From: a virus
Taxonomy: Duplodnaviria > Caudoviricetes
Strand: one strand, 5' to 3'
IMG/VR virus record: IMGVR_UViG_3300008110_000055
Coordinates: 1 to 59,685 of that record
Length of the DNA: 59,685 bases
Of the stretch, positions 1 through 59,685 are shown piece after piece (positions within the stretch are counted from its first letter, which is position 1; the number at the start of each line of letters is the position of its first letter). Both the position numbers and the translations under genes were made by a program. Under the pieces are notes generated by a model. The model ran no database searches. It saw nothing but the letters and a program-made list of their open reading frames with translations, and was not told the DNA's origin.

Positions 1-115
1 CTATATATATATACTATAGTATATAGTAGTATATATACTATATACAGTATGTAGTATATATATAGTATATATACTATAGTAGTATATAGTATACTATAGT
101 ATTAGTATATATATA
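1..115. repeat. TA-rich low-complexity palindromic tract 1 (TATA/TAG/TAC units)
   Basis: TACTATAGTA at 12, 72 and 92; TAGTATATATACTA at 27 and 63; 18-bp perfect palindrome at 8-25. Confidence 0.9.
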
Positions 116-172
116 CACTCTACCGAGTACGCTCTATCCGAGGTAGAGTGGTGAGGCGCTCGGTTTAGAGTG
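116..172 (+). other. Inverted-repeat structured leader upstream of the first late gene
   Basis: CACTCTACC (116-124) is complementary to GGTAGAGTG (142-150); CACTCTA also matches TAGAGTG (166-172); CCGAG pairs with CTCGG. Confidence 0.45.
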
Positions 173-281
173 ATTGAACTTATCTACCTGAACGGTGACT
201 AAGTAGCCACCAGACTCGCTGTTAGGCGCAGGGACGCTTGCGCTGAATGCCTATCCACTTCTCCGGAGAAGACAATCCACC

Positions 282-1220
282 ATGAGTACACCACTAGAGC
301 TTCAGGTTGTACCTAACCATCTGCTTGAGCCTCAGTTCGATTCCGAAGAGAAGCGTGCTCTTCAGAAGCTAGCTGCTGGTACGGTAGATGCTGCTGTTGA
401 TGCAGTACAGCCTCAGCTAGATCAGCTTAACCAGCTACTCCAAGACCTGACAGTAGATCCCGTACCGTTTCGCTTCGTAGCTACTCCCGGCCAGACTAAC
501 TTCGTCATCAACGGCGTAGCCGCCGATAGTGGCGAGCTAGTCCTAGTCCACCGTAACGGTACCTACCTACACCCAGTCAACGACTACACCACGTCATTCA
601 CTATCGGTCCCGAGACTACCACGATCACGCTAGGTACTCCCGCTAACCTGAACGACGTGATTGCCGGCTTCGTCTACAACATCATCTCCATGACCGGAGG
701 CGGTGGAGGCGGGGCAAGTACGCTAGACCAGCTAACCGACGTCGTAATCCTAAACCCCCAGCTAGGGGACACGATCAAGTGGAACCCGGCTCTTAGCCGG
801 TGGGAGAACGCTCCGGACGCCACAGGCGGAGCTACGGGAACGAACATCACTCACACGGCTTCGGCTACGGACGTAACGGTAGAATCCAGTTCGGGTCTAG
901 ACACTACGATCCCCGCCGCTAACGGTACGCTAGCCGGCGTCATGTCAGCCGCTCAGGCAACCAAGCTAGCCGGTATCCAGGCCGGTGCTACCCAGAACGC
1001 AACAGACGCGGCTCTAAGGGACAGGGCTACCCACACCGGTACCCAAGCCTCCTCAACCATTGCATCAGCCTCACAGCGCGTCCTAGGCCGTTCTACGGCT
1101 GGTTCAGGAGCGGTAGAAGAGCTGACCCTCGGATCTAACCTAACGCTAGTCGCCGGAGTCCTCAACTCGGTAGACGTATCAGCCCCAGACTTTGTTCTTC
1201 AATCCTACGGAGTAATCTAA
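282..1220 (+). CDS. Tail fibre/virion appendage-like protein
   Basis: Thr/Gly/Ala-rich beta-type sequence, poly-Gly linker, LDQLTDVVI...W...WEN repeat unit typical of fibres; GGAG upstream. Confidence 0.6.
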   Translation: MSTPLELQVVPNHLLEPQFDSEEKRALQKLAAGTVDAAVDAVQPQLDQLNQLLQDLTVDPVPFRFVATPGQTNFVINGVAADSGELVLVHRNGTYLHPVNDYTTSFTIGPETTTITLGTPANLNDVIAGFVYNIISMTGGGGGGASTLDQLTDVVILNPQLGDTIKWNPALSRWENAPDATGGATGTNITHTASATDVTVESSSGLDTTIPAANGTLAGVMSAAQATKLAGIQAGATQNATDAALRDRATHTGTQASSTIASASQRVLGRSTAGSGAVEELTLGSNLTLVAGVLNSVDVSAPDFVLQSYGVI

Positions 1221-1221
1221 C

Positions 1222-1614
1222 ATGGCAACTAACGCTAATTACGCCTCAACCCCGCGAGCTGCTGTAGCCGTCCTTAACGCCGCTAACACGAACCGAGATG
1301 GTACGGGTACGATCGTAACCATTCTGTCTGGCGGTGCTAGCGGTACTCGCGTAGACGATATCCGTATTTCGGCTACCGGTACTACCACTGCAGGTATGAT
1401 TCGCTTCTACCTCAGTCTGGATGGAGGTACAACCAGTCGCTTGCTGTTCGAGGTACCAGTCACTGCTATTACTCCGAGTGCTACGGTACCCTCGTTCCAG
1501 TCTATCCTGACTAACCTAGGCATCCTGCTACCGGATGCTAACGCCCAGCTAAGAGCTTCGACCAACAACGCCGAAAGCTTCCACTTGGCTGTGACTCGGG
1601 CTGGAAACTTCTAA
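1222..1614 (+). CDS. Small virion/fibre-associated protein
   Basis: Tightly coupled to the upstream gene, beta-rich, Thr/Gly-rich. Confidence 0.5.
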   Translation: MATNANYASTPRAAVAVLNAANTNRDGTGTIVTILSGGASGTRVDDIRISATGTTTAGMIRFYLSLDGGTTSRLLFEVPVTAITPSATVPSFQSILTNLGILLPDANAQLRASTNNAESFHLAVTRAGNF

Positions 1615-1616
1615 GC

Positions 1617-1970
1617 ATGAACGTAGGCATTTTTAGTGGGGTTCTGGGGGCTACGCCTTCGGACCCCGTAAGCATCCGAAACAGGGTATCTAACAGGGCT
1701 ACCAACCTGTCTGTACTGGATAGGGGTGGATCCGTACGCAAGACGGATACGGGAGCCTACACTTACGCAATCCGACCTGACGTAATCGAAGGATGGAACG
1801 ATGACGCTGCTATTCTAGTAGCTAACGATGGCAGCTCCGGAGATCTGACCGTAGCAGGGCAAGGTACGGTAGTCATTACCGCAGGCACTACGGTAGGAGC
1901 CGTTACTATTCCTCCCGGAGATAGCAGGCTTCTAAGCCGAGTAGGCGTGGATAGTTGGAGAGCTAGATAA
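1617..1970 (+). CDS. Fibre-associated hypothetical protein
   Basis: Coupled ORF; C-terminal ...SRVGVDSW resembles fibre domain ends. Confidence 0.45.
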   Translation: MNVGIFSGVLGATPSDPVSIRNRVSNRATNLSVLDRGGSVRKTDTGAYTYAIRPDVIEGWNDDAAILVANDGSSGDLTVAGQGTVVITAGTTVGAVTIPPGDSRLLSRVGVDSWRAR

Positions 1971-1971
1971 G

Positions 1972-2679
1972 ATGGGAATTATCCAAGCAGCAGCTAGACC
2001 CCGTAGAGGGCTAGCAGGACCGATTAGTGTGGTGCACTCGTCTGTTTCTCACTATTCGGGAAGCGATGGCGAGTGGCAGATCATTATCCCTGATCCCGGC
2101 ACACTGCTAGCTAATGACGTAGTAGTAGTTTATAGCTCGACTATTAATGGTAGATGGAACGTGCCTACCCCTTCCGAGAACCTATGGGCAACTATTGGCG
2201 GAGACTTTCAGCAAGTAAATAGCAGAAACTATGCTTCAGAGGGACTTGTCCGACGTTTTGAGACAAATGGATCTTTGACACTGGCAGAAAGGACATTTAA
2301 GTACTTCACCAACTTTATCAACTCTACATCGCAGCTTGTAGTCGTAGTACTACGTGGTGTACGCAATAGCGGAACGTTTGTACAAGTTGACATTGGTCCA
2401 CGCGCTTATTCAACATTCGTTCCTCCCACAACCCCGTCGCCAGTATCAGCTGCTCGCGGTGGTTCAGGAAGCTTAGCTCTATCTTTCGGTCACACTCTTA
2501 GTGGTACTATTGGAGGTCCTCCGGGAGGATGGACTAACATCATTCAGCAGGATAACGCTGCAGGCGTCGCTTACTGCGAAGGGCAGTGGTTCCCAGCCGA
2601 TGGCACAACTACGCAGTTTGCTAGAACCCCGAGCCCGGCAACACGTGGCTTCGGTCTGATCCACTTTATCGCTCCTTGA
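1972..2679 (+). CDS. Putative receptor-binding/fibre-tip protein
   Basis: Beta-rich with aromatic residues; coupled to the upstream gene. Confidence 0.45.
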   Translation: MGIIQAAARPRRGLAGPISVVHSSVSHYSGSDGEWQIIIPDPGTLLANDVVVVYSSTINGRWNVPTPSENLWATIGGDFQQVNSRNYASEGLVRRFETNGSLTLAERTFKYFTNFINSTSQLVVVVLRGVRNSGTFVQVDIGPRAYSTFVPPTTPSPVSAARGGSGSLALSFGHTLSGTIGGPPGGWTNIIQQDNAAGVAYCEGQWFPADGTTTQFARTPSPATRGFGLIHFIAP

Positions 2680-2687
2680 GGTGATCC

Positions 2688-3020
2688 ATGAACCCGCTCA
2701 TTACCAACATTAATGCTCACGTACAGAGCGAGACCCTCGCTACGCGTACCATCATTGCGTGGAATCCAGTAGCTAATACCGGATCCATCAACTACGAATG
2801 CTCCGACTTCTACCAGCTTCGTTCAGACGGTAGCTACTTCGGAGTACCAGTACCTAACACCACGATCTCGGTACCTCTAGAGGAAGTCATTAACGAGACA
2901 GTTAACGTCGAGGTGGCTCCGGGAGTCTTCCAGCCCGTACCGATGACACTAGTAGCCGGAGCTATTAAGGCCCACTTTGCTGCTAAAGTTGCTCAACTAA
3001 GAGCCCGCAACGCGGGATAA
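2688..3020 (+). CDS. Hypothetical protein (fibre module)
   Basis: GAGG RBS, typical codon usage. Confidence 0.6.
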   Translation: MNPLITNINAHVQSETLATRTIIAWNPVANTGSINYECSDFYQLRSDGSYFGVPVPNTTISVPLEEVINETVNVEVAPGVFQPVPMTLVAGAIKAHFAAKVAQLRARNAG

Positions 3021-3033
3021 CGGAGGTACTATC

Positions 3034-3426
3034 ATGTCAGGATTTGCAGTTACCCAGCGCGCTTTCCGTTTTCAGGTAGGCACGCGTGAGTTCGCTATCG
3101 ATATCCAGCAGAACATCCTATTCGAGACAGAGCCGGGCGGTATCGGCGTATCACTATACGAGCGTGAAGGTGCCGTATGGCTTAACAAGTTTATCGAGTT
3201 CGGGCAGCCGCTCATGGGTGCCGGTGACGCAGCTATTACTGCAGCGGGAGGTGTCGTGCCGTTCTGTAGACTTATCGTAGGACGCGTCAACAAGGCGCTT
3301 AACGTGATCTTCGGGGCTACTAACGTAGATCCTCCCAAAAACCTAGCGGAGCAAGTACAGGATTACCTGCTAGCCAATCTCAAAGTTGTATACGTAGACG
3401 GCAAGCCGCAGGTACAGCTAACCTAA
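3034..3426 (+). CDS. Hypothetical protein
   Basis: GGAGG RBS, typical codon usage. Confidence 0.6.
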   Translation: MSGFAVTQRAFRFQVGTREFAIDIQQNILFETEPGGIGVSLYEREGAVWLNKFIEFGQPLMGAGDAAITAAGGVVPFCRLIVGRVNKALNVIFGATNVDPPKNLAEQVQDYLLANLKVVYVDGKPQVQLT

Positions 3427-3436
3427 CGAGGGAACT

Positions 3437-3997
3437 ATGTCACGTCCATTCAGCCTAAACGTACGTCGCCAGACTGCGGCTGACTTGGTAAGGCACGAAG
3501 CGATCCGGGAGTTTGCTTACCCGGATCCTTTGTCTTTACTAGCCCGCAAGTACAGACGATTGAAGTGGGGATTTGTACCAGCAAGACAGCTACTGGAGCA
3601 GGTACCAGAAGGCGAAGAGCACGGACGTCCTTGGACTGTAGGAGTAGGATTCACTCAAGGAGTAACCCCTGACTCCCGTATGACCCGAGAGCAGTCTCTT
3701 CGCAAGCTGGACGAAAAGGTAGGCAAGTACGCTGGAGATCTACAAAGACTGATCCCCGACATCACCGAACACCCGTTCGTTATCCAGACAGTATTTCTAA
3801 ATCTAATCTTCAACATGGGCTTTGAGCGACTAGCAAAGTTCAAGAATACACTAGCTTTTCTCCGTCAGCGAGACTATCAGTCGGTAGCTGATAACCTAGA
3901 AAAGTCGCTCTGGTATCGCCAAGTAGGCACCAGAGCCGTGGAGCTAGTAGAGCGCGTAAGAACTCTATCCATCAAACAGGAGCACGTATTCCGATGA
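3437..3997 (+). CDS. Endolysin, T4-lysozyme-like (GH24) muramidase
   Basis: RHE...AYPD...WTVGVG catalytic region, FNMG, SLWYRQVGTRA motifs. Confidence 0.85.
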   Translation: MSRPFSLNVRRQTAADLVRHEAIREFAYPDPLSLLARKYRRLKWGFVPARQLLEQVPEGEEHGRPWTVGVGFTQGVTPDSRMTREQSLRKLDEKVGKYAGDLQRLIPDITEHPFVIQTVFLNLIFNMGFERLAKFKNTLAFLRQRDYQSVADNLEKSLWYRQVGTRAVELVERVRTLSIKQEHVFR

Positions 3998-4290
3998 GCA
4001 AGAAGAACAAGAAGGCCGTAGCACTGGACTGCAACATCGTAGTCCTTACCAACGACATGACCCCGCAGAAGGTAGCTCTCATGGAGATGTTCTACCGGGG
4101 AGCCTTCGCTAACACCCTAGGCTACATGGATGCCCTTAACGAAGAGACTGGCGAAGTTGAGCAGCTAATCGTAGGCTTCGACAAGAACGCCGTCAACGGT
4201 CAGGTAGACACCTATCCGCTAGCCCGTCTCTTGGCTCCCAGCGAAGTAGCTAAGTACAAGGCACCAGACGGTAAGGGCGGGTACTTCTGA
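3994..4290 (+). CDS. Hypothetical protein
   Basis: ATGA overlap with the endolysin. Confidence 0.65.
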   Translation: MSKKNKKAVALDCNIVVLTNDMTPQKVALMEMFYRGAFANTLGYMDALNEETGEVEQLIVGFDKNAVNGQVDTYPLARLLAPSEVAKYKAPDGKGGYF

Positions 4291-4291
4291 T

Positions 4292-4717
4292 ATGACAACT
4301 CAGGCCGACAAGGCTTGGATCAACGACTTGAAGGACGCTTACCTACAGGGGGCGTCCGACGTCGAGATCTGCAAGATCCTTAAGATGACTCAACGAGAGT
4401 TCGACTCCTACTACGAGAAGTCTCCAAACTTCAAGGAGATGGTAGATATCGGACGTATGATGGCTAAGGCGTGGTGGTATGAGCAAGGTAGACGTAACAT
4501 CGAGAATACCAAGTTCAACACTACGCTATGGTCATTCAACATGAAGAACCGCTACGGTTGGGCTGACAAGACTGAGAACACTTCGGTCGATGCTGACTTC
4601 GAGGATATGGATCTCAGCAAGCTAGAGCAGATGCTTCGTAAGAAGGCACCTAGCGTACTACGCTTAATCAAGCCTACCATGACTGATGCAGAGATTGTGA
4701 ACCTCGATGCCAATTGA
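4292..4717 (+). CDS. terS: Terminase small subunit
   Basis: N-terminal HTH-like region, AWW..QGR and FNMKNRYGW motifs; immediately upstream of TerL. Confidence 0.8.
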   Translation: MTTQADKAWINDLKDAYLQGASDVEICKILKMTQREFDSYYEKSPNFKEMVDIGRMMAKAWWYEQGRRNIENTKFNTTLWSFNMKNRYGWADKTENTSVDADFEDMDLSKLEQMLRKKAPSVLRLIKPTMTDAEIVNLDAN

Positions 4718-7343
4718 CTTTGATTCCGATCTACCCTTGAATCCCTTTAAGCGCGTCTTCTCTTTGGAGGACGAGCTAGAGATGATGGACGCTGCCCGTC
4801 CTGACAAGGACAAGGATAACCGTAAGTCAGCGGCTCGTAAGATCTATGAGGTCACTAAGCTGATGGAAGTCTACGAGCGAAAGCTAGCAGAGGCAGGTAC
4901 TAGCAAGTGGTTCGTGGACGGTACTACTACCGACATCTCTAACTGCCCGAGACATCGTGCTTTTTTCGAGGCCGGTGCCGTTTACCACGAACGTCTGTTC
5001 ATGGCAGGCAACCGCCCGTTGGTTGCAGGTACAAAGGTACGTACGCCAGACGGCTACCACAAAAACATTGAAGACTTGAAAGAGGGAGATAAGGTACTAG
5101 CATATCAACTAAGTACTAACTCCCTAGTAGAAGCTAAAGTAACTAAAACGTATCACTACAATGAGCCAGCCTTTACTTACTCTAACGGAAAAGGCGTGTC
5201 CGTGTCTAGTACCCCAGACCATGAGTTTTTATATGTGTCTGGTAAAGGTGTATTGCGTCAAGATAAGGCAGAAAGATTAGCAGGTAAAGTGGATCGCAAA
5301 GTAGTAGTCCCATGTAAGTGGGATGTAGAAGAGAAAGATCCCGGCTTTTCAGAACGAGAGGCTTTACTGCTAGGACTACTAACTGGAGACGGGCACCTGT
5401 GTGCCAGAAATAGTCAGTTCAAGTTCACGAACAAGGCTAAGGAGTTAGTAGACTTGGCGGTAGCTTTAGGAACTGAGTTAGGAACGCAGCCGCGAGTAGT
5501 AAATAGCGGTACTTTTTATGATGTGTATTTTCCTAAACCCGAAAAAGGCAAAGGTAAGAGCACTCTGTTTCTGCTGCTAGAGCGTACTAATTTATTGGGA
5601 ACTAAGTCAGGGAATAAAACTGTACCCCAGTCACTTTTCTGCGCTCCGGTAGGGCACATCAAAGCTTATCTGCACGGACTGCTAGCTACTGATGGCTATT
5701 CGCGTTTGGGTAGGTATTGCCTCAGTACTACGTCCGCCTTGCTAGCCGAGGGCGTAGTGTCCTTGTGCCTCCGCCTTGGAATCAGAGCTACTGTCGCTAC
5801 GCGTAATCGTAAAGACCCTAACCATGCTGACGAGATTGTAGTATCTATTACAGGAGACGACAATCTAAAAGTTATCGGCAATGTGCCAACCAAGCCCTAC
5901 AAGCTACGGGGTGGTCGTGGACGAGCAGAGGTGCAAGCAGTCAGCTTTACAAAAGCAGAAGCACTAGGCAACAAAGATGTCTACTGCATCACTATTGACC
6001 ATCCAGATCACTTGTTCGTAGCTAATGGATTAGTTACTTCCAACTGTGGTAAGTCCATCTCGGGAGCTTTTGAGACGGCGTGTCATCTTACCGGACTGTA
6101 TCCAGAGTGGTGGGTAGGTAAGCGTTTCGATCACCCGATCTCAGCTTGGGCTGCCGGTCAGACGGGTCAGACTACACGCGATACCTGCCAGAAGGAGCTG
6201 CTCGGACCTCCGGGAGCCCTCGGCACTGGCATGATTCCTAAGGAGCTTATCCTAGGGACGGCGGTAAAGCAGGGCGTAGCTAACGCTATCGAACTAGTTA
6301 AGGTACGCCACGTATCAGGAGGAGTATCGGTACTAGGATTCAAGTCCTACGATCAGGGAGTCAAGGCGTTTTACGGTACGGCACAGCACGTAATCTGGCT
6401 AGACGAGGAGTGTCCTGACCTGATCTACAACGAGTGCTTGATCCGCACCATGACTACTGGTGGTATCCTGTACGTTACGTTCACTCCGCTGCACGGTATC
6501 ACCCCGTTCATCGTTAACTTCTGCAAGAACGCCAACTTCCTAGCCGGAGCTTCTCCAGTCACGATCATGACGGACGAGGAAGAGGAAGAGCAGCTAGGTA
6601 TTGGTAACAAGGCCAGCCGCGCTGTAGTCCAAGCTGGATGGGATCACGCTCCGTGGCTAGATGAAGATACCAAGAAGCGTCTAGAGGACAATACTCCTCC
6701 GCATCTACGTGAAGCTCGTCGTAACGGCACCCCATCGATCGGCTCCGGTAACGTGTATCCGATTCCAGTAGAGGAGATCGTGGTAGATGATTTCACCATT
6801 CCCGGTCACTGGCCTAAGTGGTATGGCCTAGACGTGGGCTGGAATAGAACCGCCGCTGTTTGGTTAGCCAAGAATCCAGACGATGGGTCTATCTACGTGT
6901 ACTCAGAGCACTATCGCGGACAGGCTGAGCCAGAAGTTCACGCCGCTGCTCTGAAGTCTAGGGGTGACTGGATCCGTGGGTGTATCGATCCGGCATCCAA
7001 GGGACGTTCTCAGGTAGACGGCCGCAAGCTAATCGACGTGTACCGTAAGCTAGGACTCAAGCTAGTCGAGGCCAATAACGCCGTAGAAGGTGGTATCCAG
7101 AACGTCTGGTCGCTACTAAGTTCAGGTAAGCTCAAGGTATTTAAATCCTGCGTGAACTTATTGAAGGAGTACATGGTCTATAGACGCGACCTTCAGGGAA
7201 GGATCGTAAAAGATAATGACCACGCCCTAGACGCTCTGCGCTACGGCATCAATACTGATAACGTAGCCATGGTCCAGCCGACCAATACGGCAAGACATTA
7301 CGGAGCCGCTAGTGCCCTCGGAGGAATCAGATATGACACCTAA
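4707..7343 (+). CDS. terL: Terminase large subunit containing an intein (about 535 aa after splicing)
   Basis: Walker A restored as AGNR|CGKS; Walker B IWLDEE; TFTP motif; nuclease GLDVG and DHALDALRY. Confidence 0.95.
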   Translation: MPIDFDSDLPLNPFKRVFSLEDELEMMDAARPDKDKDNRKSAARKIYEVTKLMEVYERKLAEAGTSKWFVDGTTTDISNCPRHRAFFEAGAVYHERLFMAGNRPLVAGTKVRTPDGYHKNIEDLKEGDKVLAYQLSTNSLVEAKVTKTYHYNEPAFTYSNGKGVSVSSTPDHEFLYVSGKGVLRQDKAERLAGKVDRKVVVPCKWDVEEKDPGFSEREALLLGLLTGDGHLCARNSQFKFTNKAKELVDLAVALGTELGTQPRVVNSGTFYDVYFPKPEKGKGKSTLFLLLERTNLLGTKSGNKTVPQSLFCAPVGHIKAYLHGLLATDGYSRLGRYCLSTTSALLAEGVVSLCLRLGIRATVATRNRKDPNHADEIVVSITGDDNLKVIGNVPTKPYKLRGGRGRAEVQAVSFTKAEALGNKDVYCITIDHPDHLFVANGLVTSNCGKSISGAFETACHLTGLYPEWWVGKRFDHPISAWAAGQTGQTTRDTCQKELLGPPGALGTGMIPKELILGTAVKQGVANAIELVKVRHVSGGVSVLGFKSYDQGVKAFYGTAQHVIWLDEECPDLIYNECLIRTMTTGGILYVTFTPLHGITPFIVNFCKNANFLAGASPVTIMTDEEEEEQLGIGNKASRAVVQAGWDHAPWLDEDTKKRLEDNTPPHLREARRNGTPSIGSGNVYPIPVEEIVVDDFTIPGHWPKWYGLDVGWNRTAAVWLAKNPDDGSIYVYSEHYRGQAEPEVHAAALKSRGDWIRGCIDPASKGRSQVDGRKLIDVYRKLGLKLVEANNAVEGGIQNVWSLLSSGKLKVFKSCVNLLKEYMVYRRDLQGRIVKDNDHALDALRYGINTDNVAMVQPTNTARHYGAASALGGIRYDT
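5016..6044 (+). mobile_element. Intein (343 aa, class 3-like, Pro1) with LAGLIDADG homing endonuclease
   Basis: Starts PLVAGTKVRTPDG, block B STPDHEF, LLGLLTGDG and YLHGLLATDG, block F VYCITI, ends LVTSN followed by +1 Cys. Confidence 0.92.
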
Positions 7344-9546
7344 CGATATGCCCGTCGAAGCCGAGCAGGATCTACTGCAGGCTACCCCGGAAGAGCTAGA
7401 AGAGCAGGCACGTCAGGCGGCAGAGGCCGAACGCGAACGCCGCGAAGCCCTGCTCAAGGATCTAGCCGCTACCGTAGAGTCAAAGTTTGAGACTCGCCGC
7501 AAGAACCGCTCAGGCAAGGAGCGTCAGTGGCAGGAGTCTATGCGACTATACTACGGATCCCTAGCCAAGGTAGGAAAGGTAGGCGTAAGTCCTGATCGCC
7601 CGTTTTCGAAAGAGGCTTCAGCCGATCGTCCGGACTACAACATCGTACGTACCAAGTGCGATATCGCCATTGCTCAGCTAATCTCGCAGCAGTTTGCTGG
7701 CGGAGATAAGAACTGGGACCTAGTACCGTCTGGGGAAATGGACGCCCAGTCCTGCATCGGAATGGAAAACACGATGGTACGTCAGCTCGATAAGAGCAAG
7801 TACGGGTATGAATCACGTACGGCTATCGAAGACCGCGTAATCCTAGGTTCTGCCGTTCTTAAGGGTCCAGTAAACACCAGCAAGGTTAAGTCATCTTACA
7901 AGCTAGATCCGACTAGCGCTCAGTGGGCTCCAGTATTCCAGTCCAACACCGAGCCGTCTTACGTTCGTGTCGATCCGTGGTACTTCTATCCGGACGATTC
8001 GACTAACGACTTCTGCTCAAGCGAAGACACGATCGAGCTACACCCACTCTCTAAGACGGAGATGGCCAAGTACTCTAAGCATCCCGGCTTTATCCGCGAT
8101 GCAATCATCGAGCTGCTCAAGGAAGACCCCAAGGACTATAGTACTTCCGCCATTGAGGAAGCTTCGGCTCTCATGGAGACTAGCCAGTCTTACATGAAGA
8201 ACAAGTATATGGTCCTAGAGTATCACGGTCCTGTTACTTCCGAACAGCTAGAAACTCTAGGCATCGTCCCGTCCTACGACTCAGTAGACGGCAAGACCTA
8301 CTACGGCGAAGTATGGGTATGCCAAGGTAAGGTCATTCGCGTAGAGCTAGCTAACATCGAAGACTTCGAGCTACCGTATCAGGTGTGCGAGTACAAGCGT
8401 GACCCGGTCAGCCCGTTCGGCGTTGGCCTGCCCCTACTAGTACGTGACGCTCAGCGTGTCGTAACGCAGTCGTGGCACATGGTACTAGACAACTCGGCCA
8501 TTTCTTCTGGTCCTCAGGTAGTTATGCAGAAGGATCTCATCGAGCCAGTAGACGGTGATTGGGAAATGCGCCCGCGTAAGGCTTGGTTCCTTACCGACCT
8601 ATCAGCTAACGTCAATCAGGCGTTCCAGTTCTTCGTTCCGCCTAACGTATCCGGCGACCTAATGGCTGTACTCAATGCCGCCAAGCAGTTTGCCGAGGAA
8701 GAGTCAGGTATTCCGCTGATGTCTGCCGGTCTACAGAACGGAACCGCAGTAACTACCGACTCGGCTACCGGACTAGGACTGCTTCAGCAGGCTAGCACCA
8801 CGCTACTTGACCTACTGAACGAGATGTGGGACGACAAGGTGACTACCCGCGTTATCAAGCGTCTATACGCTTGGAACATGCAGTACAATCCTGACCCGAT
8901 GATCAAGGGTAACTTCGAGATCGACGTAAAGTCTAGCTCAGATTACCGTAACAAGCAGCTATACATCCGCGATATGGAGAAGCTCAGCCTAGAAGCTAGC
9001 CAAAATCCCCAGACTGGTAAGTACGTTAACCTAGACGAGCTGCTAGTTGCTCGCCTAAGCATGATGCACCTGCCCTCAAGCCGCATCATCCGTACTCCGG
9101 AGGAGGTAGCTGCCTACGAACAGCAGATGGCACAGGCTCAGGGACCCAATCCGGAGCTAGTTAAGTTGCAGCTAGAGGAAAGACGTCTAGCTCTAGAGGA
9201 AAAGCGTGCTGCGCTAGAGGAGCTAAAGCTAGAGTTTGAGTTCAATCAGGCTCAGCAGCGTGAGGCTTGGGAATTCCAAGAGCGTCAGGCTAATACTTAC
9301 GCCCGAGTAGCGGAAGCGGAGGCTCAGGTAGTAGCCAGCCAGAACGAAAAGGACGTAGCCATGCTCAATCTAGCCGCTAAGGACGAGCAGTTCAGGGCTA
9401 AGCTAGGTACCGACCTAGAGATTGCCCGTATGCGTGAGGAGACTAAGGCATTCCTATCCGGTCAGCAGGACAATCGCAAGCAGATCGACCAGTTACTAAC
9501 AGCCCGCGAGCAAAAGCTCAAGCGCGAAACCGGATCAGGTATCTAA
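7333..9546 (+). CDS. Portal protein
   Basis: Follows TerL; GGAGG RBS before ATG 7333; VDPW.FYPD and PFGVGL motifs; C-terminal coiled coil. Confidence 0.85.
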   Translation: MTPNDMPVEAEQDLLQATPEELEEQARQAAEAERERREALLKDLAATVESKFETRRKNRSGKERQWQESMRLYYGSLAKVGKVGVSPDRPFSKEASADRPDYNIVRTKCDIAIAQLISQQFAGGDKNWDLVPSGEMDAQSCIGMENTMVRQLDKSKYGYESRTAIEDRVILGSAVLKGPVNTSKVKSSYKLDPTSAQWAPVFQSNTEPSYVRVDPWYFYPDDSTNDFCSSEDTIELHPLSKTEMAKYSKHPGFIRDAIIELLKEDPKDYSTSAIEEASALMETSQSYMKNKYMVLEYHGPVTSEQLETLGIVPSYDSVDGKTYYGEVWVCQGKVIRVELANIEDFELPYQVCEYKRDPVSPFGVGLPLLVRDAQRVVTQSWHMVLDNSAISSGPQVVMQKDLIEPVDGDWEMRPRKAWFLTDLSANVNQAFQFFVPPNVSGDLMAVLNAAKQFAEEESGIPLMSAGLQNGTAVTTDSATGLGLLQQASTTLLDLLNEMWDDKVTTRVIKRLYAWNMQYNPDPMIKGNFEIDVKSSSDYRNKQLYIRDMEKLSLEASQNPQTGKYVNLDELLVARLSMMHLPSSRIIRTPEEVAAYEQQMAQAQGPNPELVKLQLEERRLALEEKRAALEELKLEFEFNQAQQREAWEFQERQANTYARVAEAEAQVVASQNEKDVAMLNLAAKDEQFRAKLGTDLEIARMREETKAFLSGQQDNRKQIDQLLTAREQKLKRETGSGI

Positions 9547-9547
9547 C

Positions 9548-9766
9548 ATGAAAGCACGCATCCCTAACCTCAACATCTACGACTCAAACTGGGTAGCTAT
9601 CAAGGACTTCCTAGCTGCCCAGCTACAGAAATCACGAGAAATGCTAGAAAATCCTGCATTAAGCCATGAGGATTCTTGCGTAATTCGTGGAAAGATCCTT
9701 GTTTACAAGGAGCTACTAGCCGCTGAACGTGATATTCAGCAGGCCGCGACTAGATCGCCAACTTAA
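9548..9766 (+). CDS. Small conserved protein downstream of the portal
   Basis: W..IK..L...RG.I pattern typical of the podovirus post-portal protein. Confidence 0.65.
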   Translation: MKARIPNLNIYDSNWVAIKDFLAAQLQKSREMLENPALSHEDSCVIRGKILVYKELLAAERDIQQAATRSPT

Positions 9767-9783
9767 ACGGAGAATGAACTTTT

Positions 9784-10773
9784 ATGAATAACACCCCTCT
9801 AAGCGACAGTGAAGCCCAGAAGCTATTTGCCAGCGTCAGCAAAAACCTTGATGACCCTGATAAGCTAAATGAGATTCTGGGTGCGACTACGGTGCCGGAT
9901 CCTGATCCCGCCCCGCAAGTAGTAGAGGAAGAGGTAAAGCAGGAAGTAGTTGAACAGGAAGTAGAGAAGAAGGAAGAAGAGAAGCAGGCCCCGACGCAAG
10001 AAAGCGAAGCTCAGGTCCCGGCAGCTCAGCCGGAAACCGCCCTATCAAGGGAAGAGCTAGAGCGTCTAGTCCAAGAGAACAAGCTGCTGCAGCACAAGCA
10101 CCGATCGGAGACTAATCGGACCGCTGCACTACAGCGTAAGCTCAACGACCTAGAAACTCGGCTAGCGTCACTCAGTCCTACCGCCGCACAGCCGCCAGCT
10201 AAGGCCGCTCCGGCAACTGAGGAAGGCGAAGACGACGATCTTGCAGAGCTAAAGCGTACCGACCCCGCCCTTTATCGGATTATCAAGAAGCGCGAGGAAG
10301 CCGCAGCAGCCCAGATCGCCAGTCTACAAAACACTCTTACGCAAGAGCTAGCTCCTGTAAAGCAGGCTTGGCAGAATCAGGAAGTAGCGTCCGAAAAGGC
10401 GAGACTTGCTGAGATGGTACCAAACATTGCAGAGGTTGTACAAAGTGAGGCGTTCCATACCTTCGTAGGTAGCGCGTCTGATGGAGTAAAGCGTCTCGTA
10501 ATGTCCAAGCACGCTGACGATGTTGTAGCAGGACTCCAAGTTTACTCTCAGTGGCTACAAGCAAACGGTATGGTTAAGCAGGCTCCGGCGCAACAGGAAG
10601 CGCCGCAAGCTGTGCCAAGTCCAGCCGCTAGTCAACTAGCTGGTGAGCGTGAACGTAAGCTACAGCAGGCGGTTACTGTAAAGAGTCCGGCTGCTCCCGA
10701 GAAGAAAGAACTCACAGCAGAAGAACTTTTCGCGCAGTCGTATAAGCATTTCCATAAGTTGCATGGAAACTAA
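9784..10773 (+). CDS. Capsid scaffolding protein
   Basis: Acidic, Pro/Ala/Gln-rich coiled coil directly upstream of the major capsid gene. Confidence 0.75.
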   Translation: MNNTPLSDSEAQKLFASVSKNLDDPDKLNEILGATTVPDPDPAPQVVEEEVKQEVVEQEVEKKEEEKQAPTQESEAQVPAAQPETALSREELERLVQENKLLQHKHRSETNRTAALQRKLNDLETRLASLSPTAAQPPAKAAPATEEGEDDDLAELKRTDPALYRIIKKREEAAAAQIASLQNTLTQELAPVKQAWQNQEVASEKARLAEMVPNIAEVVQSEAFHTFVGSASDGVKRLVMSKHADDVVAGLQVYSQWLQANGMVKQAPAQQEAPQAVPSPAASQLAGERERKLQQAVTVKSPAAPEKKELTAEELFAQSYKHFHKLHGN

Positions 10774-10796
10774 CCTTAGTTAAGGAGATTTAATCT

Positions 10797-11801
10797 ATGT
10801 CATTTTCAGGTACTCAGTACGGCGACATCTCACCTCGCGTAGGTATCGTAGCCGTTGCCAACATGCTCGCTTACGCGGACACCCAGATCATCCTCGATAA
10901 GTTCGCCAAGGTCGAGGCTGTGCCGAAGAACAAGGGTCTCGTCATCCGCTTCCGTCGTCCAGTTCCGTTCGAGGTTAACCCGACCGCGCTGATCGAAGGC
11001 GTGACGCCTGCCCCGCAAGCCCTTGAGTACGAGGACGTTCAGACCTCGCTAGCTCAGTACGGTGCGTGGGTACCCTTCACGGACGTCATCGCTGACACCC
11101 ACGAAGATCCGAACCTTAAGGTCATGACCGAACTCTGCGGTAAGCAGGCGGCCGAGACCAAGGAGCTTATTACGTGGAACGAGATCCGTGGTGGTACTCA
11201 GGTGTTCTTCACCGGTACGGCTGTCAGCCGCGCTCAGGTTCAGGCTGTTCTAGACATTGACGACATTCGTCTCATTGTCCGCCAGCTCAAGCGTAACCAC
11301 TGCCGCAAGATCACCAAGAAGCTCTCGGCTTCTCCGAACATTGCGACCGAGCCGGTCAACGCTTCGTTCGTCGGCGTTGCCCATACCGACCTTGAGCAGA
11401 ACATCCGTGCTCTGCCCACGTTCGTCCCAGTCGAGCGCTACGCTTCGGGCACTCCTCTCCACGCAAACGAGCTTGGTCGTATCGAAGAGGTCCGCGTAAT
11501 CCTCAGCCCGATGCTAGAGCCGTTCCTAGGTGCGGGTTCGGGTACCATTACCGGCGTACTCAACAACGGTTCAAACGTTAACGTCTATCCGTTCATCATC
11601 TTCGGTGAAGAGGCTTACGGCGTTACCCCGCTTAAGGGTATGGACTCCGCCGCGATCGCGGTAATGAATCCCAAGATGGGTGCCAGCTACGAGGATCCGC
11701 TAGGTCAGCGTGGTTTCGTTTCATGGAAGATGTGGTTCTCGGCTGTACGTCTAAACGAGCAGTGGATGGCTCGTCTTGAGACTGCGGTTGGTGCCCTCTA
11801 A
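10797..11801 (+). CDS. Major capsid protein (N4-gp56-like family)
   Basis: YGDISPR, EGVTP, QYG, DPLGQRG..SWK motifs; AAGGAG RBS. Confidence 0.9.
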   Translation: MSFSGTQYGDISPRVGIVAVANMLAYADTQIILDKFAKVEAVPKNKGLVIRFRRPVPFEVNPTALIEGVTPAPQALEYEDVQTSLAQYGAWVPFTDVIADTHEDPNLKVMTELCGKQAAETKELITWNEIRGGTQVFFTGTAVSRAQVQAVLDIDDIRLIVRQLKRNHCRKITKKLSASPNIATEPVNASFVGVAHTDLEQNIRALPTFVPVERYASGTPLHANELGRIEEVRVILSPMLEPFLGAGSGTITGVLNNGSNVNVYPFIIFGEEAYGVTPLKGMDSAAIAVMNPKMGASYEDPLGQRGFVSWKMWFSAVRLNEQWMARLETAVGAL

Positions 11802-11827
11802 TCTCACTAGTTAAGGAGAAGTAAACT

Positions 11828-12346
11828 ATGTCTTTCCGTTCACCTGCCCACGTCGGTGGAGTTCGTCACCGCGCTCTTGCTGAGGCTCCGTTCGAGATCA
11901 GCGCAACTATCGACCTACCTGCTGGTCGCGGTCTCGTAACTTCTGACCGTCTCCGCTTCTTCCAGATCGGAGCTGGTTATCAAGTAGCCGAGCTAACCAT
12001 CAGCACTGATGACCTCGATGCCAACGGTACTCCCACCATCACCCTAAACGCCGGCTTTGAATCACACAATACCGGTGCGCAGGCTTCCAACCTAACCGCG
12101 TTCGCTTCGGCGTCAACGGTTGGTCAGGCTGGCGGTACCGCTCGCTTCGAGCCTACGGCGGCGGCTCCGGTAGCTAACTACACTGTAACGCTCTCGCCTC
12201 AGGTAGGTGCTGCTACTGCTCCTGCTGGCGCTACGCGAATTACGGTTACGGCTGTCGTCGTACCTGCCCGCGCTAACGCGATCCCGTCGCTAGGTAACGC
12301 TAACGGCGCTGCTTACGACCACGGTCGTCCTAACCCCACCGTCTAA
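11828..12346 (+). CDS. Capsid decoration/minor virion protein
   Basis: Directly after the capsid gene, AAGGAG RBS, beta-rich. Confidence 0.55.
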   Translation: MSFRSPAHVGGVRHRALAEAPFEISATIDLPAGRGLVTSDRLRFFQIGAGYQVAELTISTDDLDANGTPTITLNAGFESHNTGAQASNLTAFASASTVGQAGGTARFEPTAAAPVANYTVTLSPQVGAATAPAGATRITVTAVVVPARANAIPSLGNANGAAYDHGRPNPTV

Positions 12347-12360
12347 TTGACGATGGACTG

Positions 12361-12391
12361 GAGGGGGAGGGAAACCTCCCCTTCTAGCTTT
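12361..12391 (+). terminator. Hairpin, probable intrinsic terminator after the capsid genes
   Basis: GAGGGGGAGG-GAAA-CCTCCCCTTC followed by a weak T tail. Confidence 0.6.
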
Positions 12392-12393
12392 AC

Positions 12394-12468
12394 CAGTCAG
12401 TGGTGTAATGGCAACATGCGGGACTCCAAATCCCTGCGATCTGAGTTCGAGTCTTAGCTGGCTGGCCA
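12394..12468 (+). tRNA. trnW: tRNA-Trp (CCA)
   Basis: Acceptor CAGTCAG/CTGGCTG, loop CT-CCA-AA, TTCGA T-loop, G73, encoded CCA. Confidence 0.93.
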
Positions 12469-12497
12469 CCTATCTAATGTAGAGGAGATCTACCGTC

Positions 12498-13100
12498 ATG
12501 AGTAATGACCACGCAGAATACACTAATGATCTAGACAACCTTCCGATTGGCGAGCTTCGTAAGAAGGCCGGCATCTACCGCGTGCCGCTAGCGCGCGACA
12601 TGACCAAGGAAGATATCATCAACGCCATTCGAGCCAAGATGGCCGAAGGCAAGTACGCTCTAGAGGCGTATGGTGATGCTCCCAAGCCCGGCTACGCTCG
12701 CATCGAAGTACACCTAGATCCCAATCCGACTTCCTCGAATCGCCCAGTCTACGTCTGTGTCAACGGCTATGCGGTTCTGATTCCACGAGGCATCAAGGTA
12801 GACGTTCCGATCAAGATCGTCGAAGCACTCAACAACGCTAAGTCAAAGCGTCTCCGCGAGAACGCCTCAGTCCCGCCCAACAACCCAGCTCGTTTCTACT
12901 TTGAAGAGGTGTCGAACTATCCGTTCAGTGTCCACGGCATGACACCCGGCCCGGATCCTCGCGGAGAAAACGAGAAGGTAAAAGCTGCAGTACACCTACC
13001 GCGTAAGAAGTTTCATGAGAAGTTCGGCTACTGGCCGAGAGAGGATGAACTCAAGGAAGCTCTACGCGATGGTCGTCTTGTAATCGAATACGTTAAGTAA
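12498..13100 (+). CDS. Conserved head-module hypothetical protein
   Basis: GAGGAG RBS; VYVCVNG...IPRG..V.VP motif common near N4-type capsid genes. Confidence 0.6.
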   Translation: MSNDHAEYTNDLDNLPIGELRKKAGIYRVPLARDMTKEDIINAIRAKMAEGKYALEAYGDAPKPGYARIEVHLDPNPTSSNRPVYVCVNGYAVLIPRGIKVDVPIKIVEALNNAKSKRLRENASVPPNNPARFYFEEVSNYPFSVHGMTPGPDPRGENEKVKAAVHLPRKKFHEKFGYWPREDELKEALRDGRLVIEYVK

Positions 13101-13119
13101 TCTTAGGTAGGAGGGTTTA

Positions 13120-14043
13120 GTGGACTTTATCGAGCTAGTAAACGAGACGATCTCGGAATCAGGGGCTACCCTATCAGAGCTGGACTCGGTAGAGTTTGCT
13201 AACCCCTCCGATCCTATGCACCGTCGCTTTAAGATGTGGGTAGCTAGATCTTGGAAGGAGCTACAGCTAAGCCGAGAGCGATGGAGCTTCATGTCTAAGC
13301 GCGGGTACGGAGTAATCCTCCCGCGTATCTACGTCAAGAACGGCAGCCTCCCGAGCGAACCTACGCCGGGAGAGCTGTTTGAAGGCAAGATCAACTCCTC
13401 AACTTTTACAGTTGTAAAGGTTACGACTTTGAGTGGTAGCTGGGCTGCTGGCACCGCCGAAGCTTTCATTGATATCGACAATCTAGTAGGCGAGTACGGA
13501 CTAGGAGAAGTGTTCAACAGAGTCACAGATGGCGCACAGGACTGCTTCATGATTGGAGGCAGAGCGCGCTGGGACTTCTCCGAGTTCGCCCCGGACCTAG
13601 ACGATCTAGACTACAACTCAGTGTATCTAGGCTACGTAGATTCTACGCCAGCAGAGTACATGGACGGTCTGGACTTCGTTGAGTGGAATCTCTGGAACAA
13701 CTACTATGAGGCTGACGTAGGCAACCTAAGCAAGCCAGCTCAGATTACCGAAACCCCGGACCGACTGACTGACCTGTACCCTAGCCCAGAAAAGCCCTAC
13801 CGCATCTACTTCAACTACGATCGCGGTCCGCAAGAGCTAGTGCTGGCAGGAGACGTACCAGACATGCCGGAGGAGTTTCACACGATGATTATGTGGGGCG
13901 CAGTGCTCCACTACGCTGAGTACGATCAGAACAACGCGCTAGCCGCAAGAGCCGCTAGGCAGTACCGCAAGTACAAGATCAGACTGGAGAACAAGTGTCT
14001 ACCTAAGCTAGGCTGGGCACCAAGTCCATACAACAGAGGTTAA
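13120..14043 (+). CDS. Head-tail adaptor (tail tubular A-like)
   Basis: Position; C-terminal LYPSP and PDMPEEFH..I.WGA pattern; GGAGG RBS with GTG start. Confidence 0.65.
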   Translation: MDFIELVNETISESGATLSELDSVEFANPSDPMHRRFKMWVARSWKELQLSRERWSFMSKRGYGVILPRIYVKNGSLPSEPTPGELFEGKINSSTFTVVKVTTLSGSWAAGTAEAFIDIDNLVGEYGLGEVFNRVTDGAQDCFMIGGRARWDFSEFAPDLDDLDYNSVYLGYVDSTPAEYMDGLDFVEWNLWNNYYEADVGNLSKPAQITETPDRLTDLYPSPEKPYRIYFNYDRGPQELVLAGDVPDMPEEFHTMIMWGAVLHYAEYDQNNALAARAARQYRKYKIRLENKCLPKLGWAPSPYNRG

Positions 14044-14048
14044 GTCCA

Positions 14049-16679
14049 ATGAGCTACACGAACGATGTAATTCCTCTAGCCTACGGACTCGACCTAGTAG
14101 AACCCAAGCCGCTAGCTGCCTCCGGGTCGCTGGCGGTTTGTCGTAACTACGAGATTACGGACAAGGCTGGCCTACGCCGTATCGACGGATTCGAGCGCTT
14201 CGACGGTAGACTAGGCGGAGAGTGTGATAAGTACTGGCAGGTATCAGTAAGCTCGCCTGTAGGATCAGCAAGCCTAGGCGATGTACTAGCCGTAGATACG
14301 TTTGGTGCTATCGGTACCACTACCGGCATCCCTAGCAATCAGCTAGGTGTATTCGTACTAGGAGTGGTAGTACAGGTAGTCAACTCTACTAGCTACATCG
14401 TAGCTGTCATTAACGAAGACCTATTCCCTGTAGTAAGGGACGAGGATAGCTATGTCACGTCTCTAGCTACCGGCGTCGATCGCCGCCTGTTCCGCCTAAA
14501 CAAGAGTACTAAGACTCTAGTCGAGCTAGGCAATCTATCCTTGGTCCGAGACCTGAGGTTCTTTGCCACGTCTCCACAGGATCAGTACACCAAGGCGCTG
14601 AGCTACATGACTTACCTACGCTCGACGGTAAGCAGCCTGCCGGGTCCTGCCGTAATGACCTATCGCCACAAGGGCATCAACTACGCCGCTGCCGGAGCTA
14701 ACACTCTGGAGCTTCGTGGCTCGTCAGCGGGTGCTATCGTAGTGTCGTCTGTACCAAATACTGTAGTAGGCAACTCATTCAACGGAGCTACTGCGCGCGT
14801 TCTAGGCTACGAGGTAATCACGATCTCGGGAGAGGATCGCGTAGTAATTTCCTACGAGGATCTTAATACCGGTTCGTGGGATCTAGCCGCTGCTGCTGCG
14901 GGTACTACTATCACCGGACTCACTGCCACTATCGGCGGTGTTTCGCTAGGTGGCGGTCTATCGCTGGTCATCTTCGGCAAGGGCTATAGCCCGGACAAAG
15001 CCGTGATGTTTACCTGCGGCGCTGAGCAGGCTGAGTCTGTGTCAGACTACTTCGCTTCGATTCACGGCGGATGGAAGTTCTTTAACACCGGATGGGCGTT
15101 CTCGTTTGATACGGGCAACAGCCATGTGTCTGGTCAGGACGAGATTCCTAAGTACGAGCGCGGCCTAAGTATCCCTACTCCCGGCACATTCCAGTACTGG
15201 ATCTCTGATGGTACTAACACCTTCACTGTAGACCTGAACACCTACAAGGTGGCTAGTGGTGCCTTCTCGGCAGGTAACGCCGTAGGCACGATGCAGGTAA
15301 CTAAGGTAGTAAGGGTTGCTGGCACTGCACCGATGTTCACCGTCGGCTACAGCGTGTACAACTCAGCCACTCTGACTACTCCGAACCGAGTAGCCGTCAT
15401 CACGTCTGCGCCTAGCTACAACTTCCTACCCGGCATCTCGGCTCTTCAGAGAGCTTCTAGCCGCTACGTAGCCAGCGACTACAACTACTATGGCCTAGAG
15501 GATCTGGACGCCGTATACGTCGCTACAGGGGCTTCTAAGGCATTCTATTTTAACCGTGAGCGTCTGATCTTCATTAACGACAGTACCCCTGACACTGAGT
15601 ATCCGCGTCATACGGACAGGATCGCTAACTCGCTAGCCCTAGGCTACGCCGATGGCATGGTCCGTATCTCCGTAACTGGAGAGCCGTGGAATTACTCAGG
15701 TCTCGACGGTGCTGCCGAGTTTGCTATGGGCTATCCGGTACGCGGACTGCTGTCTATGCCGGGTGATACTCTCGGCGTATTCTGTTCAAACGGAGTGTTC
15801 GCTATTCAAGGCAGCGTACCTGATAACTTCTTGAAGAGAGTCATCCTGCCCAAGACTGGAGCTGTAGAGTACACGGCTGTATCGCTAGGTGACATCGTGT
15901 TCTGCTCACACTCAGGCGTAGTAGCTCTCAGCCAGTCAGACAAGTACGGTGACTTCGTAGGCATTCCTATCTCGTACAAGCTGTCCCCCATCATTCGTCC
16001 CAAGACGTCAGCTAACGGTGCCATTGTCTGTGCGATTCCTATCCGCACCAAGAACCAGTATAAGATCTTCTCGGCTGACGGAGACATCTTCACGTTCACC
16101 TTTAACGAGGGACGTCCGGTTCAAGGAACGACGCAGACGCTGTACCTAGGTCTCGAAAACTTTACAGATGTAAACGGTAAGGAGTTCGTGCCGCTAGCTT
16201 TGTCGTCTGTCCTAGACCACGACGGAATCGAGACAGTACTAGCGTCGCATTATTCCCCTACTAGCCGTGTAGCTTCCAACTATCTGTACAGGCTAGACTC
16301 AGGCTGGGGCTTTGACGGCAAGGCTATCAAGGCTGAGTTCGACGTCAACTGGTACTTTGCTGGTAATCCGTTTGGGTACAAGGTAATGCGTAAGGTACGA
16401 GTAGATGGTGTAAGCCGTGGACTAGCTTCGCTCAGAATCACTACGGCTAAGGACTACGAGAACGAATACCAGTCTACGTTGATCAACGCTTCTATCCCAG
16501 ATCGCCAGGACTTCATCAAGCAGGGTGATACGCCCTACACCAACATGGCTAACGTAGCTGAACGTGGTCTAAACGTATCTATCAAGGTACTGCACGAGCC
16601 CAGCATCAACGCTCCGGAACCTTCGCACACACTTCAGACTCTATTCATCCAGTTCACTCCGACCAAGGTAGATGCTTAA
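14049..16679 (+). CDS. Tail nozzle (tail tubular B-like)
   Basis: 876 aa beta-rich protein after the adaptor; N-terminal GL.L...RRIDGFERFDG. Confidence 0.65.
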   Translation: MSYTNDVIPLAYGLDLVEPKPLAASGSLAVCRNYEITDKAGLRRIDGFERFDGRLGGECDKYWQVSVSSPVGSASLGDVLAVDTFGAIGTTTGIPSNQLGVFVLGVVVQVVNSTSYIVAVINEDLFPVVRDEDSYVTSLATGVDRRLFRLNKSTKTLVELGNLSLVRDLRFFATSPQDQYTKALSYMTYLRSTVSSLPGPAVMTYRHKGINYAAAGANTLELRGSSAGAIVVSSVPNTVVGNSFNGATARVLGYEVITISGEDRVVISYEDLNTGSWDLAAAAAGTTITGLTATIGGVSLGGGLSLVIFGKGYSPDKAVMFTCGAEQAESVSDYFASIHGGWKFFNTGWAFSFDTGNSHVSGQDEIPKYERGLSIPTPGTFQYWISDGTNTFTVDLNTYKVASGAFSAGNAVGTMQVTKVVRVAGTAPMFTVGYSVYNSATLTTPNRVAVITSAPSYNFLPGISALQRASSRYVASDYNYYGLEDLDAVYVATGASKAFYFNRERLIFINDSTPDTEYPRHTDRIANSLALGYADGMVRISVTGEPWNYSGLDGAAEFAMGYPVRGLLSMPGDTLGVFCSNGVFAIQGSVPDNFLKRVILPKTGAVEYTAVSLGDIVFCSHSGVVALSQSDKYGDFVGIPISYKLSPIIRPKTSANGAIVCAIPIRTKNQYKIFSADGDIFTFTFNEGRPVQGTTQTLYLGLENFTDVNGKEFVPLALSSVLDHDGIETVLASHYSPTSRVASNYLYRLDSGWGFDGKAIKAEFDVNWYFAGNPFGYKVMRKVRVDGVSRGLASLRITTAKDYENEYQSTLINASIPDRQDFIKQGDTPYTNMANVAERGLNVSIKVLHEPSINAPEPSHTLQTLFIQFTPTKVDA

Positions 16680-16691
16680 GGAGCCCCTATA

Positions 16692-17672
16692 ATGACCAGT
16701 ACTGTACCATCAACTCAGCAGCTAGGAATGCAACTGATCGGAGAAATGCCTCAGATCAGGACTAACGTAGGCCCCGGCTTCCAGCCCGTAAACGTGGCAG
16801 CCCCGGCACAGGCCGGCAACATCGATGTTAACCGAGAGATCTCGGGGACCAAGGCCCTAACCAAGCCTATGGACTATCAGTTCGCAGAAGACCGTCTAAC
16901 CAATATGGTCAACTCGAACAGTCGCTTCATGACGGAAGCTAAGCGTTCAGGTCTAGAGCAAGCCGCTACTCGTGGAGCTGGTAACAGTTCTATTGCTGCG
17001 GGTGCTGCTATGCGTGAGGCTATGAGAGCTGCTGCGCCTATCGCTCAGCAGGATGCAGGCTTTACGCAGACCGAGTATGGACGTGGCATGGCTGCCCAGT
17101 ACGAGGATGACCTAGCCGGTAACTCGCTGATTCGTGATCTAGACAAGACCCTGTTCACTCTACGTGGCCAGAACGCTATGTCTCAGAACGATCTGATGCG
17201 TAACATCGCTATGGCCAATGCTCAGGCTGGTATCTCAGATTCGACAGAGCGTGCTCGCATGGCTCGCCAGAATGAGATGGCTAACGCGGACGTTATGCGC
17301 GAAGCTATCCGCACACAGACGGACTTCCAGTTCCGCAATCAGATGGCCGAGAATGATACGTTCCGTACCAACTGGCTACAGGAACAGTCTAGCTTCCGAG
17401 ATATGATCAGCCAGACTTACACGTCTGAGCTAGGACTAAACGCTGCTATGCTAGACCGCCTAGGTCAGGCTTTCGTAGACGATCCTGAAGTGTTTAACCC
17501 GCAGGTAGTTAATGGTATGCTCAACTTCTTCCGTGGTCAGGCTAGCGGTATCATCAATCAGACCCTATCCAACATCATCGGAGACCGCATCGGTGCTACC
17601 CAGCCTGTCCCAGCACCTCGCGCGCCTAGCGGCACTGAGCAGCCCGGTGTAGTTAGAGACCCCGGTACCTAA
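16692..17672 (+). CDS. Putative internal virion (ejection) protein
   Basis: Ala/Gln/Met-rich helical sequence, RG..NSSIA motif, position. Confidence 0.55.
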   Translation: MTSTVPSTQQLGMQLIGEMPQIRTNVGPGFQPVNVAAPAQAGNIDVNREISGTKALTKPMDYQFAEDRLTNMVNSNSRFMTEAKRSGLEQAATRGAGNSSIAAGAAMREAMRAAAPIAQQDAGFTQTEYGRGMAAQYEDDLAGNSLIRDLDKTLFTLRGQNAMSQNDLMRNIAMANAQAGISDSTERARMARQNEMANADVMREAIRTQTDFQFRNQMAENDTFRTNWLQEQSSFRDMISQTYTSELGLNAAMLDRLGQAFVDDPEVFNPQVVNGMLNFFRGQASGIINQTLSNIIGDRIGATQPVPAPRAPSGTEQPGVVRDPGT

Positions 17673-17682
17673 GGAGTAAGAT

Positions 17683-18132
17683 ATGTCACTGTTTGGTAAT
17701 ATTCTAGGAAGTATCGGATCTGCTATTCTCGGCAGATCTCAGCAGCGTTCTGCGGATCGTGCGGCTAGGGAGATGTCCGAGCGAGAGATCGCGTTTGAGC
17801 GAGAGGCTATCGGCCTACGCGCTAACGAAGATCGTCGTACCGCTAAGGAAGCCGCCTTGCTGCAGGAGTGGATGAGACAGAACAAGCGCGGCGAAAGAGT
17901 ACGTGGAGCCAAGAACTTTACTGGGTTTGCTGGGTCAGAGTTCAGGAACTATACACCTGCCGCGTCTGCTAATGGCAGGCAGGTAACGCCTGACGAGTTC
18001 ATCAGCTCAGGCGGATTGCTAGCGTCACTGGCAAATCCTCCGACTCCTGCCGCTACCTTAGCTACTCCCACACCTGCTAGCGGTGGCCTGATCGGCAACC
18101 TAACCAACGCCCTGTTTCCGAGGACTCCATAA
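17683..18132 (+). CDS. Putative internal virion protein
   Basis: Amphipathic Gly-rich N-terminus, AAGGAG RBS. Confidence 0.5.
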   Translation: MSLFGNILGSIGSAILGRSQQRSADRAAREMSEREIAFEREAIGLRANEDRRTAKEAALLQEWMRQNKRGERVRGAKNFTGFAGSEFRNYTPAASANGRQVTPDEFISSGGLLASLANPPTPAATLATPTPASGGLIGNLTNALFPRTP

Positions 18133-18578
18133 TGGATGATAAGTACGCAGAAGGTGAAGATGACGGCATCGAGATGGACCTAGACATTCTTGTCGGCCTA
18201 TCCCTTAAGGTCATCAACAGCCCAGAAGGTGCGCAGGCGCTAGTCGCTGCCGCCAAGAACACCAAGACCCCGGCTAAGGGCGCTGGCCAGTTCATCATCA
18301 TGCTGATCGAGAACGTCAGTAAGGCTCTAGAGGATAGTGGTATCGATGTAGATCCTGCCGCTTGGATGGCCTCCGATGGTGCAGTAGCTACTGTCACTGA
18401 CGATATCATCGACGTCCTCTTAGAAGGCGGAGTCGAGATCGATCCTAACACATTCGCAGAAGAGCTGTATTTTGTAGTAGCGGATATGGTTAAGGGTATT
18501 GCTCAGGCTGAAGAGGCGCAGTCCGCTAGCCCTACGGCTGGTGCTAGTCCGATTGCTAACGCTCCCCTACTAGGATAA
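18132..18578 (+). CDS. Acidic hypothetical virion-module protein
   Basis: TAATG coupling to the upstream gene. Confidence 0.6.
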   Translation: MDDKYAEGEDDGIEMDLDILVGLSLKVINSPEGAQALVAAAKNTKTPAKGAGQFIIMLIENVSKALEDSGIDVDPAAWMASDGAVATVTDDIIDVLLEGGVEIDPNTFAEELYFVVADMVKGIAQAEEAQSASPTAGASPIANAPLLG

Positions 18579-18588
18579 GGAGGTATCT

Positions 18589-19242
18589 ATGTCACTACTA
18601 GAAGCTATCCTAGGCGGAGCTATGCAGGGTGCTGGAAGAAGTATGGTCGAGGAAGACCAGCGCAAGAAGGACTACATGGATGAGAAGCGCCGCAACGCTA
18701 GAGAGGACGAGCTAGAGGCACGCCGAGCTAAGCGTGCTCTGGCTGAGCAGCTACGCCAAGAACAGCGCGAAGACAAGCAGTATGCTCGCCGTCGTGCAGA
18801 CCAGACTGCTGACCGAGATCTAGAGTGGAAGCGCGGTGAGCCAGAGCGCCAGACCAATCAGCGCTACATGGACTGGATGATGAGTCAGCCTCGCGGAGGC
18901 AGTGGCGGTGGTGGTGGATCCAGCCGACCAGTGTCTGTGACTAGCGAAGGACTACTAGCCAAGATGGGATTCCAGAGCAAGGACGAGCTGTACAAGTCAG
19001 GTGACGAGCAGGCTATTACCGCCTACGAAAGCCTCCTCGGTACCAAGCTAGCTCCGGAAGAGCTGGACGACCTGAACAATCGGCTAAGTGGTCTGGCGTC
19101 TAGACGTCGCGGTGCTCAGAGTATTCTGTCCAGCCAAGATGACGGCATGATTTACTTCGACACTGGATCACCTAACCAAGTACGTAACTCGGATGTAATG
19201 AGGCAGGCTGCCCTGCAGTCACGCCAGCCACCAACTCGATAA
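18589..19242 (+). CDS. Putative internal virion protein
   Basis: Charged coiled coil, Gly linker, AAGGAGG RBS. Confidence 0.55.
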   Translation: MSLLEAILGGAMQGAGRSMVEEDQRKKDYMDEKRRNAREDELEARRAKRALAEQLRQEQREDKQYARRRADQTADRDLEWKRGEPERQTNQRYMDWMMSQPRGGSGGGGGSSRPVSVTSEGLLAKMGFQSKDELYKSGDEQAITAYESLLGTKLAPEELDDLNNRLSGLASRRRGAQSILSSQDDGMIYFDTGSPNQVRNSDVMRQAALQSRQPPTR

Positions 19243-19257
19243 GGAACCTACCTTAGT

Positions 19258-22200
19258 ATGGCACTTACCTCGTATCAGCGCAGACTAATCTCTCTAGGTC
19301 TAGCCACTCCAGAAGAGTTCGGCGTAGAGAGTAGCGCCGTAGCTCCGCTATCTATCAACGAGTTTCTAGTAGACCCTACCCCGCGCCTGCCTATTGCAGC
19401 TAAGCCTAAGGAAGATATGGGATTGCTGGAGATGGCTGGGCTAATCCCTGAAGCTGCTATTCAGGGTAGACGTGCTGCCGATACGACTGCTGCGGAACTA
19501 GAGAGAGCGCTAGCTGGCTCAGGCAGGGATATAGTAGCTACTGGCAACGTACGTAATCCGCTAAATATTATCGGAGCCTTATACGACGCAGCTACGACTG
19601 AGGCAACACTAGGTGAAGCCTTTGGTGATAGACTGACGTCGGATCGCGAGGAGTTGGCTCAGGCTCGGTTAGAGCAGAACGAAGCTCGGCAGAGAGTAGA
19701 AGCTCTCGGTGAACGCAGTACAACGCTACGTACCGTAGCGGACGCGGCTGGCTCGGCACCAGAGAGCGTGGGCTCGATGGTCGGCGGTATTGCTGGCGGC
19801 GCGCTCGGTACGTTAGCTAAGCCGGGCGGTGGTACTGCTGTTGGCGGCGTCATCGGATCAATGGTCGGCTCTATCCCGATGGTACGCAAGGCGTTCTACG
19901 CATCATGGGACGAGGCTTATCAAGCTGCCCGTCAGGCTGGAATGTCAGAACAAGAGGCATCGTCTCTAGCAGACGAGCAGGCGTTCGAGCAAGCTTCCGT
20001 TGAGTTCGGCGTCGAAGCCGTTACCGGTGCTATCCCCGGCATCAAGATTGGCGGAGGACTGCTAAAGCGTACTGCGCTTAATGCTCTAGGACGTACAACT
20101 GTAGAGGCTGGATCCGAGGCTGTTACTCCGTATGCCCAGAATGCTGTGCGTGCCGGCTCTGCAGCTATCGAAGGAGACGAGAGAGAGGCTGGCGTAATTG
20201 CTGGCATGGTCAAGAACTGGGATAGTCCAGAGCTACGAGAAGAGGCAGTACGTGGCTTTCTAGCTGGCGGTCTAGCCTCAGGCGCTCTGATTACTCCGGT
20301 AACTGCTGCCGAGCAGGCTGCTCAGATTCGCTCAGAGCAGGCACTACAGGCAAAGAAAGATGACCTACGTAATGAAGCTGCTGACGCTTTCCAGACTGCG
20401 CGTACTGATCGTCTTCGTCAGGAGGCTGAGCTTACTCGCGCTACGGAAGCACTTAAGCAGCAGGAGCTAGTCCGCTTCGCGGCTAAGAATGAGAACAACG
20501 CCCGCATCGCTTCCGCGTTCCAGACTGGCAAGGCAGAGCAGCTAGACCTCTTCGGAGGAGATCCAGAGCTAGCCGATGGCGTCGGTGGTGTGATGGAGGC
20601 TGAGTCACGCCTAGCGTCAGAGCGTAGTGTTCAGACTGCTCAGCAAGAAGCTGGCGTACGTGAGCGTCGTGCTCAGCGTGACGCTATCGATCGTGAGATT
20701 ACTACTACGGCTGCTAACGAGCCGGGTAACATCATGGCTAACGCTTTTGCGGCTGCTAACCGTGATCGTAGTATTGCTAATGCGGTAGACCTTCCGGCTC
20801 CTGCTGCTCCGCAGGCTCCGCCTGTAACTCCTGAACCAGAACAGCTATCTCTGCCGATGGTAGACAATCAAGTACGGGATATCGACGAAGCTCGCAAGGC
20901 TGTAGCCGCTAAGCAGGCCAGACAGCAGGCCGGTAAGCAGAGTGCCGTAACTAGACAGGCCGAAGTATCGCGCAAAGAGATGCGCGACTTTGCCGTGCGC
21001 TATCTAGAGCAGAACCCTAACGCTACCGATGATGACGTGCTAGTAGCCCAGAGAGACTGGCGTGCTGGCGAGATTGCTCGCAGGACTGCGGCTGTCCAGC
21101 CAGTAGCTACCCCGGCTCCCGTAGTCTCTAAGCCAGTTAAGCCTGCAGCACCCAAGGTACCTAAGGTAGCAGACGAGGACGGTAACGCTCCTGCTGTATC
21201 GTACGACGATGTACTAGCTCGCCTAGCTAAGCCTACTGACACTCCTGCTGTTACTGAGAAAGTAGCTAAGGTAGTGCCGGAGAAAGCTGCTATCACTGTG
21301 GAAGGTGATACCGAAGAGTTTGACGTGGCTAGGATCAAGGAGCCTGACGTACGCGAAACGGCTAAGCGTAATCCTAACCTACGTAACTTCCTCAAGGGTA
21401 CCGTAGTAGAGCCGGTTATGTATCACGTTACCAGCAAGACTGCTGACATTCGTAACTGGGTAGCTGCTCGTGGACAGATTGGCCCACACCTTAGCACTAA
21501 CTTTGAGGTAGGTACCAAGGCTGCTCGTGGTAGCAACCAAGACAAAAAGACTCTACGCATGGCTGTCAACATCAAGAAGCCGCTGCGTCTACAGGACTAC
21601 GGTAACTGGGGTATCGAGGATGTAGGTCCCCAGCTACGCGACATGAACCTAGTAACTCCGGAACGTCTAGCTCAGGCTGAGGCGGAGGTTGCTGCTATCC
21701 GCGAAGAGTACGAATCCCTAGACTTCAGCACACCGTTTTCCGAGAACAGGATGATGGAGCTAGAGGCTAAGGAGAATGAAGTAGTACGCGAGCTGATCCG
21801 CGAGACTGGGCACGATGGCGTTATGTACGTCAATCGTTTCGAGATCCCCGGACTAGATGACACTGAGAAGCAGTCACGCCTAACAGCGCGCGGTAAGCCT
21901 CGCGGTGCTGATCTAGTTATGCCTGACGCTGAGTTCGCTGACATCTTCCCTGAGGTGGATGTGTCTGTCATGGCTCTAGACTCTAACCAAGTCAAGAACA
22001 TCGACGAGAACACTGGGGAGTTTAACCCGGCTAACTCTGACGTTAAGGCTGCTGTAACTACAGGAGAGATTGCCGAGACGTACGGAGAAGATGCTGCTAA
22101 CCTAATAGACGACTACAACAATGCTCGCGGTCCTAAGCAACGAGTACAGGCTCTATTCGATTACCTAGAGGTAGCGTCGCGTACTGGTCGCGAGAACGCG

Positions 22201-25200
22201 ATCGTTCGTACTCTACTGCCGATCATGAAGAAGTATCAGGGTCTAGTACCTGACATTCAGATCGACACGGCTAAGAAGTACGTTAAGACTCAGAGCGGAC
22301 TAGAGACGCTAGGTTATTACAACCCGAACAACGGTAAGCTGCGCTTTGGTATGGGCGGCATTACTCCACGCATCGTAGCTCACGAAATCCTACACGCTCT
22401 TACTTGGGTAAGACTTCGTGACAAGGCTGCGGTCAAGACGGACAAGCAGCTAGCTGCCGCTGTTGCTCAGATCAGCGAGGTACGTAACAGCTTCCAGCAG
22501 TGGTACGATACCAAGGGTAAGCAGGAGCTAAAGCGTAATCCAGACTCCCCGCTCAGCAGAATCATCTCTCCGCGTAACGGCGGCTTGGTGGATCAGGCTG
22601 GTAAGGTAGACGTGGATGAGATCGTAACCTACGGTCTAACGGACAAGAACATTCAGGATGTACTACGTAGCCTGCCGGCCCGTGGTACGCTCGGCAACGT
22701 CTACCGTAAGCTAGTCAACCTAGTCCGCAATGCTCTAGGCATGGCTGACTCTAAGAAGAACATGGACGCGCTTGAGTCGCTACTTGAAGCTACGGCTACG
22801 GCTATTGATACCACTACTACGGACAATCGTAGCGAAGTGCTGGCTGATTTTTCTGATTCTACCGTAGACGAAGTAGCTACGCAGGCTAGAGAAGTAGCGG
22901 CTGCCGCGACTGGCGGACTAGATAAGACTACCCTGATGGATAGGCTGTCTGTATCTACCAACGCTCTTGAGCGTGCTCAGGAAGTTATGCAGGGCAAGCG
23001 CGATCCTAGCTCGCTTAAGGCTAAGGTTGCTGACTTCTTCCTGCCTAAGAATGCGGGAGTAGAGTCTCTGCGTCAGGCTATCGAGACGGCTAAGGGACGC
23101 GAGGTAGCGCTAGAGTATATCATCTTAGGTCAGACTGCCGACGAACAGATCATCGCTAACAACGAAGAGCTAGCTAAGACTCTCATCAAGCCGGGCATCT
23201 CTCCGGAGGACTACGCAAAGGCTGAGGCTAAGATCAAGCAGGAGAACCCAGAGCTGTTTGGCGCTCTAGTCAACATGCGCGAAGAGTTCAAGAAGAACAG
23301 CCTACAGATCGTAAAGGAGCTGTACGAGTCTTCACGCGTAGAGAACGGTGAGTTCAAGCCTAGCCCTGCGGTAGTACGACAGATCAACGCTATCATGGCT
23401 AACCTAGATAACTACTGGACTACGGCCTATCAGGTACACAACCCCAAGGAGCGTAAGCAGTGGCAAGAGCTGGTCCGTGGTACCGACAAGGGTAAGCAGA
23501 TCCTACAGGATGCTACGGAATTCCTACGCAACGACCTGACTAACTTCGAGCTGGACAAGCTTGAGAAGATGCCGCGTGCTCGCCTTGAGCGCATTCACGC
23601 TGCTTGGATCGGAGAGGCTGGAGTTAGCACTCTCAAGAAGGATGAGCTAGTATCAGCTCTTCGCTCCTTCTTCGCAGGGTCTGATCCGCGCAACTCTGAG
23701 GCTGCAGAAGCTACCGTCACTACGGCTATTCAGGATCTACTACGTGAGACCCGTGGTGTAGACAGGCTTACCAAGTACTTCTCACAGAACCGTGTAGGAC
23801 TCGGCGTGCTCAAGGAGCGTGTCGATGTGCCTGCTCCTATCGCTGCGCTGATGGGCAAGATCGAAGATCCTCTCACGGTAATCTATAACACCCAGCTAGC
23901 TCAGGGCCTACTGCTTGAGCAGCTACGCTTTGCGCGTCAGCTAAAGCAGGACTACACTGGCAAGTACTTCTTCAATTCCAAGAGCGACGCTACTGCCGCT
24001 GGGGTTACGAACGCTACCGAGCTACGCGGTCCGTCAATGGGCGCACTGAATGGAATGTGGACTTCGCCCGAAGCTGCGCAGATGTTTGCCAACGACTCTG
24101 AGACTAGACATCCTCTAGTCGAGTTGATGTCGAACACTCTCGGCAAGTACGCCAGCGTCTTCAAGTTTACCAACCTCGTACTCAATCCGCTACTGATGCT
24201 CTACAACGGCGTCGGTTCTTTCAGCATGGCTATGGCTAACGGCGTAGGTCCTTCTTACATGAGTAAGATTATCCCCGCTGTAATCGGTACTACGGCTGCT
24301 AACCTAGAGGCACTCAAGACTGGTAAGTTTAACCAGCAGACGTACGACATGTACCGCAACATGCTGGCCGATACTCCGATTGCGGAGGCTATGCGTCGTC
24401 GTCCGCTAGAGCAGGCGGTAGAAAACCTACGCTCGGCTGGCGCTATGCCGGATAGCTCAACGTGGGAGCGCGTGAGCAAGACTGCCGGTGATAGCTATAG
24501 TGCCCTGTGGACTATCTACTCGGGTATGGACCTAGGCGCTAAGCTAGTAGTGTACTACAAGCAGCTAGATGTTCTTACTGAAGTAAACGATAACCTGCCG
24601 CAGGAGCTACGCCTAACGGAAGACCAGCTATCAGAACGTGCCGCTGCGCGTACTCGTCAGACTACGTTCTCGTACGAGCTGGCTGCTTCTCTAGTCCGTG
24701 ACCTAGATCGTACCGGTATCTTTGTATTCGCTACCTACCAGTACGAGACGTTCCGCTCGCTGCTAATGTCGGGCTACAGAGCTGCTGACGATATCCGCCT
24801 AGCTGATACTCTGGCTAACGAGGGTCACACTGCTGCGGCTAACGTTCTCCGGGGGCACGCTGCTGGACGTAGCATCGGTATCGCTGCTGCCATGAGCAAT
24901 CAGTACCTAGCCAACAAGCTAGCTCTAGCCGCGTTCATGGGCTTTGCCTCAATGATCGGCTACGGTCTAGATGAAGGAGACGAGGAGGAGCGTAAGAAGG
25001 TAGAAGACGCCTACCGTATGTCCAACAGTTTCGTCATGAACAAGGACGTACGTGTAGTAGGTAAGGCTCCTGATGGTTCATACCTGATGGTAGACGTAGG
25101 CCGAGTAACGGATCCCTACGGTCCGATGACGGAGCTTATGGGTGCGATCGGGTCTGGTGATACTGAGCGCATTGCCGCGGCTACTGCTGCTCTAGTCTCG

Positions 25201-25938
25201 CTCAATCCGCTACTCAAGGATTCGGCCAAGATGATTACCGGTCAGAGCCGTGTGCCTACTGCTATCCGCAACGATCCAGAAGCGGACGCGGGCTATAAGG
25301 CTGCCGGACTGAACGACAACTTCATCAACTTTGCTGCTGGCTCGTTCTTGACTGCGAGCGGTATGCTCAAGCAGCCGATCGTCGAAGCGTCTAAGTTTAC
25401 CGGCCTACTAGAGGAAGTGGATGTAGTGCCGGAGGAGGCTGTCGTAGAGCACTGGGCTGTAGAGATGGCTACTAACAATCTCATTAAGATGCAGAGATTC
25501 GACCCACTTAAGAGTATCAATCTCCTACAGCAGCAGGATCTACGTACTGCTAAGCGCGACCTTAACGACGTGGTAGCTGCGTCAGCTACGCTGGATATGG
25601 ATAACATTCGTAGCCAGTACCTAGACGTACGCTCTCAGGAAGTCGAGGGACTCAAGGAGTACGTAGCTCTGGCCGAGATCGCTAGGATTTCTGGCAAGAC
25701 TCCGGAGGAGATCGCTGCTGCTCTAAAGGAAACTAGCCTATCACGCGGGCAGCAGACCTATGTCCTCAGCCCGAGAGCTGTAAACTTTAGCTCGTCCGTG
25801 TTGTCTGAATCTACCATTAAGCAGCTAGAACAGGACGAGATGGCGAAGGCAGATACCCACCAGCGCCGTGTCCAGATTGCTAACAAATACCGAGAGCTTC
25901 GCCGCGAGCTTAACAAGATCGACAGGGAGAACCGTTAA
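19258..25938 (+). CDS. Giant polyvalent internal virion protein with ART-like and zincin HExxH domains
   Basis: 2226 aa; Gly-rich hydrophobic N-region; YHVT...GPHLST...VNIKKPL...GHDGV...NQVK (~21415-21996); GYYNP...AHEILH (~22312-22395). Confidence 0.75.
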   Translation: MALTSYQRRLISLGLATPEEFGVESSAVAPLSINEFLVDPTPRLPIAAKPKEDMGLLEMAGLIPEAAIQGRRAADTTAAELERALAGSGRDIVATGNVRNPLNIIGALYDAATTEATLGEAFGDRLTSDREELAQARLEQNEARQRVEALGERSTTLRTVADAAGSAPESVGSMVGGIAGGALGTLAKPGGGTAVGGVIGSMVGSIPMVRKAFYASWDEAYQAARQAGMSEQEASSLADEQAFEQASVEFGVEAVTGAIPGIKIGGGLLKRTALNALGRTTVEAGSEAVTPYAQNAVRAGSAAIEGDEREAGVIAGMVKNWDSPELREEAVRGFLAGGLASGALITPVTAAEQAAQIRSEQALQAKKDDLRNEAADAFQTARTDRLRQEAELTRATEALKQQELVRFAAKNENNARIASAFQTGKAEQLDLFGGDPELADGVGGVMEAESRLASERSVQTAQQEAGVRERRAQRDAIDREITTTAANEPGNIMANAFAAANRDRSIANAVDLPAPAAPQAPPVTPEPEQLSLPMVDNQVRDIDEARKAVAAKQARQQAGKQSAVTRQAEVSRKEMRDFAVRYLEQNPNATDDDVLVAQRDWRAGEIARRTAAVQPVATPAPVVSKPVKPAAPKVPKVADEDGNAPAVSYDDVLARLAKPTDTPAVTEKVAKVVPEKAAITVEGDTEEFDVARIKEPDVRETAKRNPNLRNFLKGTVVEPVMYHVTSKTADIRNWVAARGQIGPHLSTNFEVGTKAARGSNQDKKTLRMAVNIKKPLRLQDYGNWGIEDVGPQLRDMNLVTPERLAQAEAEVAAIREEYESLDFSTPFSENRMMELEAKENEVVRELIRETGHDGVMYVNRFEIPGLDDTEKQSRLTARGKPRGADLVMPDAEFADIFPEVDVSVMALDSNQVKNIDENTGEFNPANSDVKAAVTTGEIAETYGEDAANLIDDYNNARGPKQRVQALFDYLEVASRTGRENAIVRTLLPIMKKYQGLVPDIQIDTAKKYVKTQSGLETLGYYNPNNGKLRFGMGGITPRIVAHEILHALTWVRLRDKAAVKTDKQLAAAVAQISEVRNSFQQWYDTKGKQELKRNPDSPLSRIISPRNGGLVDQAGKVDVDEIVTYGLTDKNIQDVLRSLPARGTLGNVYRKLVNLVRNALGMADSKKNMDALESLLEATATAIDTTTTDNRSEVLADFSDSTVDEVATQAREVAAAATGGLDKTTLMDRLSVSTNALERAQEVMQGKRDPSSLKAKVADFFLPKNAGVESLRQAIETAKGREVALEYIILGQTADEQIIANNEELAKTLIKPGISPEDYAKAEAKIKQENPELFGALVNMREEFKKNSLQIVKELYESSRVENGEFKPSPAVVRQINAIMANLDNYWTTAYQVHNPKERKQWQELVRGTDKGKQILQDATEFLRNDLTNFELDKLEKMPRARLERIHAAWIGEAGVSTLKKDELVSALRSFFAGSDPRNSEAAEATVTTAIQDLLRETRGVDRLTKYFSQNRVGLGVLKERVDVPAPIAALMGKIEDPLTVIYNTQLAQGLLLEQLRFARQLKQDYTGKYFFNSKSDATAAGVTNATELRGPSMGALNGMWTSPEAAQMFANDSETRHPLVELMSNTLGKYASVFKFTNLVLNPLLMLYNGVGSFSMAMANGVGPSYMSKIIPAVIGTTAANLEALKTGKFNQQTYDMYRNMLADTPIAEAMRRRPLEQAVENLRSAGAMPDSSTWERVSKTAGDSYSALWTIYSGMDLGAKLVVYYKQLDVLTEVNDNLPQELRLTEDQLSERAAARTRQTTFSYELAASLVRDLDRTGIFVFATYQYETFRSLLMSGYRAADDIRLADTLANEGHTAAANVLRGHAAGRSIGIAAAMSNQYLANKLALAAFMGFASMIGYGLDEGDEEERKKVEDAYRMSNSFVMNKDVRVVGKAPDGSYLMVDVGRVTDPYGPMTELMGAIGSGDTERIAAATAALVSLNPLLKDSAKMITGQSRVPTAIRNDPEADAGYKAAGLNDNFINFAAGSFLTASGMLKQPIVEASKFTGLLEEVDVVPEEAVVEHWAVEMATNNLIKMQRFDPLKSINLLQQQDLRTAKRDLNDVVAASATLDMDNIRSQYLDVRSQEVEGLKEYVALAEIARISGKTPEEIAAALKETSLSRGQQTYVLSPRAVNFSSSVLSESTIKQLEQDEMAKADTHQRRVQIANKYRELRRELNKIDRENR

Positions 25939-25940
25939 TC

Positions 25941-27155
25941 ATGCTACCACAGTTCAACAACCAGAACACGCCGGTTACTCCTAACAACGGCAATCCGAAT
26001 ACCATCTACAACAAGCCTCGCGCTACTGAGTATTCTGGGTACATTACTCCTGTAGGCTACCTTCCGGGTGAGGAGGCGCTAGATCCGGTGTATGAGCCTA
26101 CTGCTAGCGTTCAGCCTACGTTCGCTCCCATGGACAAGAATCCTAGAAGTGCTGGTCCGGTCGTGCCTGAGACCATGCTACCTAACTACGGCATGCTACA
26201 GCCTCAGCAGGAGGTTAAGCCTGTACGCGGTTCTGACGATAACTACCGTGGCCCTATGCCTAGCGACGCTGTTCCTATGCCTAAGCCACGTCCCATTTCC
26301 GTAGGGGATAGTGGCCCTGTAGCGCCTGTAATCAGCGGTCCGAGTATTCCGGGAAGCCCGTCAACGGCTACTCCCGTAGTCACGCCAGAGTCGGTAAGTG
26401 CTCCTGACAATCGTACCACTATGGGTCAGTGGCTACCGCGTTTCGCTATCGATCCGTCCGTACTAGGTACGCAGTTCGGGTCTAGTGGTAACTCCTCACT
26501 AGACTACTGGAGACAGCGCTTAGGGCAGATCAGGTCAGGGGGCACGCAGCCGCAGGATCCCGGAACTACACCCGGTCCTGGTACAGGCGGCGGAGCTACA
26601 GGTCCTATTGCTCAGCCTAACCAGCCGGCTGATCCTATCACTCCGGTCATCCGTCCGCCTAATGACTCAGCCACACCGGGCATCATCGGCGTAGATCCTC
26701 AGTTCAACACCGGGCAGTTTGGCCTAGGTGCTGGTCTAGGTCTAGCTAACTTTAGTACTGTAGCCTCTGCTATCTTCCCGAACGATCCGTCACGTTCCAG
26801 ACAGGCGGCTGATACTCTAGCGCGTACGTATCCTCTGATGGACGCAGCTCAGCGCGCAGAGGTAGAGGAGTTGGACAATCCGAGCACTCCTCCGGAACGT
26901 CGTCGTAGTATCCTACAGCGCGTGGGCGACTTCCTCAAGAGAGAGTGGGAGAAGGAAAAGGCGAACTGGTCAGAGAATCCTATGAGAGAACTTATCAACA
27001 CCTTTGTTCCGGGTGTAGGTACAGCTATCCAAGCTGGCGTAGATATCTTCCGCCCTGACGTAGATCCTATGATCCGCGAAGGCATGGTTACTGTAGGAAG
27101 AACTACACAGACCAACACCGGAGACCGTTCAGCAGAGCGCGCTAGCCCGAGGTAA
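25941..27155 (+). CDS. Pro/Gly-rich, probably disordered virion-module protein
   Basis: Composition; coupled to the giant protein gene. Confidence 0.6.
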   Translation: MLPQFNNQNTPVTPNNGNPNTIYNKPRATEYSGYITPVGYLPGEEALDPVYEPTASVQPTFAPMDKNPRSAGPVVPETMLPNYGMLQPQQEVKPVRGSDDNYRGPMPSDAVPMPKPRPISVGDSGPVAPVISGPSIPGSPSTATPVVTPESVSAPDNRTTMGQWLPRFAIDPSVLGTQFGSSGNSSLDYWRQRLGQIRSGGTQPQDPGTTPGPGTGGGATGPIAQPNQPADPITPVIRPPNDSATPGIIGVDPQFNTGQFGLGAGLGLANFSTVASAIFPNDPSRSRQAADTLARTYPLMDAAQRAEVEELDNPSTPPERRRSILQRVGDFLKREWEKEKANWSENPMRELINTFVPGVGTAIQAGVDIFRPDVDPMIREGMVTVGRTTQTNTGDRSAERASPR

Positions 27156-27163
27156 CTACTAGT

Positions 27164-27364
27164 ATGAGCACTGAAGACCTGTACAAGGTAGTTCGCTCTG
27201 GCAACCCTGACGTTGAGCGAACGCAGCTAAACAAGATCCTTGCCCGCCTAGCAGAGCTAGCAGCTCAGGGCGGGAGCGGAGGCACTAGTCTGGATATTGA
27301 TGGTGGCGATGCGTTCACGACGTTTTCTGATACAAGTCCTGTGATCGACGGAGGAGGAGCTTAA
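27164..27364 (+). CDS. Small fibre-module protein with IDGG motifs
   Basis: Two IDGG motifs typical of fibre adapter proteins. Confidence 0.6.
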
Positions 27365-27365
27365 C

Positions 27366-28037
27366 ATGGCAACCAAGTTCCGCCTCAGGCGAGATACTGT
27401 GGCTAACTGGACTTCTGCTAATCCAGTGCTGATGGACGGAGAGATTGCCATTGAGATGGGATCTCCTCGTAAGTGGAAGGTAGGCGACGGTGTTACTGCG
27501 TGGAACAGTCTGCCGTATGGATTTGCAGGAGACCCCGGGCCTACCGGGCCTGCCGGTCCGACAGGAGCTACCGGTCCGCAAGGACCTCAGGGCGTCGCTG
27601 GTCCAGCGGGACCTACTGGAGCTACGGGTCCAGCGGGAGCTACGGGAGCGCAAGGTCCTCAAGGTGTAGCGGGTCCTACAGGTCCTCAGGGACCACAAGG
27701 CTTAACCGGGCCAGAGGGTCCGCAAGGTCCGCAGGGAATCCAAGGTCCCCCGGGCGAAGGCGGTGGTACCACTATTCTCAAGGGACAAGTTACTCTGACG
27801 CTAGGTAATGGCAAAGGAACCCTAGCGCACACCCAGACGTTCTCAGCTACCGGCGTCACTAGCTCTATGCACGTAGACGTAAGACTAGCGGGAGTAGGTT
27901 CTACCGAAGAGAACGAACCAGAGCTACTAGATCTTGTGTCACTGTGGGCAGTACCATCAACAGATTCAATTGAAGTAGGCGTAACGTTTTCAACCCTAAC
28001 CTCCGGCCCTGTGCTGGTTAACTGGAGCGCATTCTAA
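27366..28037 (+). CDS. Collagen-like fibre protein with Mtd/hyaluronidase-type N-terminal domain
   Basis: LRRDT.ANW...NPVL..GE...KVGDG...WNSLPY N-terminus; about 25 Gly-X-Y triplets (~27528-27760). Confidence 0.85.
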
Positions 28038-28783
28038 TGGCAAAGCTATCAACTAACAGAAAGCTGGGAACCCAGCATCCTAGAGAGAACTTCCTAGTTA
28101 CTGGATCTCTTGCATCAGTCAACGCAGAACTACTACTGGACGTAGATGGATGCTCTACTTTCACTCTCGATACTCGCGGTACTTTCGTAGGTACAGTAGT
28201 ACTTGAGGGTACTATTGATGGTACTAACTGGCAGGCAATCCCGGTAAAGCCTATGAACGCGGCGTCCGTGCTGCTTCAGCTAAACGTAACCACTGCTGGT
28301 ACATTCATGGGAGAGTGCGTAGGCTTTGATCGTGTTCGCGTACGTATGACTGCATACACTTCAGGCGCTGCTATCACTACGCTGCTAGCTGTCAATGGCA
28401 TCCTACCTACTGTTCTCGACTCTCGCCTAACCGCAAGCGTAGGTACTTCAGTAGGCGCTGCCGGCGCTGCAGTCACTCTGACCCTAGCTTCTCCGGGAGC
28501 AGGCTTGCGCCACTACCTAACGTATCTGTCTGTCAATAGGTTCGCTACCGCAGCTCTTACCGCTGCTGCCACTCCTGTGACTATCACGACTACCAATCTT
28601 CCCGGCTCCCTAGCATTCTCGTTCCCTGCTGAAGCGGCGCTACAAGGTACCATTGATCGCTGGCGTGAGGACTTTGCTTTCCCGATCGCAGCCTCGGCTC
28701 AGAACACGGCTACTACTATCGTGTGTCCTGCAACTACCGGCGTGATCTGGCGCGCAACTGCTGGCTTCTACGTGGCTCCATAA
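28037..28783 (+). CDS. Fibre/receptor-binding-associated protein
   Basis: TAATG coupling; GTF.GTV.LEGT.DGTNW motif; Thr/Ala-rich. Confidence 0.55.
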   Translation: MAKLSTNRKLGTQHPRENFLVTGSLASVNAELLLDVDGCSTFTLDTRGTFVGTVVLEGTIDGTNWQAIPVKPMNAASVLLQLNVTTAGTFMGECVGFDRVRVRMTAYTSGAAITTLLAVNGILPTVLDSRLTASVGTSVGAAGAAVTLTLASPGAGLRHYLTYLSVNRFATAALTAAATPVTITTTNLPGSLAFSFPAEAALQGTIDRWREDFAFPIAASAQNTATTIVCPATTGVIWRATAGFYVAP

Positions 28784-28785
28784 CT

Positions 28786-29088
28786 ATGACGTGGGATACT
28801 AGACCTAAGAGCCAGAAGAAGGGCGATGCGCTCAGTCAACTGCTGAATGCTTGGTTCTTTAATGGCAACCCTGACGAGTCGCTGTCGGGCCGTAGCTACT
28901 TCGAGACGGAGATAGCCTACAAAGAAGGACGCCCAGTGCGTACTGTCTGGAGAGTAGTTCGCTTCCTAGCGGAAGTCCTGTTCTACTACCGAGATCGCGG
29001 GGATCACACCCGCCTAGCGTTTATCGAAGACATCGAGCGGGCAGGAGTAAGATACGAAGCCACGTTTAAGTACATCAACTACGTGTAA
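28786..29088 (+). CDS. Hypothetical protein
   Basis: SQLLNA...G.PDESLSGR motif seen in small phage proteins; start set at MTWD. Confidence 0.55.
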   Translation: MTWDTRPKSQKKGDALSQLLNAWFFNGNPDESLSGRSYFETEIAYKEGRPVRTVWRVVRFLAEVLFYYRDRGDHTRLAFIEDIERAGVRYEATFKYINYV

Positions 29089-29105
29089 AAAGGGAGCGTC
29101 AAGCA

Positions 29106-29453
29106 ATGTCTATTGGACTATCAGAGGAGAAGACCTTATACCTACTAACTGAACAGTTTAGCAATCTACGCCAAGAGCTAGCTCACGCCCGAGACTCTTA
29201 CGCCGACTTGCTAGAAAAGGTTAGTGCTCAGTCAGTACTGCTAGCGTCGCTGGCTGAGAGAATCGACGCTAACAATCGTCTACTAGACGAGCGTAAGAAG
29301 ACCGATCACAGTAGGATCAAGGATCTAGAGGACGACTGCACTAAGCTGTACGATAGGGTCGAGAGTCTAGAGAGATTCAGATGGAAGGCTGCAGGTGCTC
29401 TGACTGTCCTAGTCGTAATGTGGGAAGTACTACGAGATAAGATCGGACTATAA
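29106..29453 (+). CDS. Coiled-coil protein with C-terminal TM (lysis-module, hemolysin/holin-like)
   Basis: RVESLERFRWK followed by a hydrophobic helix. Confidence 0.55.
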   Translation: MSIGLSEEKTLYLLTEQFSNLRQELAHARDSYADLLEKVSAQSVLLASLAERIDANNRLLDERKKTDHSRIKDLEDDCTKLYDRVESLERFRWKAAGALTVLVVMWEVLRDKIGL

Positions 29454-29828
29454 ATGGATATCAACATTCTAGTTACCCACCCGTTCCTAATGCTATGGGC
29501 AGGACAGTTTCTCCACATCCTGAAGAAGGTGAAGGAACTAGAAGAACGTAACCCTAGGATCACAATTAGGAAGTACGTTAAGCGTCACTCTTATGGAGTT
29601 ATGTTCTCCCTGATCGGCGGCTTGGTAGCATATGCCATGCTATTTGAGATGGGAGAACTCTCCGCTGTTTCTGCTTTCATGGCTGGCTACATGTCAGACA
29701 GCCTAATCGACGCGGCTGCTAGCCGTGTCAAGCGCAAGGTATCTGGCGATGCTGGGTACTACGACTACGAGGATACTCCTTATGATCCAAGACCTAGTAA
29801 TCCCCCCGTCCGTGACGAAGACCTTTAA
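29454..29828 (+). CDS. Putative holin
   Basis: Two to three hydrophobic helices, AFMAGY motif, charged C-tail, upstream of spanins. Confidence 0.6.
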   Translation: MDINILVTHPFLMLWAGQFLHILKKVKELEERNPRITIRKYVKRHSYGVMFSLIGGLVAYAMLFEMGELSAVSAFMAGYMSDSLIDAAASRVKRKVSGDAGYYDYEDTPYDPRPSNPPVRDEDL

Positions 29829-30234
29829 GCTGATTGGCTACGGCCTAGTCCTAGCCCTGCTAATCGGAACGCACACGGCGGTATACATGAAGGGAAGAGC
29901 TGACGTAGAAGAGAAGTACGCCAGCGAAACTATCGAACAGTTAGAGGAAGACATCACGGATAACGCTGAGCGCATCGAGCGACAGGTAACTACTCTGTCG
30001 AACGAGCTAGCTGCTAGCCGTGACCAGAACCGTAAACTACAAGAGGCTATCGATGCGAACCAAACTGTTAACACTAATCCTGCTTGCGATCTTAGCGACG
30101 ATGAGTTCCGGCTGTTCAATGATGCCGTCTCCGAAACCCAACGTGGTGTGCCCAGCGGTGGTATTGGAGCCCTGCTCTCCACTAAACCCTCTAAGGAATC
30201 CGAGCGCGGGGGAGCTGAAGACGAGATCGAATGA
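29782..30234 (+). CDS. rz: Inner-membrane spanin (Rz-like)
   Basis: N-terminal TM followed by a coiled coil and a late Cys; overlaps a lipoprotein gene. Confidence 0.7.
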   Translation: MIQDLVIPPSVTKTFKLIGYGLVLALLIGTHTAVYMKGRADVEEKYASETIEQLEEDITDNAERIERQVTTLSNELAASRDQNRKLQEAIDANQTVNTNPACDLSDDEFRLFNDAVSETQRGVPSGGIGALLSTKPSKESERGGAEDEIE

Positions 30235-30316
30235 GTGGGTGACTGAGTACCGAGTGTGTCAGCTCAAGCACCAGTTCCTTACCGAGTGCTTCGAGGCTAC
30301 GAGGAAGAAGGACTAA
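30053..30316 (+). CDS. rz1: Outer-membrane lipoprotein spanin (Rz1-like)
   Basis: Signal peptide MRTKLLTLILLAILATMSSG-C with lipobox Cys, Pro-rich mature part, overlaps Rz in another frame; implies a Gram-negative host. Confidence 0.75.
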   Translation: MRTKLLTLILLAILATMSSGCSMMPSPKPNVVCPAVVLEPCSPLNPLRNPSAGELKTRSNEWVTEYRVCQLKHQFLTECFEATRKKD

Positions 30317-30353
30317 AAGAAAAACCCCCGGCGATTAACCGGGGGTTCTTTTT
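30315..30353. terminator. Bidirectional intrinsic terminator between the convergent arms
   Basis: A-rich flank, AACCCCCGG/CCGGGGGTT stem, T-rich flank. Confidence 0.9.
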
Positions 30354-30358
30354 ACTAC

Positions 30359-30595
30359 TTAGTTGTGATCTCCGGGATCTCCGAAGTCTAACTCTAGTTG
30401 CTCGGGAGGCTCTTCGCCGTCGAACGGTTCGTCCCCGTTTAGTAGCTGTTCGATCTCGGTCAGCAGCATAATCAGCGTGTCTGTGATCTGGCTGCTACGC
30501 TCAGTGTCTAGCAGTACCGCCTTGTCTAGAGCACGCTCAAGTAGCAGCTTTGCTCTGTAGACGCTACGTGCTGGTAGGTCATCACCCCAATCCAT
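30359..30595 (-). CDS. Hypothetical protein
   Basis: GAGGAG RBS; last gene of the - arm. Confidence 0.6.
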   Translation of the reverse strand: MDWGDDLPARSVYRAKLLLERALDKAVLLDTERSSQITDTLIMLLTEIEQLLNGDEPFDGEEPPEQLELDFGDPGDHN

Positions 30596-30597
30596 AG

Positions 30598-30786
30598 TTA
30601 CGTTCTCCTCTTGCTTGGTACATAGTGCCCGCCAAGGGCCGAGCGAATGTGAGGAGTCACATCAGTCCCCGCAGGAAACGCACGCCTGATGATGTCTACT
30701 GCTTCTACTTTGTTGCCGGCTAGAAACTTGGACACTGCGTTAGCGTACAGTCGGTCGGTCATGATTCGTCGATCTTGGACTAGCAT
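30598..30786 (-). CDS. Hypothetical protein
   Basis: ORF packing. Confidence 0.5.
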   Translation of the reverse strand: MLVQDRRIMTDRLYANAVSKFLAGNKVEAVDIIRRAFPAGTDVTPHIRSALGGHYVPSKRRT

Positions 30787-30798
30787 CTAGGTACCTTG

Positions 30799-31626
30799 TT
30801 AGTTGTTGGCTAGGCTAAAGCGTTCTTTGGCACGCTTGTAGTTACGCTGGAGGAATCGTGCAAGAGACGTACCTTCGTACTCCTCACACAGGTAGTTCAT
30901 GTCTAGAGGCATCTCGCTAAAGTCACCGTCCCGTACGGCGTTGAGTACGACAACTCCTCGCCAATGGGAATTCGCCATACCTTTGTACGGCTCGTCATGG
31001 AGATAGCAAGAGCCCGCGACAATTCCTCTAATGACTTTCCCGGTGGCAAGCTGCTTAGATCCGATATCGTAGCCCTGAACGTGCCCTTGGACATAAGGAA
31101 CTCCAATTGCAGAGAGCTTGTGGTGTGCGGTGCCTCCGATCGGACGACCTGTATTTGGGTTGGAGAAATAGTGCGCGTACGTAATTCCGTCCACAACGAC
31201 CGCGCGAGGGCCTCCATTGAAATACTCGACGACCTCCCACCCAAGCGACCGGTCAACCAAGTTGTGAGGACCCATGAGCCCGTCAAGACGAGGATCGTTA
31301 GCAATAGTGCGATCCATTCGATGTTCATGATTACCTCGGAGAATGATCTTGCGCTTAGGTTTGAAGTCACCCATGGAGTGCTCTAGGATTCGCAGCGCTT
31401 CGTTGCCTGCCTCTACGTCCTTGATGTACCGGGCTCCTTCCTTATCGATCGAGCCAGCGGGAGACCAGCTACTGAGGGAATGAAAGTCCCAGTGATCTCC
31501 CATGTGGATAACTACGTCAGGCTTGTAGCGGGCGATCGCCTTGCCTACCCACTCGAAGTGTACCATGGGAGTACCCGGACTAACCTGCGTGTCAGGGATA
31601 ATTAGGTGACGCTTGGCTTTACTCAT
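30799..31626 (-). CDS. Calcineurin-like metallophosphoesterase
   Basis: IPDTQ, GDHWD, GNHE, AHYF, GH motifs. Confidence 0.85.
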   Translation of the reverse strand: MSKAKRHLIIPDTQVSPGTPMVHFEWVGKAIARYKPDVVIHMGDHWDFHSLSSWSPAGSIDKEGARYIKDVEAGNEALRILEHSMGDFKPKRKIILRGNHEHRMDRTIANDPRLDGLMGPHNLVDRSLGWEVVEYFNGGPRAVVVDGITYAHYFSNPNTGRPIGGTAHHKLSAIGVPYVQGHVQGYDIGSKQLATGKVIRGIVAGSCYLHDEPYKGMANSHWRGVVVLNAVRDGDFSEMPLDMNYLCEEYEGTSLARFLQRNYKRAKERFSLANN

Positions 31627-31828
31627 CGATAGTCTGTCCAGTGAACTGCCAGTACGGAACGAAGAAGAACCAGAAGGCTGTGTGGTACCACTTAGGTGGG
31701 ATCTGTACGTTTACGGCAAACGCCCCATCTTCGTCTGACATGTCTACGATCTGATAGGCGGTACGGTAGAACAGAAACGCACCCATTAGGTACAGCCATA
31801 GGATAACAAATGCTACGTACTCGTTCAT
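31619..31828 (-). CDS. Small membrane protein
   Basis: Two hydrophobic segments; coupled ORF. Confidence 0.55.
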   Translation of the reverse strand: MNEYVAFVILWLYLMGAFLFYRTAYQIVDMSDEDGAFAVNVQIPPKWYHTAFWFFFVPYWQFTGQTIDE

Positions 31829-32022
31829 TAGTTTACTGTCTCCTGCTTAGTCTCGCCGTACTTGGCGATGAAGTTAAGGACTAGCTGTCCCATGACCAGC
31901 GCTGCCGGTACGTTACCCTGCTCGTAGATCACACCGTCCGGGGTCTCGAATGCTGCCTCTACCTTGATGCCGTTGTCCGGCGCTTCAGTCAGGGTCAGCT
32001 TAAACTGCGATAGCTCAGCCAT
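31828..32022 (-). CDS. Hypothetical protein
   Basis: Coupled ORF. Confidence 0.55.
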   Translation of the reverse strand: MAELSQFKLTLTEAPDNGIKVEAAFETPDGVIYEQGNVPAALVMGQLVLNFIAKYGETKQETVN

Positions 32023-32434
32023 CCTTACGTTCCTCCATCCACTCGGGCGGGATCTCGCCGTGCTCCGATACGTGATACTTGATACCTACCTTACGGCACC
32101 AGTCAGAGTAGCGAGTCTTACTCTGCTTGGAGATCTTGTTATCGCGCATCAGCAGGATGCGGATGTCTAGATCTGGATGCTGTTCTACTACTAGCTGCAT
32201 CTTCTCACGAGCCTTGGCATCCAGCTTGCCCTTTGCTTCGACGTAGATCCCGTTGAACAGGATGAAGTCTGGCGTGTACCTACGGTTCTTAACAGGAACC
32301 TTGTACGGGATGCTGACTGACTCGTAGCTGAAGTCTACGTCATTACTCTGTAAGAATTTCCAGAGCTTGCGTTCGTAGCCTGATCTAGTATCGCTTAGTG
32401 TCTTAGCTTTAGGCGGTGCCGGTTTCTTAGGCAT
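32015..32434 (-). CDS. T7 endonuclease I-like Holliday junction resolvase
   Basis: RSGYE, YTPDF, YVEAKG, HPDLDIR, YSDWC motifs. Confidence 0.9.
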   Translation of the reverse strand: MPKKPAPPKAKTLSDTRSGYERKLWKFLQSNDVDFSYESVSIPYKVPVKNRRYTPDFILFNGIYVEAKGKLDAKAREKMQLVVEQHPDLDIRILLMRDNKISKQSKTRYSDWCRKVGIKYHVSEHGEIPPEWMEERKDG

Positions 32435-33137
32435 CCTTTAGAACCTTCCACGCTGTAGGCCAGAGCGCCTCTAGCTGCTTGTCAATCTCTGCGGCGTAGT
32501 GACGGATCTCTAGCTGTGCGCCTTCGTCGATGCGTAGCTTATACCAGTGGGCCCAGTTACGCAAGTTAAAGGTACAGTAGAAGCGTGTCACCATCGCTGT
32601 AGGCAGCACTCCCCGCGCCAGTTCCCGCGCAACTCCAAGCTCAAGCATGCTGTTGTAGCTCTGCAGGGCGTCCTGAATCCCCATCTTGTATTCTTCAGAC
32701 GCTTCTCGCTGCCTCTCGACTGCCCCTTCGCTCGACTGCTTGTTCTTAGCCGCTTGGGCACGGAACGTATCGGGGATGTAGTACGTGTCCGAAGGATCGC
32801 TGGTGTACCTCATAGAAATCTCATTAAACTGGCCAGTTCTATGCCGCATCCACTCTCGTGCTACGTACAACGGAGCTTCGATAAGGAACGAAGCACTTTG
32901 ATGTTCAAAAGGAGAGAAGTGCTTGTGCTCCGCTAGGAATCGCATCAGCTTTAGATCCTTCTCGGGATCGTCTCCAGTCTTGTCCTCTCGTCCGTGAGAT
33001 ACTCGGGCTGCGGATACCGGAAAAGTATCGGCGTCCTCGTACCACACAGTACCGAACTCGTCTATATTCTTTTGCATCGTGTAAGCTACTAGCTCGATAC
33101 GCATATCGGCTAGCGTCTTGAAGTTAATCCCAGCCAC
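32427..33137 (-). CDS. thyX: Flavin-dependent thymidylate synthase
   Basis: AARVS, HFSPFE, RHR(x7)SMRY, AQLEIR. Confidence 0.95.
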   Translation of the reverse strand: MAGINFKTLADMRIELVAYTMQKNIDEFGTVWYEDADTFPVSAARVSHGREDKTGDDPEKDLKLMRFLAEHKHFSPFEHQSASFLIEAPLYVAREWMRHRTGQFNEISMRYTSDPSDTYYIPDTFRAQAAKNKQSSEGAVERQREASEEYKMGIQDALQSYNSMLELGVARELARGVLPTAMVTRFYCTFNLRNWAHWYKLRIDEGAQLEIRHYAAEIDKQLEALWPTAWKVLKDA

Positions 33138-33465
33138 TGTTGTCCTCCGGCTTACCAGCCATCACGCGTTCCATGTTGTACAGCGCACGTTCAACATCCA
33201 CCGGATACCACCCTGCCGAGTCTCGCGTGTTAACGCCGAAGCAATCCATGAAGATCTTTTGCGTATCTGAGTTCAGGCTGTGAACTAGATCATCAAACGC
33301 TGCGTCAGTTACTCTTACTCCGTAGTCTGTTCGAACGATAGGCACTCCGTAGGCTTCGCACTTCGGGCAGCCTGAGAGGATTTGGTCTGGACCCAAGGGC
33401 ACGTGCTGTCGCGCTTCCTTAGAATCCACAGTAGCTGTGCCATTTCGCTTAGTTTGCTTTGCCAT
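33124..33465 (-). CDS. Hypothetical protein
   Basis: ORF overlapping the exonuclease end; start uncertain. Confidence 0.45.
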   Translation of the reverse strand: MAKQTKRNGTATVDSKEARQHVPLGPDQILSGCPKCEAYGVPIVRTDYGVRVTDAAFDDLVHSLNSDTQKIFMDCFGVNTRDSAGWYPVDVERALYNMERVMAGKPEDNSGWD

Positions 33466-34106
33466 TCGTCTTCTCCATAGTAGCGACGGTATTCGCGCTT
33501 ACACACCTCGAACCATCCGTCAGGGTTATCGCTCTCGTCTAGCAGCTTCTCTGCAGTCTTAGGACCAATCTTAGGTACACCCTGAATGTTGTCCGTAGGA
33601 TCACCAGTCAGTAGCTGAGTAAAGAACCATCGCTCTGCAGCAAGGCCGTCGATGAACTTGGCTTCGCCCTTGACGAAGTTGTAGTGCCAGCCCTTGATCA
33701 TCTTCATATCCTTGTCGATAGAGATGATACAGCTCTTGCCCTTCAGCTCGTACTGTCGAATGCCCTGCATATCGTCAGGCTCAATGCCATCGGTAGGGAT
33801 TGCCTTGTGGTACTTGATCAAGTACTCCCTAATCTCATTATAGTACTGAGGCTTGGGCGTGTCAAGTCTGTTACCCTTGTAGGGCTTGGTCTTCGCAATC
33901 TCGTTCCGGAAGTTACCACTGCCGCTGATGTACAGCTCCGCCTTACTGTCGAATGGAGCGAGCGCGTTGGCTACTACCATCTTGACAGAGTGCAGTACGT
34001 TCTCGATCGGCTCGTCTTTCTCGGCTGCGAAGCCTACGCGGTAGACAATCAGATCGCAATCAAGGAGCGGGGTCAGCTTCCGAATCTTGGTAAGTGAATC
34101 GCTCAC
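33315..34106 (-). CDS. 5'-3' exonuclease (T7 gp6/FEN-like)
   Basis: LLDCD, YKGNR, EPDD, DKD, GDPTDNIQGVPKIGPKTA. Confidence 0.9.
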   Translation of the reverse strand: MSDSLTKIRKLTPLLDCDLIVYRVGFAAEKDEPIENVLHSVKMVVANALAPFDSKAELYISGSGNFRNEIAKTKPYKGNRLDTPKPQYYNEIREYLIKYHKAIPTDGIEPDDMQGIRQYELKGKSCIISIDKDMKMIKGWHYNFVKGEAKFIDGLAAERWFFTQLLTGDPTDNIQGVPKIGPKTAEKLLDESDNPDGWFEVCKREYRRYYGEDEWQSKLSEMAQLLWILRKRDSTCPWVQTKSSQAARSAKPTECLSFEQTTE

Positions 34107-34401
34107 CTTTGTATTCTCCTTGAGGTGTATAGTAGATGCCTTCGATCAGCAGATCGTTAAGCTCGGCAGCTACGCGATGGTGTAGGACTAGCACGATCCT
34201 CTGTGAATCCAGATCAGTGTAGCCGCGTCTCAGAATATCTAGGGCTGTCTTGATCCTGCCGAATAGGCTTTTGTCCGGAGCTTCTACAGCGAAGGGCGTG
34301 TGGAATGTGATCGTACACCAGTCACCACTACGTCGTACTTCTTTTAGTTCGCTAGTACGTGAGGGGAACACAATAAGCGAAGGCTCATTCGAGTTCGTCA
34401 T
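34060..34401 (-). CDS. Hypothetical protein
   Basis: ORF packing, GGAGG upstream. Confidence 0.5.
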   Translation of the reverse strand: MTNSNEPSLIVFPSRTSELKEVRRSGDWCTITFHTPFAVEAPDKSLFGRIKTALDILRRGYTDLDSQRIVLVLHHRVAAELNDLLIEGIYYTPQGEYKGERFTYQDSEADPAP

Positions 34402-34567
34402 CTAGTCTATTCCTCCAGTTAGTATCTCGTTCGTATGGCTGGTGCAGTGGATGATCTCGCCGCCCCAGCTTCTCGTCTTTCTTCTTGTCCCGAAAACGGG
34501 AGGGCTTGGTGTATTCGTGCATAGCCTTGGCTACTGGATTACGAAGCTTGGGAGGCTTGATACTCAT
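34385..34567 (-). CDS. Small basic hypothetical protein
   Basis: RNPVAK...DKK motif common in phage small proteins. Confidence 0.5.
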   Translation of the reverse strand: MSIKPPKLRNPVAKAMHEYTKPSRFRDKKKDEKLGRRDHPLHQPYERDTNWRNRLDDELE

Positions 34568-34805
34568 ATCCTGTTTCCACTAGAGTCTCGTAGTTGCTAT
34601 CTTGCAGTACGCCATACACTACACCCGGCAGCTCTGACAGACGGATCGGGAACGTATCGATCTCTTGGTTATCAAGAGGACGCACCTTAACTACCAAGCG
34701 CTGTCCGTCGCAGTTACCCTCGAAGTAGAAGAGGGTACGTAGGTAGTTAGAGAATCTTACATCAGTAAAGCCGTACGTCTCCTTGAACTCCTTAACGGTT
34801 GTCAC
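34539..34805 (-). CDS. Hypothetical protein
   Basis: ORF packing, GGAGG upstream. Confidence 0.5.
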   Translation of the reverse strand: MTTVKEFKETYGFTDVRFSNYLRTLFYFEGNCDGQRLVVKVRPLDNQEIDTFPIRLSELPGVVYGVLQDSNYETLVETGYEYQASQAS

Positions 34806-35139
34806 CGCTACCTCCGATTACGTTACGAGTCATGCGAGAGGTAAGCTTGGCTACGTTGCCGTCAACAGCTTCCTGCATCATGATACCCTGATCCTTGAGG
34901 CACCGTGCTAGCTGCCACAGAATGTCACCGCCTTCCTTGACTAGATCAGCACGTAGCTTCTCGACGTGTACTACGTATTCTTCGGGTGGCATACCGCGAC
35001 CAGCTACGTCGCGCTTAAACTTAGCTAGCTTGCCTAGGAACTCTCCAACCTCTTCAGCCAGAGCTAGCTGTGGATAAGCCGGGTCAGTGTAGATAGCAGT
35101 AGTCTCAGTCCAGTCTTGGTATTCGTTAAACTCTTTCAT
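34792..35139 (-). CDS. MazG-like nucleotide pyrophosphohydrolase
   Basis: FNEYQ, LAEEVGE, KEGGDILW, N..KL..R...GSGDNR. Confidence 0.9.
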   Translation of the reverse strand: MKEFNEYQDWTETTAIYTDPAYPQLALAEEVGEFLGKLAKFKRDVAGRGMPPEEYVVHVEKLRADLVKEGGDILWQLARCLKDQGIMMQEAVDGNVAKLTSRMTRNVIGGSGDNR

Positions 35140-35311
35140 AGTGTAGTCCTAGTGAGTTAAGTACCTTGAGACCTTCTTCGTATTCCTCTAGAGTGTAGTA
35201 CGGCCCGCCACAACACTCTGGGTCACTGCACGAATTGTCGCTTAGATACAGCAGCATATCCTCGGTAGCATAACGCAGCTTATTCAGCTCGTCAGTTGTT
35301 AGCGTTCGCAT
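35126..35311 (-). CDS. Hypothetical protein
   Basis: CSDPECCGG motif; ORF packing. Confidence 0.5.
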   Translation of the reverse strand: MRTLTTDELNKLRYATEDMLLYLSDNSCSDPECCGGPYYTLEEYEEGLKVLNSLGLHYERV

Positions 35312-35771
35312 TCAGCACCTTATGCGGTAGATCGTTAAGATCTGGATAATTGCGAGTAAAGTGGAGGATCATGGTAGTGTTGCAGAGAATGTGACCGATG
35401 TGAGACAGACCTGATTCGGCGTCGTTTTCCTGCTCTTCTACCCACAGAGCGTGTGCGTGTCGCAGAGCGCAAGCTACAGGGATAGACCACGCCATGCCCT
35501 TAGCCCAGTTCCACGCGGCGTACTTACGCTTGCCATACTCGAACACGTGGGCGCAGTCTGCTACGTGCTCCCGCATCATCATGTTGTGCCAGTGTGTCAG
35601 AGCGGAATCATCGCCTGCAAACATTAGATCATGAAGAGCGTCAGCTAGATCTAGGTGAGTCCTGCCTTTTACATAAAGCAGCCTGGGCGGAATCAAGCTA
35701 AGGTCCGGCTTACCGTCGTTAAAGCGGGCACCACTCCCTCGCTCAGTACTATTAACGTTTCCAATTGGCAT
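35292..35771 (-). CDS. dATP/dGTP diphosphohydrolase-like (DUF5664-type) protein
   Basis: RFNDGKP.LSLIP, YG..KY..WNW.KG, RH, D.ESGL.H..H motifs. Confidence 0.8.
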   Translation of the reverse strand: MPIGNVNSTERGSGARFNDGKPDLSLIPPRLLYVKGRTHLDLADALHDLMFAGDDSALTHWHNMMMREHVADCAHVFEYGKRKYAAWNWAKGMAWSIPVACALRHAHALWVEEQENDAESGLSHIGHILCNTTMILHFTRNYPDLNDLPHKVLNANANN

Positions 35772-36192
35772 TTACTTTGTACTCCTCGATTCCTTGTTCA
35801 GTCGTGTAGACAACACGTACAATACCGGCAAGCTCAATCTCGCTAGCACACGCAGCACATGGCTTGCAGTTGGCCCACTTGCCATTCCGATCAAGCCGGG
35901 CAACGTAGATGGTGTGTAGCTCTGTACCAAGCCAGCGTTCTTCATTGCAAAAGTCCTCGGCGTCTAGGATAGCTGAAAGTTCTGCGTGAAGGCAAGGGTT
36001 CTCGATCTGCTTACCAGCACGTTTATTGGCGGCGTACTGACGCGGGTGGGTTCTTCGCTGGTTGTGTCCAGACCCGAGGTTGTTGCCGCGATTATCACTA
36101 ACTACTGCGCCAATCTTAACCCTGCCGAAAGTACTCTGAGTACTCTGATACAAGGCGTTAGCTATTCCCTTTCGGTCTCTGTCGTTAATCAT
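35752..36192 (-). CDS. Zn-dependent cytidine/dCMP deaminase-fold protein
   Basis: GAVV, HAE, KPCAAC. Confidence 0.85.
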   Translation of the reverse strand: MINDRDRKGIANALYQSTQSTFGRVKIGAVVSDNRGNNLGSGHNQRRTHPRQYAANKRAGKQIENPCLHAELSAILDAEDFCNEERWLGTELHTIYVARLDRNGKWANCKPCAACASEIELAGIVRVVYTTEQGIEEYKVNANWKR

Positions 36193-36246
36193 TGTAAGTC
36201 TCTAGTTATGGTGCCCCGTGTAACGCCGGGGCCACGCGCTTACAGC

Positions 36247-36411
36247 TTAGCGAATAGCCATCTCTCGATGGGTATCCCAGATACCGTAGTTAGGATTGCC
36301 GTCCTTGTGGGCACGCGCCTCGCCGCGAGTAGCGGCACGACGCATAGGCTTAGCTACGCCCGTCCTGGCAAAGGTGTTCTTTGAAAAGATGAAGTAACGA
36401 TGCTTACTCAT
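36247..36411 (-). CDS. Small basic hypothetical protein
   Basis: AAGGAG RBS before ATG 36411; followed by a GC hairpin at ~36211-36235. Confidence 0.55.
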   Translation of the reverse strand: MSKHRYFIFSKNTFARTGVAKPMRRAATRGEARAHKDGNPNYGIWDTHREMAIR

Positions 36412-36422
36412 ACTAAGTCTCC

Positions 36423-39400
36423 TTATAGGATATCGCATACCCCCGCCGTACAAGCGAGGTTCTGTACACCAGTAGTGGTATCTTCGCGCTCGAAGTCCGA
36501 GAGCTTAGACCAGTCAATGTTCTTCGGGAAAGCTTCGGCAGCCTTTACATAAGTAAGCTCGTCGATCTCTTGGTAGGGAGCTTGCTTGTAAGTACCGCCA
36601 TCGTAGGGAAGGAACGAGATACCGCTCAGGTCGTTGAAGTTCTTAAACACCCAAGCTCCTACGTCAACCCACTCGTGTTCCTCTACGTTGATCGTGACAC
36701 TGACCTGATGCTCTGCCCAGTGCTTGTTGTAGATCATCCACAGCTCTAGGTGATCCAGCGCCTTCACATCATCACGCGTCTTGCAGACGTCGGGAGCCTT
36801 GATCGGGAAGTAGAACACTGTAGTACTGTCAGGCTTCATCACGCAAGGCTCGTTAGGAATACCCATAGCCTTCATAAAGTCCGTCATCGGATCCTTGTTG
36901 TCACCACGCACAGAGCGTAGATAGAACTTAGAGTGACGAGGGTGGATACCAGAAGCGGCGTTGGTTAGCTGACTAACTGTTCCACTTGGCTTAATTGTTG
37001 ACGTAGCAGCGGAGCGATTGATGCCTAGGGCGTCAGCTAGCTCTGCGTTAACGACGTTGACGTGCGCCTTAAGCTGCTCAAGAAACTCAGCCAGCTTAGC
37101 CTTACCCATGTCACCGTTAGTCAGACTGTTGTCGTAGATGCCAGTAAGGCTTACTCCAAGTAGTCGCTCTTCCTCAGCGTTCTTTTTCCAGATCGGACGT
37201 ACGTATCGAAAGTTGGTGAATGTAGACTGGATCGTACCAAGGATCGCAGCGATGCTAGCCTTGCGCAGAAGAGAGCTTTCAGTATCATCAGCACGTACCA
37301 CTACCTCACTCAGTTATGTTAATCCCAATTCGCTAGATCGGGACGATAGGTTTTAAGTACCCACTGCGAGAACTTAACAAGTTCGTCAACGCTGGCTGCA
37401 CCTTTCATAGCGTTAGCACATTGACTTAGAACTTGGATGTTATCCTTAGTATAACCACGGTCATTATCAATTCTATCTAAGCTGGGGCTATTCTTATAAG
37501 CTCCCGATTTGCCTGAGTTAGCATTGATAGTAATGCCTGTAGCTGGACATACATCAGGAATCATAATGTCGTCTGCGGTCAGATCAAACTCAATGCCCTT
37601 GTATTTGGCACGCTGTTTAGCTCTCTGCCACATCTTCCATTGAGGAGTCATGCTTTTTACTCGACTGCAATTGCACTTCTTACAAAGTACCATCTTGCTA
37701 GTCTTCTCGAAGATAACTCCGCAGTTAGTACATTCTCTGTGCGTATCTGATTCCAGATAGCCCATGAGATTCTTCTTGAGTTCCATAGGTGTCCTCCTCT
37801 AGAGGTAAGGTTATGTAATCTTGTGACATTACATAGACACCAATAGTTCCCTAAAACCTATACCCTTATGTTTCCATAAGGCTCAGACTATATCATCACC
37901 CTCTTGCGAGGGGCTGGGCGCTTCCACTCCGCTTGGAGTGTACGAGCATAAGCTCTAGTCGTTGAACCTTCCCCGCCTAGCGGGGCTTGGCTGCTGATTG
38001 TCCTCGTCACTACACGTTAGGAGTTTCCAGCAATTCACCCAGTTTTACAACCTCTATGATTAAAGGTTACACAAGCCCGCAGAACGCAAGGCGATTTCCG
38101 CACCTTTATTGTTACTCGTCATTTAGACGGGGTTGGACGTTTGCGCCAACCTCCTCGCATTCCTGCGAGGAACAGACTATATCATCACCCTCAGACAGAG
38201 GGGCCAATCGTCCGAGCTTGTAGAGAAAAGACTTCTTAACGTAAGGAAGAATGATAGACTCAAACTTATCATTGTCCTTAGTACGAAGAGAAAGGTACCA
38301 GTATTTGTTTTGGCGATTAACGTTGAACTCAAGGCCCAGCTTCTCACGGATAGCCTGCTTAAGCAGCAGGTTATCTCCGTAGCTAAATCCTTTAGTGTTC
38401 AGCGTATACTTCGGAGAAGCGTTGCAACGCTTATCAACAAAACGAGATCCATCGGCCATGAAGATAATAGCAAGAGCTTCAGCATCAAGCATAGTCAGCA
38501 TGTGAGGATCGATCACCTTCTTACCATCAATATAAACTCTCTCGTGAATCTTGGTCAGCAGCGGATGCACGCGACTTTCTAGGCGCACTTGCGGAGCGCG
38601 ATTAAATCCGTCCGTGTTGTAGTCCTTACGCTGATAGATACGAGTACCGCAGTTTATAGCAGCGAGACTGTCTGCACACATAGTCACATAATCAAGATTA
38701 GCTTCGCGCATGTTCATAATGAACCTAGCGTTGTCGCACTTGCCAGTGATGTACAGCCCGCCGTCAAACGTACTAAAGTAATAGAGACGCTTGATGATAT
38801 CTTTCTTGTTGCTCATAGTCGTTACACCTCCCATATCGGGTTGGCACGGTATTGTCTGGTCTAGACTTCCACCGTTTTTAGATTGGTTATTCAGCGCAGT
38901 TTACACTGCGAGGCCGCTAGCATTTAACGGGTTAGTGCCTACGATCTTATCGGCGTCACGCTTACCGATACGCTCCGTCTTATCTCGGATACCCTTACGA
39001 TAGTAGATCCCGCGCTCGCCACTCTTACTGTTGTAAAGAGATGTCCACTCTTCTAGGAACTGACCGATGGTCGGTACGTCCTCGTACACGGCGGAGTTGT
39101 TAGCCAGAGCAAACTCCGGGTTACGCTCCCACCACATACCAGCCTTGGCGTCACGTACACGAGGAGAGCTTAGGTCAGACAGAGAGATCAGCGCCGAACG
39201 GCGTACGCCGCCAACCACTACAATCTCACCAATCTTGCAGACTAGGCCATGTACCTCTAGATCAGTGAGCTTGCGGCCAGCAGCACCACGGAAAGTACGA
39301 ATGGTATAATTGAATAGATCCACCAGCGGGTCAGGACCAGACGCGCGTCCTCCAAATACCTTAAGCCTCGCTCCCTTGGGCCGGACTTTGGATACATCGA

Positions 39401-39914
39401 AACGAGGCAGCTTGCCAGCATAGAGCATAGCAATAAGCTCGCGGTAAGCAGAGGCCCAGCCAATCCTGCTATCGCCAACCACGATAGTAGAGTCTGTTTC
39501 ATGGAAAGACTCTGCTACGTCAGGTAGCTGATTTACGTAGCGGGTTTCGCAGGAGAACCCTACCCCAGTACCACACGTCAGGATGTACAGGATCTCGTCG
39601 AATGCTCGGGGATGATCCATCGCCACGAACGAGCAGTTGTACAGCGCCATCTCGTCCCGCTTCGCCGCTTCGCCTGCTGTCATCAGTGCTCTCATCGAGG
39701 GCATGACTTCTAGGTTCAGGATCGCTGAGCGAATCTCGGACTTGTCGATACTGAGCTGCGGCACTTTGTCCAGCACCGGAGCTACGATGTTCGTCATGTA
39801 GCGGTCCACTGTCTCCGGCCACGTCTCTCGTCGGTTCTGTTCCGGAAGCCAACGGCTGTACCGGCTTAGGGCAATGAATGTCTGGAAGTCTGTTGGTAGG
39901 TAATTCGTCGTCAT
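36423..39914 (-). CDS. nrdJ: Class II (adenosylcobalamin-dependent) ribonucleotide reductase, three exons: 39914-38927, 38103-38063, 37310-36423 (638 aa)
   Basis: YNCSF, GTGVG, VRRSA, restored GTNPCAEIALRSAGLCNLSEV, TIKPSGT, C-terminal CTAGVC; exons sum to 1917 nt, in frame. Confidence 0.93.
37311..38062 (-). mobile_element. Group I intron 2 of nrdJ (752 nt)
   Basis: P1 AACCUU|UA..UAGAGGUU with U.G at the splice site; AAUUGCUGGAAA, AAUCAGCAG, CAACGACUA and GAUAUAGUC core elements; terminal G at 37311. Confidence 0.92.
37319..37786 (-). CDS. Intron-encoded HNH-like homing endonuclease with Zn-finger N-terminus
   Basis: CTNC/CKKC; SPSLDRIDNDRGYTKDNIQV....N.MK; lies 3' of the intron core. Confidence 0.85.
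   Translation of the reverse strand: MELKKNLMGYLESDTHRECTNCGVIFEKTSKMVLCKKCNCSRVKSMTPQWKMWQRAKQRAKYKGIEFDLTADDIMIPDVCPATGITINANSGKSGAYKNSPSLDRIDNDRGYTKDNIQVLSQCANAMKGAASVDELVKFSQWVLKTYRPDLANWD
38104..38926 (-). mobile_element. Group I intron 1 of nrdJ (823 nt)
   Basis: P1 CCGU|UA..UAGCGG with U.G; AACGGUGGAA, AAUACCGUG, AACGACUA and GAUAUAGUC core elements; terminal G at 38104. Confidence 0.92.
38112..38816 (-). CDS. Intron-encoded double-motif LAGLIDADG homing endonuclease
   Basis: YYFSTFDGG and AIIFMADGS motifs, LNT.GFS, F.YKL; GGAGG RBS; ATG overlaps the GACUA element. Confidence 0.88.
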   Translation of the reverse strand: MSNKKDIIKRLYYFSTFDGGLYITGKCDNARFIMNMREANLDYVTMCADSLAAINCGTRIYQRKDYNTDGFNRAPQVRLESRVHPLLTKIHERVYIDGKKVIDPHMLTMLDAEALAIIFMADGSRFVDKRCNASPKYTLNTKGFSYGDNLLLKQAIREKLGLEFNVNRQNKYWYLSLRTKDNDKFESIILPYVKKSFLYKLGRLAPLSEGDDIVCSSQECEEVGANVQPRLNDE

Positions 39915-40040
39915 CAGTTTCCTTTAGTTCTAGTAGGTAGGCTAGACGTCGCAGCTCAATGGCCACGACTCTAGGAGAAAGGGACGGGTTGCGCGTGGCA
40001 ACCCTCCCTAGTTGGTTCCTAAGCTCGTCCAGTTCGTAGC

Positions 40041-40583
40041 TTAGTCCCACTTCTCTCCGTCCTCAAGACCGGCAGTATCAGGATTGCCGTCTTCTTCTGA
40101 AGCCGTGCTCTTCTCTACCTTACCGACCGAGTAGTTGTAGAACTTCTCGGTAGTCTCGTCTAGGAAAGCCGAGAGGATAGCAAACTTCTTGTCCGCGTTT
40201 GCAGTCTTCGGGAACTCAATAGCGCCGTTAGCCACGGCGAGCTGGATAAACGTGAGAGCAGAGTTTCGCGCTGCCTGCTTAGAGATGACGTCCTGTCGCT
40301 TGTCATCGTTGCCGCCGCCGTAACCGCCACGGCTAGGGGGTGCAGTTCGAGTAGGTGTCTCTGCTGGAACATCCTCTCCAGTAACGCGCTCGACCTTACT
40401 ACCTTTGGTCAGGTTCCAGTACTTGCCATTAGCAGTGACGTCGAACTTAACGTAGTCACCTTCGCTAGCCTTCGGCGGATACTTGCCGATCGAGTAGTAC
40501 TCGTTGTTAACTTGGATCGAGTACATGGTGCCGTACTGAGTGTCACGTGACGAGATCTTCTGAATCTTACCCTTAACGATCAT
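40041..40583 (-). CDS. Single-stranded DNA-binding protein (putative)
   Basis: OB-fold-like N-terminus, Gly linker, acidic tail ending in an aromatic residue; next to the polymerase. Confidence 0.65.
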   Translation of the reverse strand: MIVKGKIQKISSRDTQYGTMYSIQVNNEYYSIGKYPPKASEGDYVKFDVTANGKYWNLTKGSKVERVTGEDVPAETPTRTAPPSRGGYGGGNDDKRQDVISKQAARNSALTFIQLAVANGAIEFPKTANADKKFAILSAFLDETTEKFYNYSVGKVEKSTASEEDGNPDTAGLEDGEKWD

Positions 40584-40587
40584 ATGA

Positions 40588-42495
40588 TTACTTTTCCTTT
40601 CTTGTAGTCGTACCGTCTGGCAGTACGTTATAGATAATCTCGGTAGGCGATTCGCCCCAGTTCCGAGATAGTTTGATTCCGCAACCCAGCGGGGCTACGA
40701 AGTCGAAGTTGTATCCCTTACTCAGGTAAGGAAACACAGCATCAGTGAAGCACCACTTACTCAGCTCTTCATACAGCTCCTCACTACCTTTAGGTACCAG
40801 CGAAATGATACTGTCGTGGATCGTGTTGACAATCACGATACCGGTGTCCTCGATCAAGTGCCAGAAGTGTACCAGCACCAGCGGGATAATCTCTCCGGTC
40901 GCAAGTCCTTGGACTGGAAAGTTATGGACTTCCGTGCCCACATTAACGTGACCAGTCCTAGTACTAACCTTAACCTCTGGCCAGTAAAACTTAAGGCCGT
41001 AAGGTGTAGTCAGCTCCTTGTTGTTGATGACGCTGAGGATCCATCCTCGTTGCGTGTTGGAGATACCTTTGTACTTCTGCTTGAAGAACTCGGCGTATGC
41101 CTTCTGTGCTTCGGTCTTACCCATGCCACCATACAGCGGGGCGAAGGTAGAAGCCTTGGCCTGCTGGCGAGTGGTAGGCTCGCCTGCTTCGGTAAGAACT
41201 TGCGCCGTAACCGAGTGAACATCTGTACCCGAAATGATCTCGTCGATTGCGATGCGGTCGTTACCAAGTGCAGCAGCTACGCGGAACTCAAGCTGGGCTG
41301 CGTCAGCTTCTCCCACGTAGTAGTCTTCATCTCCCGACCAGAACAACCGCTTGTACTGGCGAGGAAGATTCTGACCCTGTACTCCCTTCGGCTTCTTCTG
41401 TCCGGTAAAGAGTAGTGGCCTACCACTAGAGCTAAGACGTCCTGTCTTAGTCACACCCTGATTGAATACGGCGTAGAACTTGCATCCGTACTCTCTCACC
41501 ACACCCACAAAGAACTCTAGGTTCTTGGTAAGCAGCGCTGATAGCTTGTTAAACTCCTTGTACTTTGTAAGGAACGTAGTTTGCACTTCGTCCTTAGCTA
41601 CCAGCTTACCTAACGTGGCCGAGTCCGTGGCCAGCACACCCTTAGCAGTAACGATTGGCAGGCGTGTACGAGGATCGGTAGGGGGAATGAACCCTAACTT
41701 CTCGTACAGAAGAGCAGCTAGCTGCTTGCCGCTGTTGAAGTTAACACCGTCACCTGCAATCTCACGAAGCGAAGCAGAGGCATCCTGATACTGCTTGATC
41801 GTAGTCTCGTACTCGTCCATCACAGCACGAGGATCAAGCGTCAGACCATTGAACTCAATGTCAGCTAGTACAGAGCAAGTGAGGTTACGTACATGGACTA
41901 GTGGCAGTAGGTTCGATTCGTCAAGCAATTGAACCTGCTTGAGGAAGATCTCCAGCGTAGCCTTGACGTCGTGCTCGCAGTACTCCAGTAGCCACGACTT
42001 AGGGATCCACTCTACAGGATACCCGCTAGAGATCAGCAGCGAGATACGGTCTAGCTTCTTTGTTACATTGTAAGACTTGGCTAGCGCTGACAGGCTGCGC
42101 GGCTTGCGGAGATTACCATCGAGTACCCACTGGCCTAGCATGGTGCAGTAAGCCGGACGACTACGGAGATCGAAGCCGCACCGCTTGAGCCACTGCAACT
42201 CGAACTTGGCGTTGTGTGCTACGAAGAACTCGCAGAACTTGAGATCCTCGATAAGCTCCTGCATCTCGTACTCGTTACCGAACTTGTACTTCTTGGTAAC
42301 AGTCAGGTCGTCACGATCTACGATCGTCCAGCAGGCGAGGATTAGTTCGTTGTCTTTATTGAGTGCTGATCCCTTGTCGTGTGAGGTAGTCTCGAAGTCT
42401 AGAACTGCGAAGCGTCCAGAGCGAACATCAGAGTACCACTTGCTCCACTCTGGATCCCGCACGTGCGGGGGTAGCTTATCGTAATAGGGATGCAC
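40588..42495 (-). CDS. DNA polymerase, family A, with 3'-5' exonuclease
   Basis: LDFET, AHNAKFE, YCEHD; TGRLSS; D.AQLEFR; R..AK..TF.PLYG; IHDS. Confidence 0.95.
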   Translation of the reverse strand: MHPYYDKLPPHVRDPEWSKWYSDVRSGRFAVLDFETTSHDKGSALNKDNELILACWTIVDRDDLTVTKKYKFGNEYEMQELIEDLKFCEFFVAHNAKFELQWLKRCGFDLRSRPAYCTMLGQWVLDGNLRKPRSLSALAKSYNVTKKLDRISLLISSGYPVEWIPKSWLLEYCEHDVKATLEIFLKQVQLLDESNLLPLVHVRNLTCSVLADIEFNGLTLDPRAVMDEYETTIKQYQDASASLREIAGDGVNFNSGKQLAALLYEKLGFIPPTDPRTRLPIVTAKGVLATDSATLGKLVAKDEVQTTFLTKYKEFNKLSALLTKNLEFFVGVVREYGCKFYAVFNQGVTKTGRLSSSGRPLLFTGQKKPKGVQGQNLPRQYKRLFWSGDEDYYVGEADAAQLEFRVAAALGNDRIAIDEIISGTDVHSVTAQVLTEAGEPTTRQQAKASTFAPLYGGMGKTEAQKAYAEFFKQKYKGISNTQRGWILSVINNKELTTPYGLKFYWPEVKVSTRTGHVNVGTEVHNFPVQGLATGEIIPLVLVHFWHLIEDTGIVIVNTIHDSIISLVPKGSEELYEELSKWCFTDAVFPYLSKGYNFDFVAPLGCGIKLSRNWGESPTEIIYNVLPDGTTTRKEK

Positions 42496-42507
42496 CGTAA
42501 GTATTCC

Positions 42508-42759
42508 TTAGAAGTCTTGGCGACGAGGACGTCCGCGTGGCCGTGGCTTGATCTTGAAGATAGTCTGAGAATCTTCTAGCTCTTTGATCGAACCATCTTT
42601 GTTGTACTTAACTTTGGTGATAGGGCCAGTAATCACACGGCTATCTGGATTCTCTTCTGGATAGACACCCAGAACAGGGAAGTCAGGATCATCATCGAAG
42701 CCCACAATCCACATCACATCTTTGTCATCGCGGGACTTTACATTTGTAAGACGCGGCAT
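42508..42759 (-). CDS. Hypothetical protein with AT-hook-like C-terminus
   Basis: RPRGRPRR; GAGGAG RBS. Confidence 0.6.
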   Translation of the reverse strand: MPRLTNVKSRDDKDVMWIVGFDDDPDFPVLGVYPEENPDSRVITGPITKVKYNKDGSIKELEDSQTIFKIKPRPRGRPRRQDF

Positions 42760-42781
42760 TAGTAATTCTCCTCGGTTAAAG

Positions 42782-42858
42782 TGGCGACCCCGGAGGGACT
42801 CGAACCCCCGACCACATTCTTAGAAGGAACGTGCTCTATCCAACTGAGCTACGGGGTC
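42782..42858 (-). tRNA. trnR: tRNA-Arg (UCU)
   Basis: GACCCCG/CGGGGTC acceptor, TAGCTCAGTTGGATAGAGC D-arm, CT-TCT-AA loop, GTTCGA, encoded CCA. Confidence 0.95.
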
Positions 42859-42867
42859 ATATAATCA

Positions 42868-42896
42868 ATACTACGGGACGTTCTCTTCGTAGTCAA
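42868..42896 (-). promoter_or_regulatory. Sigma70-like promoter for tRNA-Arg
   Basis: TTGACT-17 bp-TAGTAT, about 10 nt upstream of the tRNA. Confidence 0.65.
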
Positions 42897-43017
42897 TAGA
42901 GATGCCGAACTTGTTTAGCTCTCGCTCAGCATGAACTAACTCGTCTACATCGTTAGCGTGGAAGTACGCCCGCAGCAGACTGTCTAGGTACTCTAGCTGT
43001 TTAGTCGTCAGGTGCAT
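42871..43017 (-). CDS. 48-aa hypothetical protein (not in the ORF track)
   Basis: MHLTTKQLEYLDSLLRAYF...; abuts the upstream stop. Confidence 0.5.
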   Translation of the reverse strand: MHLTTKQLEYLDSLLRAYFHANDVDELVHAERELNKFGISIDYEENVP

Positions 43018-43185
43018 TTAGTTAGGGCTCCAGAACTGATCGCAAACATCGTCCTCGCAGAAGTCGTCGTAGTAATCCTGATCGTACTTACCGCTATCCT
43101 CGTCCTCCTCTTCTTCCTCGCCTTCAACAAAGTCGTCAGTCAGATCGGCAAGGTACTCGTCGTAACCCGGCAGTCGATTAGTCAT
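43018..43185 (-). CDS. 55-aa hyper-acidic protein
   Basis: 22 D/E versus 2 K/R; GGAGG upstream of ATG 43185. Confidence 0.6.
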   Translation of the reverse strand: MTNRLPGYDEYLADLTDDFVEGEEEEEDEDSGKYDQDYYDDFCEDDVCDQFWSPN

Positions 43186-43363
43186 ACTTAAACTTAACCT
43201 CCTTGGCAGACCAGCTAGCAATTACGTACCCGGCAAACTCCGCTTCCTTCTTCGTCTTAAAGTGTAAGGTTCGATTGATATCGCGGATACCGAGAGGACG
43301 TAGCGCCCACATATCGTAGTACCCCATGTCGCTAAAGATCTCGAACGTCATTTCGTTTTTCAT
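43178..43363 (-). CDS. Hypothetical protein
   Basis: ORF packing. Confidence 0.5.
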   Translation of the reverse strand: MKNEMTFEIFSDMGYYDMWALRPLGIRDINRTLHFKTKKEAEFAGYVIASWSAKEVKFKYD

Positions 43364-43737
43364 TTAGAGTTCCTAGCGGCGTCGATGGCGGCGATTGCCA
43401 TTCGTCGCCAGAATTCTTGTCGCATGTATCTCTCTGCATCGTAGCTATCGCCCGCTGTGAGGCTTAGGTACGTGCGGTACAAGGCCTCCATCATGTCGCT
43501 GACCTTTACGGAATTTGCTGCCAGCGCAGCGTCGCGCTCGGCCTCAAGCTCAAACAGCCTGCGGCCCCTGATAACCACCTGTTCCGCAAGCATCACCACT
43601 CGCTTTTCAAGCTCCGCGATGCGGGCGTCGGCTTCGTCCTTGGCGTACCACTTCCCGCCCGGGTCGGCGGTCATTTCGTGGCGCTCATGCCCTCCCTGCA
43701 CGTAGCTTTCAAGTGCATACCTCGTCAGTAAGGTCAT
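43360..43737 (-). CDS. Hypothetical protein (Ead-like accessory)
   Basis: G.W....A.ARIAELE...AIDAAR pattern; ATGA overlaps. Confidence 0.55.
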   Translation of the reverse strand: MTLLTRYALESYVQGGHERHEMTADPGGKWYAKDEADARIAELEKRVVMLAEQVVIRGRRLFELEAERDAALAANSVKVSDMMEALYRTYLSLTAGDSYDAERYMRQEFWRRMAIAAIDAARNSK

Positions 43738-44651
43738 TCGTCGTCTGCTTTCACTTTGTCGTGTCGTTGTCCCTTGAGGCGCGGCTCGCGCAGCAGGCCA
43801 TCCTCGGTGATGCCGAGTGCCTCGACCTCGAAGATTTTACCCACGGGGTTGTCGCCGTTTGGCAGTTTCATGAAGCCGTCCCACCAAGCGGACCTCTGCG
43901 GGAATGTACCGCCGCTGGCCTTGATGGTCTTGCCCTTGTAGCTGAGCACCAGCTTTCCGGCCATGCCTGCCATCTTGCCCTTGCCTTCTTCCACGCCGAC
44001 GCAGCGCAGGTCCAGCGAGATCACAGGCTTCACCTTGATGAGGCTACCGTCCGTGACGTAGCCCTTGTACCAGTGATGCTCGGGATGTCGGAGGATCAGG
44101 CCGTCGTATCCGCCTCGCTGCACCCACTTGTTCGCGCCTTCTTGCGGATCAGCGTAAGTGCCCGGGGGATAGTACGCCACAAGCTCCACAGGTGAGCCTG
44201 CGAAGTTGCCGTGGTCGAGCCGTTGCTGGAGGTGGGCGAAGCGGGTGCGGTAGGGAACATCGTGAAGCCCCATGGCGAATGATCCAGAGGGGACGATGTC
44301 ATATACGACCATGCGAAGCCCGGGAGCGGGATCGTGCTGTCGCACCATACCGCTGATAGTTGGGAACGGGACACCGTCGATCCACGCTTCTCCGAAGACA
44401 ACCCAGCCGGGGCCGTAGATGCGCTGCAAGGCGCTGCCGATGTGGGCGCAGGACTTGATCTCCTCCCCGGTTGCGGAGAGAACCTCGAAGCCGCCATCGC
44501 TCCACAGTCGCACAGCAAGGGCGCACCCGTCGTACTTGCGCTGGGCAATGTGGGTGGAGATGAGGGCGAGAAGATCACCACCGACCTCCTTCTGAAATGC
44601 GGCGGACGTTGCGTCCAACTCGCGGGGTTTCTGAATGATGTAGTCAGCCAT
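43734..44651 (-). CDS. lig: ATP-dependent DNA ligase
   Basis: KYDG motif I, FGEAW, YDI, GYDGLILR, KVKP, C-terminal LREPR. Confidence 0.9.
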   Translation of the reverse strand: MADYIIQKPRELDATSAAFQKEVGGDLLALISTHIAQRKYDGCALAVRLWSDGGFEVLSATGEEIKSCAHIGSALQRIYGPGWVVFGEAWIDGVPFPTISGMVRQHDPAPGLRMVVYDIVPSGSFAMGLHDVPYRTRFAHLQQRLDHGNFAGSPVELVAYYPPGTYADPQEGANKWVQRGGYDGLILRHPEHHWYKGYVTDGSLIKVKPVISLDLRCVGVEEGKGKMAGMAGKLVLSYKGKTIKASGGTFPQRSAWWDGFMKLPNGDNPVGKIFEVEALGITEDGLLREPRLKGQRHDKVKADDE

Positions 44652-44754
44652 AGATGATGTAGCCTAGCAGGAAGCCAAGGAGGAAGAAGATTAGCATGCA
44701 CCATGCCAACACCTGCACTGCGCCTAGCATTAGGTCGCGGATGATCTCAGGCAT
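44644..44754 (-). CDS. 36-aa membrane peptide (not in the ORF track)
   Basis: MPEIIRDLMLGAVQVLAWCMLIFFLLGFLLGYIIYG; overlaps both neighbours. Confidence 0.45.
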   Translation of the reverse strand: MPEIIRDLMLGAVQVLAWCMLIFFLLGFLLGYIIYG

Positions 44755-44871
44755 ACTTCACCGCCGTCCGCTGCAGGCCGCTCTCGATGATAGCGACTGC
44801 CTTCTCGAACGTGGTCTCGGCGTCGAGCTTCTCGGCGAGGTAGGCGTAGAGGTCCGCCTTGTACTCGTCGC

Positions 44872-45246
44872 TCACTGCTTGCCTCCAATGGCCGCGAGGG
44901 CGTCGCGTGCTTTTGAGATTCGCTCACTGCGCACGCCCCAGCCGGAAGATTCTGGGTGCGTCCGATTGACGTACTCAAGGGAGTCGATGCAGTCCTCCAA
45001 CGCCTCCACCACCCCGGCCTGCGCGTTCAGCGCGGCGGCGATGCGCTGGTTCCATTTCCGCACGGCGTCCTCGCGGGTCTTACCAGCAATCTCCATCACC
45101 GACGACGGCTGTCCTTCCTCGCGCACGCACCAATGACGAACGCGGGCGCTGATGACTTGCAGGCGCAGCCCAGTCCAGTGCGTCGATTCATTGACTCGTG
45201 TTTCGCCAGCACCGCAGAACGGGCACGGCTCAAGATGCTCACTCAC
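44872..45246 (-). CDS. Lar-like restriction alleviation protein
   Basis: LEPCPFCG ... T.E.A...WN.R; GTGA overlap start. Confidence 0.6.
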   Translation of the reverse strand: MSEHLEPCPFCGAGETRVNESTHWTGLRLQVISARVRHWCVREEGQPSSVMEIAGKTREDAVRKWNQRIAAALNAQAGVVEALEDCIDSLEYVNRTHPESSGWGVRSERISKARDALAAIGGKQ

Positions 45247-45680
45247 TTGCCCACCCCCGTAGTCGGCGTAGCCGACGTTAGCGATGCGCGGATGCGCTGC
45301 CATGCGTCTTTCATCGTCGGCCCAGCCAGTCCAGACTGGCGCAAAAGCTCGTCAACAAACATCACATCCTCCGCGCTGGCCGCAGGTGTAACCTGCTCGG
45401 TAGCTACGCTACGCGGCTGCGGGGCGGCGTAGAGTGGTGCCCAGCCTTCGTCGGCATCGGGGCACTCGGATTGCCACCGAACCTCGGTTTCATCCGTTCC
45501 AATGGCGCGGCCATCGTCGTCGCAGATAAACCGAGAAAGCGACCACGCCACCGGCTCGGCCTGCGTCAGCCCAAGCTCGGCTAGCACGGCGTCGGCTATC
45601 GTGCAGGGATGGGCGCGCGGAAAATCGGAGTACGCGGCTTCAATCGCCCGCGCTACGCGCTCTCGAAGATCAGCGGTCAT
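45243..45680 (-). CDS. Hypothetical accessory protein
   Basis: LRERVARAI, EPVAW, PLYAAPQP motifs typical of temperate-phage accessory genes. Confidence 0.6.
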   Translation of the reverse strand: MTADLRERVARAIEAAYSDFPRAHPCTIADAVLAELGLTQAEPVAWSLSRFICDDDGRAIGTDETEVRWQSECPDADEGWAPLYAAPQPRSVATEQVTPAASAEDVMFVDELLRQSGLAGPTMKDAWQRIRASLTSATPTTGVGK

Positions 45681-45996
45681 TGCAGATCTCCCTAGCTTCG
45701 TTGTAGGTGAGAGTACCTAGACACACGTTGAACCGTCCGGTACTAGTTGAGTACCACATAGCGCCCTTACCAGTGAAGTTTACAAAGTAAGAAGTGCTAC
45801 CGATCTTACCAGACCAAGCGTTACCGAACGCTGACTTCTCGAACCCAGCATCGATTAGCAAGTGAAGATCACGCTCGGTAAACGTGCGGTCTTCGTACGC
45901 TCCGTCCTGCCAGTTAGGCTCAGTGTCTAGGACGGAGACGATGTCGTTGATAGCAGCACGCAGTTTGATCTTCTCTTCAGCAGAAACAAAAGCCAT
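45670..45996 (-). CDS. Hypothetical protein
   Basis: AGGA RBS; first gene after TA tract 2. Confidence 0.6.
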   Translation of the reverse strand: MAFVSAEEKIKLRAAINDIVSVLDTEPNWQDGAYEDRTFTERDLHLLIDAGFEKSAFGNAWSGKIGSTSYFVNFTGKGAMWYSTSTGRFNVCLGTLTYNEAREICNDR

Positions 45997-46000
45997 ATGT

Positions 46001-46114
46001 TATATCCTATGTAGTATATATTACTATAGTAATATACATAGTACTATATAGTACTAGTATATATACTATACTATAGTACTAGTATATATATTACTATACT
46101 ATATACTATACTAG
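46001..46114. repeat. TA-rich palindromic tract 2, candidate replication origin
   Basis: Perfect palindromes at 46017-46036 and 46039-46056; TACTATAGTA at 46022 and 46069; TAGTATATATACTA at 46055; beside helicase/primase. Confidence 0.85.
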
Positions 46115-46143
46115 AAAATACTGACCAGACTACCGTCTGTCAA
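46115..46143 (-). promoter_or_regulatory. Sigma70-like promoter pointing into TA tract 2
   Basis: TTGACA-17 bp-TATTTT. Confidence 0.55.
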
Positions 46144-46145
46144 TA

Positions 46146-47387
46146 CTAATTCTGACTATCGGCTGAACCGCTAGGGCTAATCAGCCGGCTCAGTTGCTTG
46201 TTGATTCGGACGACTACTGGATCGTGCGAGTCGTCCTCACCGCCGATCTTGTTCTTCGGGAAGCTGATGCCTCGCTCGTTCAGTCCGAGCATCGGCTCGT
46301 CAGCTCCGATACCCATCAGCACGTCACACTGCGCTTGCACGCCAGTGTTACTGAAGTCCACGTCACCCATCTCAAGGTACATCTTGCCGGAAGCGGACTC
46401 ACCCGCCTGCGTCACGCTGATCATGGCTACGTTGGTACGCTTGCCGATGTTGCGCAGTTCAGTAGCCTGCTTCTCCAGAGCGATGACCTTGTTGCTCTCG
46501 TTCACGTTCAGGTTACGTAGCTGGTTGACGATGCAGACGTTAGGCTGGAACCGTTCGATCAACTCCTCGACTTGCTGCGGAGAACCTGGAGTTAGTTCGG
46601 CTACCGTGATCTGCTCCATGCCGTAGCTGTCCGCTAGGCCCTGAGCCCGCGCAGGATCGCTCAGGATCTCCTTGCGGTTCATGCCCGCTAGGTTGGATAC
46701 GTACCGCATCTGGACGTCGCTAGGACGGTCCTCGTTCTCTACGTGCAGTACCTTGAATCCTTGGCGAGCAAAGCCTGCACCCATGTTGATGATCGTAGCC
46801 GACTTGCCCATCTCGGGACGGGCGAACACGATGACGTGGTGTCCCGGTAGTAGCCCTCCGCCGAGGCGCTGGTTAACTACACGGGGGAATACCTGCATCA
46901 GCATCCCGCCAGAGTTACGCTCCATCACCAGACTAGCTACGTCGATCTTCTCGATAACCGTAGCACCCTGAGCGATAAGCTCGTCGAACGTGTTGATCTT
47001 GCTGATGTTCTGGTACTCGTCAATCAGCTCAAGCAGCTTGCCGTCTTTGTTGACAGCGGCGATAGCGATCTGCTGCTCGATCTCTCGACGGCGTACCTCG
47101 ATGATCGTAGTCTCTACGTTCAGCGTGCTGACGTCCGCAGCCTTGGCCTCATCGACTAGAGCCTTGAAGCGTTCGATGTGCTTGGGGTTAGGGAACGTAG
47201 CTCCGATCAGCTCGTAGATCAGGCTAACGTCCACGGCCTGAGCGTGGGGATCCCGCTGGTAGAACTCAGCCACCAGCTTCATCAAGTGCTGGAACTCACG
47301 GCTGTGTTCCTTAAGCGTGATAAGCCCGTGTACTTTCTCGAAGCTGGAACGATTGTTAAGTACTATTGCTAGTAGCTGAGTCTCCAT
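46146..47387 (-). CDS. Replicative helicase (DnaB/SF4-like)
   Basis: ARPEMGKS Walker A, ENED, SVTQA, CDVLMGIG, KNK. Confidence 0.9.
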   Translation of the reverse strand: METQLLAIVLNNRSSFEKVHGLITLKEHSREFQHLMKLVAEFYQRDPHAQAVDVSLIYELIGATFPNPKHIERFKALVDEAKAADVSTLNVETTIIEVRRREIEQQIAIAAVNKDGKLLELIDEYQNISKINTFDELIAQGATVIEKIDVASLVMERNSGGMLMQVFPRVVNQRLGGGLLPGHHVIVFARPEMGKSATIINMGAGFARQGFKVLHVENEDRPSDVQMRYVSNLAGMNRKEILSDPARAQGLADSYGMEQITVAELTPGSPQQVEELIERFQPNVCIVNQLRNLNVNESNKVIALEKQATELRNIGKRTNVAMISVTQAGESASGKMYLEMGDVDFSNTGVQAQCDVLMGIGADEPMLGLNERGISFPKNKIGGEDDSHDPVVVRINKQLSRLISPSGSADSQN

Positions 47388-47397
47388 CCTATCTCCC

Positions 47398-48198
47398 TTA
47401 CGCTGGTAAACTTTCTATGAACTCGGTGAACTCTTCGTCGTCCATGTCCTTGACATCCTTCCTTCCGATCCTTATACTCAGAGGAAGGAGGTGTGAATAC
47501 TTGATTGCCTGACGCACGGCCTTGTCCTTAGCATCAGGATCGAGACTAAGAATAGCACGGCATCCAAGAGATTGCAACTCTTCAGCCATCAACTGAGTGA
47601 AGTCTCCGCCCAAGATAGCAGCAGCGTTGACACCGCTAGACGCCAAGCGAATCGCAGACGGAGCATCCTCAGTAACCACGACACGCTGGTGGGCGATGGA
47701 TGTGTCTGCTTTGTAGTACGCCAGCGCATTAGCGTTGTCGTTCTTATACGTGACTGCCTTCTTGAATCCGTCCTTCTTCTCGACCATGCGTCCGATGAAT
47801 CCACCGAACCGTCCGTCGTAAGTGTTGATCGGAATCCAGAGCCTGCCGTTACCATCGAGATCAGTGTACCACTCGATGCCAGCATCAGCACACATGCTAA
47901 CTGTCAGGTGAAACTTGGACAGGATACGAGGGTACATATCCTCAGGGATCTCGCTACGATTCACACGCGGTACAGGTTTGCGCCGTGACTTTACATCTGT
48001 AAAGCTTTTGCCGATGCAAGGAACGATGCCCTGAATACCACAGCTAGCACGATGACACTTGTAACCTAGGAAGTTGTTGTCTACTTGGAAGATGTTGAAC
48101 GTCGCCTCTCGTGTAGCCCCGCCTTCGCAGACAGGGCACACGTTAGCAGACGACGGGCCGATGCGGAGTACCTCCTCTTGCAGCCCGTTGTACTTCAT
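47398..48198 (-). CDS. DNA primase
   Basis: CPVC/CHRASC Zn ribbon; TOPRIM VVTED and LDPDA. Confidence 0.85.
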   Translation of the reverse strand: MKYNGLQEEVLRIGPSSANVCPVCEGGATREATFNIFQVDNNFLGYKCHRASCGIQGIVPCIGKSFTDVKSRRKPVPRVNRSEIPEDMYPRILSKFHLTVSMCADAGIEWYTDLDGNGRLWIPINTYDGRFGGFIGRMVEKKDGFKKAVTYKNDNANALAYYKADTSIAHQRVVVTEDAPSAIRLASSGVNAAAILGGDFTQLMAEELQSLGCRAILSLDPDAKDKAVRQAIKYSHLLPLSIRIGRKDVKDMDDEEFTEFIESLPA

Positions 48199-49463
48199 CA
48201 GACTGCGGCCCGCTCGATCGTAGACTCTACAGGTCGGATGGTCGTGGTACCAATCACGGCGTGCATAGCCTTCTCCGGAATGTGAGTCTTGGCATTAGCG
48301 ACGTGGATGTTGGTGCATCCGATGATATCGCCAGACCAGATAGCCTCGGAATCCCGATAGAGTTTGTTGAACGTATCCTCGTCTCGGCCACAGTAGATGA
48401 CAAGCTTGCCCTCGTACATCAGCTTCTGAACCGAAGGAGACTTGATCTCCGTCTCAGTATCGGAAGGCCAGAAGGTACCGAACACAGTACGGGTATTCTT
48501 GTCTACCTCGCTGACAAAGAACTCTACCTTGGTACCACGAACAGCAGCGATGGTAGCAGCCAGCGTGTCATCCGCTGTAGCCACACTATCGTCAAAAGGG
48601 ACTACGTTGCTGGCAGCAGGCGCGGTGCTAGTCGTGATGAGGTTGTACTTCTGCTGGAGTTTGGCAAGATCGTCGAACGATCCGTCGTAGAGTGACGTGC
48701 TGGTAAACGAACGGCTCCACTCGATCTCCTTCTTAGAGTACGTGACCTTAGTCTCCTTGAGGTTGAGGATGTACAGAGTGTCAGCCTGCGCAGCCATGAC
48801 GTTGTTCGTGGTCTTGAGCTTGTTGCGCTCCGCCAGCCAGTGCAGCATGCCCGGCTCGCTGGCGAACAAACAGTACGTACCATCGTCCGACATGAGAGCG
48901 TGCATCGGACGGCGTCCGTTGTTGGCAACGTACATCTTGGACGGGTCGTCGTCGAAGAAGAACATTACAGAGTAAGCACCCGACAGACTGCAGAGGATCT
49001 CAGCGATCTGTGTATCACGCGCCTCGTCGTCCAGAGCAGCCGCCTCTACCAGCTTACCGAACAGCCACTCAGAGTCGGACACGTAGTCCTTGCCGAGCGT
49101 GTAACCAGACAGCGTGCCGTTATGGACACCCACGATGGAGACGTCGTACTCCTTGTTCCACAGACGGAACGGATGAGCTGCATCGACAGTGACTTCGCCC
49201 ACGGTAGCCGCACGATTGTGCCCGATAACCATGTAGGAGTGATCGACTTCGTCGAGGATAGCCTTAGTGGCACGGCTGGTAAGGAACGAAGCCGGGGCCA
49301 GCACATCCTTGTGCATCATCACGTGACTGTTGCTAGTCATGACAGCGAGACCGCAGCTATCTTCACCACGCACAGCTCCGGCGATCAGGGCATCCGATAC
49401 AAACTTATTGAGATCCTTGACCGGAGTGGGCGAGACATTGACAAGTCCGAAGATACCACACAT
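48198..49463 (-). CDS. Class II (Ntn) glutamine amidotransferase with C-terminal extension
   Basis: MCGIFG, RGEDSCG, GHNRAAT, AHPF, HNGT, DSE. Confidence 0.9.
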   Translation of the reverse strand: MCGIFGLVNVSPTPVKDLNKFVSDALIAGAVRGEDSCGLAVMTSNSHVMMHKDVLAPASFLTSRATKAILDEVDHSYMVIGHNRAATVGEVTVDAAHPFRLWNKEYDVSIVGVHNGTLSGYTLGKDYVSDSEWLFGKLVEAAALDDEARDTQIAEILCSLSGAYSVMFFFDDDPSKMYVANNGRRPMHALMSDDGTYCLFASEPGMLHWLAERNKLKTTNNVMAAQADTLYILNLKETKVTYSKKEIEWSRSFTSTSLYDGSFDDLAKLQQKYNLITTSTAPAASNVVPFDDSVATADDTLAATIAAVRGTKVEFFVSEVDKNTRTVFGTFWPSDTETEIKSPSVQKLMYEGKLVIYCGRDEDTFNKLYRDSEAIWSGDIIGCTNIHVANAKTHIPEKAMHAVIGTTTIRPVESTIERAAV

Positions 49464-49488
49464 ATGTCAGTTCCTTATAGCTTAGGGT

Positions 49489-50451
49489 TCAATAGAATTG
49501 GCGCGCCACGGTGACGGAATGATCCGACGCTTCGTCCGAATCGCCCTGGTGGCCATGCGTTGCTGCATCGACCTCGGTGCTATCCTCGAAGGCGTCATCG
49601 AACATAAGACCGCCGAGCATCACGAGCACATCGTCGCGGTGACGCATGTCGTCTTCGTCGCTTACAGAAGTAAGATTCAAGAACTCCGCATGTGCAGGCA
49701 GGTACCGAGTGATGAACTCCCGGATAGTAGCGCAGTCGCTCAAGAGCTCACGCACGTCAGCGCCAGACAACGACACCTTCTTCTGCTCAAGGCACATGTT
49801 CACCAGACCATACACTCCCTCTCGGCTAAGCCCACCAAAGTAGCGATACTCGATGGTGCCATACTTAGCAAGGGCAGTGATGTTAAAGCCGAGATAACGG
49901 TGTCCACCGACGAGCTGCTGAACAGCGCTATCGCACGGACGGTTGGTGACGTTAGTAGTCAGCAGACGGCTAGCCGCGAGCGACACAGCGTAGCAGTTAG
50001 CTTCGCGATGGGTGCCTGCAGTACCTACCACATACGGCTCCACGATAGCGGCAAGGGCCAGCGTGCGGGCCACCTGATCAGACGTGGTATCCGAGTAGTT
50101 GATGTGGACGTGAGTGGAAGTACGGACAGAATCTTCCAGCCCGTTGGCTGCCTTGATCTCGAACATCGCATCGATAGCAGTGCAGGCAGCCTCACCAAAC
50201 AAGGGCTGAGAGAACACCAGCTCGATGCCATTGCGCAGGCTGCCGTCGCCGTGAGGCGTGACAAGCGCACGATTGATCAGCGAGTTACTGCCCCAGTAAC
50301 GCAGACGATCCCCGCGAATGTTCATGTCCGGCTGCTCAAGCTCCAGCTCAACGCCTACATATTCAGTAGGAAGGGCCAGTTGAGCCGAGCCGCGCTGCTC
50401 GATACCGACGCGGCGAGTAACACCGAACATATCATGAATAGTCACAGGCAT
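49489..50451 (-). CDS. Putative amidoligase (COOH-NH2 ligase) 1
   Basis: VGVELE, DGSL, GIELV, HVHIN, RY...N, GTIEYR. Confidence 0.85.
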   Translation of the reverse strand: MPVTIHDMFGVTRRVGIEQRGSAQLALPTEYVGVELELEQPDMNIRGDRLRYWGSNSLINRALVTPHGDGSLRNGIELVFSQPLFGEAACTAIDAMFEIKAANGLEDSVRTSTHVHINYSDTTSDQVARTLALAAIVEPYVVGTAGTHREANCYAVSLAASRLLTTNVTNRPCDSAVQQLVGGHRYLGFNITALAKYGTIEYRYFGGLSREGVYGLVNMCLEQKKVSLSGADVRELLSDCATIREFITRYLPAHAEFLNLTSVSDEDDMRHRDDVLVMLGGLMFDDAFEDSTEVDAATHGHQGDSDEASDHSVTVARQFY

Positions 50452-51170
50452 GGCACCACCTTAGGAAGAGTACGAGAAACAGTGGACTGAGTACGGCTAT
50501 CGATAAGACGATTGGATCGGGTATCGACTTTGTAGGTACCGTCGTCCTGACGAATGACCTTGAACATACCGTTACACATGCTGTAATGGAACCATACCTC
50601 AGTGCCGACGCGGAACAGGAGCATGGTCGGGGAGATGGCCAGCGTCGTAGTGTAGCTAGAGTTAAAGTCTGTCAGCGTGGCAACAGCCTGCTCGAAGCTG
50701 ACGTACATGCCACCAGTAAAGGCGGAATGAAGGACACGGAGAATACGGTAGCTGTCACTGGTCCAGCTACTGCCCACGTGAGGGCCGTCAGTGTGGGCAC
50801 CACCGACCCGCACCGAGCGCTCGCCGTAGCCACGAACGTAGCCACCCACCTTACGCTGTAAGAAGTAGCGACCAGTAAGCGTGCCGTCCTCCTCGCAGAT
50901 GTTGACGAAGCCGGAACGAACGATCGGCAAGAGATTGTCAGGATCGAACACAGCACGGAGCTGGTTAACTCCGAGACGAAACTCGCGCCCGATCAGATCG
51001 CTACCGCTGCTCTGGATGATCTTGCTGGCAGTGCAGGCAAGTCCTTCCTCTCGTCGGTAGAACGCACGCAGCATGATCACGGAGTCGTTGAACCGCATAA
51101 AGCAGTTGCCCAACGATCGCTGGAGATCATCGACATTCAGCACGTCGAAGGTGTGCTTCTTGATTTCCAT
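50442..51170 (-). CDS. Hypothetical protein within the amidoligase cluster
   Basis: Coupled ORF; GFVN...R...Y.RG and AIS motifs. Confidence 0.65.
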   Translation of the reverse strand: MEIKKHTFDVLNVDDLQRSLGNCFMRFNDSVIMLRAFYRREEGLACTASKIIQSSGSDLIGREFRLGVNQLRAVFDPDNLLPIVRSGFVNICEEDGTLTGRYFLQRKVGGYVRGYGERSVRVGGAHTDGPHVGSSWTSDSYRILRVLHSAFTGGMYVSFEQAVATLTDFNSSYTTTLAISPTMLLFRVGTEVWFHYSMCNGMFKVIRQDDGTYKVDTRSNRLIDSRTQSTVSRTLPKVVPCL

Positions 51171-51173
51171 GTG

Positions 51174-51443
51174 TCACATCTCTGAGGTGGTATACTTGGG
51201 GAAGTTAGCTGGCTTTGGCTTAACTCCAGCCAGCTCGGACGTGTTGCCCCGAGCCATGACTTCTTTGTTCTCGGAGTCCGTGATGATAATGGCACTACAG
51301 AAGGAATACTTCCGAAAGCCTACGTCTTGCCGGACCTCGCGCTCTGCGTCTAGATCATTAGCAGCCGCTACCTTACCGCTGTAAAACTTACCGTGGTACT
51401 TGAGCCGGTAGTAGTACTGCTTATAGGAGATTGAACTGACCAA
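51174..51443 (-). CDS. Hypothetical protein
   Basis: TTG start 7 nt after AAGGAG. Confidence 0.5.
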   Translation of the reverse strand: MVSSISYKQYYYRLKYHGKFYSGKVAAANDLDAEREVRQDVGFRKYSFCSAIIITDSENKEVMARGNTSELAGVKPKPANFPKYTTSEM

Positions 51444-52170
51444 CGTAGAACTCCTTTGTTGAGGGAGCAGACAGCGCAGGAGCCGTGTTAACTTCGAGAA
51501 CATAGAGCCTGTCCTTCTTACTTACGATCAGATCTACTGCACCGAAGTCCAGTCCGCAGTTACGCACTGCGCGCTGAGCCATGTGAACCATGTCAGTAGT
51601 GACCGGGTCCACGTTGTCGGAACAGTACACCCAGCCGTGATGATAGCTGCGGATAAGGGCCGAGTAGTCCTCCTCGCTAGCGCCGTTACGCTTGCGCTTC
51701 TGCTGCACGAAGAAGTTATCCGACCACGTGTTAACGTGGATACGGTACTCAGCTTTCTTACGGATGTAAGCAGTGTACAGCTTAGCATCAGGCAGATCAT
51801 CAGGAGTACGGCACACTACGATGCCGTCTCCCGAATGGCTGGTCAGCTTGGTGCGAGCGAAGACGATGCGTCCCTCCTTCTCACGCAGCCATGCCGCTGC
51901 TTCCTCCTTGTCCAGCCAGTACGGAGGCCGGTCTTCGGCGTTGCCGGTACGAATGAAGAACTCTCGCTTGTCCGTAGCAAGGTGCGTGTCGATGTTGAGG
52001 ATCTTATCCGAGTAAGTAACCGGACCGCAGTTACCCCAGAAGATTACCCGTTCGTACTTGCGGATAACCCGGTCAAGCCGGGACAGGGACACCCGTCGGC
52101 ACGACGGCAGACTGCGACGCAACACTGCGGCGCTGGCGCTGGGGCGAGGACAGACGATTGCAAACTTCAT
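51421..52170 (-). CDS. ATP-grasp ligase
   Basis: DK..F, HSGDGI, EYRIHV, GLDFGAVDL, VLEVNTAP; GGAG RBS before ATG 52170. Confidence 0.9.
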   Translation of the reverse strand: MKFAIVCPRPSASAAVLRRSLPSCRRVSLSRLDRVIRKYERVIFWGNCGPVTYSDKILNIDTHLATDKREFFIRTGNAEDRPPYWLDKEEAAAWLREKEGRIVFARTKLTSHSGDGIVVCRTPDDLPDAKLYTAYIRKKAEYRIHVNTWSDNFFVQQKRKRNGASEEDYSALIRSYHHGWVYCSDNVDPVTTDMVHMAQRAVRNCGLDFGAVDLIVSKKDRLYVLEVNTAPALSAPSTKEFYVGQFNLL

Positions 52171-52990
52171 TGATGGGTTCTCCACAGATACGAATGTACT
52201 CGGCTGCGCTGGCGTAGTTGTTGAAGCGGATGTTGCCGGCCCACGCGTGAGCATGGTCATACAAGTTCATGACCACTTGCCGTTCGCTAGTCTCCGGCTG
52301 CTGAGCAAGCCACCGTCCAAACTCAGTATACTTAGTAGCTCCTTCGATCGCAAAGCTATAGATAAACTCACCTCGCGTCTGGCTCTCGATGCTGTCGATC
52401 CAGCTAGCCCAGTAGCGAGTGAACAGCATCTGAGCAACGAGCACCTTAGCATTGACGGTACCCTTGAACATGCGGAACTCGACACGGTTGTTGCGCAGAG
52501 CGATGCCGTGCCTACATGACTGCCTACCGAACGCATACCCGCCGTCACTATCCATATACCTGCAGCTCGCCATCGAGGCGAACGAGTTATAGCCGTAACG
52601 CCGTGCGATATGCCGCAAGAAGCCGGCGTTATGATCAGCGCCGCTGTAGAAAATAGCCCGCCGCCATGCCGGAGTTTTGTTGGCAGCATTCAGGTTGATG
52701 TGAAGACCGTATCGATCACCACCTTCTTCCATCTCCACACGAGAGAACAGAGTGGTAGCCATGCGGTAGATCTTACCGATGTCATCATACGCTCCGAACA
52801 CGAACTCTACACCGTTAGCTCCGAGAGAACCGTCGCGTTCAGCACGGATGCCACGCACCGTCTGAGCTTGGTTGAAAGAGAAACGATTGACGTTAACCTC
52901 AAGCTCGATGCCCAGACCGTAGCCGTTAGGGTCGAGACTACTGCCCCGGTAAAGTGGGCCGCGATAAGAGTGATACCCGTACTGACGCAT
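52073..52990 (-). CDS. Putative amidoligase (COOH-NH2 ligase) 2
   Basis: YGYHS, LGIELEV, RDGSL, GVEFV, GLHIN, RVEFRMFKGT. Confidence 0.85.
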   Translation of the reverse strand: MRQYGYHSYRGPLYRGSSLDPNGYGLGIELEVNVNRFSFNQAQTVRGIRAERDGSLGANGVEFVFGAYDDIGKIYRMATTLFSRVEMEEGGDRYGLHINLNAANKTPAWRRAIFYSGADHNAGFLRHIARRYGYNSFASMASCRYMDSDGGYAFGRQSCRHGIALRNNRVEFRMFKGTVNAKVLVAQMLFTRYWASWIDSIESQTRGEFIYSFAIEGATKYTEFGRWLAQQPETSERQVVMNLYDHAHAWAGNIRFNNYASAAEYIRICGEPINEVCNRLSSPQRQRRSVASQSAVVPTGVPVPA

Positions 52991-53009
52991 GTTGTTAGCC
53001 TATGGTTAG

Positions 53010-53579
53010 TTACTTAGCGAGATTACCGTACATGGAGTAGTATCCACGGTACGATCCATTAGAGAACCAGCGGCCCTCGTGCCACTGACCGATGCTCTCG
53101 TTTACAATTGTAAGACTAGCATCCGGATGGATGATAGCGAACTTGTTGTAGCCGATAGCCTTTCCGATGACGAGCTTCTCGCGTTCGAGGATCTCCTTAG
53201 TCAGCAGGGTACCATACTTCTCGATGAACAACTGAGTGTCCGACTTGGTTGCATCGTACATGTCAGCACCACGAAGCACACCATTGTGTGCGAGCGCCGA
53301 TCCGTCCGGCAAACGGAACGGATGGGTACGTTCCTTATCAGTCAGGCCGTGGGTACGGATGCGGAAGTGGATGACGAACGGAGTACTGGCACCATGCTTA
53401 GCCATCAAAGACTTAAGCGAGCGCATGAATTCTTCCTTGGTCATGAACCCCTTGCGGATCTTGACCACACCGTTCTGCGCATAGGCGAATCCACCGCCGT
53501 CACCGTTCGAGTCCCAGCAATTGTTCAGTTCTTCTTCACTGATCGTCTTGCCTGCGGGTACAACTGCGATGATACACAT
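53010..53579 (-). CDS. Short class II glutamine amidotransferase
   Basis: MCII, N.DG.G, HFRIRTHG, THPF, AHNG, SDT, WFSN. Confidence 0.9.
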   Translation of the reverse strand: MCIIAVVPAGKTISEEELNNCWDSNGDGGGFAYAQNGVVKIRKGFMTKEEFMRSLKSLMAKHGASTPFVIHFRIRTHGLTDKERTHPFRLPDGSALAHNGVLRGADMYDATKSDTQLFIEKYGTLLTKEILEREKLVIGKAIGYNKFAIIHPDASLTIVNESIGQWHEGRWFSNGSYRGYYSMYGNLAK

Positions 53580-53580
53580 C

Positions 53581-53808
53581 TTACTCAGTAACCTCTAGCT
53601 TGCGATAGATAGTGTTGAGAGTCTCGAACTCCACGAGCTTCGTTACTTCATCGTCGTACTTGACACGCACGATAATGGAGGTAGTCACATCGTCCTCGTC
53701 ACCAAGTCGCGGATGACCCTTGACTCCGCTCAGTCGGGCGCGGATACCTTCACCAGCCACGTCGATGAATCCGCGAACCTTACTGAAGTAAACAACAGGC
53801 TTGCTCAT
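53581..53808 (-). CDS. Hypothetical protein
   Basis: HPRLG...TS...FETLNTIY motif; start taken at MSKPV. Confidence 0.55.
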   Translation of the reverse strand: MSKPVVYFSKVRGFIDVAGEGIRARLSGVKGHPRLGDEDDVTTSIIVRVKYDDEVTKLVEFETLNTIYRKLEVTE

Positions 53809-53836
53809 CTCTTGCTTCTCCTTCCAGTGTGAGAAC

Positions 53837-53865
53837 ATTATACGCTAGGCACTAGGCGTTGTCAA
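53837..53865 (-). promoter_or_regulatory. Consensus sigma70 promoter driving the amidoligase cluster
   Basis: TTGACA-17 bp-TATAAT. Confidence 0.9.
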
Positions 53866-54364
53866 GTCGATTGATTCCCCACTTAAGCTCTGCCTCTCGC
53901 AGTTTGCCGAGAGCAATGGCTTGAGTGACGCGCTCCATTGCTACCTTCAAGGCAGTCTCACTATCAGACGCAATGACTAGCGTGCTGGCATTCCATCCAA
54001 CGATAGAATGCCGACCATCGCCGTAGAACTTAACCTCTTTCCCGAAAAATACATCACCCTCAGTGTGCTGCTTTACAGCGTAATCCTCAAACACACCGCC
54101 GAGTTTCGGCCCATAGTTCCCACCTACCCGATAGTCAATAGGTAGTACAATCGGAAATAGAATCTGCTTAGCGTAGATGTTAAACACCTTAGAACCTGCC
54201 GGATATTTAGGCTCGGGGTACTGAGGGTCTAGATCGAACTCCTCGATCTCATAATCACCGCGACTAGCAGCCACAGCCTTCTCGGCTAGCTCCCTCGTCG
54301 TGAAGATGCAGTGGACTTGGTAATCGGAGTACTCTCCAGAACTTACAGCGTAACAGATAGGCAC
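53852..54364 (-). CDS. Hypothetical early protein
   Basis: Y.V..GEYSDY....IF..RE.AE...IEEF.LD motif; AAGGAG RBS. Confidence 0.65.
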   Translation of the reverse strand: MPICYAVSSGEYSDYQVHCIFTTRELAEKAVAASRGDYEIEEFDLDPQYPEPKYPAGSKVFNIYAKQILFPIVLPIDYRVGGNYGPKLGGVFEDYAVKQHTEGDVFFGKEVKFYGDGRHSIVGWNASTLVIASDSETALKVAMERVTQAIALGKLREAELKWGINRLDNA

Positions 54365-54367
54365 GGC

Positions 54368-54580
54368 CTACTCCTTACTAGTGTAAGAAATCAGAGCGTT
54401 AACCTCAGCTCTACGTTGGCACACGACGGCGTGACCTCGCGGCAGAGGGTGAACGTTCTGCTCTACGATAGATGCCGCATTCTCGCAAGCCTTCTTGTCG
54501 TAGAATTTACCGTGGACCTTAGCCGGTAAGCCTCGGTCCGTCACAGTCATCAGCACAAACACGATAGCCACGCTATACAT
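54368..54580 (-). CDS. Small hypothetical protein
   Basis: Hydrophobic N-terminus, F.....CE.A...C; AAGGAG RBS. Confidence 0.55.
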   Translation of the reverse strand: MYSVAIVFVLMTVTDRGLPAKVHGKFYDKKACENAASIVEQNVHPLPRGHAVVCQRRAEVNALISYTSKE

Positions 54581-54596
54581 TAGCTTACTCCTTCAA

Positions 54597-55004
54597 TTAC
54601 ACAGTCTCGTACTGCCAGTCCGTATCAACCCAGCGCACGAAAGAATCGTGACGCTCAGCACCGCCGATAACACCACTCTCCTCCTCGCTTACACTGTAAG
54701 GACGGGACACGGTACGGACGCGGTAGTCGCCATTAACGCAAGCGATATACCGTCGGTAGCCGACAGTCTTGATCTCGACCGGCTTGACACGATACTCCCA
54801 GTGATCCGCGAAAGCCGGCGTACACTTGCCTCGAACTTCTGCCGGAGTTTCTAGATCAACCCACGTGTCTGACGCACTGATACGGAACTGACAACGAACT
54901 CCGTCTGCCCACGCCTTGATAACCTCGGCGTGCTTGTGAGGCTTAGGAGTGCACGCGGCCCGCTTCATCAGGCAGTGACACGCATCGTAATTGCAAGGAC
55001 ACAT
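54597..55004 (-). CDS. Early protein, shared C-terminal module family (copy 3)
   Basis: Starts MC; HAEVIKAWADG domain; YRRY...FVRWVDTDW. Confidence 0.7.
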   Translation of the reverse strand: MCPCNYDACHCLMKRAACTPKPHKHAEVIKAWADGVRCQFRISASDTWVDLETPAEVRGKCTPAFADHWEYRVKPVEIKTVGYRRYIACVNGDYRVRTVSRPYSVSEEESGVIGGAERHDSFVRWVDTDWQYETV

Positions 55005-55241
55005 TATCAGTTACTCCTAGTCCATTGATTGCAGCGAGTGTGGTGAGAAGTGATCGGAACGTAAACGTTACCGCTCTTGACCATTGTGGTACTCGTGTAG
55101 CGCTGCGTGCCATTGAGGCCGGCCTGAAGGGCGATGCCGAAGCACTGTGGGTGGCAAAGCTACTGCTCACCGCAGACGTAGGGTCGTCTCGTGTCCTGAC
55201 GCCGCCCTGTCCAACCACCCGTCATTGACGGGTCGCGAGCT

Positions 55242-55841
55242 TCACCGTCGCTCAAGCCACCAAGTCGTGAAGGCCTTTAGGTTCGCGTGCTGCGAATCGA
55301 CGTCGGCCAGCTCCACGCCGACGTTTGGCGATCCGTTCGACTCTCTCAGGATCAGCGCTTTGTGGACGTCCGCCGAGAGACCACGATGGTACGGAAGGAA
55401 ATCGTCGACGAAAGCGGCGGGCATCAGTCGCTCGATAGCGTCACGTTTGGGACTAACGTCATGCCCGGCGCCAGCGGTCACAATCACGTGATCGATGGGA
55501 AAGCCAAGCGCCAACAGGTTGTGTCGGCGAGCTTCAGCAAAGGCCTCATCCAACGCGGTGACACAGACCAGTCGGTAGCCCTCGTCGGCCAACTGATTGC
55601 ACGCTTCCACGGCGCCATCGATCGCTGGGATCGTTGACCAGAACTCTTCGTTGAACTCAGATCGAAAGCGCGTCAGCGATTCGCCCGAGAGGCGCTCCAC
55701 CGCCCAGTGATCCATGGGCCAGTAGGCATCCGGATCTCGAAGCGCTGGGAGTTTGCCAAACGCCTTTTCCCACGCATTGGCGTAAGCGGCGTTGTAGTCG
55801 AGAAGCACACCGTCGGCATCCAATGCGATAGTCCTGGACAT
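55242..55841 (-). CDS. HAD-superfamily hydrolase (5'-nucleotidase-like)
   Basis: LDADGVL, CVTA, K, FVDD motifs I-IV. Confidence 0.88.
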   Translation of the reverse strand: MSRTIALDADGVLLDYNAAYANAWEKAFGKLPALRDPDAYWPMDHWAVERLSGESLTRFRSEFNEEFWSTIPAIDGAVEACNQLADEGYRLVCVTALDEAFAEARRHNLLALGFPIDHVIVTAGAGHDVSPKRDAIERLMPAAFVDDFLPYHRGLSADVHKALILRESNGSPNVGVELADVDSQHANLKAFTTWWLERR

Positions 55842-55855
55842 TACTTGAGTAAGAG

Positions 55856-56164
55856 TTAGTTACGTGCGCCGTACTTCGAGAGCAGACGATCCACACCACG
55901 CGCACTTTCGGTAGCACGCGGCGCATTGGCCGGAGCATTGCGGCGCACGATGGCCCAATCACCGAGCGCGAACAGCCCGTCCTTGCCGTCCTGATCCAGA
56001 CCATGCAGGCGACCGACCATGACGTAGGACTTGGGCGAGATGATCCACTTGCGCTCGAACTTCTTGCGCTTGGGATTGAACACGATCGTACCCATCTTCT
56101 CGATCGGGGTGAAGACTTCGCCGTTGCGAACCTGCGTCACGGGAATGGTGATGAAGTTACTCAT
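55856..56164 (-). CDS. Basic hypothetical early protein
   Basis: GAGGAG RBS. Confidence 0.6.
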   Translation of the reverse strand: MSNFITIPVTQVRNGEVFTPIEKMGTIVFNPKRKKFERKWIISPKSYVMVGRLHGLDQDGKDGLFALGDWAIVRRNAPANAPRATESARGVDRLLSKYGARN

Positions 56165-56176
56165 GTAAGATTCTCC

Positions 56177-56371
56177 TCAGACCGGGAAGCTGGAGTTGTT
56201 GGCGCTCTTGTTCTGCTGCCACGCGGCACGCGCAGCCTTGCGGCTGGCATTGCGCTGAGCGTTGCCATTGCGCGCATCCTTGGCAGTCTTGCCGACGCGC
56301 TTACGCTTCTCGTTGTGGGGATTCTTGTAGTCCGAGGCGAGGTTGATCGGACGCGAGGAGAACATGCTCAT
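56177..56371 (-). CDS. Small basic early protein
   Basis: K/R/N-rich; start uncertain. Confidence 0.45.
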   Translation of the reverse strand: MSMFSSRPINLASDYKNPHNEKRKRVGKTAKDARNGNAQRNASRKAARAAWQQNKSANNSSFPV

Positions 56372-56475
56372 CTCAGGTGTAACCTTCTGGAATACTAGCA
56401 AGGCGCTAGCCCGGCACGCTCTCACCTTACAACTGTAAGAGCGTGGTGCGGCTGGTTCCTCGATTTTGTGGGACT

Positions 56476-56504
56476 ATTATACGCTAGGCTAGAGGTGAAG
56501 TCAA
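56476..56504 (-). promoter_or_regulatory. Sigma70 early promoter
   Basis: TTGACT-17 bp-TATAAT. Confidence 0.85.
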
Positions 56505-56510
56505 GCGGAC

Positions 56511-56873
56511 TTACTTCGGCGTGACCTCAATCTCGGACGTGATCCAGTCCTTGTCCACCCAGCCGATGAAGTTTTCGCTAGTCTCCCAGCGATTCACCAC
56601 GGCCTGACTGACAGCAAGGCCGGTATTTGTCTCGCCTCGGAGGTTGCGGAACATAAAGCGACGGTACTTCTCACTCGTCACCTTGACCGGAGCCGGGCGA
56701 AGTTCATCCTCGCTCGACCACGCTGACCCGTGCACTCCGCCCGGATTCAGGGGATCAATGAGTACCAGCAGTGGATACTCGCCCCTGTTAGGATCAACGA
56801 ACAACACCGTAGCTTGGCGATTGAAGGCCGCACAAACTACACGATCACCGACCTTGTACTTGGTATTGCACAT
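56511..56873 (-). CDS. Early protein, shared C-terminal module family (copy 2)
   Basis: GGAGG then MCNTKYKVGDRV (KOW/SH3-like); YRRF...FIGWVDKDW. Confidence 0.7.
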   Translation of the reverse strand: MCNTKYKVGDRVVCAAFNRQATVLFVDPNRGEYPLLVLIDPLNPGGVHGSAWSSEDELRPAPVKVTSEKYRRFMFRNLRGETNTGLAVSQAVVNRWETSENFIGWVDKDWITSEIEVTPK

Positions 56874-56875
56874 GA

Positions 56876-57241
56876 TTACACCTCCACTTCGATGGTCTGC
56901 CACTCTTCGTCGATCCACTTGATGAAGTCGTCCCGGTCGACGCGCCATCGTCCGTTCTCGCGGTACATAGCGAGCACGGGCTCGTCCATGTGATCCTTCC
57001 ACAGAAACCGCTTGTACCGGAACGTCTTGGTCGGACGCTTCTCGCGGACAAGGGACATCTTACCGCCGTAAGTACTCTCCCCGTCCTCCTTGTACCAAGC
57101 CGTCCTCTCGTTGTCAGTACTGGCATCGACCACACCGAGAAACGGGCGGCTTCCCCATCCTTTGTAAACTAAGATGACCGGACAACCTTCGCCGTTGACG
57201 TAAGTCTTGCCGACTTCAAGCTGGAGCTTTTCAGTACACAT
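56876..57241 (-). CDS. Early protein, shared C-terminal module family (copy 1)
   Basis: Starts MC; LEVGKTY domain; YKRF...FIKWIDEEW. Confidence 0.7.
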   Translation of the reverse strand: MCTEKLQLEVGKTYVNGEGCPVILVYKGWGSRPFLGVVDASTDNERTAWYKEDGESTYGGKMSLVREKRPTKTFRYKRFLWKDHMDEPVLAMYRENGRWRVDRDDFIKWIDEEWQTIEVEV

Positions 57242-57262
57242 TGTTTTCTTACTCCGGTAAGG

Positions 57263-57628
57263 TTACAGGTTTTCCTCGATCCAGTTGGCGATGCGCTTGA
57301 ATCCCCAGCGCTTGCCGTTGGTGCCGACGTCGTTTACTTCGGCCAAGAACTCACGCACTTGGTACAAGCTATCGTCAGCGGCTTGGCCGAGAACGTCATA
57401 CACCCCGAGCTTGCGCTCGGTTTTGACCGTCATCATGCAGAACGACTCGCCACGATGCGGGTCTACGTCGATGCGTCCATTGTCCAGCACGTGCTGGAGC
57501 ACGCCGAGGCAACAGAACCCCCCATTGAAATCGGTGAGTCGGTCTTGGCACTGGTTGTACTCGCCGGAGCGAAGGGCCTTGACCCACTTGTTCTTGATGC
57601 GCTTGGGCAGCTTGATCTTCATTGTCAC
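57263..57628 (-). CDS. Conserved phage hypothetical protein
   Basis: WVKALRSGEY.Q...FCCLGV...ND...F..IA.WIE motif. Confidence 0.7.
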   Translation of the reverse strand: MTMKIKLPKRIKNKWVKALRSGEYNQCQDRLTDFNGGFCCLGVLQHVLDNGRIDVDPHRGESFCMMTVKTERKLGVYDVLGQAADDSLYQVREFLAEVNDVGTNGKRWGFKRIANWIEENL

Positions 57629-57649
57629 GATTCCTTACTCCTGTAAGAT

Positions 57650-57982
57650 TTAAGCGTGCTGGTTTTCCAGCATGGACGGATTCCACAGACACTCAGACCA
57701 CGCCACGACCTTTCGCCCATCGTCGATGATGGGTTCGAGCTGGTCAGGCCTAGGCGTAAAGCAGATGGTATCGGTGCGGAACCTTGCTCGCTCGTTTGCA
57801 GAGGCTCTCTTGAGCACCTTGTTACCGTCATGCAAAACTTCACACACCGTGACAACATTCGGATAAGACTGCACCGTGGCTACGCACTTGATGCCCGTGA
57901 CAGTCACTACCTTCCCTACCATATCAGGGAATCCGATCGACCACTTTACCCTGTAAGATTTTCCGACTTCGACTTTCATCAC
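57650..57982 (-). CDS. Hypothetical early protein
   Basis: GGAG RBS; C-terminal W..C.W.P. Confidence 0.6.
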   Translation of the reverse strand: MMKVEVGKSYRVKWSIGFPDMVGKVVTVTGIKCVATVQSYPNVVTVCEVLHDGNKVLKRASANERARFRTDTICFTPRPDQLEPIIDDGRKVVAWSECLWNPSMLENQHA

Positions 57983-58029
57983 GCTTTCACTCCCTTAGTT
58001 GCTCTGCAACGCTTGGGGTACCTGCACAA

Positions 58030-58209
58030 TCATGCGCGTACCCCCATGCGATCGCGGCTCGCCACGATAGACGCCCGCCAGTCCCGCTCGCTGCGCTTGT
58101 GGGCCTTCTTCTCCTCGACCGCCACGAAAGCGGCCTGCTTCCAAGGATGGGTTGCTTTCGGCTTCTTTACTTTGTAAGGTTTGAACCCGAAGAATTCACG
58201 GATAGTCAC
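58030..58209 (-). CDS. 59-aa basic early protein (not in the ORF track)
   Basis: GGAG then GTG; MTIREFFGFKPYKVKKPK... Confidence 0.55.
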   Translation of the reverse strand: MTIREFFGFKPYKVKKPKATHPWKQAAFVAVEEKKAHKRSERDWRASIVASRDRMGVRA

Positions 58210-58237
58210 TACACGTTCTCCAACTTTTGGTGGGACT

Positions 58238-58266
58238 ATTATACGGAGGATCTAGGGTGAAGTCAA
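58238..58266 (-). promoter_or_regulatory. Sigma70 early promoter
   Basis: TTGACT-17 bp-TATAAT. Confidence 0.85.
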
Positions 58267-58460
58267 GCCAGCTCGTCGTCACCAAGGTCGTGGACGCAAA
58301 ACAAGCGCTGCTCGAACCTGAACGATTCGCTGTAGGTCTGGTAGACGCGGAAGGTGCCGCGAGTAGCGTCGTCTCCCAAGGCATCCAGCACGGCGTCCTT
58401 CAAGGCCGGAATGCTAGTAGCGTGGGCAATGACTTCACGATCACGAATTGCGATGAACAT
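58263..58460 (-). CDS. Hypothetical early protein
   Basis: GGAG RBS inside a CTTAC-N4-GTAAG palindrome. Confidence 0.6.
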   Translation of the reverse strand: MFIAIRDREVIAHATSIPALKDAVLDALGDDATRGTFRVYQTYSESFRFEQRLFCVHDLGDDELA

Positions 58461-58682
58461 GGCGCTTACTCCAGTAAGATTCGGTTAGTCGAGGTGGATC
58501 GGTTCCCAGCCCATCGCCACCCACACGGCAGCGAGGACGGCATAGGCCACGCAAAGCGTCAGCAAAATCAGTTTAGCGCGACGATTGTTCACTCCAGCTT
58601 ACTCCAGTAAGAAACCGGGTCAAGGTGCCCGAGCTAGAGCCCGCGATTCACCCGCAGGCCCTAGCGTCTGGAACCCTAGCGC

Positions 58683-59276
58683 TTAGGCTTCATCCGCCAT
58701 GTCGAGGGACTCGGCCGCATCGCGGGCGAGGGAGCGCTCGATGCTGTACTCCGCGTAGGCGTTGTGGATCGCGGATTCAGCGTGCGACCAGTCGAAGCCC
58801 GCCGCGTCCATCTCGCGCAGGTAGCCAAACAGCTCGGCCAGCTTGCCGGAGACGGCCGGGCCAGCGGAGACCGGCTCAGTCGTACCCTCACCATCGCCAC
58901 CTTCGCCACCCTCGCCCGAATCGCCACCGCTACGCGGGCCACGCGGGGCCGATTCCTTGAGCGGATAGGCGAGGCGACGCGCCTGCCCGTACTCCCCCGG
59001 AAGCGTGCCGCCGTCCTTCAGGATCTTGTTGACAGCAGCGCACACCTGCCCGATCGACCCTTCCGCAGCGGTAATGGACGGGTCATCCTTCACCAACTGC
59101 TTATACGCCTTGAGCAAGTACTTGACGTGGGCCAGCTCACGCCCCGCGACGGTCTTACGGATCGCCTGATACACCACGTCCATCACGCCAGCGGCGGCGA
59201 TGATCGACTCTCGCGTATCCGTGAAGAGACCCACGGCGACGCCTTCCAGCACCTTAGCTTCATTCTTGCCGATCAT
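58683..59276 (-). CDS. First early protein (two domains, Gly/Glu linker)
   Basis: AAGGA RBS; first ORF after the right-end promoter. Confidence 0.7.
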   Translation of the reverse strand: MIGKNEAKVLEGVAVGLFTDTRESIIAAAGVMDVVYQAIRKTVAGRELAHVKYLLKAYKQLVKDDPSITAAEGSIGQVCAAVNKILKDGGTLPGEYGQARRLAYPLKESAPRGPRSGGDSGEGGEGGDGEGTTEPVSAGPAVSGKLAELFGYLREMDAAGFDWSHAESAIHNAYAEYSIERSLARDAAESLDMADEA

Positions 59277-59352
59277 GACTAATTTCCTTACAGAGTAAGA
59301 GGGTATGCGACCCCCGGCGCTTATCCGCTAGCGGATTTGCTAGCTTGGTATC

Positions 59353-59381
59353 ATTCTAGACTAGGCTTTTGGCTTTGTCAA
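59353..59381 (-). promoter_or_regulatory. Sigma70 early promoter
   Basis: TTGACA-17 bp-TAGAAT. Confidence 0.8.
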
Positions 59382-59685
59382 CCCGCCTCGTTTTCTTACT
59401 TTGGTAAGGCCTCAGTGCCTTCCCATTCCGGTAGCGGTGCTACCTAGTGATTAGAACTATACCGGCATACATAGTTAGTAGCAAGCAACTATTTCACTTG
59501 AAACTATAATCGGTTAACCTGCGTTCAGGTTTAGTAGGCTGGTTGCCTAGGTGAGAATGAATCGTATTTACGGGGGGATGTTGTATCACGGGGGGATGAG
59601 ATTGGTAGACAAGTGTATAGCAATCCATCATCCTTCCCCTAGCACGGGGGCGGGCACGTCCGCGTAGCGGATAGCCGTAGGCTAC

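Follow-up and report, generated by a model that had tools for sequence, protein, structure and literature searches.

Tandem group I introns around micro-exons, and introns or inteins at the active sites of ribonucleotide reductases (RNRs), are already in print. In orf142 of Staphylococcus phage Twort, introns 2 and 3 flank a 23-nt exon and exon skipping was seen, and the 23S rRNA gene of Coxiella burnetii carries two group I introns around a 34-nt exon (PMC10136302). Among phage nrdE genes, that of Twort contains a pair of group I introns, of which one encodes an HNH endonuclease, and those of SPbeta (an intron and an intein) and Brochothrix phage A9 have likewise been invaded more than once; the survey that describes them lists just two split nrdJ genes, those of phiYS40 and P60, and ascribes neither to a group I intron (PMC3653736). 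Inteins of class I and class II RNRs are described as inserting most often directly N-terminal to the thiyl-radical cysteine, with the NrdJ-1 and NrdA split inteins among those residing there (PMC2677866).

The locus described here is a further case. The window, by which we mean the whole 59,685-nt stretch analysed, is a genome fragment of an uncultured freshwater phage. Its nrdJ, on the minus strand, is broken by two introns 41 nt apart. Coordinates and junctions were checked to the base, and the earlier note's description of a twice-interrupted gene with a 41-nt micro-exon and a cysteine codon split T|GT proved exact in its coordinates, lengths, and junctions. In transcriptional order, and with the related viral contig L006 as the intron-less reference, the features are as follows.

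38927..39914, minus strand: nrdJ exon 1, comprising codons 1-329 and base 1 of the Cys-330 codon (ORF list, splice model)
38104..38926, minus strand: intron 1, group I, 823 nt (below-cut-off Rfam match, covariation, absence from L006)
38112..38816, minus strand: predicted LAGLIDADG homing-endonuclease ORF, 234 aa, two motifs (Pfam, alignment with six relatives)
38063..38103, minus strand: micro-exon, 41 nt, bases 2 and 3 of the Cys codon followed by AEIALRSAGLCNL
37311..38062, minus strand: intron 2, group I, 752 nt (Rfam, family alignment A2, absence from L006)
37864..38062, minus strand: intron 2 ribozyme core, P1 to P9, 199 nt (the Rfam match ends at 37864)
37319..37786, minus strand: HNH-like endonuclease ORF, 155 aa, downstream of P9 (PHROG families)
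37324..37342, minus strand: intron 2 terminal hairpin, adjoining the 3' splice site and overlapped by the last codons of the ORF
36423..37310, minus strand: nrdJ exon 3, SEVVVRADD... through the C-terminal CxxxxC tail (ORF list, homolog alignment)

Twort orf142, as described in the literature, is among the closest counterparts: it too is a phage protein gene interrupted by group I (IA2) introns in tandem, with a micro-exon between them and a need for both to be removed. However, the orf142 introns are described as highly similar to each other, whereas those of the window come from separate families and have distinct guide sequences, and the window, unlike orf142, has an endonuclease gene in each intron and a 41-nt exon predicted to encode catalytic residues. 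The Coxiella gene also has two group I introns of different subgroups with a micro-exon between them, but it is a bacterial rRNA gene in which no reading frame is at stake (PMC10136302). The phage nrdE cases resemble the window in that more than one intron or intein has entered an RNR catalytic-subunit gene close to conserved functional residues, although the Twort, SPbeta, and A9 genes are class I and the nrdJ of the window is class II (PMC3653736). Intron 1 lies one base downstream of the NP|C intein point (PMC2677866); inteins there splice as protein and intron 1 would splice as RNA, a convergence of unrelated elements on the same few bases.

Exon 1 ends in ...AACCCGT, and the predicted spliced joints are AACCCGT|GTGCGGAA and AACCTT|AGTGAG. 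Splicing in silico gave a joined coding sequence of 1917 nt, or 638 aa, with a single terminal stop. The expectation of an intact 638-aa frame was thereby upheld, and the product is collinear with uninterrupted phage NrdJ: alignment with the proteins of Lentibacter phage ICBM2 and Sinorhizobium phage phiM6 was gapless at the junctions, and in the same alignment the NrdJ of Roseobacter phage CRP-235 showed a 14-residue insertion within the loop. Among the tblastn matches listed, homology of exon 1 to phage NrdJ stops at residue 329-331 (336 in one row). Leaving out the 41-nt exon in silico produced a frameshift and immediate stops, as had been foreseen for exon skipping. A megablast search of the gene against the phage collection returned zero matches.

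By alignment, the nrdJ product is a class II (B12-dependent), monomeric RTPR-type ribonucleotide reductase. Exon 1 matched Pfam RNR-II_ins_dom above cut-off (1.5e-9), and exon 3 matched Ribonuc_red_lgC below it (20.2 bits). The L006 protein, which is 97% identical to the NrdJ of the window, matched 1L1L at 5.9e-50; through it, RTPR residues C119, C408, E410, C419, C731, and C736 all align and are present in the spliced protein of the window. The C119 equivalent, mapped in this way, is in exon 1, and the residues corresponding to C408, E410, and C419 in the Lactobacillus leichmannii enzyme fall on the micro-exon. We take the five cysteines and the glutamate to be the catalytic residues of RTPR, and the loop on the micro-exon to include the thiyl-radical Cys. 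The predicted catalytic loop of the enzyme thus sits on the tiny exon, in agreement with the active-site assignment of the earlier note, the residues being placed by alignment.

The nrdJ of L006 lacks both introns and its protein is identical to that of the window over GTNPCAEIALRSAGLCNLSEVVVRADDTES. The two contigs align collinearly through 15 kb with 85-87% DNA identity, bar two short poorly aligned stretches, and the window's sole kilobase-scale insertion is the intron pair; at one other place G001 is longer by about 0.5 kb. Only 22 of the 191 codons that differ between the two nrdJ genes change the residue, indicating that the exons are under purifying selection. A co-conversion footprint was considered and rejected, since 13 of 21 codons near the junctions carry synonymous differences but 1435 of 5000 shuffles match this and another part of the gene is denser.

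Intron 2 scored 96.4 bits against Rfam RF00028 (gathering threshold 50), over model positions 1-253. Its P1, AACCUU/GAGGUU, has a U.G pair, which is kept at the 5' splice site in all 10 sequences of the family; the intron begins with an in-frame UAA and ends in G. In the family alignment A2, from which L082 was excluded because its splice junctions could not be placed consistently with the frame, 94.4% of cells were paired and 38 of 58 pairs showed compensatory changes, with one such change in P7. None of 500 shuffles reached as high, and slid controls were paired at 33-43%. The IA2 subgroup is characterized by two additional hairpins, P7.1 and P7.2, located after P7 and before the P3 3' strand. 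Both appear in intron 2 (helices 9 and 10, with compensatory changes at 4/4 and 4/6 pairs), which may on this ground be IA2-like; the corresponding position in intron 1 is occupied by its ORF. By eye, P10 has just one 4-bp offset candidate in intron 2, and the terminal hairpin recurs with differing stems in 10 sequences, the window included and L082 excepted. A contig of run X13 that fuses 37864 to 37310 represents a diverged relative with an ORF-less intron, of which only 33 nt and about 39 nt align.

Intron 1 scored 27.4 bits against RF00028, under the gathering threshold of 50 (E = 1.7e-4 in a 1.85-kb scan and 0.0055 in a whole-window scan), in a match that covers the whole model but must bridge the ORF of about 700 nt. 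Its P1, CCGU/GCGG, places a U.G at the splice site with only 4 exon base pairs, or 6 counting two intron bases. The U.G pair and the terminal G are present in 7/7 distinct family members, as is pairing in P1, P2, P3, P4, P6, P7, and P9.1. Compensatory changes were counted at 29 of 59 pairs (n = 7), including P1 (CCGU/GCGG versus CCUU/GAGG); MAFFT misaligned P9, P9.2, and the tip of P8, which do covary when inspected by eye. Because the Rfam score is below cut-off, the group I fold of intron 1 rests on this covariation. By eye, no convincing P10 candidate was seen for it. The Rfam check therefore came out in favor of intron 2 and fell short for intron 1, and the reading of both as group I introns with a U.G in P1, a core, and a terminal G holds for intron 2 by Rfam and covariation and for intron 1 by covariation. 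Minimum free energy folds of the P1 regions gave the expected hairpins in both introns (P1 and P2 in intron 1), no better than shuffles (z -0.8 and -1.0).

Both intron ORFs are intact. That of intron 1 is a predicted LAGLIDADG homing endonuclease, matching Pfam LAGLIDADG_2 at 4.4e-22 (79.2 bits versus a cut-off of 25), and its two LAGLIDADG-type motifs, ...FSTFDGG... and ...IIFMADG..., each with an acidic residue, are kept in 7/7 sequences. Its AUG lies inside the 5' strand of P7 and its Shine-Dalgarno sequence in P6, and it runs through P3', P8, P7', and P9 to end 8 nt short of the 3' splice site. Its six relatives end about 33 codons earlier, at a TAA within P3', a family stop that the compensated change CCAAUC/GAUUGG in P3 of the window abolished. 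Such read-through of the ribozyme core could disturb folding.

The ORF of intron 2 is predicted to be an endonuclease of an HNH-related phage family. It has an N-terminal CxxC...CxxC and a C-terminal SLDRID...N...N motif, and its PHROG matches (2.9e-33 to 1.7e-13) include phrog_3322 "endonuclease" at 2.9e-33, phrog_1035 "endonuclease VII," and phrog_3118 "HNH endonuclease." Pfam returned no family, and no HNH match at E up to 10; a PDB profile search gave nothing relevant. Among 11 members, 29 columns are invariant, including motif residues D104, R105, Y112, N116, and N125 and four N-terminal cysteines, and none of these columns is a histidine. An AlphaFold2 model (pLDDT 76) has two strands followed by a helix at residues 101-129. 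Its top Foldseek match was the HNH restriction enzyme PacI (E 9.3e-3, probability 0.98), a weak one at TM 0.42, with McrA and Hpy99I much weaker still. Of the two endonucleases that the earlier note had named, the LAGLIDADG enzyme is thus firmly matched, while the HNH-like label draws support from PHROG and lacks both a Pfam HNH match and an invariant histidine. Of 9 relatives inspected by eye, 3 carry a promoter-like TTGACA-17-TATAAT ahead of the endonuclease ORF and two more have looser versions of it; in the window it is degenerate.

These observations bear on whether nrdJ is functional. The gene could instead be decaying, with one or both introns splicing poorly or not at all, the phage relying on the host RNR, and the exons intact because the invasion is recent. 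The low Rfam score and short P1 of intron 1, the stop-less ORF through its core, and the degenerate promoter of the intron 2 endonuclease would fit such decay. However, the core helices are intact in both introns and the deviations of the window are compensated, as in P3; the exons contain no stop or frameshift and their divergence from L006 is mostly synonymous; the five catalytic cysteines align to RTPR; and an identical sequence, with 0 differences, occurs in contigs of at least three studies. We therefore consider decay unlikely.

We attach similarly little probability to the idea that splicing is nonautonomous or nonconstitutive, with the LAGLIDADG protein acting as a maturase for intron 1, or with an interaction between the ribozymes causing partial exon skipping and true gating of the enzyme. 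Skipping has been reported for both Twort orf142 and the Coxiella 23S rRNA gene (PMC10136302). A 20-nt sequence at P8-P7' is the same in both introns of the window (38192-38173 and 37903-37884), and, with the LAGLIDADG start codon and Shine-Dalgarno sequence in P7 and P6, translation would compete with intron 1 folding. On the other side, the P1 guides (GCGG and GAGGUU) and the peripheral helices differ, differences of a kind found to suppress skipping in engineered pairs (PMC10136302), and a skipped product would be frameshifted and useless. The claim that two splicing events gate dNTP synthesis stands only in the trivial sense that both introns must go, any regulatory gating being conjectural.

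It is extremely improbable that two single-intron alleles were merged into a chimera during assembly. The window does come from a metagenome assembly, and other contigs contain alleles with just one intron or the other; in each of three studies, however, a single contig runs with 0 differences from the 3' end of intron 1 across the micro-exon into the 5' part of intron 2, although some of these runs may be related to the source sample.

37956-38553: bridging contig of run X12
37482-38210: bridging contig of run X13
37910-38245: bridging contig of run X17

Apparent population variants in X12, X13, X17, and X19 (word shares 0.41-0.78) were also considered; fragmentation of low-depth assemblies accounts for them, rather than alleles with one intron or none, and the sole joint seen was that of the X13 contig from the diverged relative. 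The 21 runs listed for the stretch include no RNA.

Thus, two unrelated mobile group I introns, each carrying an endonuclease, have probably invaded a phage class II nrdJ 41 bp apart, intron 1 within the thiyl-radical Cys codon (NP-T|GT) and intron 2 directly after CNL. Each would fold as its own ribozyme, cleaving after the U of its own P1 U.G, and ligation after the terminal G of each intron would yield an mRNA for the normal 638-aa NrdJ. In a mixed infection, each endonuclease would cut intron-less alleles such as that of the L006 type, and repair from the window allele would usually carry both introns along, as their sites are only 41 bp apart. Given an intron-less close relative and a fixed site for each intron family, it is plausible that the enzymes have neighboring targets, that the introns co-home, and that intron-less competitors are attacked.

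That fixity is seen beyond the window. All 10 relatives of the LAGLIDADG ORF found in viral contigs interrupt RNR genes. Nine of them sit at NP|C, in genes that are 24-57% identical to that of the window, and the tenth lies about 26 codons upstream. Ten relatives of the HNH-like ORF (9 among the 80 loci kept, plus L038) lie inside nrdJ at or adjoining CNL. Each intron family keeps its own site across divergent phage RNR genes. The two introns were found together at no other locus examined, and a pattern beginning at the intron 1 3' end and reaching as far as P3/P4 of intron 2 had 2 matches in viral contigs (L161 and L162), neither in nrdJ. In the endonuclease tree, which has little resolution, 3 of 13 inner branches were well supported. 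Relatives of the endonuclease ORF also occur in Rhizobium phage RHph_N3_13 (MN988507.1; 65% identity) and Roseobacter phage CRP-7 (MK613349.1; 52%), where nrdJ is split adjoining CNL and the P1 guide matches intron 2; in contrast to the window, these genes have a single intron, which is inserted at C|NL and thus 6 nt upstream of where intron 2 sits. GenBank lists these loci as two partial RNR genes with an ORF called "Srd decoy of host sigma factor" or "hypothetical," which most likely represent one nrdJ with an unannotated intron and its endonuclease.

Other elements use the same sites. Inteins occupy NP|C in L039, L044, L045, and L075, and in L075 an intein and an intron-2-type intron surround the same 14 residues. 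L017 has a 176-nt insert at the same T|GC position, with a 7-bp P1-like pairing and GACUA/UAGUC, and no Rfam match at E up to 1. Tentatively, the 42-bp nrdJ stretch from NPCxE to CNL could be a landing pad shared by four or more unrelated selfish elements, which compete for it and pile up there. These may comprise the LAGLIDADG group I intron, the HNH-type group I intron, LAGLIDADG- and HNH-type inteins, and the 176-nt insert, and the HNH-type intron may have moved its register by 6 nt more than once. If so, the window would represent a stage with both introns stacked, from which each endonuclease by itself could make the pair co-home, and free-standing HNH-like genes beside an uninterrupted nrdJ would mark the route of the endonuclease into the intron.

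In sum, the window is a clean new example of a known selfish-DNA habit and no new type of system. It offers a compact natural test bed for how homing endonucleases come to target an essential enzyme at its most conserved codons, whether neighboring mobile introns help or hinder each other's spread, and whether a micro-exon between tandem ribozymes is skipped, with the intron-less L006, single-intron alleles, and the intein-plus-intron L075 at hand for comparison. Surveys of viral diversity based on RNRs should accordingly expect split "partial RNR" genes and "Srd decoy" ORFs.

Two long ORFs with class II ribonucleotide reductase (RNR) signatures lie at 39914-36423 on the minus strand of this 59,685-base virus record, which CheckV rates as ~48% complete. 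The 337-aa ORF matches RNR-II_ins_dom (Pfam, 1.5e-9), the 292-aa ORF weakly matches the RNR barrel domain (Pfam), and the 1616 bases between them contain another two ORFs (234 and 155 aa). With the first nrdJ ORF as tblastn query, NrdJ was found in 1197 phage records, the best matches, with ~60% identity, being in Lentibacter phage ICBM2 and the CRP phages of Roseobacter; among the matches listed, homology ends at residue 329-331, ...GTNP (336 in one match). Three exons were joined by script, giving the following model.

39914-38927, minus strand: nrdJ exon 1 (988 nt, splice model)
38926-38104, minus strand: intron 1, group I (comparative pairing in seven sequences)
38103-38063, minus strand: micro-exon (41 nt, splice model)
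38062-37311, minus strand: intron 2, group I (Rfam match and family alignment)
37310-36423, minus strand: nrdJ exon 3 (888 nt, splice model)

The spliced gene (988 + 41 + 888 = 1917 nt) encodes 638 aa with one terminal stop, confirming in silico the intact frame claimed in the earlier note. Around the junctions the protein reads GTNPCAEIALRSAGLCNLSEVVVRA and aligns without gaps to NrdJ of ICBM2 and phiM6, which carry GTNPCSEIILRPYQFCNL(T/S)EVVVR at the same region. Only this choice of junctions yields a Cys after NP, and the junctions fit group I rules, the 5' sites being preceded by U and the 3' ends being G; the anatomy originally described was reproduced in its coordinates, the U before the 5' sites, the terminal G and the Cys after NP. 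Omitting the 41-nt exon in silico produced a frameshift with immediate stops, as had been proposed for exon skipping.

The feature is real. Among 57 viral-contig loci with NrdJ relatives, L006 carries one uninterrupted 1914-nt frame whose protein is 97% identical to the spliced NrdJ and identical to it over the entire catalytic loop. At the DNA level, L006 matches the window in two exon blocks (89.7% and 89.3% identity), and 191 codons differ, 22 of which alter the residue. Window positions 30000-45000 and the L006 contig align collinearly at 85-87% identity, save two short poorly aligned stretches, and the intron pair is the sole kilobase-scale insertion in the window; in this contig comparison, G001 has ~0.5 kb extra at one other place. 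An assembly artefact was ruled out by contigs from sequencing runs X12, X13, and X17 (three studies, covering freshwater and samples labelled "fungus metagenome"), each of which reads from the 3' end of intron 1 through the micro-exon into the 5' part of intron 2 without differing from the window. The L006 protein also matched Lactobacillus leichmannii RTPR (structure 1L1L) at 5.9e-50, with the NPC cysteine aligned to C408, the Glu to E410, the CNL cysteine to C419, the exon-1 Cys to C119, and the C-terminal Cys pair to C731 and C736. We take the functional roles of these six equivalents to be those in the RTPR literature.

Other genes surround nrdJ. On the upstream side, 42495-40588 encodes a family A DNA polymerase; on the downstream side, 35292-36192 holds two genes, one dCMP deaminase-like (PF00383, 5.2e-14) and one with a dATP/dGTP diphosphohydrolase N-terminal domain (PF18909, 5.1e-22). 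No PurA/PurZ-like gene was found on this partial contig. The L006 contig, too, has two tRNAs upstream of nrdJ; those of the window are as follows.

42785-42858, minus strand: tRNA gene (Rfam, 64.6 bits)
12394-12465, plus strand: tRNA gene (Rfam, 48.4 bits)

Intron 1 scored below the Rfam group I cut-off at 27.4 bits (E 1.7e-4 in a local scan, 0.0055 window-wide), in a match that spans the full model and bridges the ORF. The ten relatives of its LAGLIDADG ORF comprise six distinct sequences (L064, L066, L067, and L070 were excluded as the same as others over the printed stretches), so that seven sequences, the window included, were compared. P1, P2, P3, P4, P6, P7, and P9.1 were paired in all seven, and 29 of 59 pairs showed compensatory double changes, including P1 (CCGU/GCGG with U.G), which is compensated to CCUU/GAGG in L063. 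P9, P9.2, and the P8 tip fared poorly in this count because MAFFT misaligned them, yet they covary by eye in another alignment. This comparative evidence, at the level of sequence, settles the group I identity asserted in the earlier note. In all seven the LAGLIDADG ORF has its AUG within the P7 5' strand and its Shine-Dalgarno sequence within P6. It ends 56-101 nt upstream of the 3' splice site in the six relatives, five of which use a TAA within the P3 3' strand. The window P3 (CCAAUC/GAUUGG) retains pairing but has lost this stop, and the ORF therefore extends 33 codons through the core, ending 8 nt short of the splice site. Separately, an identical 20 nt (P8 3' strand through P7') occurs once in each intron, at 38192-38173 and 37903-37884, forming a direct repeat with a spacing of ~290 nt; if the two copies recombined, the micro-exon would be lost.

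Intron 2 matched the Rfam group I model at 38098-37864 with 96.4 bits (cut-off, 50), and its P1 pairs exonic AACCUU with GAGGUU, placing the splice site at U.G as had been claimed. Its core was aligned with nine relatives; L163 and L164 were not included, and L082 was left out because its junction could not be resolved. Pairing held in 94.4% of cells, compared with 33-43% when partners were shifted by 1-3 columns, and both sides had changed in 38 of 58 pairs, a value reached by none of 500 shuffles. Two hairpins lie between P7 and the P3 3' strand, a feature of subgroup IA2, and would fit an IA2-like intron. An in-frame UAA occurs at the intron start in nine of ten sequences, the 155-aa ORF is placed 3' of P9, and by eye a hairpin with differing stems sits just 5' of the 3' splice site in ten sequences (window included, L082 excluded). 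A TTGACA-17-TATAAT-like sequence was seen by eye in the post-P9 spacer of three of nine printed relatives, more loosely in two others; it is degenerate in the window. A contig of X13, with loose ends also in X19, fuses the end of P9 (37864) directly to exon 3 (37310), only 33 nt and ~39 nt aligning to the window at this joint. It comes from a diverged relative with a ~199-nt intron at the same site and without the endonuclease part.

Of the two endonucleases named in the earlier note, the LAGLIDADG assignment held (LAGLIDADG_2, Pfam, 4.4e-22; two motifs, each with a conserved Asp). The intron-2 ORF matched none of the Pfam families searched; the PHROG families that it did match carry the names endonuclease (2.9e-33), endonuclease VII, and HNH endonuclease. 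Four N-terminal cysteines and D104, R105, Y112, N116, and N125 are common to eleven family members, whereas no histidine is, and the best structural match of its AlphaFold2 model (pLDDT 76) was a weak one to the HNH restriction enzyme PacI (E 9.3e-3, TM 0.42). HNH-like is therefore a fair label for this putative HNH endonuclease.

Each intron appears to be a site-specific mobile family. All ten LAGLIDADG relatives lie within RNR genes, nine of them at NP|C, where the interrupted genes share 24-57% identity with nrdJ of the window. The remaining one (L072:2892-3718, 53% identical) sits ~26 codons upstream, at GEP|YG, where the insertion site also ends in CCGU; this looks like an ectopic move by the same family inside one gene. 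For the HNH-like ORF, 80 of 142 loci were kept: nine are inside nrdJ next to CNL (L038 is a tenth intron copy), two are downstream of a distant RNR gene, and 61 showed no nrdJ inside the fetched flanks. The other eight (L084, L085, L087, L091, L092, L094, L105, and L106; 42-58% identical) are apparently free-standing, ~1.1-2.0 kb upstream of the nrdJ start, and CNL is uninterrupted wherever their sequence reaches it; they may be free-standing endonucleases targeting nrdJ. The intron-2 family occupies two registers, CNL| (window, L038, L073, L075, and L077) and, 6 nt upstream, C|NL (L074, L076, L079, L080, L083, RHph_N3_13, and CRP-7), and the P1 guide follows the exon in each (GAGGUU versus GCAGAA). 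Since L038 and CRP-7 are sisters in the endonuclease tree (100/98 support; remainder unresolved), the register changed more than once. In the cultured Rhizobium phage RHph_N3_13 (L163, MN988507.1 36498-39129) and Roseobacter phage CRP-7 (L164, MK613349.1 35552-38170), the GenBank annotation divides nrdJ into two partial genes and labels the intervening ORF "Srd postulated decoy of host sigma factor" in one case and "hypothetical" in the other; their junctions are those expected of a C|NL group I intron with the HNH-like endonuclease.

The CNL site was empty in all ten LAGLIDADG-intron loci, and none of the ten HNH-intron loci had an intron at NP|C, so that within the loci searched the two-intron allele appears unique to the window. 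Inteins occupy NP|C in L039, L044, L045, and L075; of the three run against Pfam Intein_splicing, L075 and L039 were above the cut-off and L044 below (31.8 versus 35.8 bits). In L075:1851-3487 an HNH-type intein (Intein_splicing 1.9e-13, HNH_3 4.2e-11) and an intron-2-type group I intron after CNL surround CAEAILRSSGLCNL, and the same 14 residues are therefore bracketed by protein- and RNA-splicing elements. Other interruptions were noted. L077:815-5486 nrdJ apparently has three interruptions: one around residues 93-108 (the C119-equivalent region), an HNH-type intron at CNL, and one around residues 454-510. L017:6965-7140 is a 176-nt ORF-less insert in the same Cys codon (T|GC); it has a 7-bp P1-like pairing with U.G and a GACUA/UAGUC pair but matched nothing in Rfam at E ≤ 1. 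A pattern scan returned two other viral contigs with neighbouring group I intron matches, neither in nrdJ. In under 5 kb, L161:1-4700 has at least three Rfam matches, at least two ORFs that are LAGLIDADG-like by tblastn, and more in which such motifs were seen by eye; L162:3462-3968 has two sub-threshold matches 55 nt apart.

No description of a group I intron in nrdJ was found in open-access literature text. One survey describes phage RNR genes as the nucleotide-metabolism genes that group I introns interrupt most often, and does not give introns as the cause of its two split nrdJ (PMC3653736); for RNR genes, RNRdb reports >100 curated group I introns (PMC2795772), and the commonest RNR intein site is described as N-terminal to the thiyl-radical Cys (PMC2677866). 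Tandem group I introns, with exon skipping, are likewise reported around micro-exons of 23 nt in Twort orf142 and 34 nt in Coxiella 23S rRNA, compared with 41 nt here (PMC10136302). Collectively, the window carries an nrdJ allele with two introns and two endonuclease ORFs, located at a well-known hot spot for homing, where splicing might regulate nrdJ and both introns might home together.
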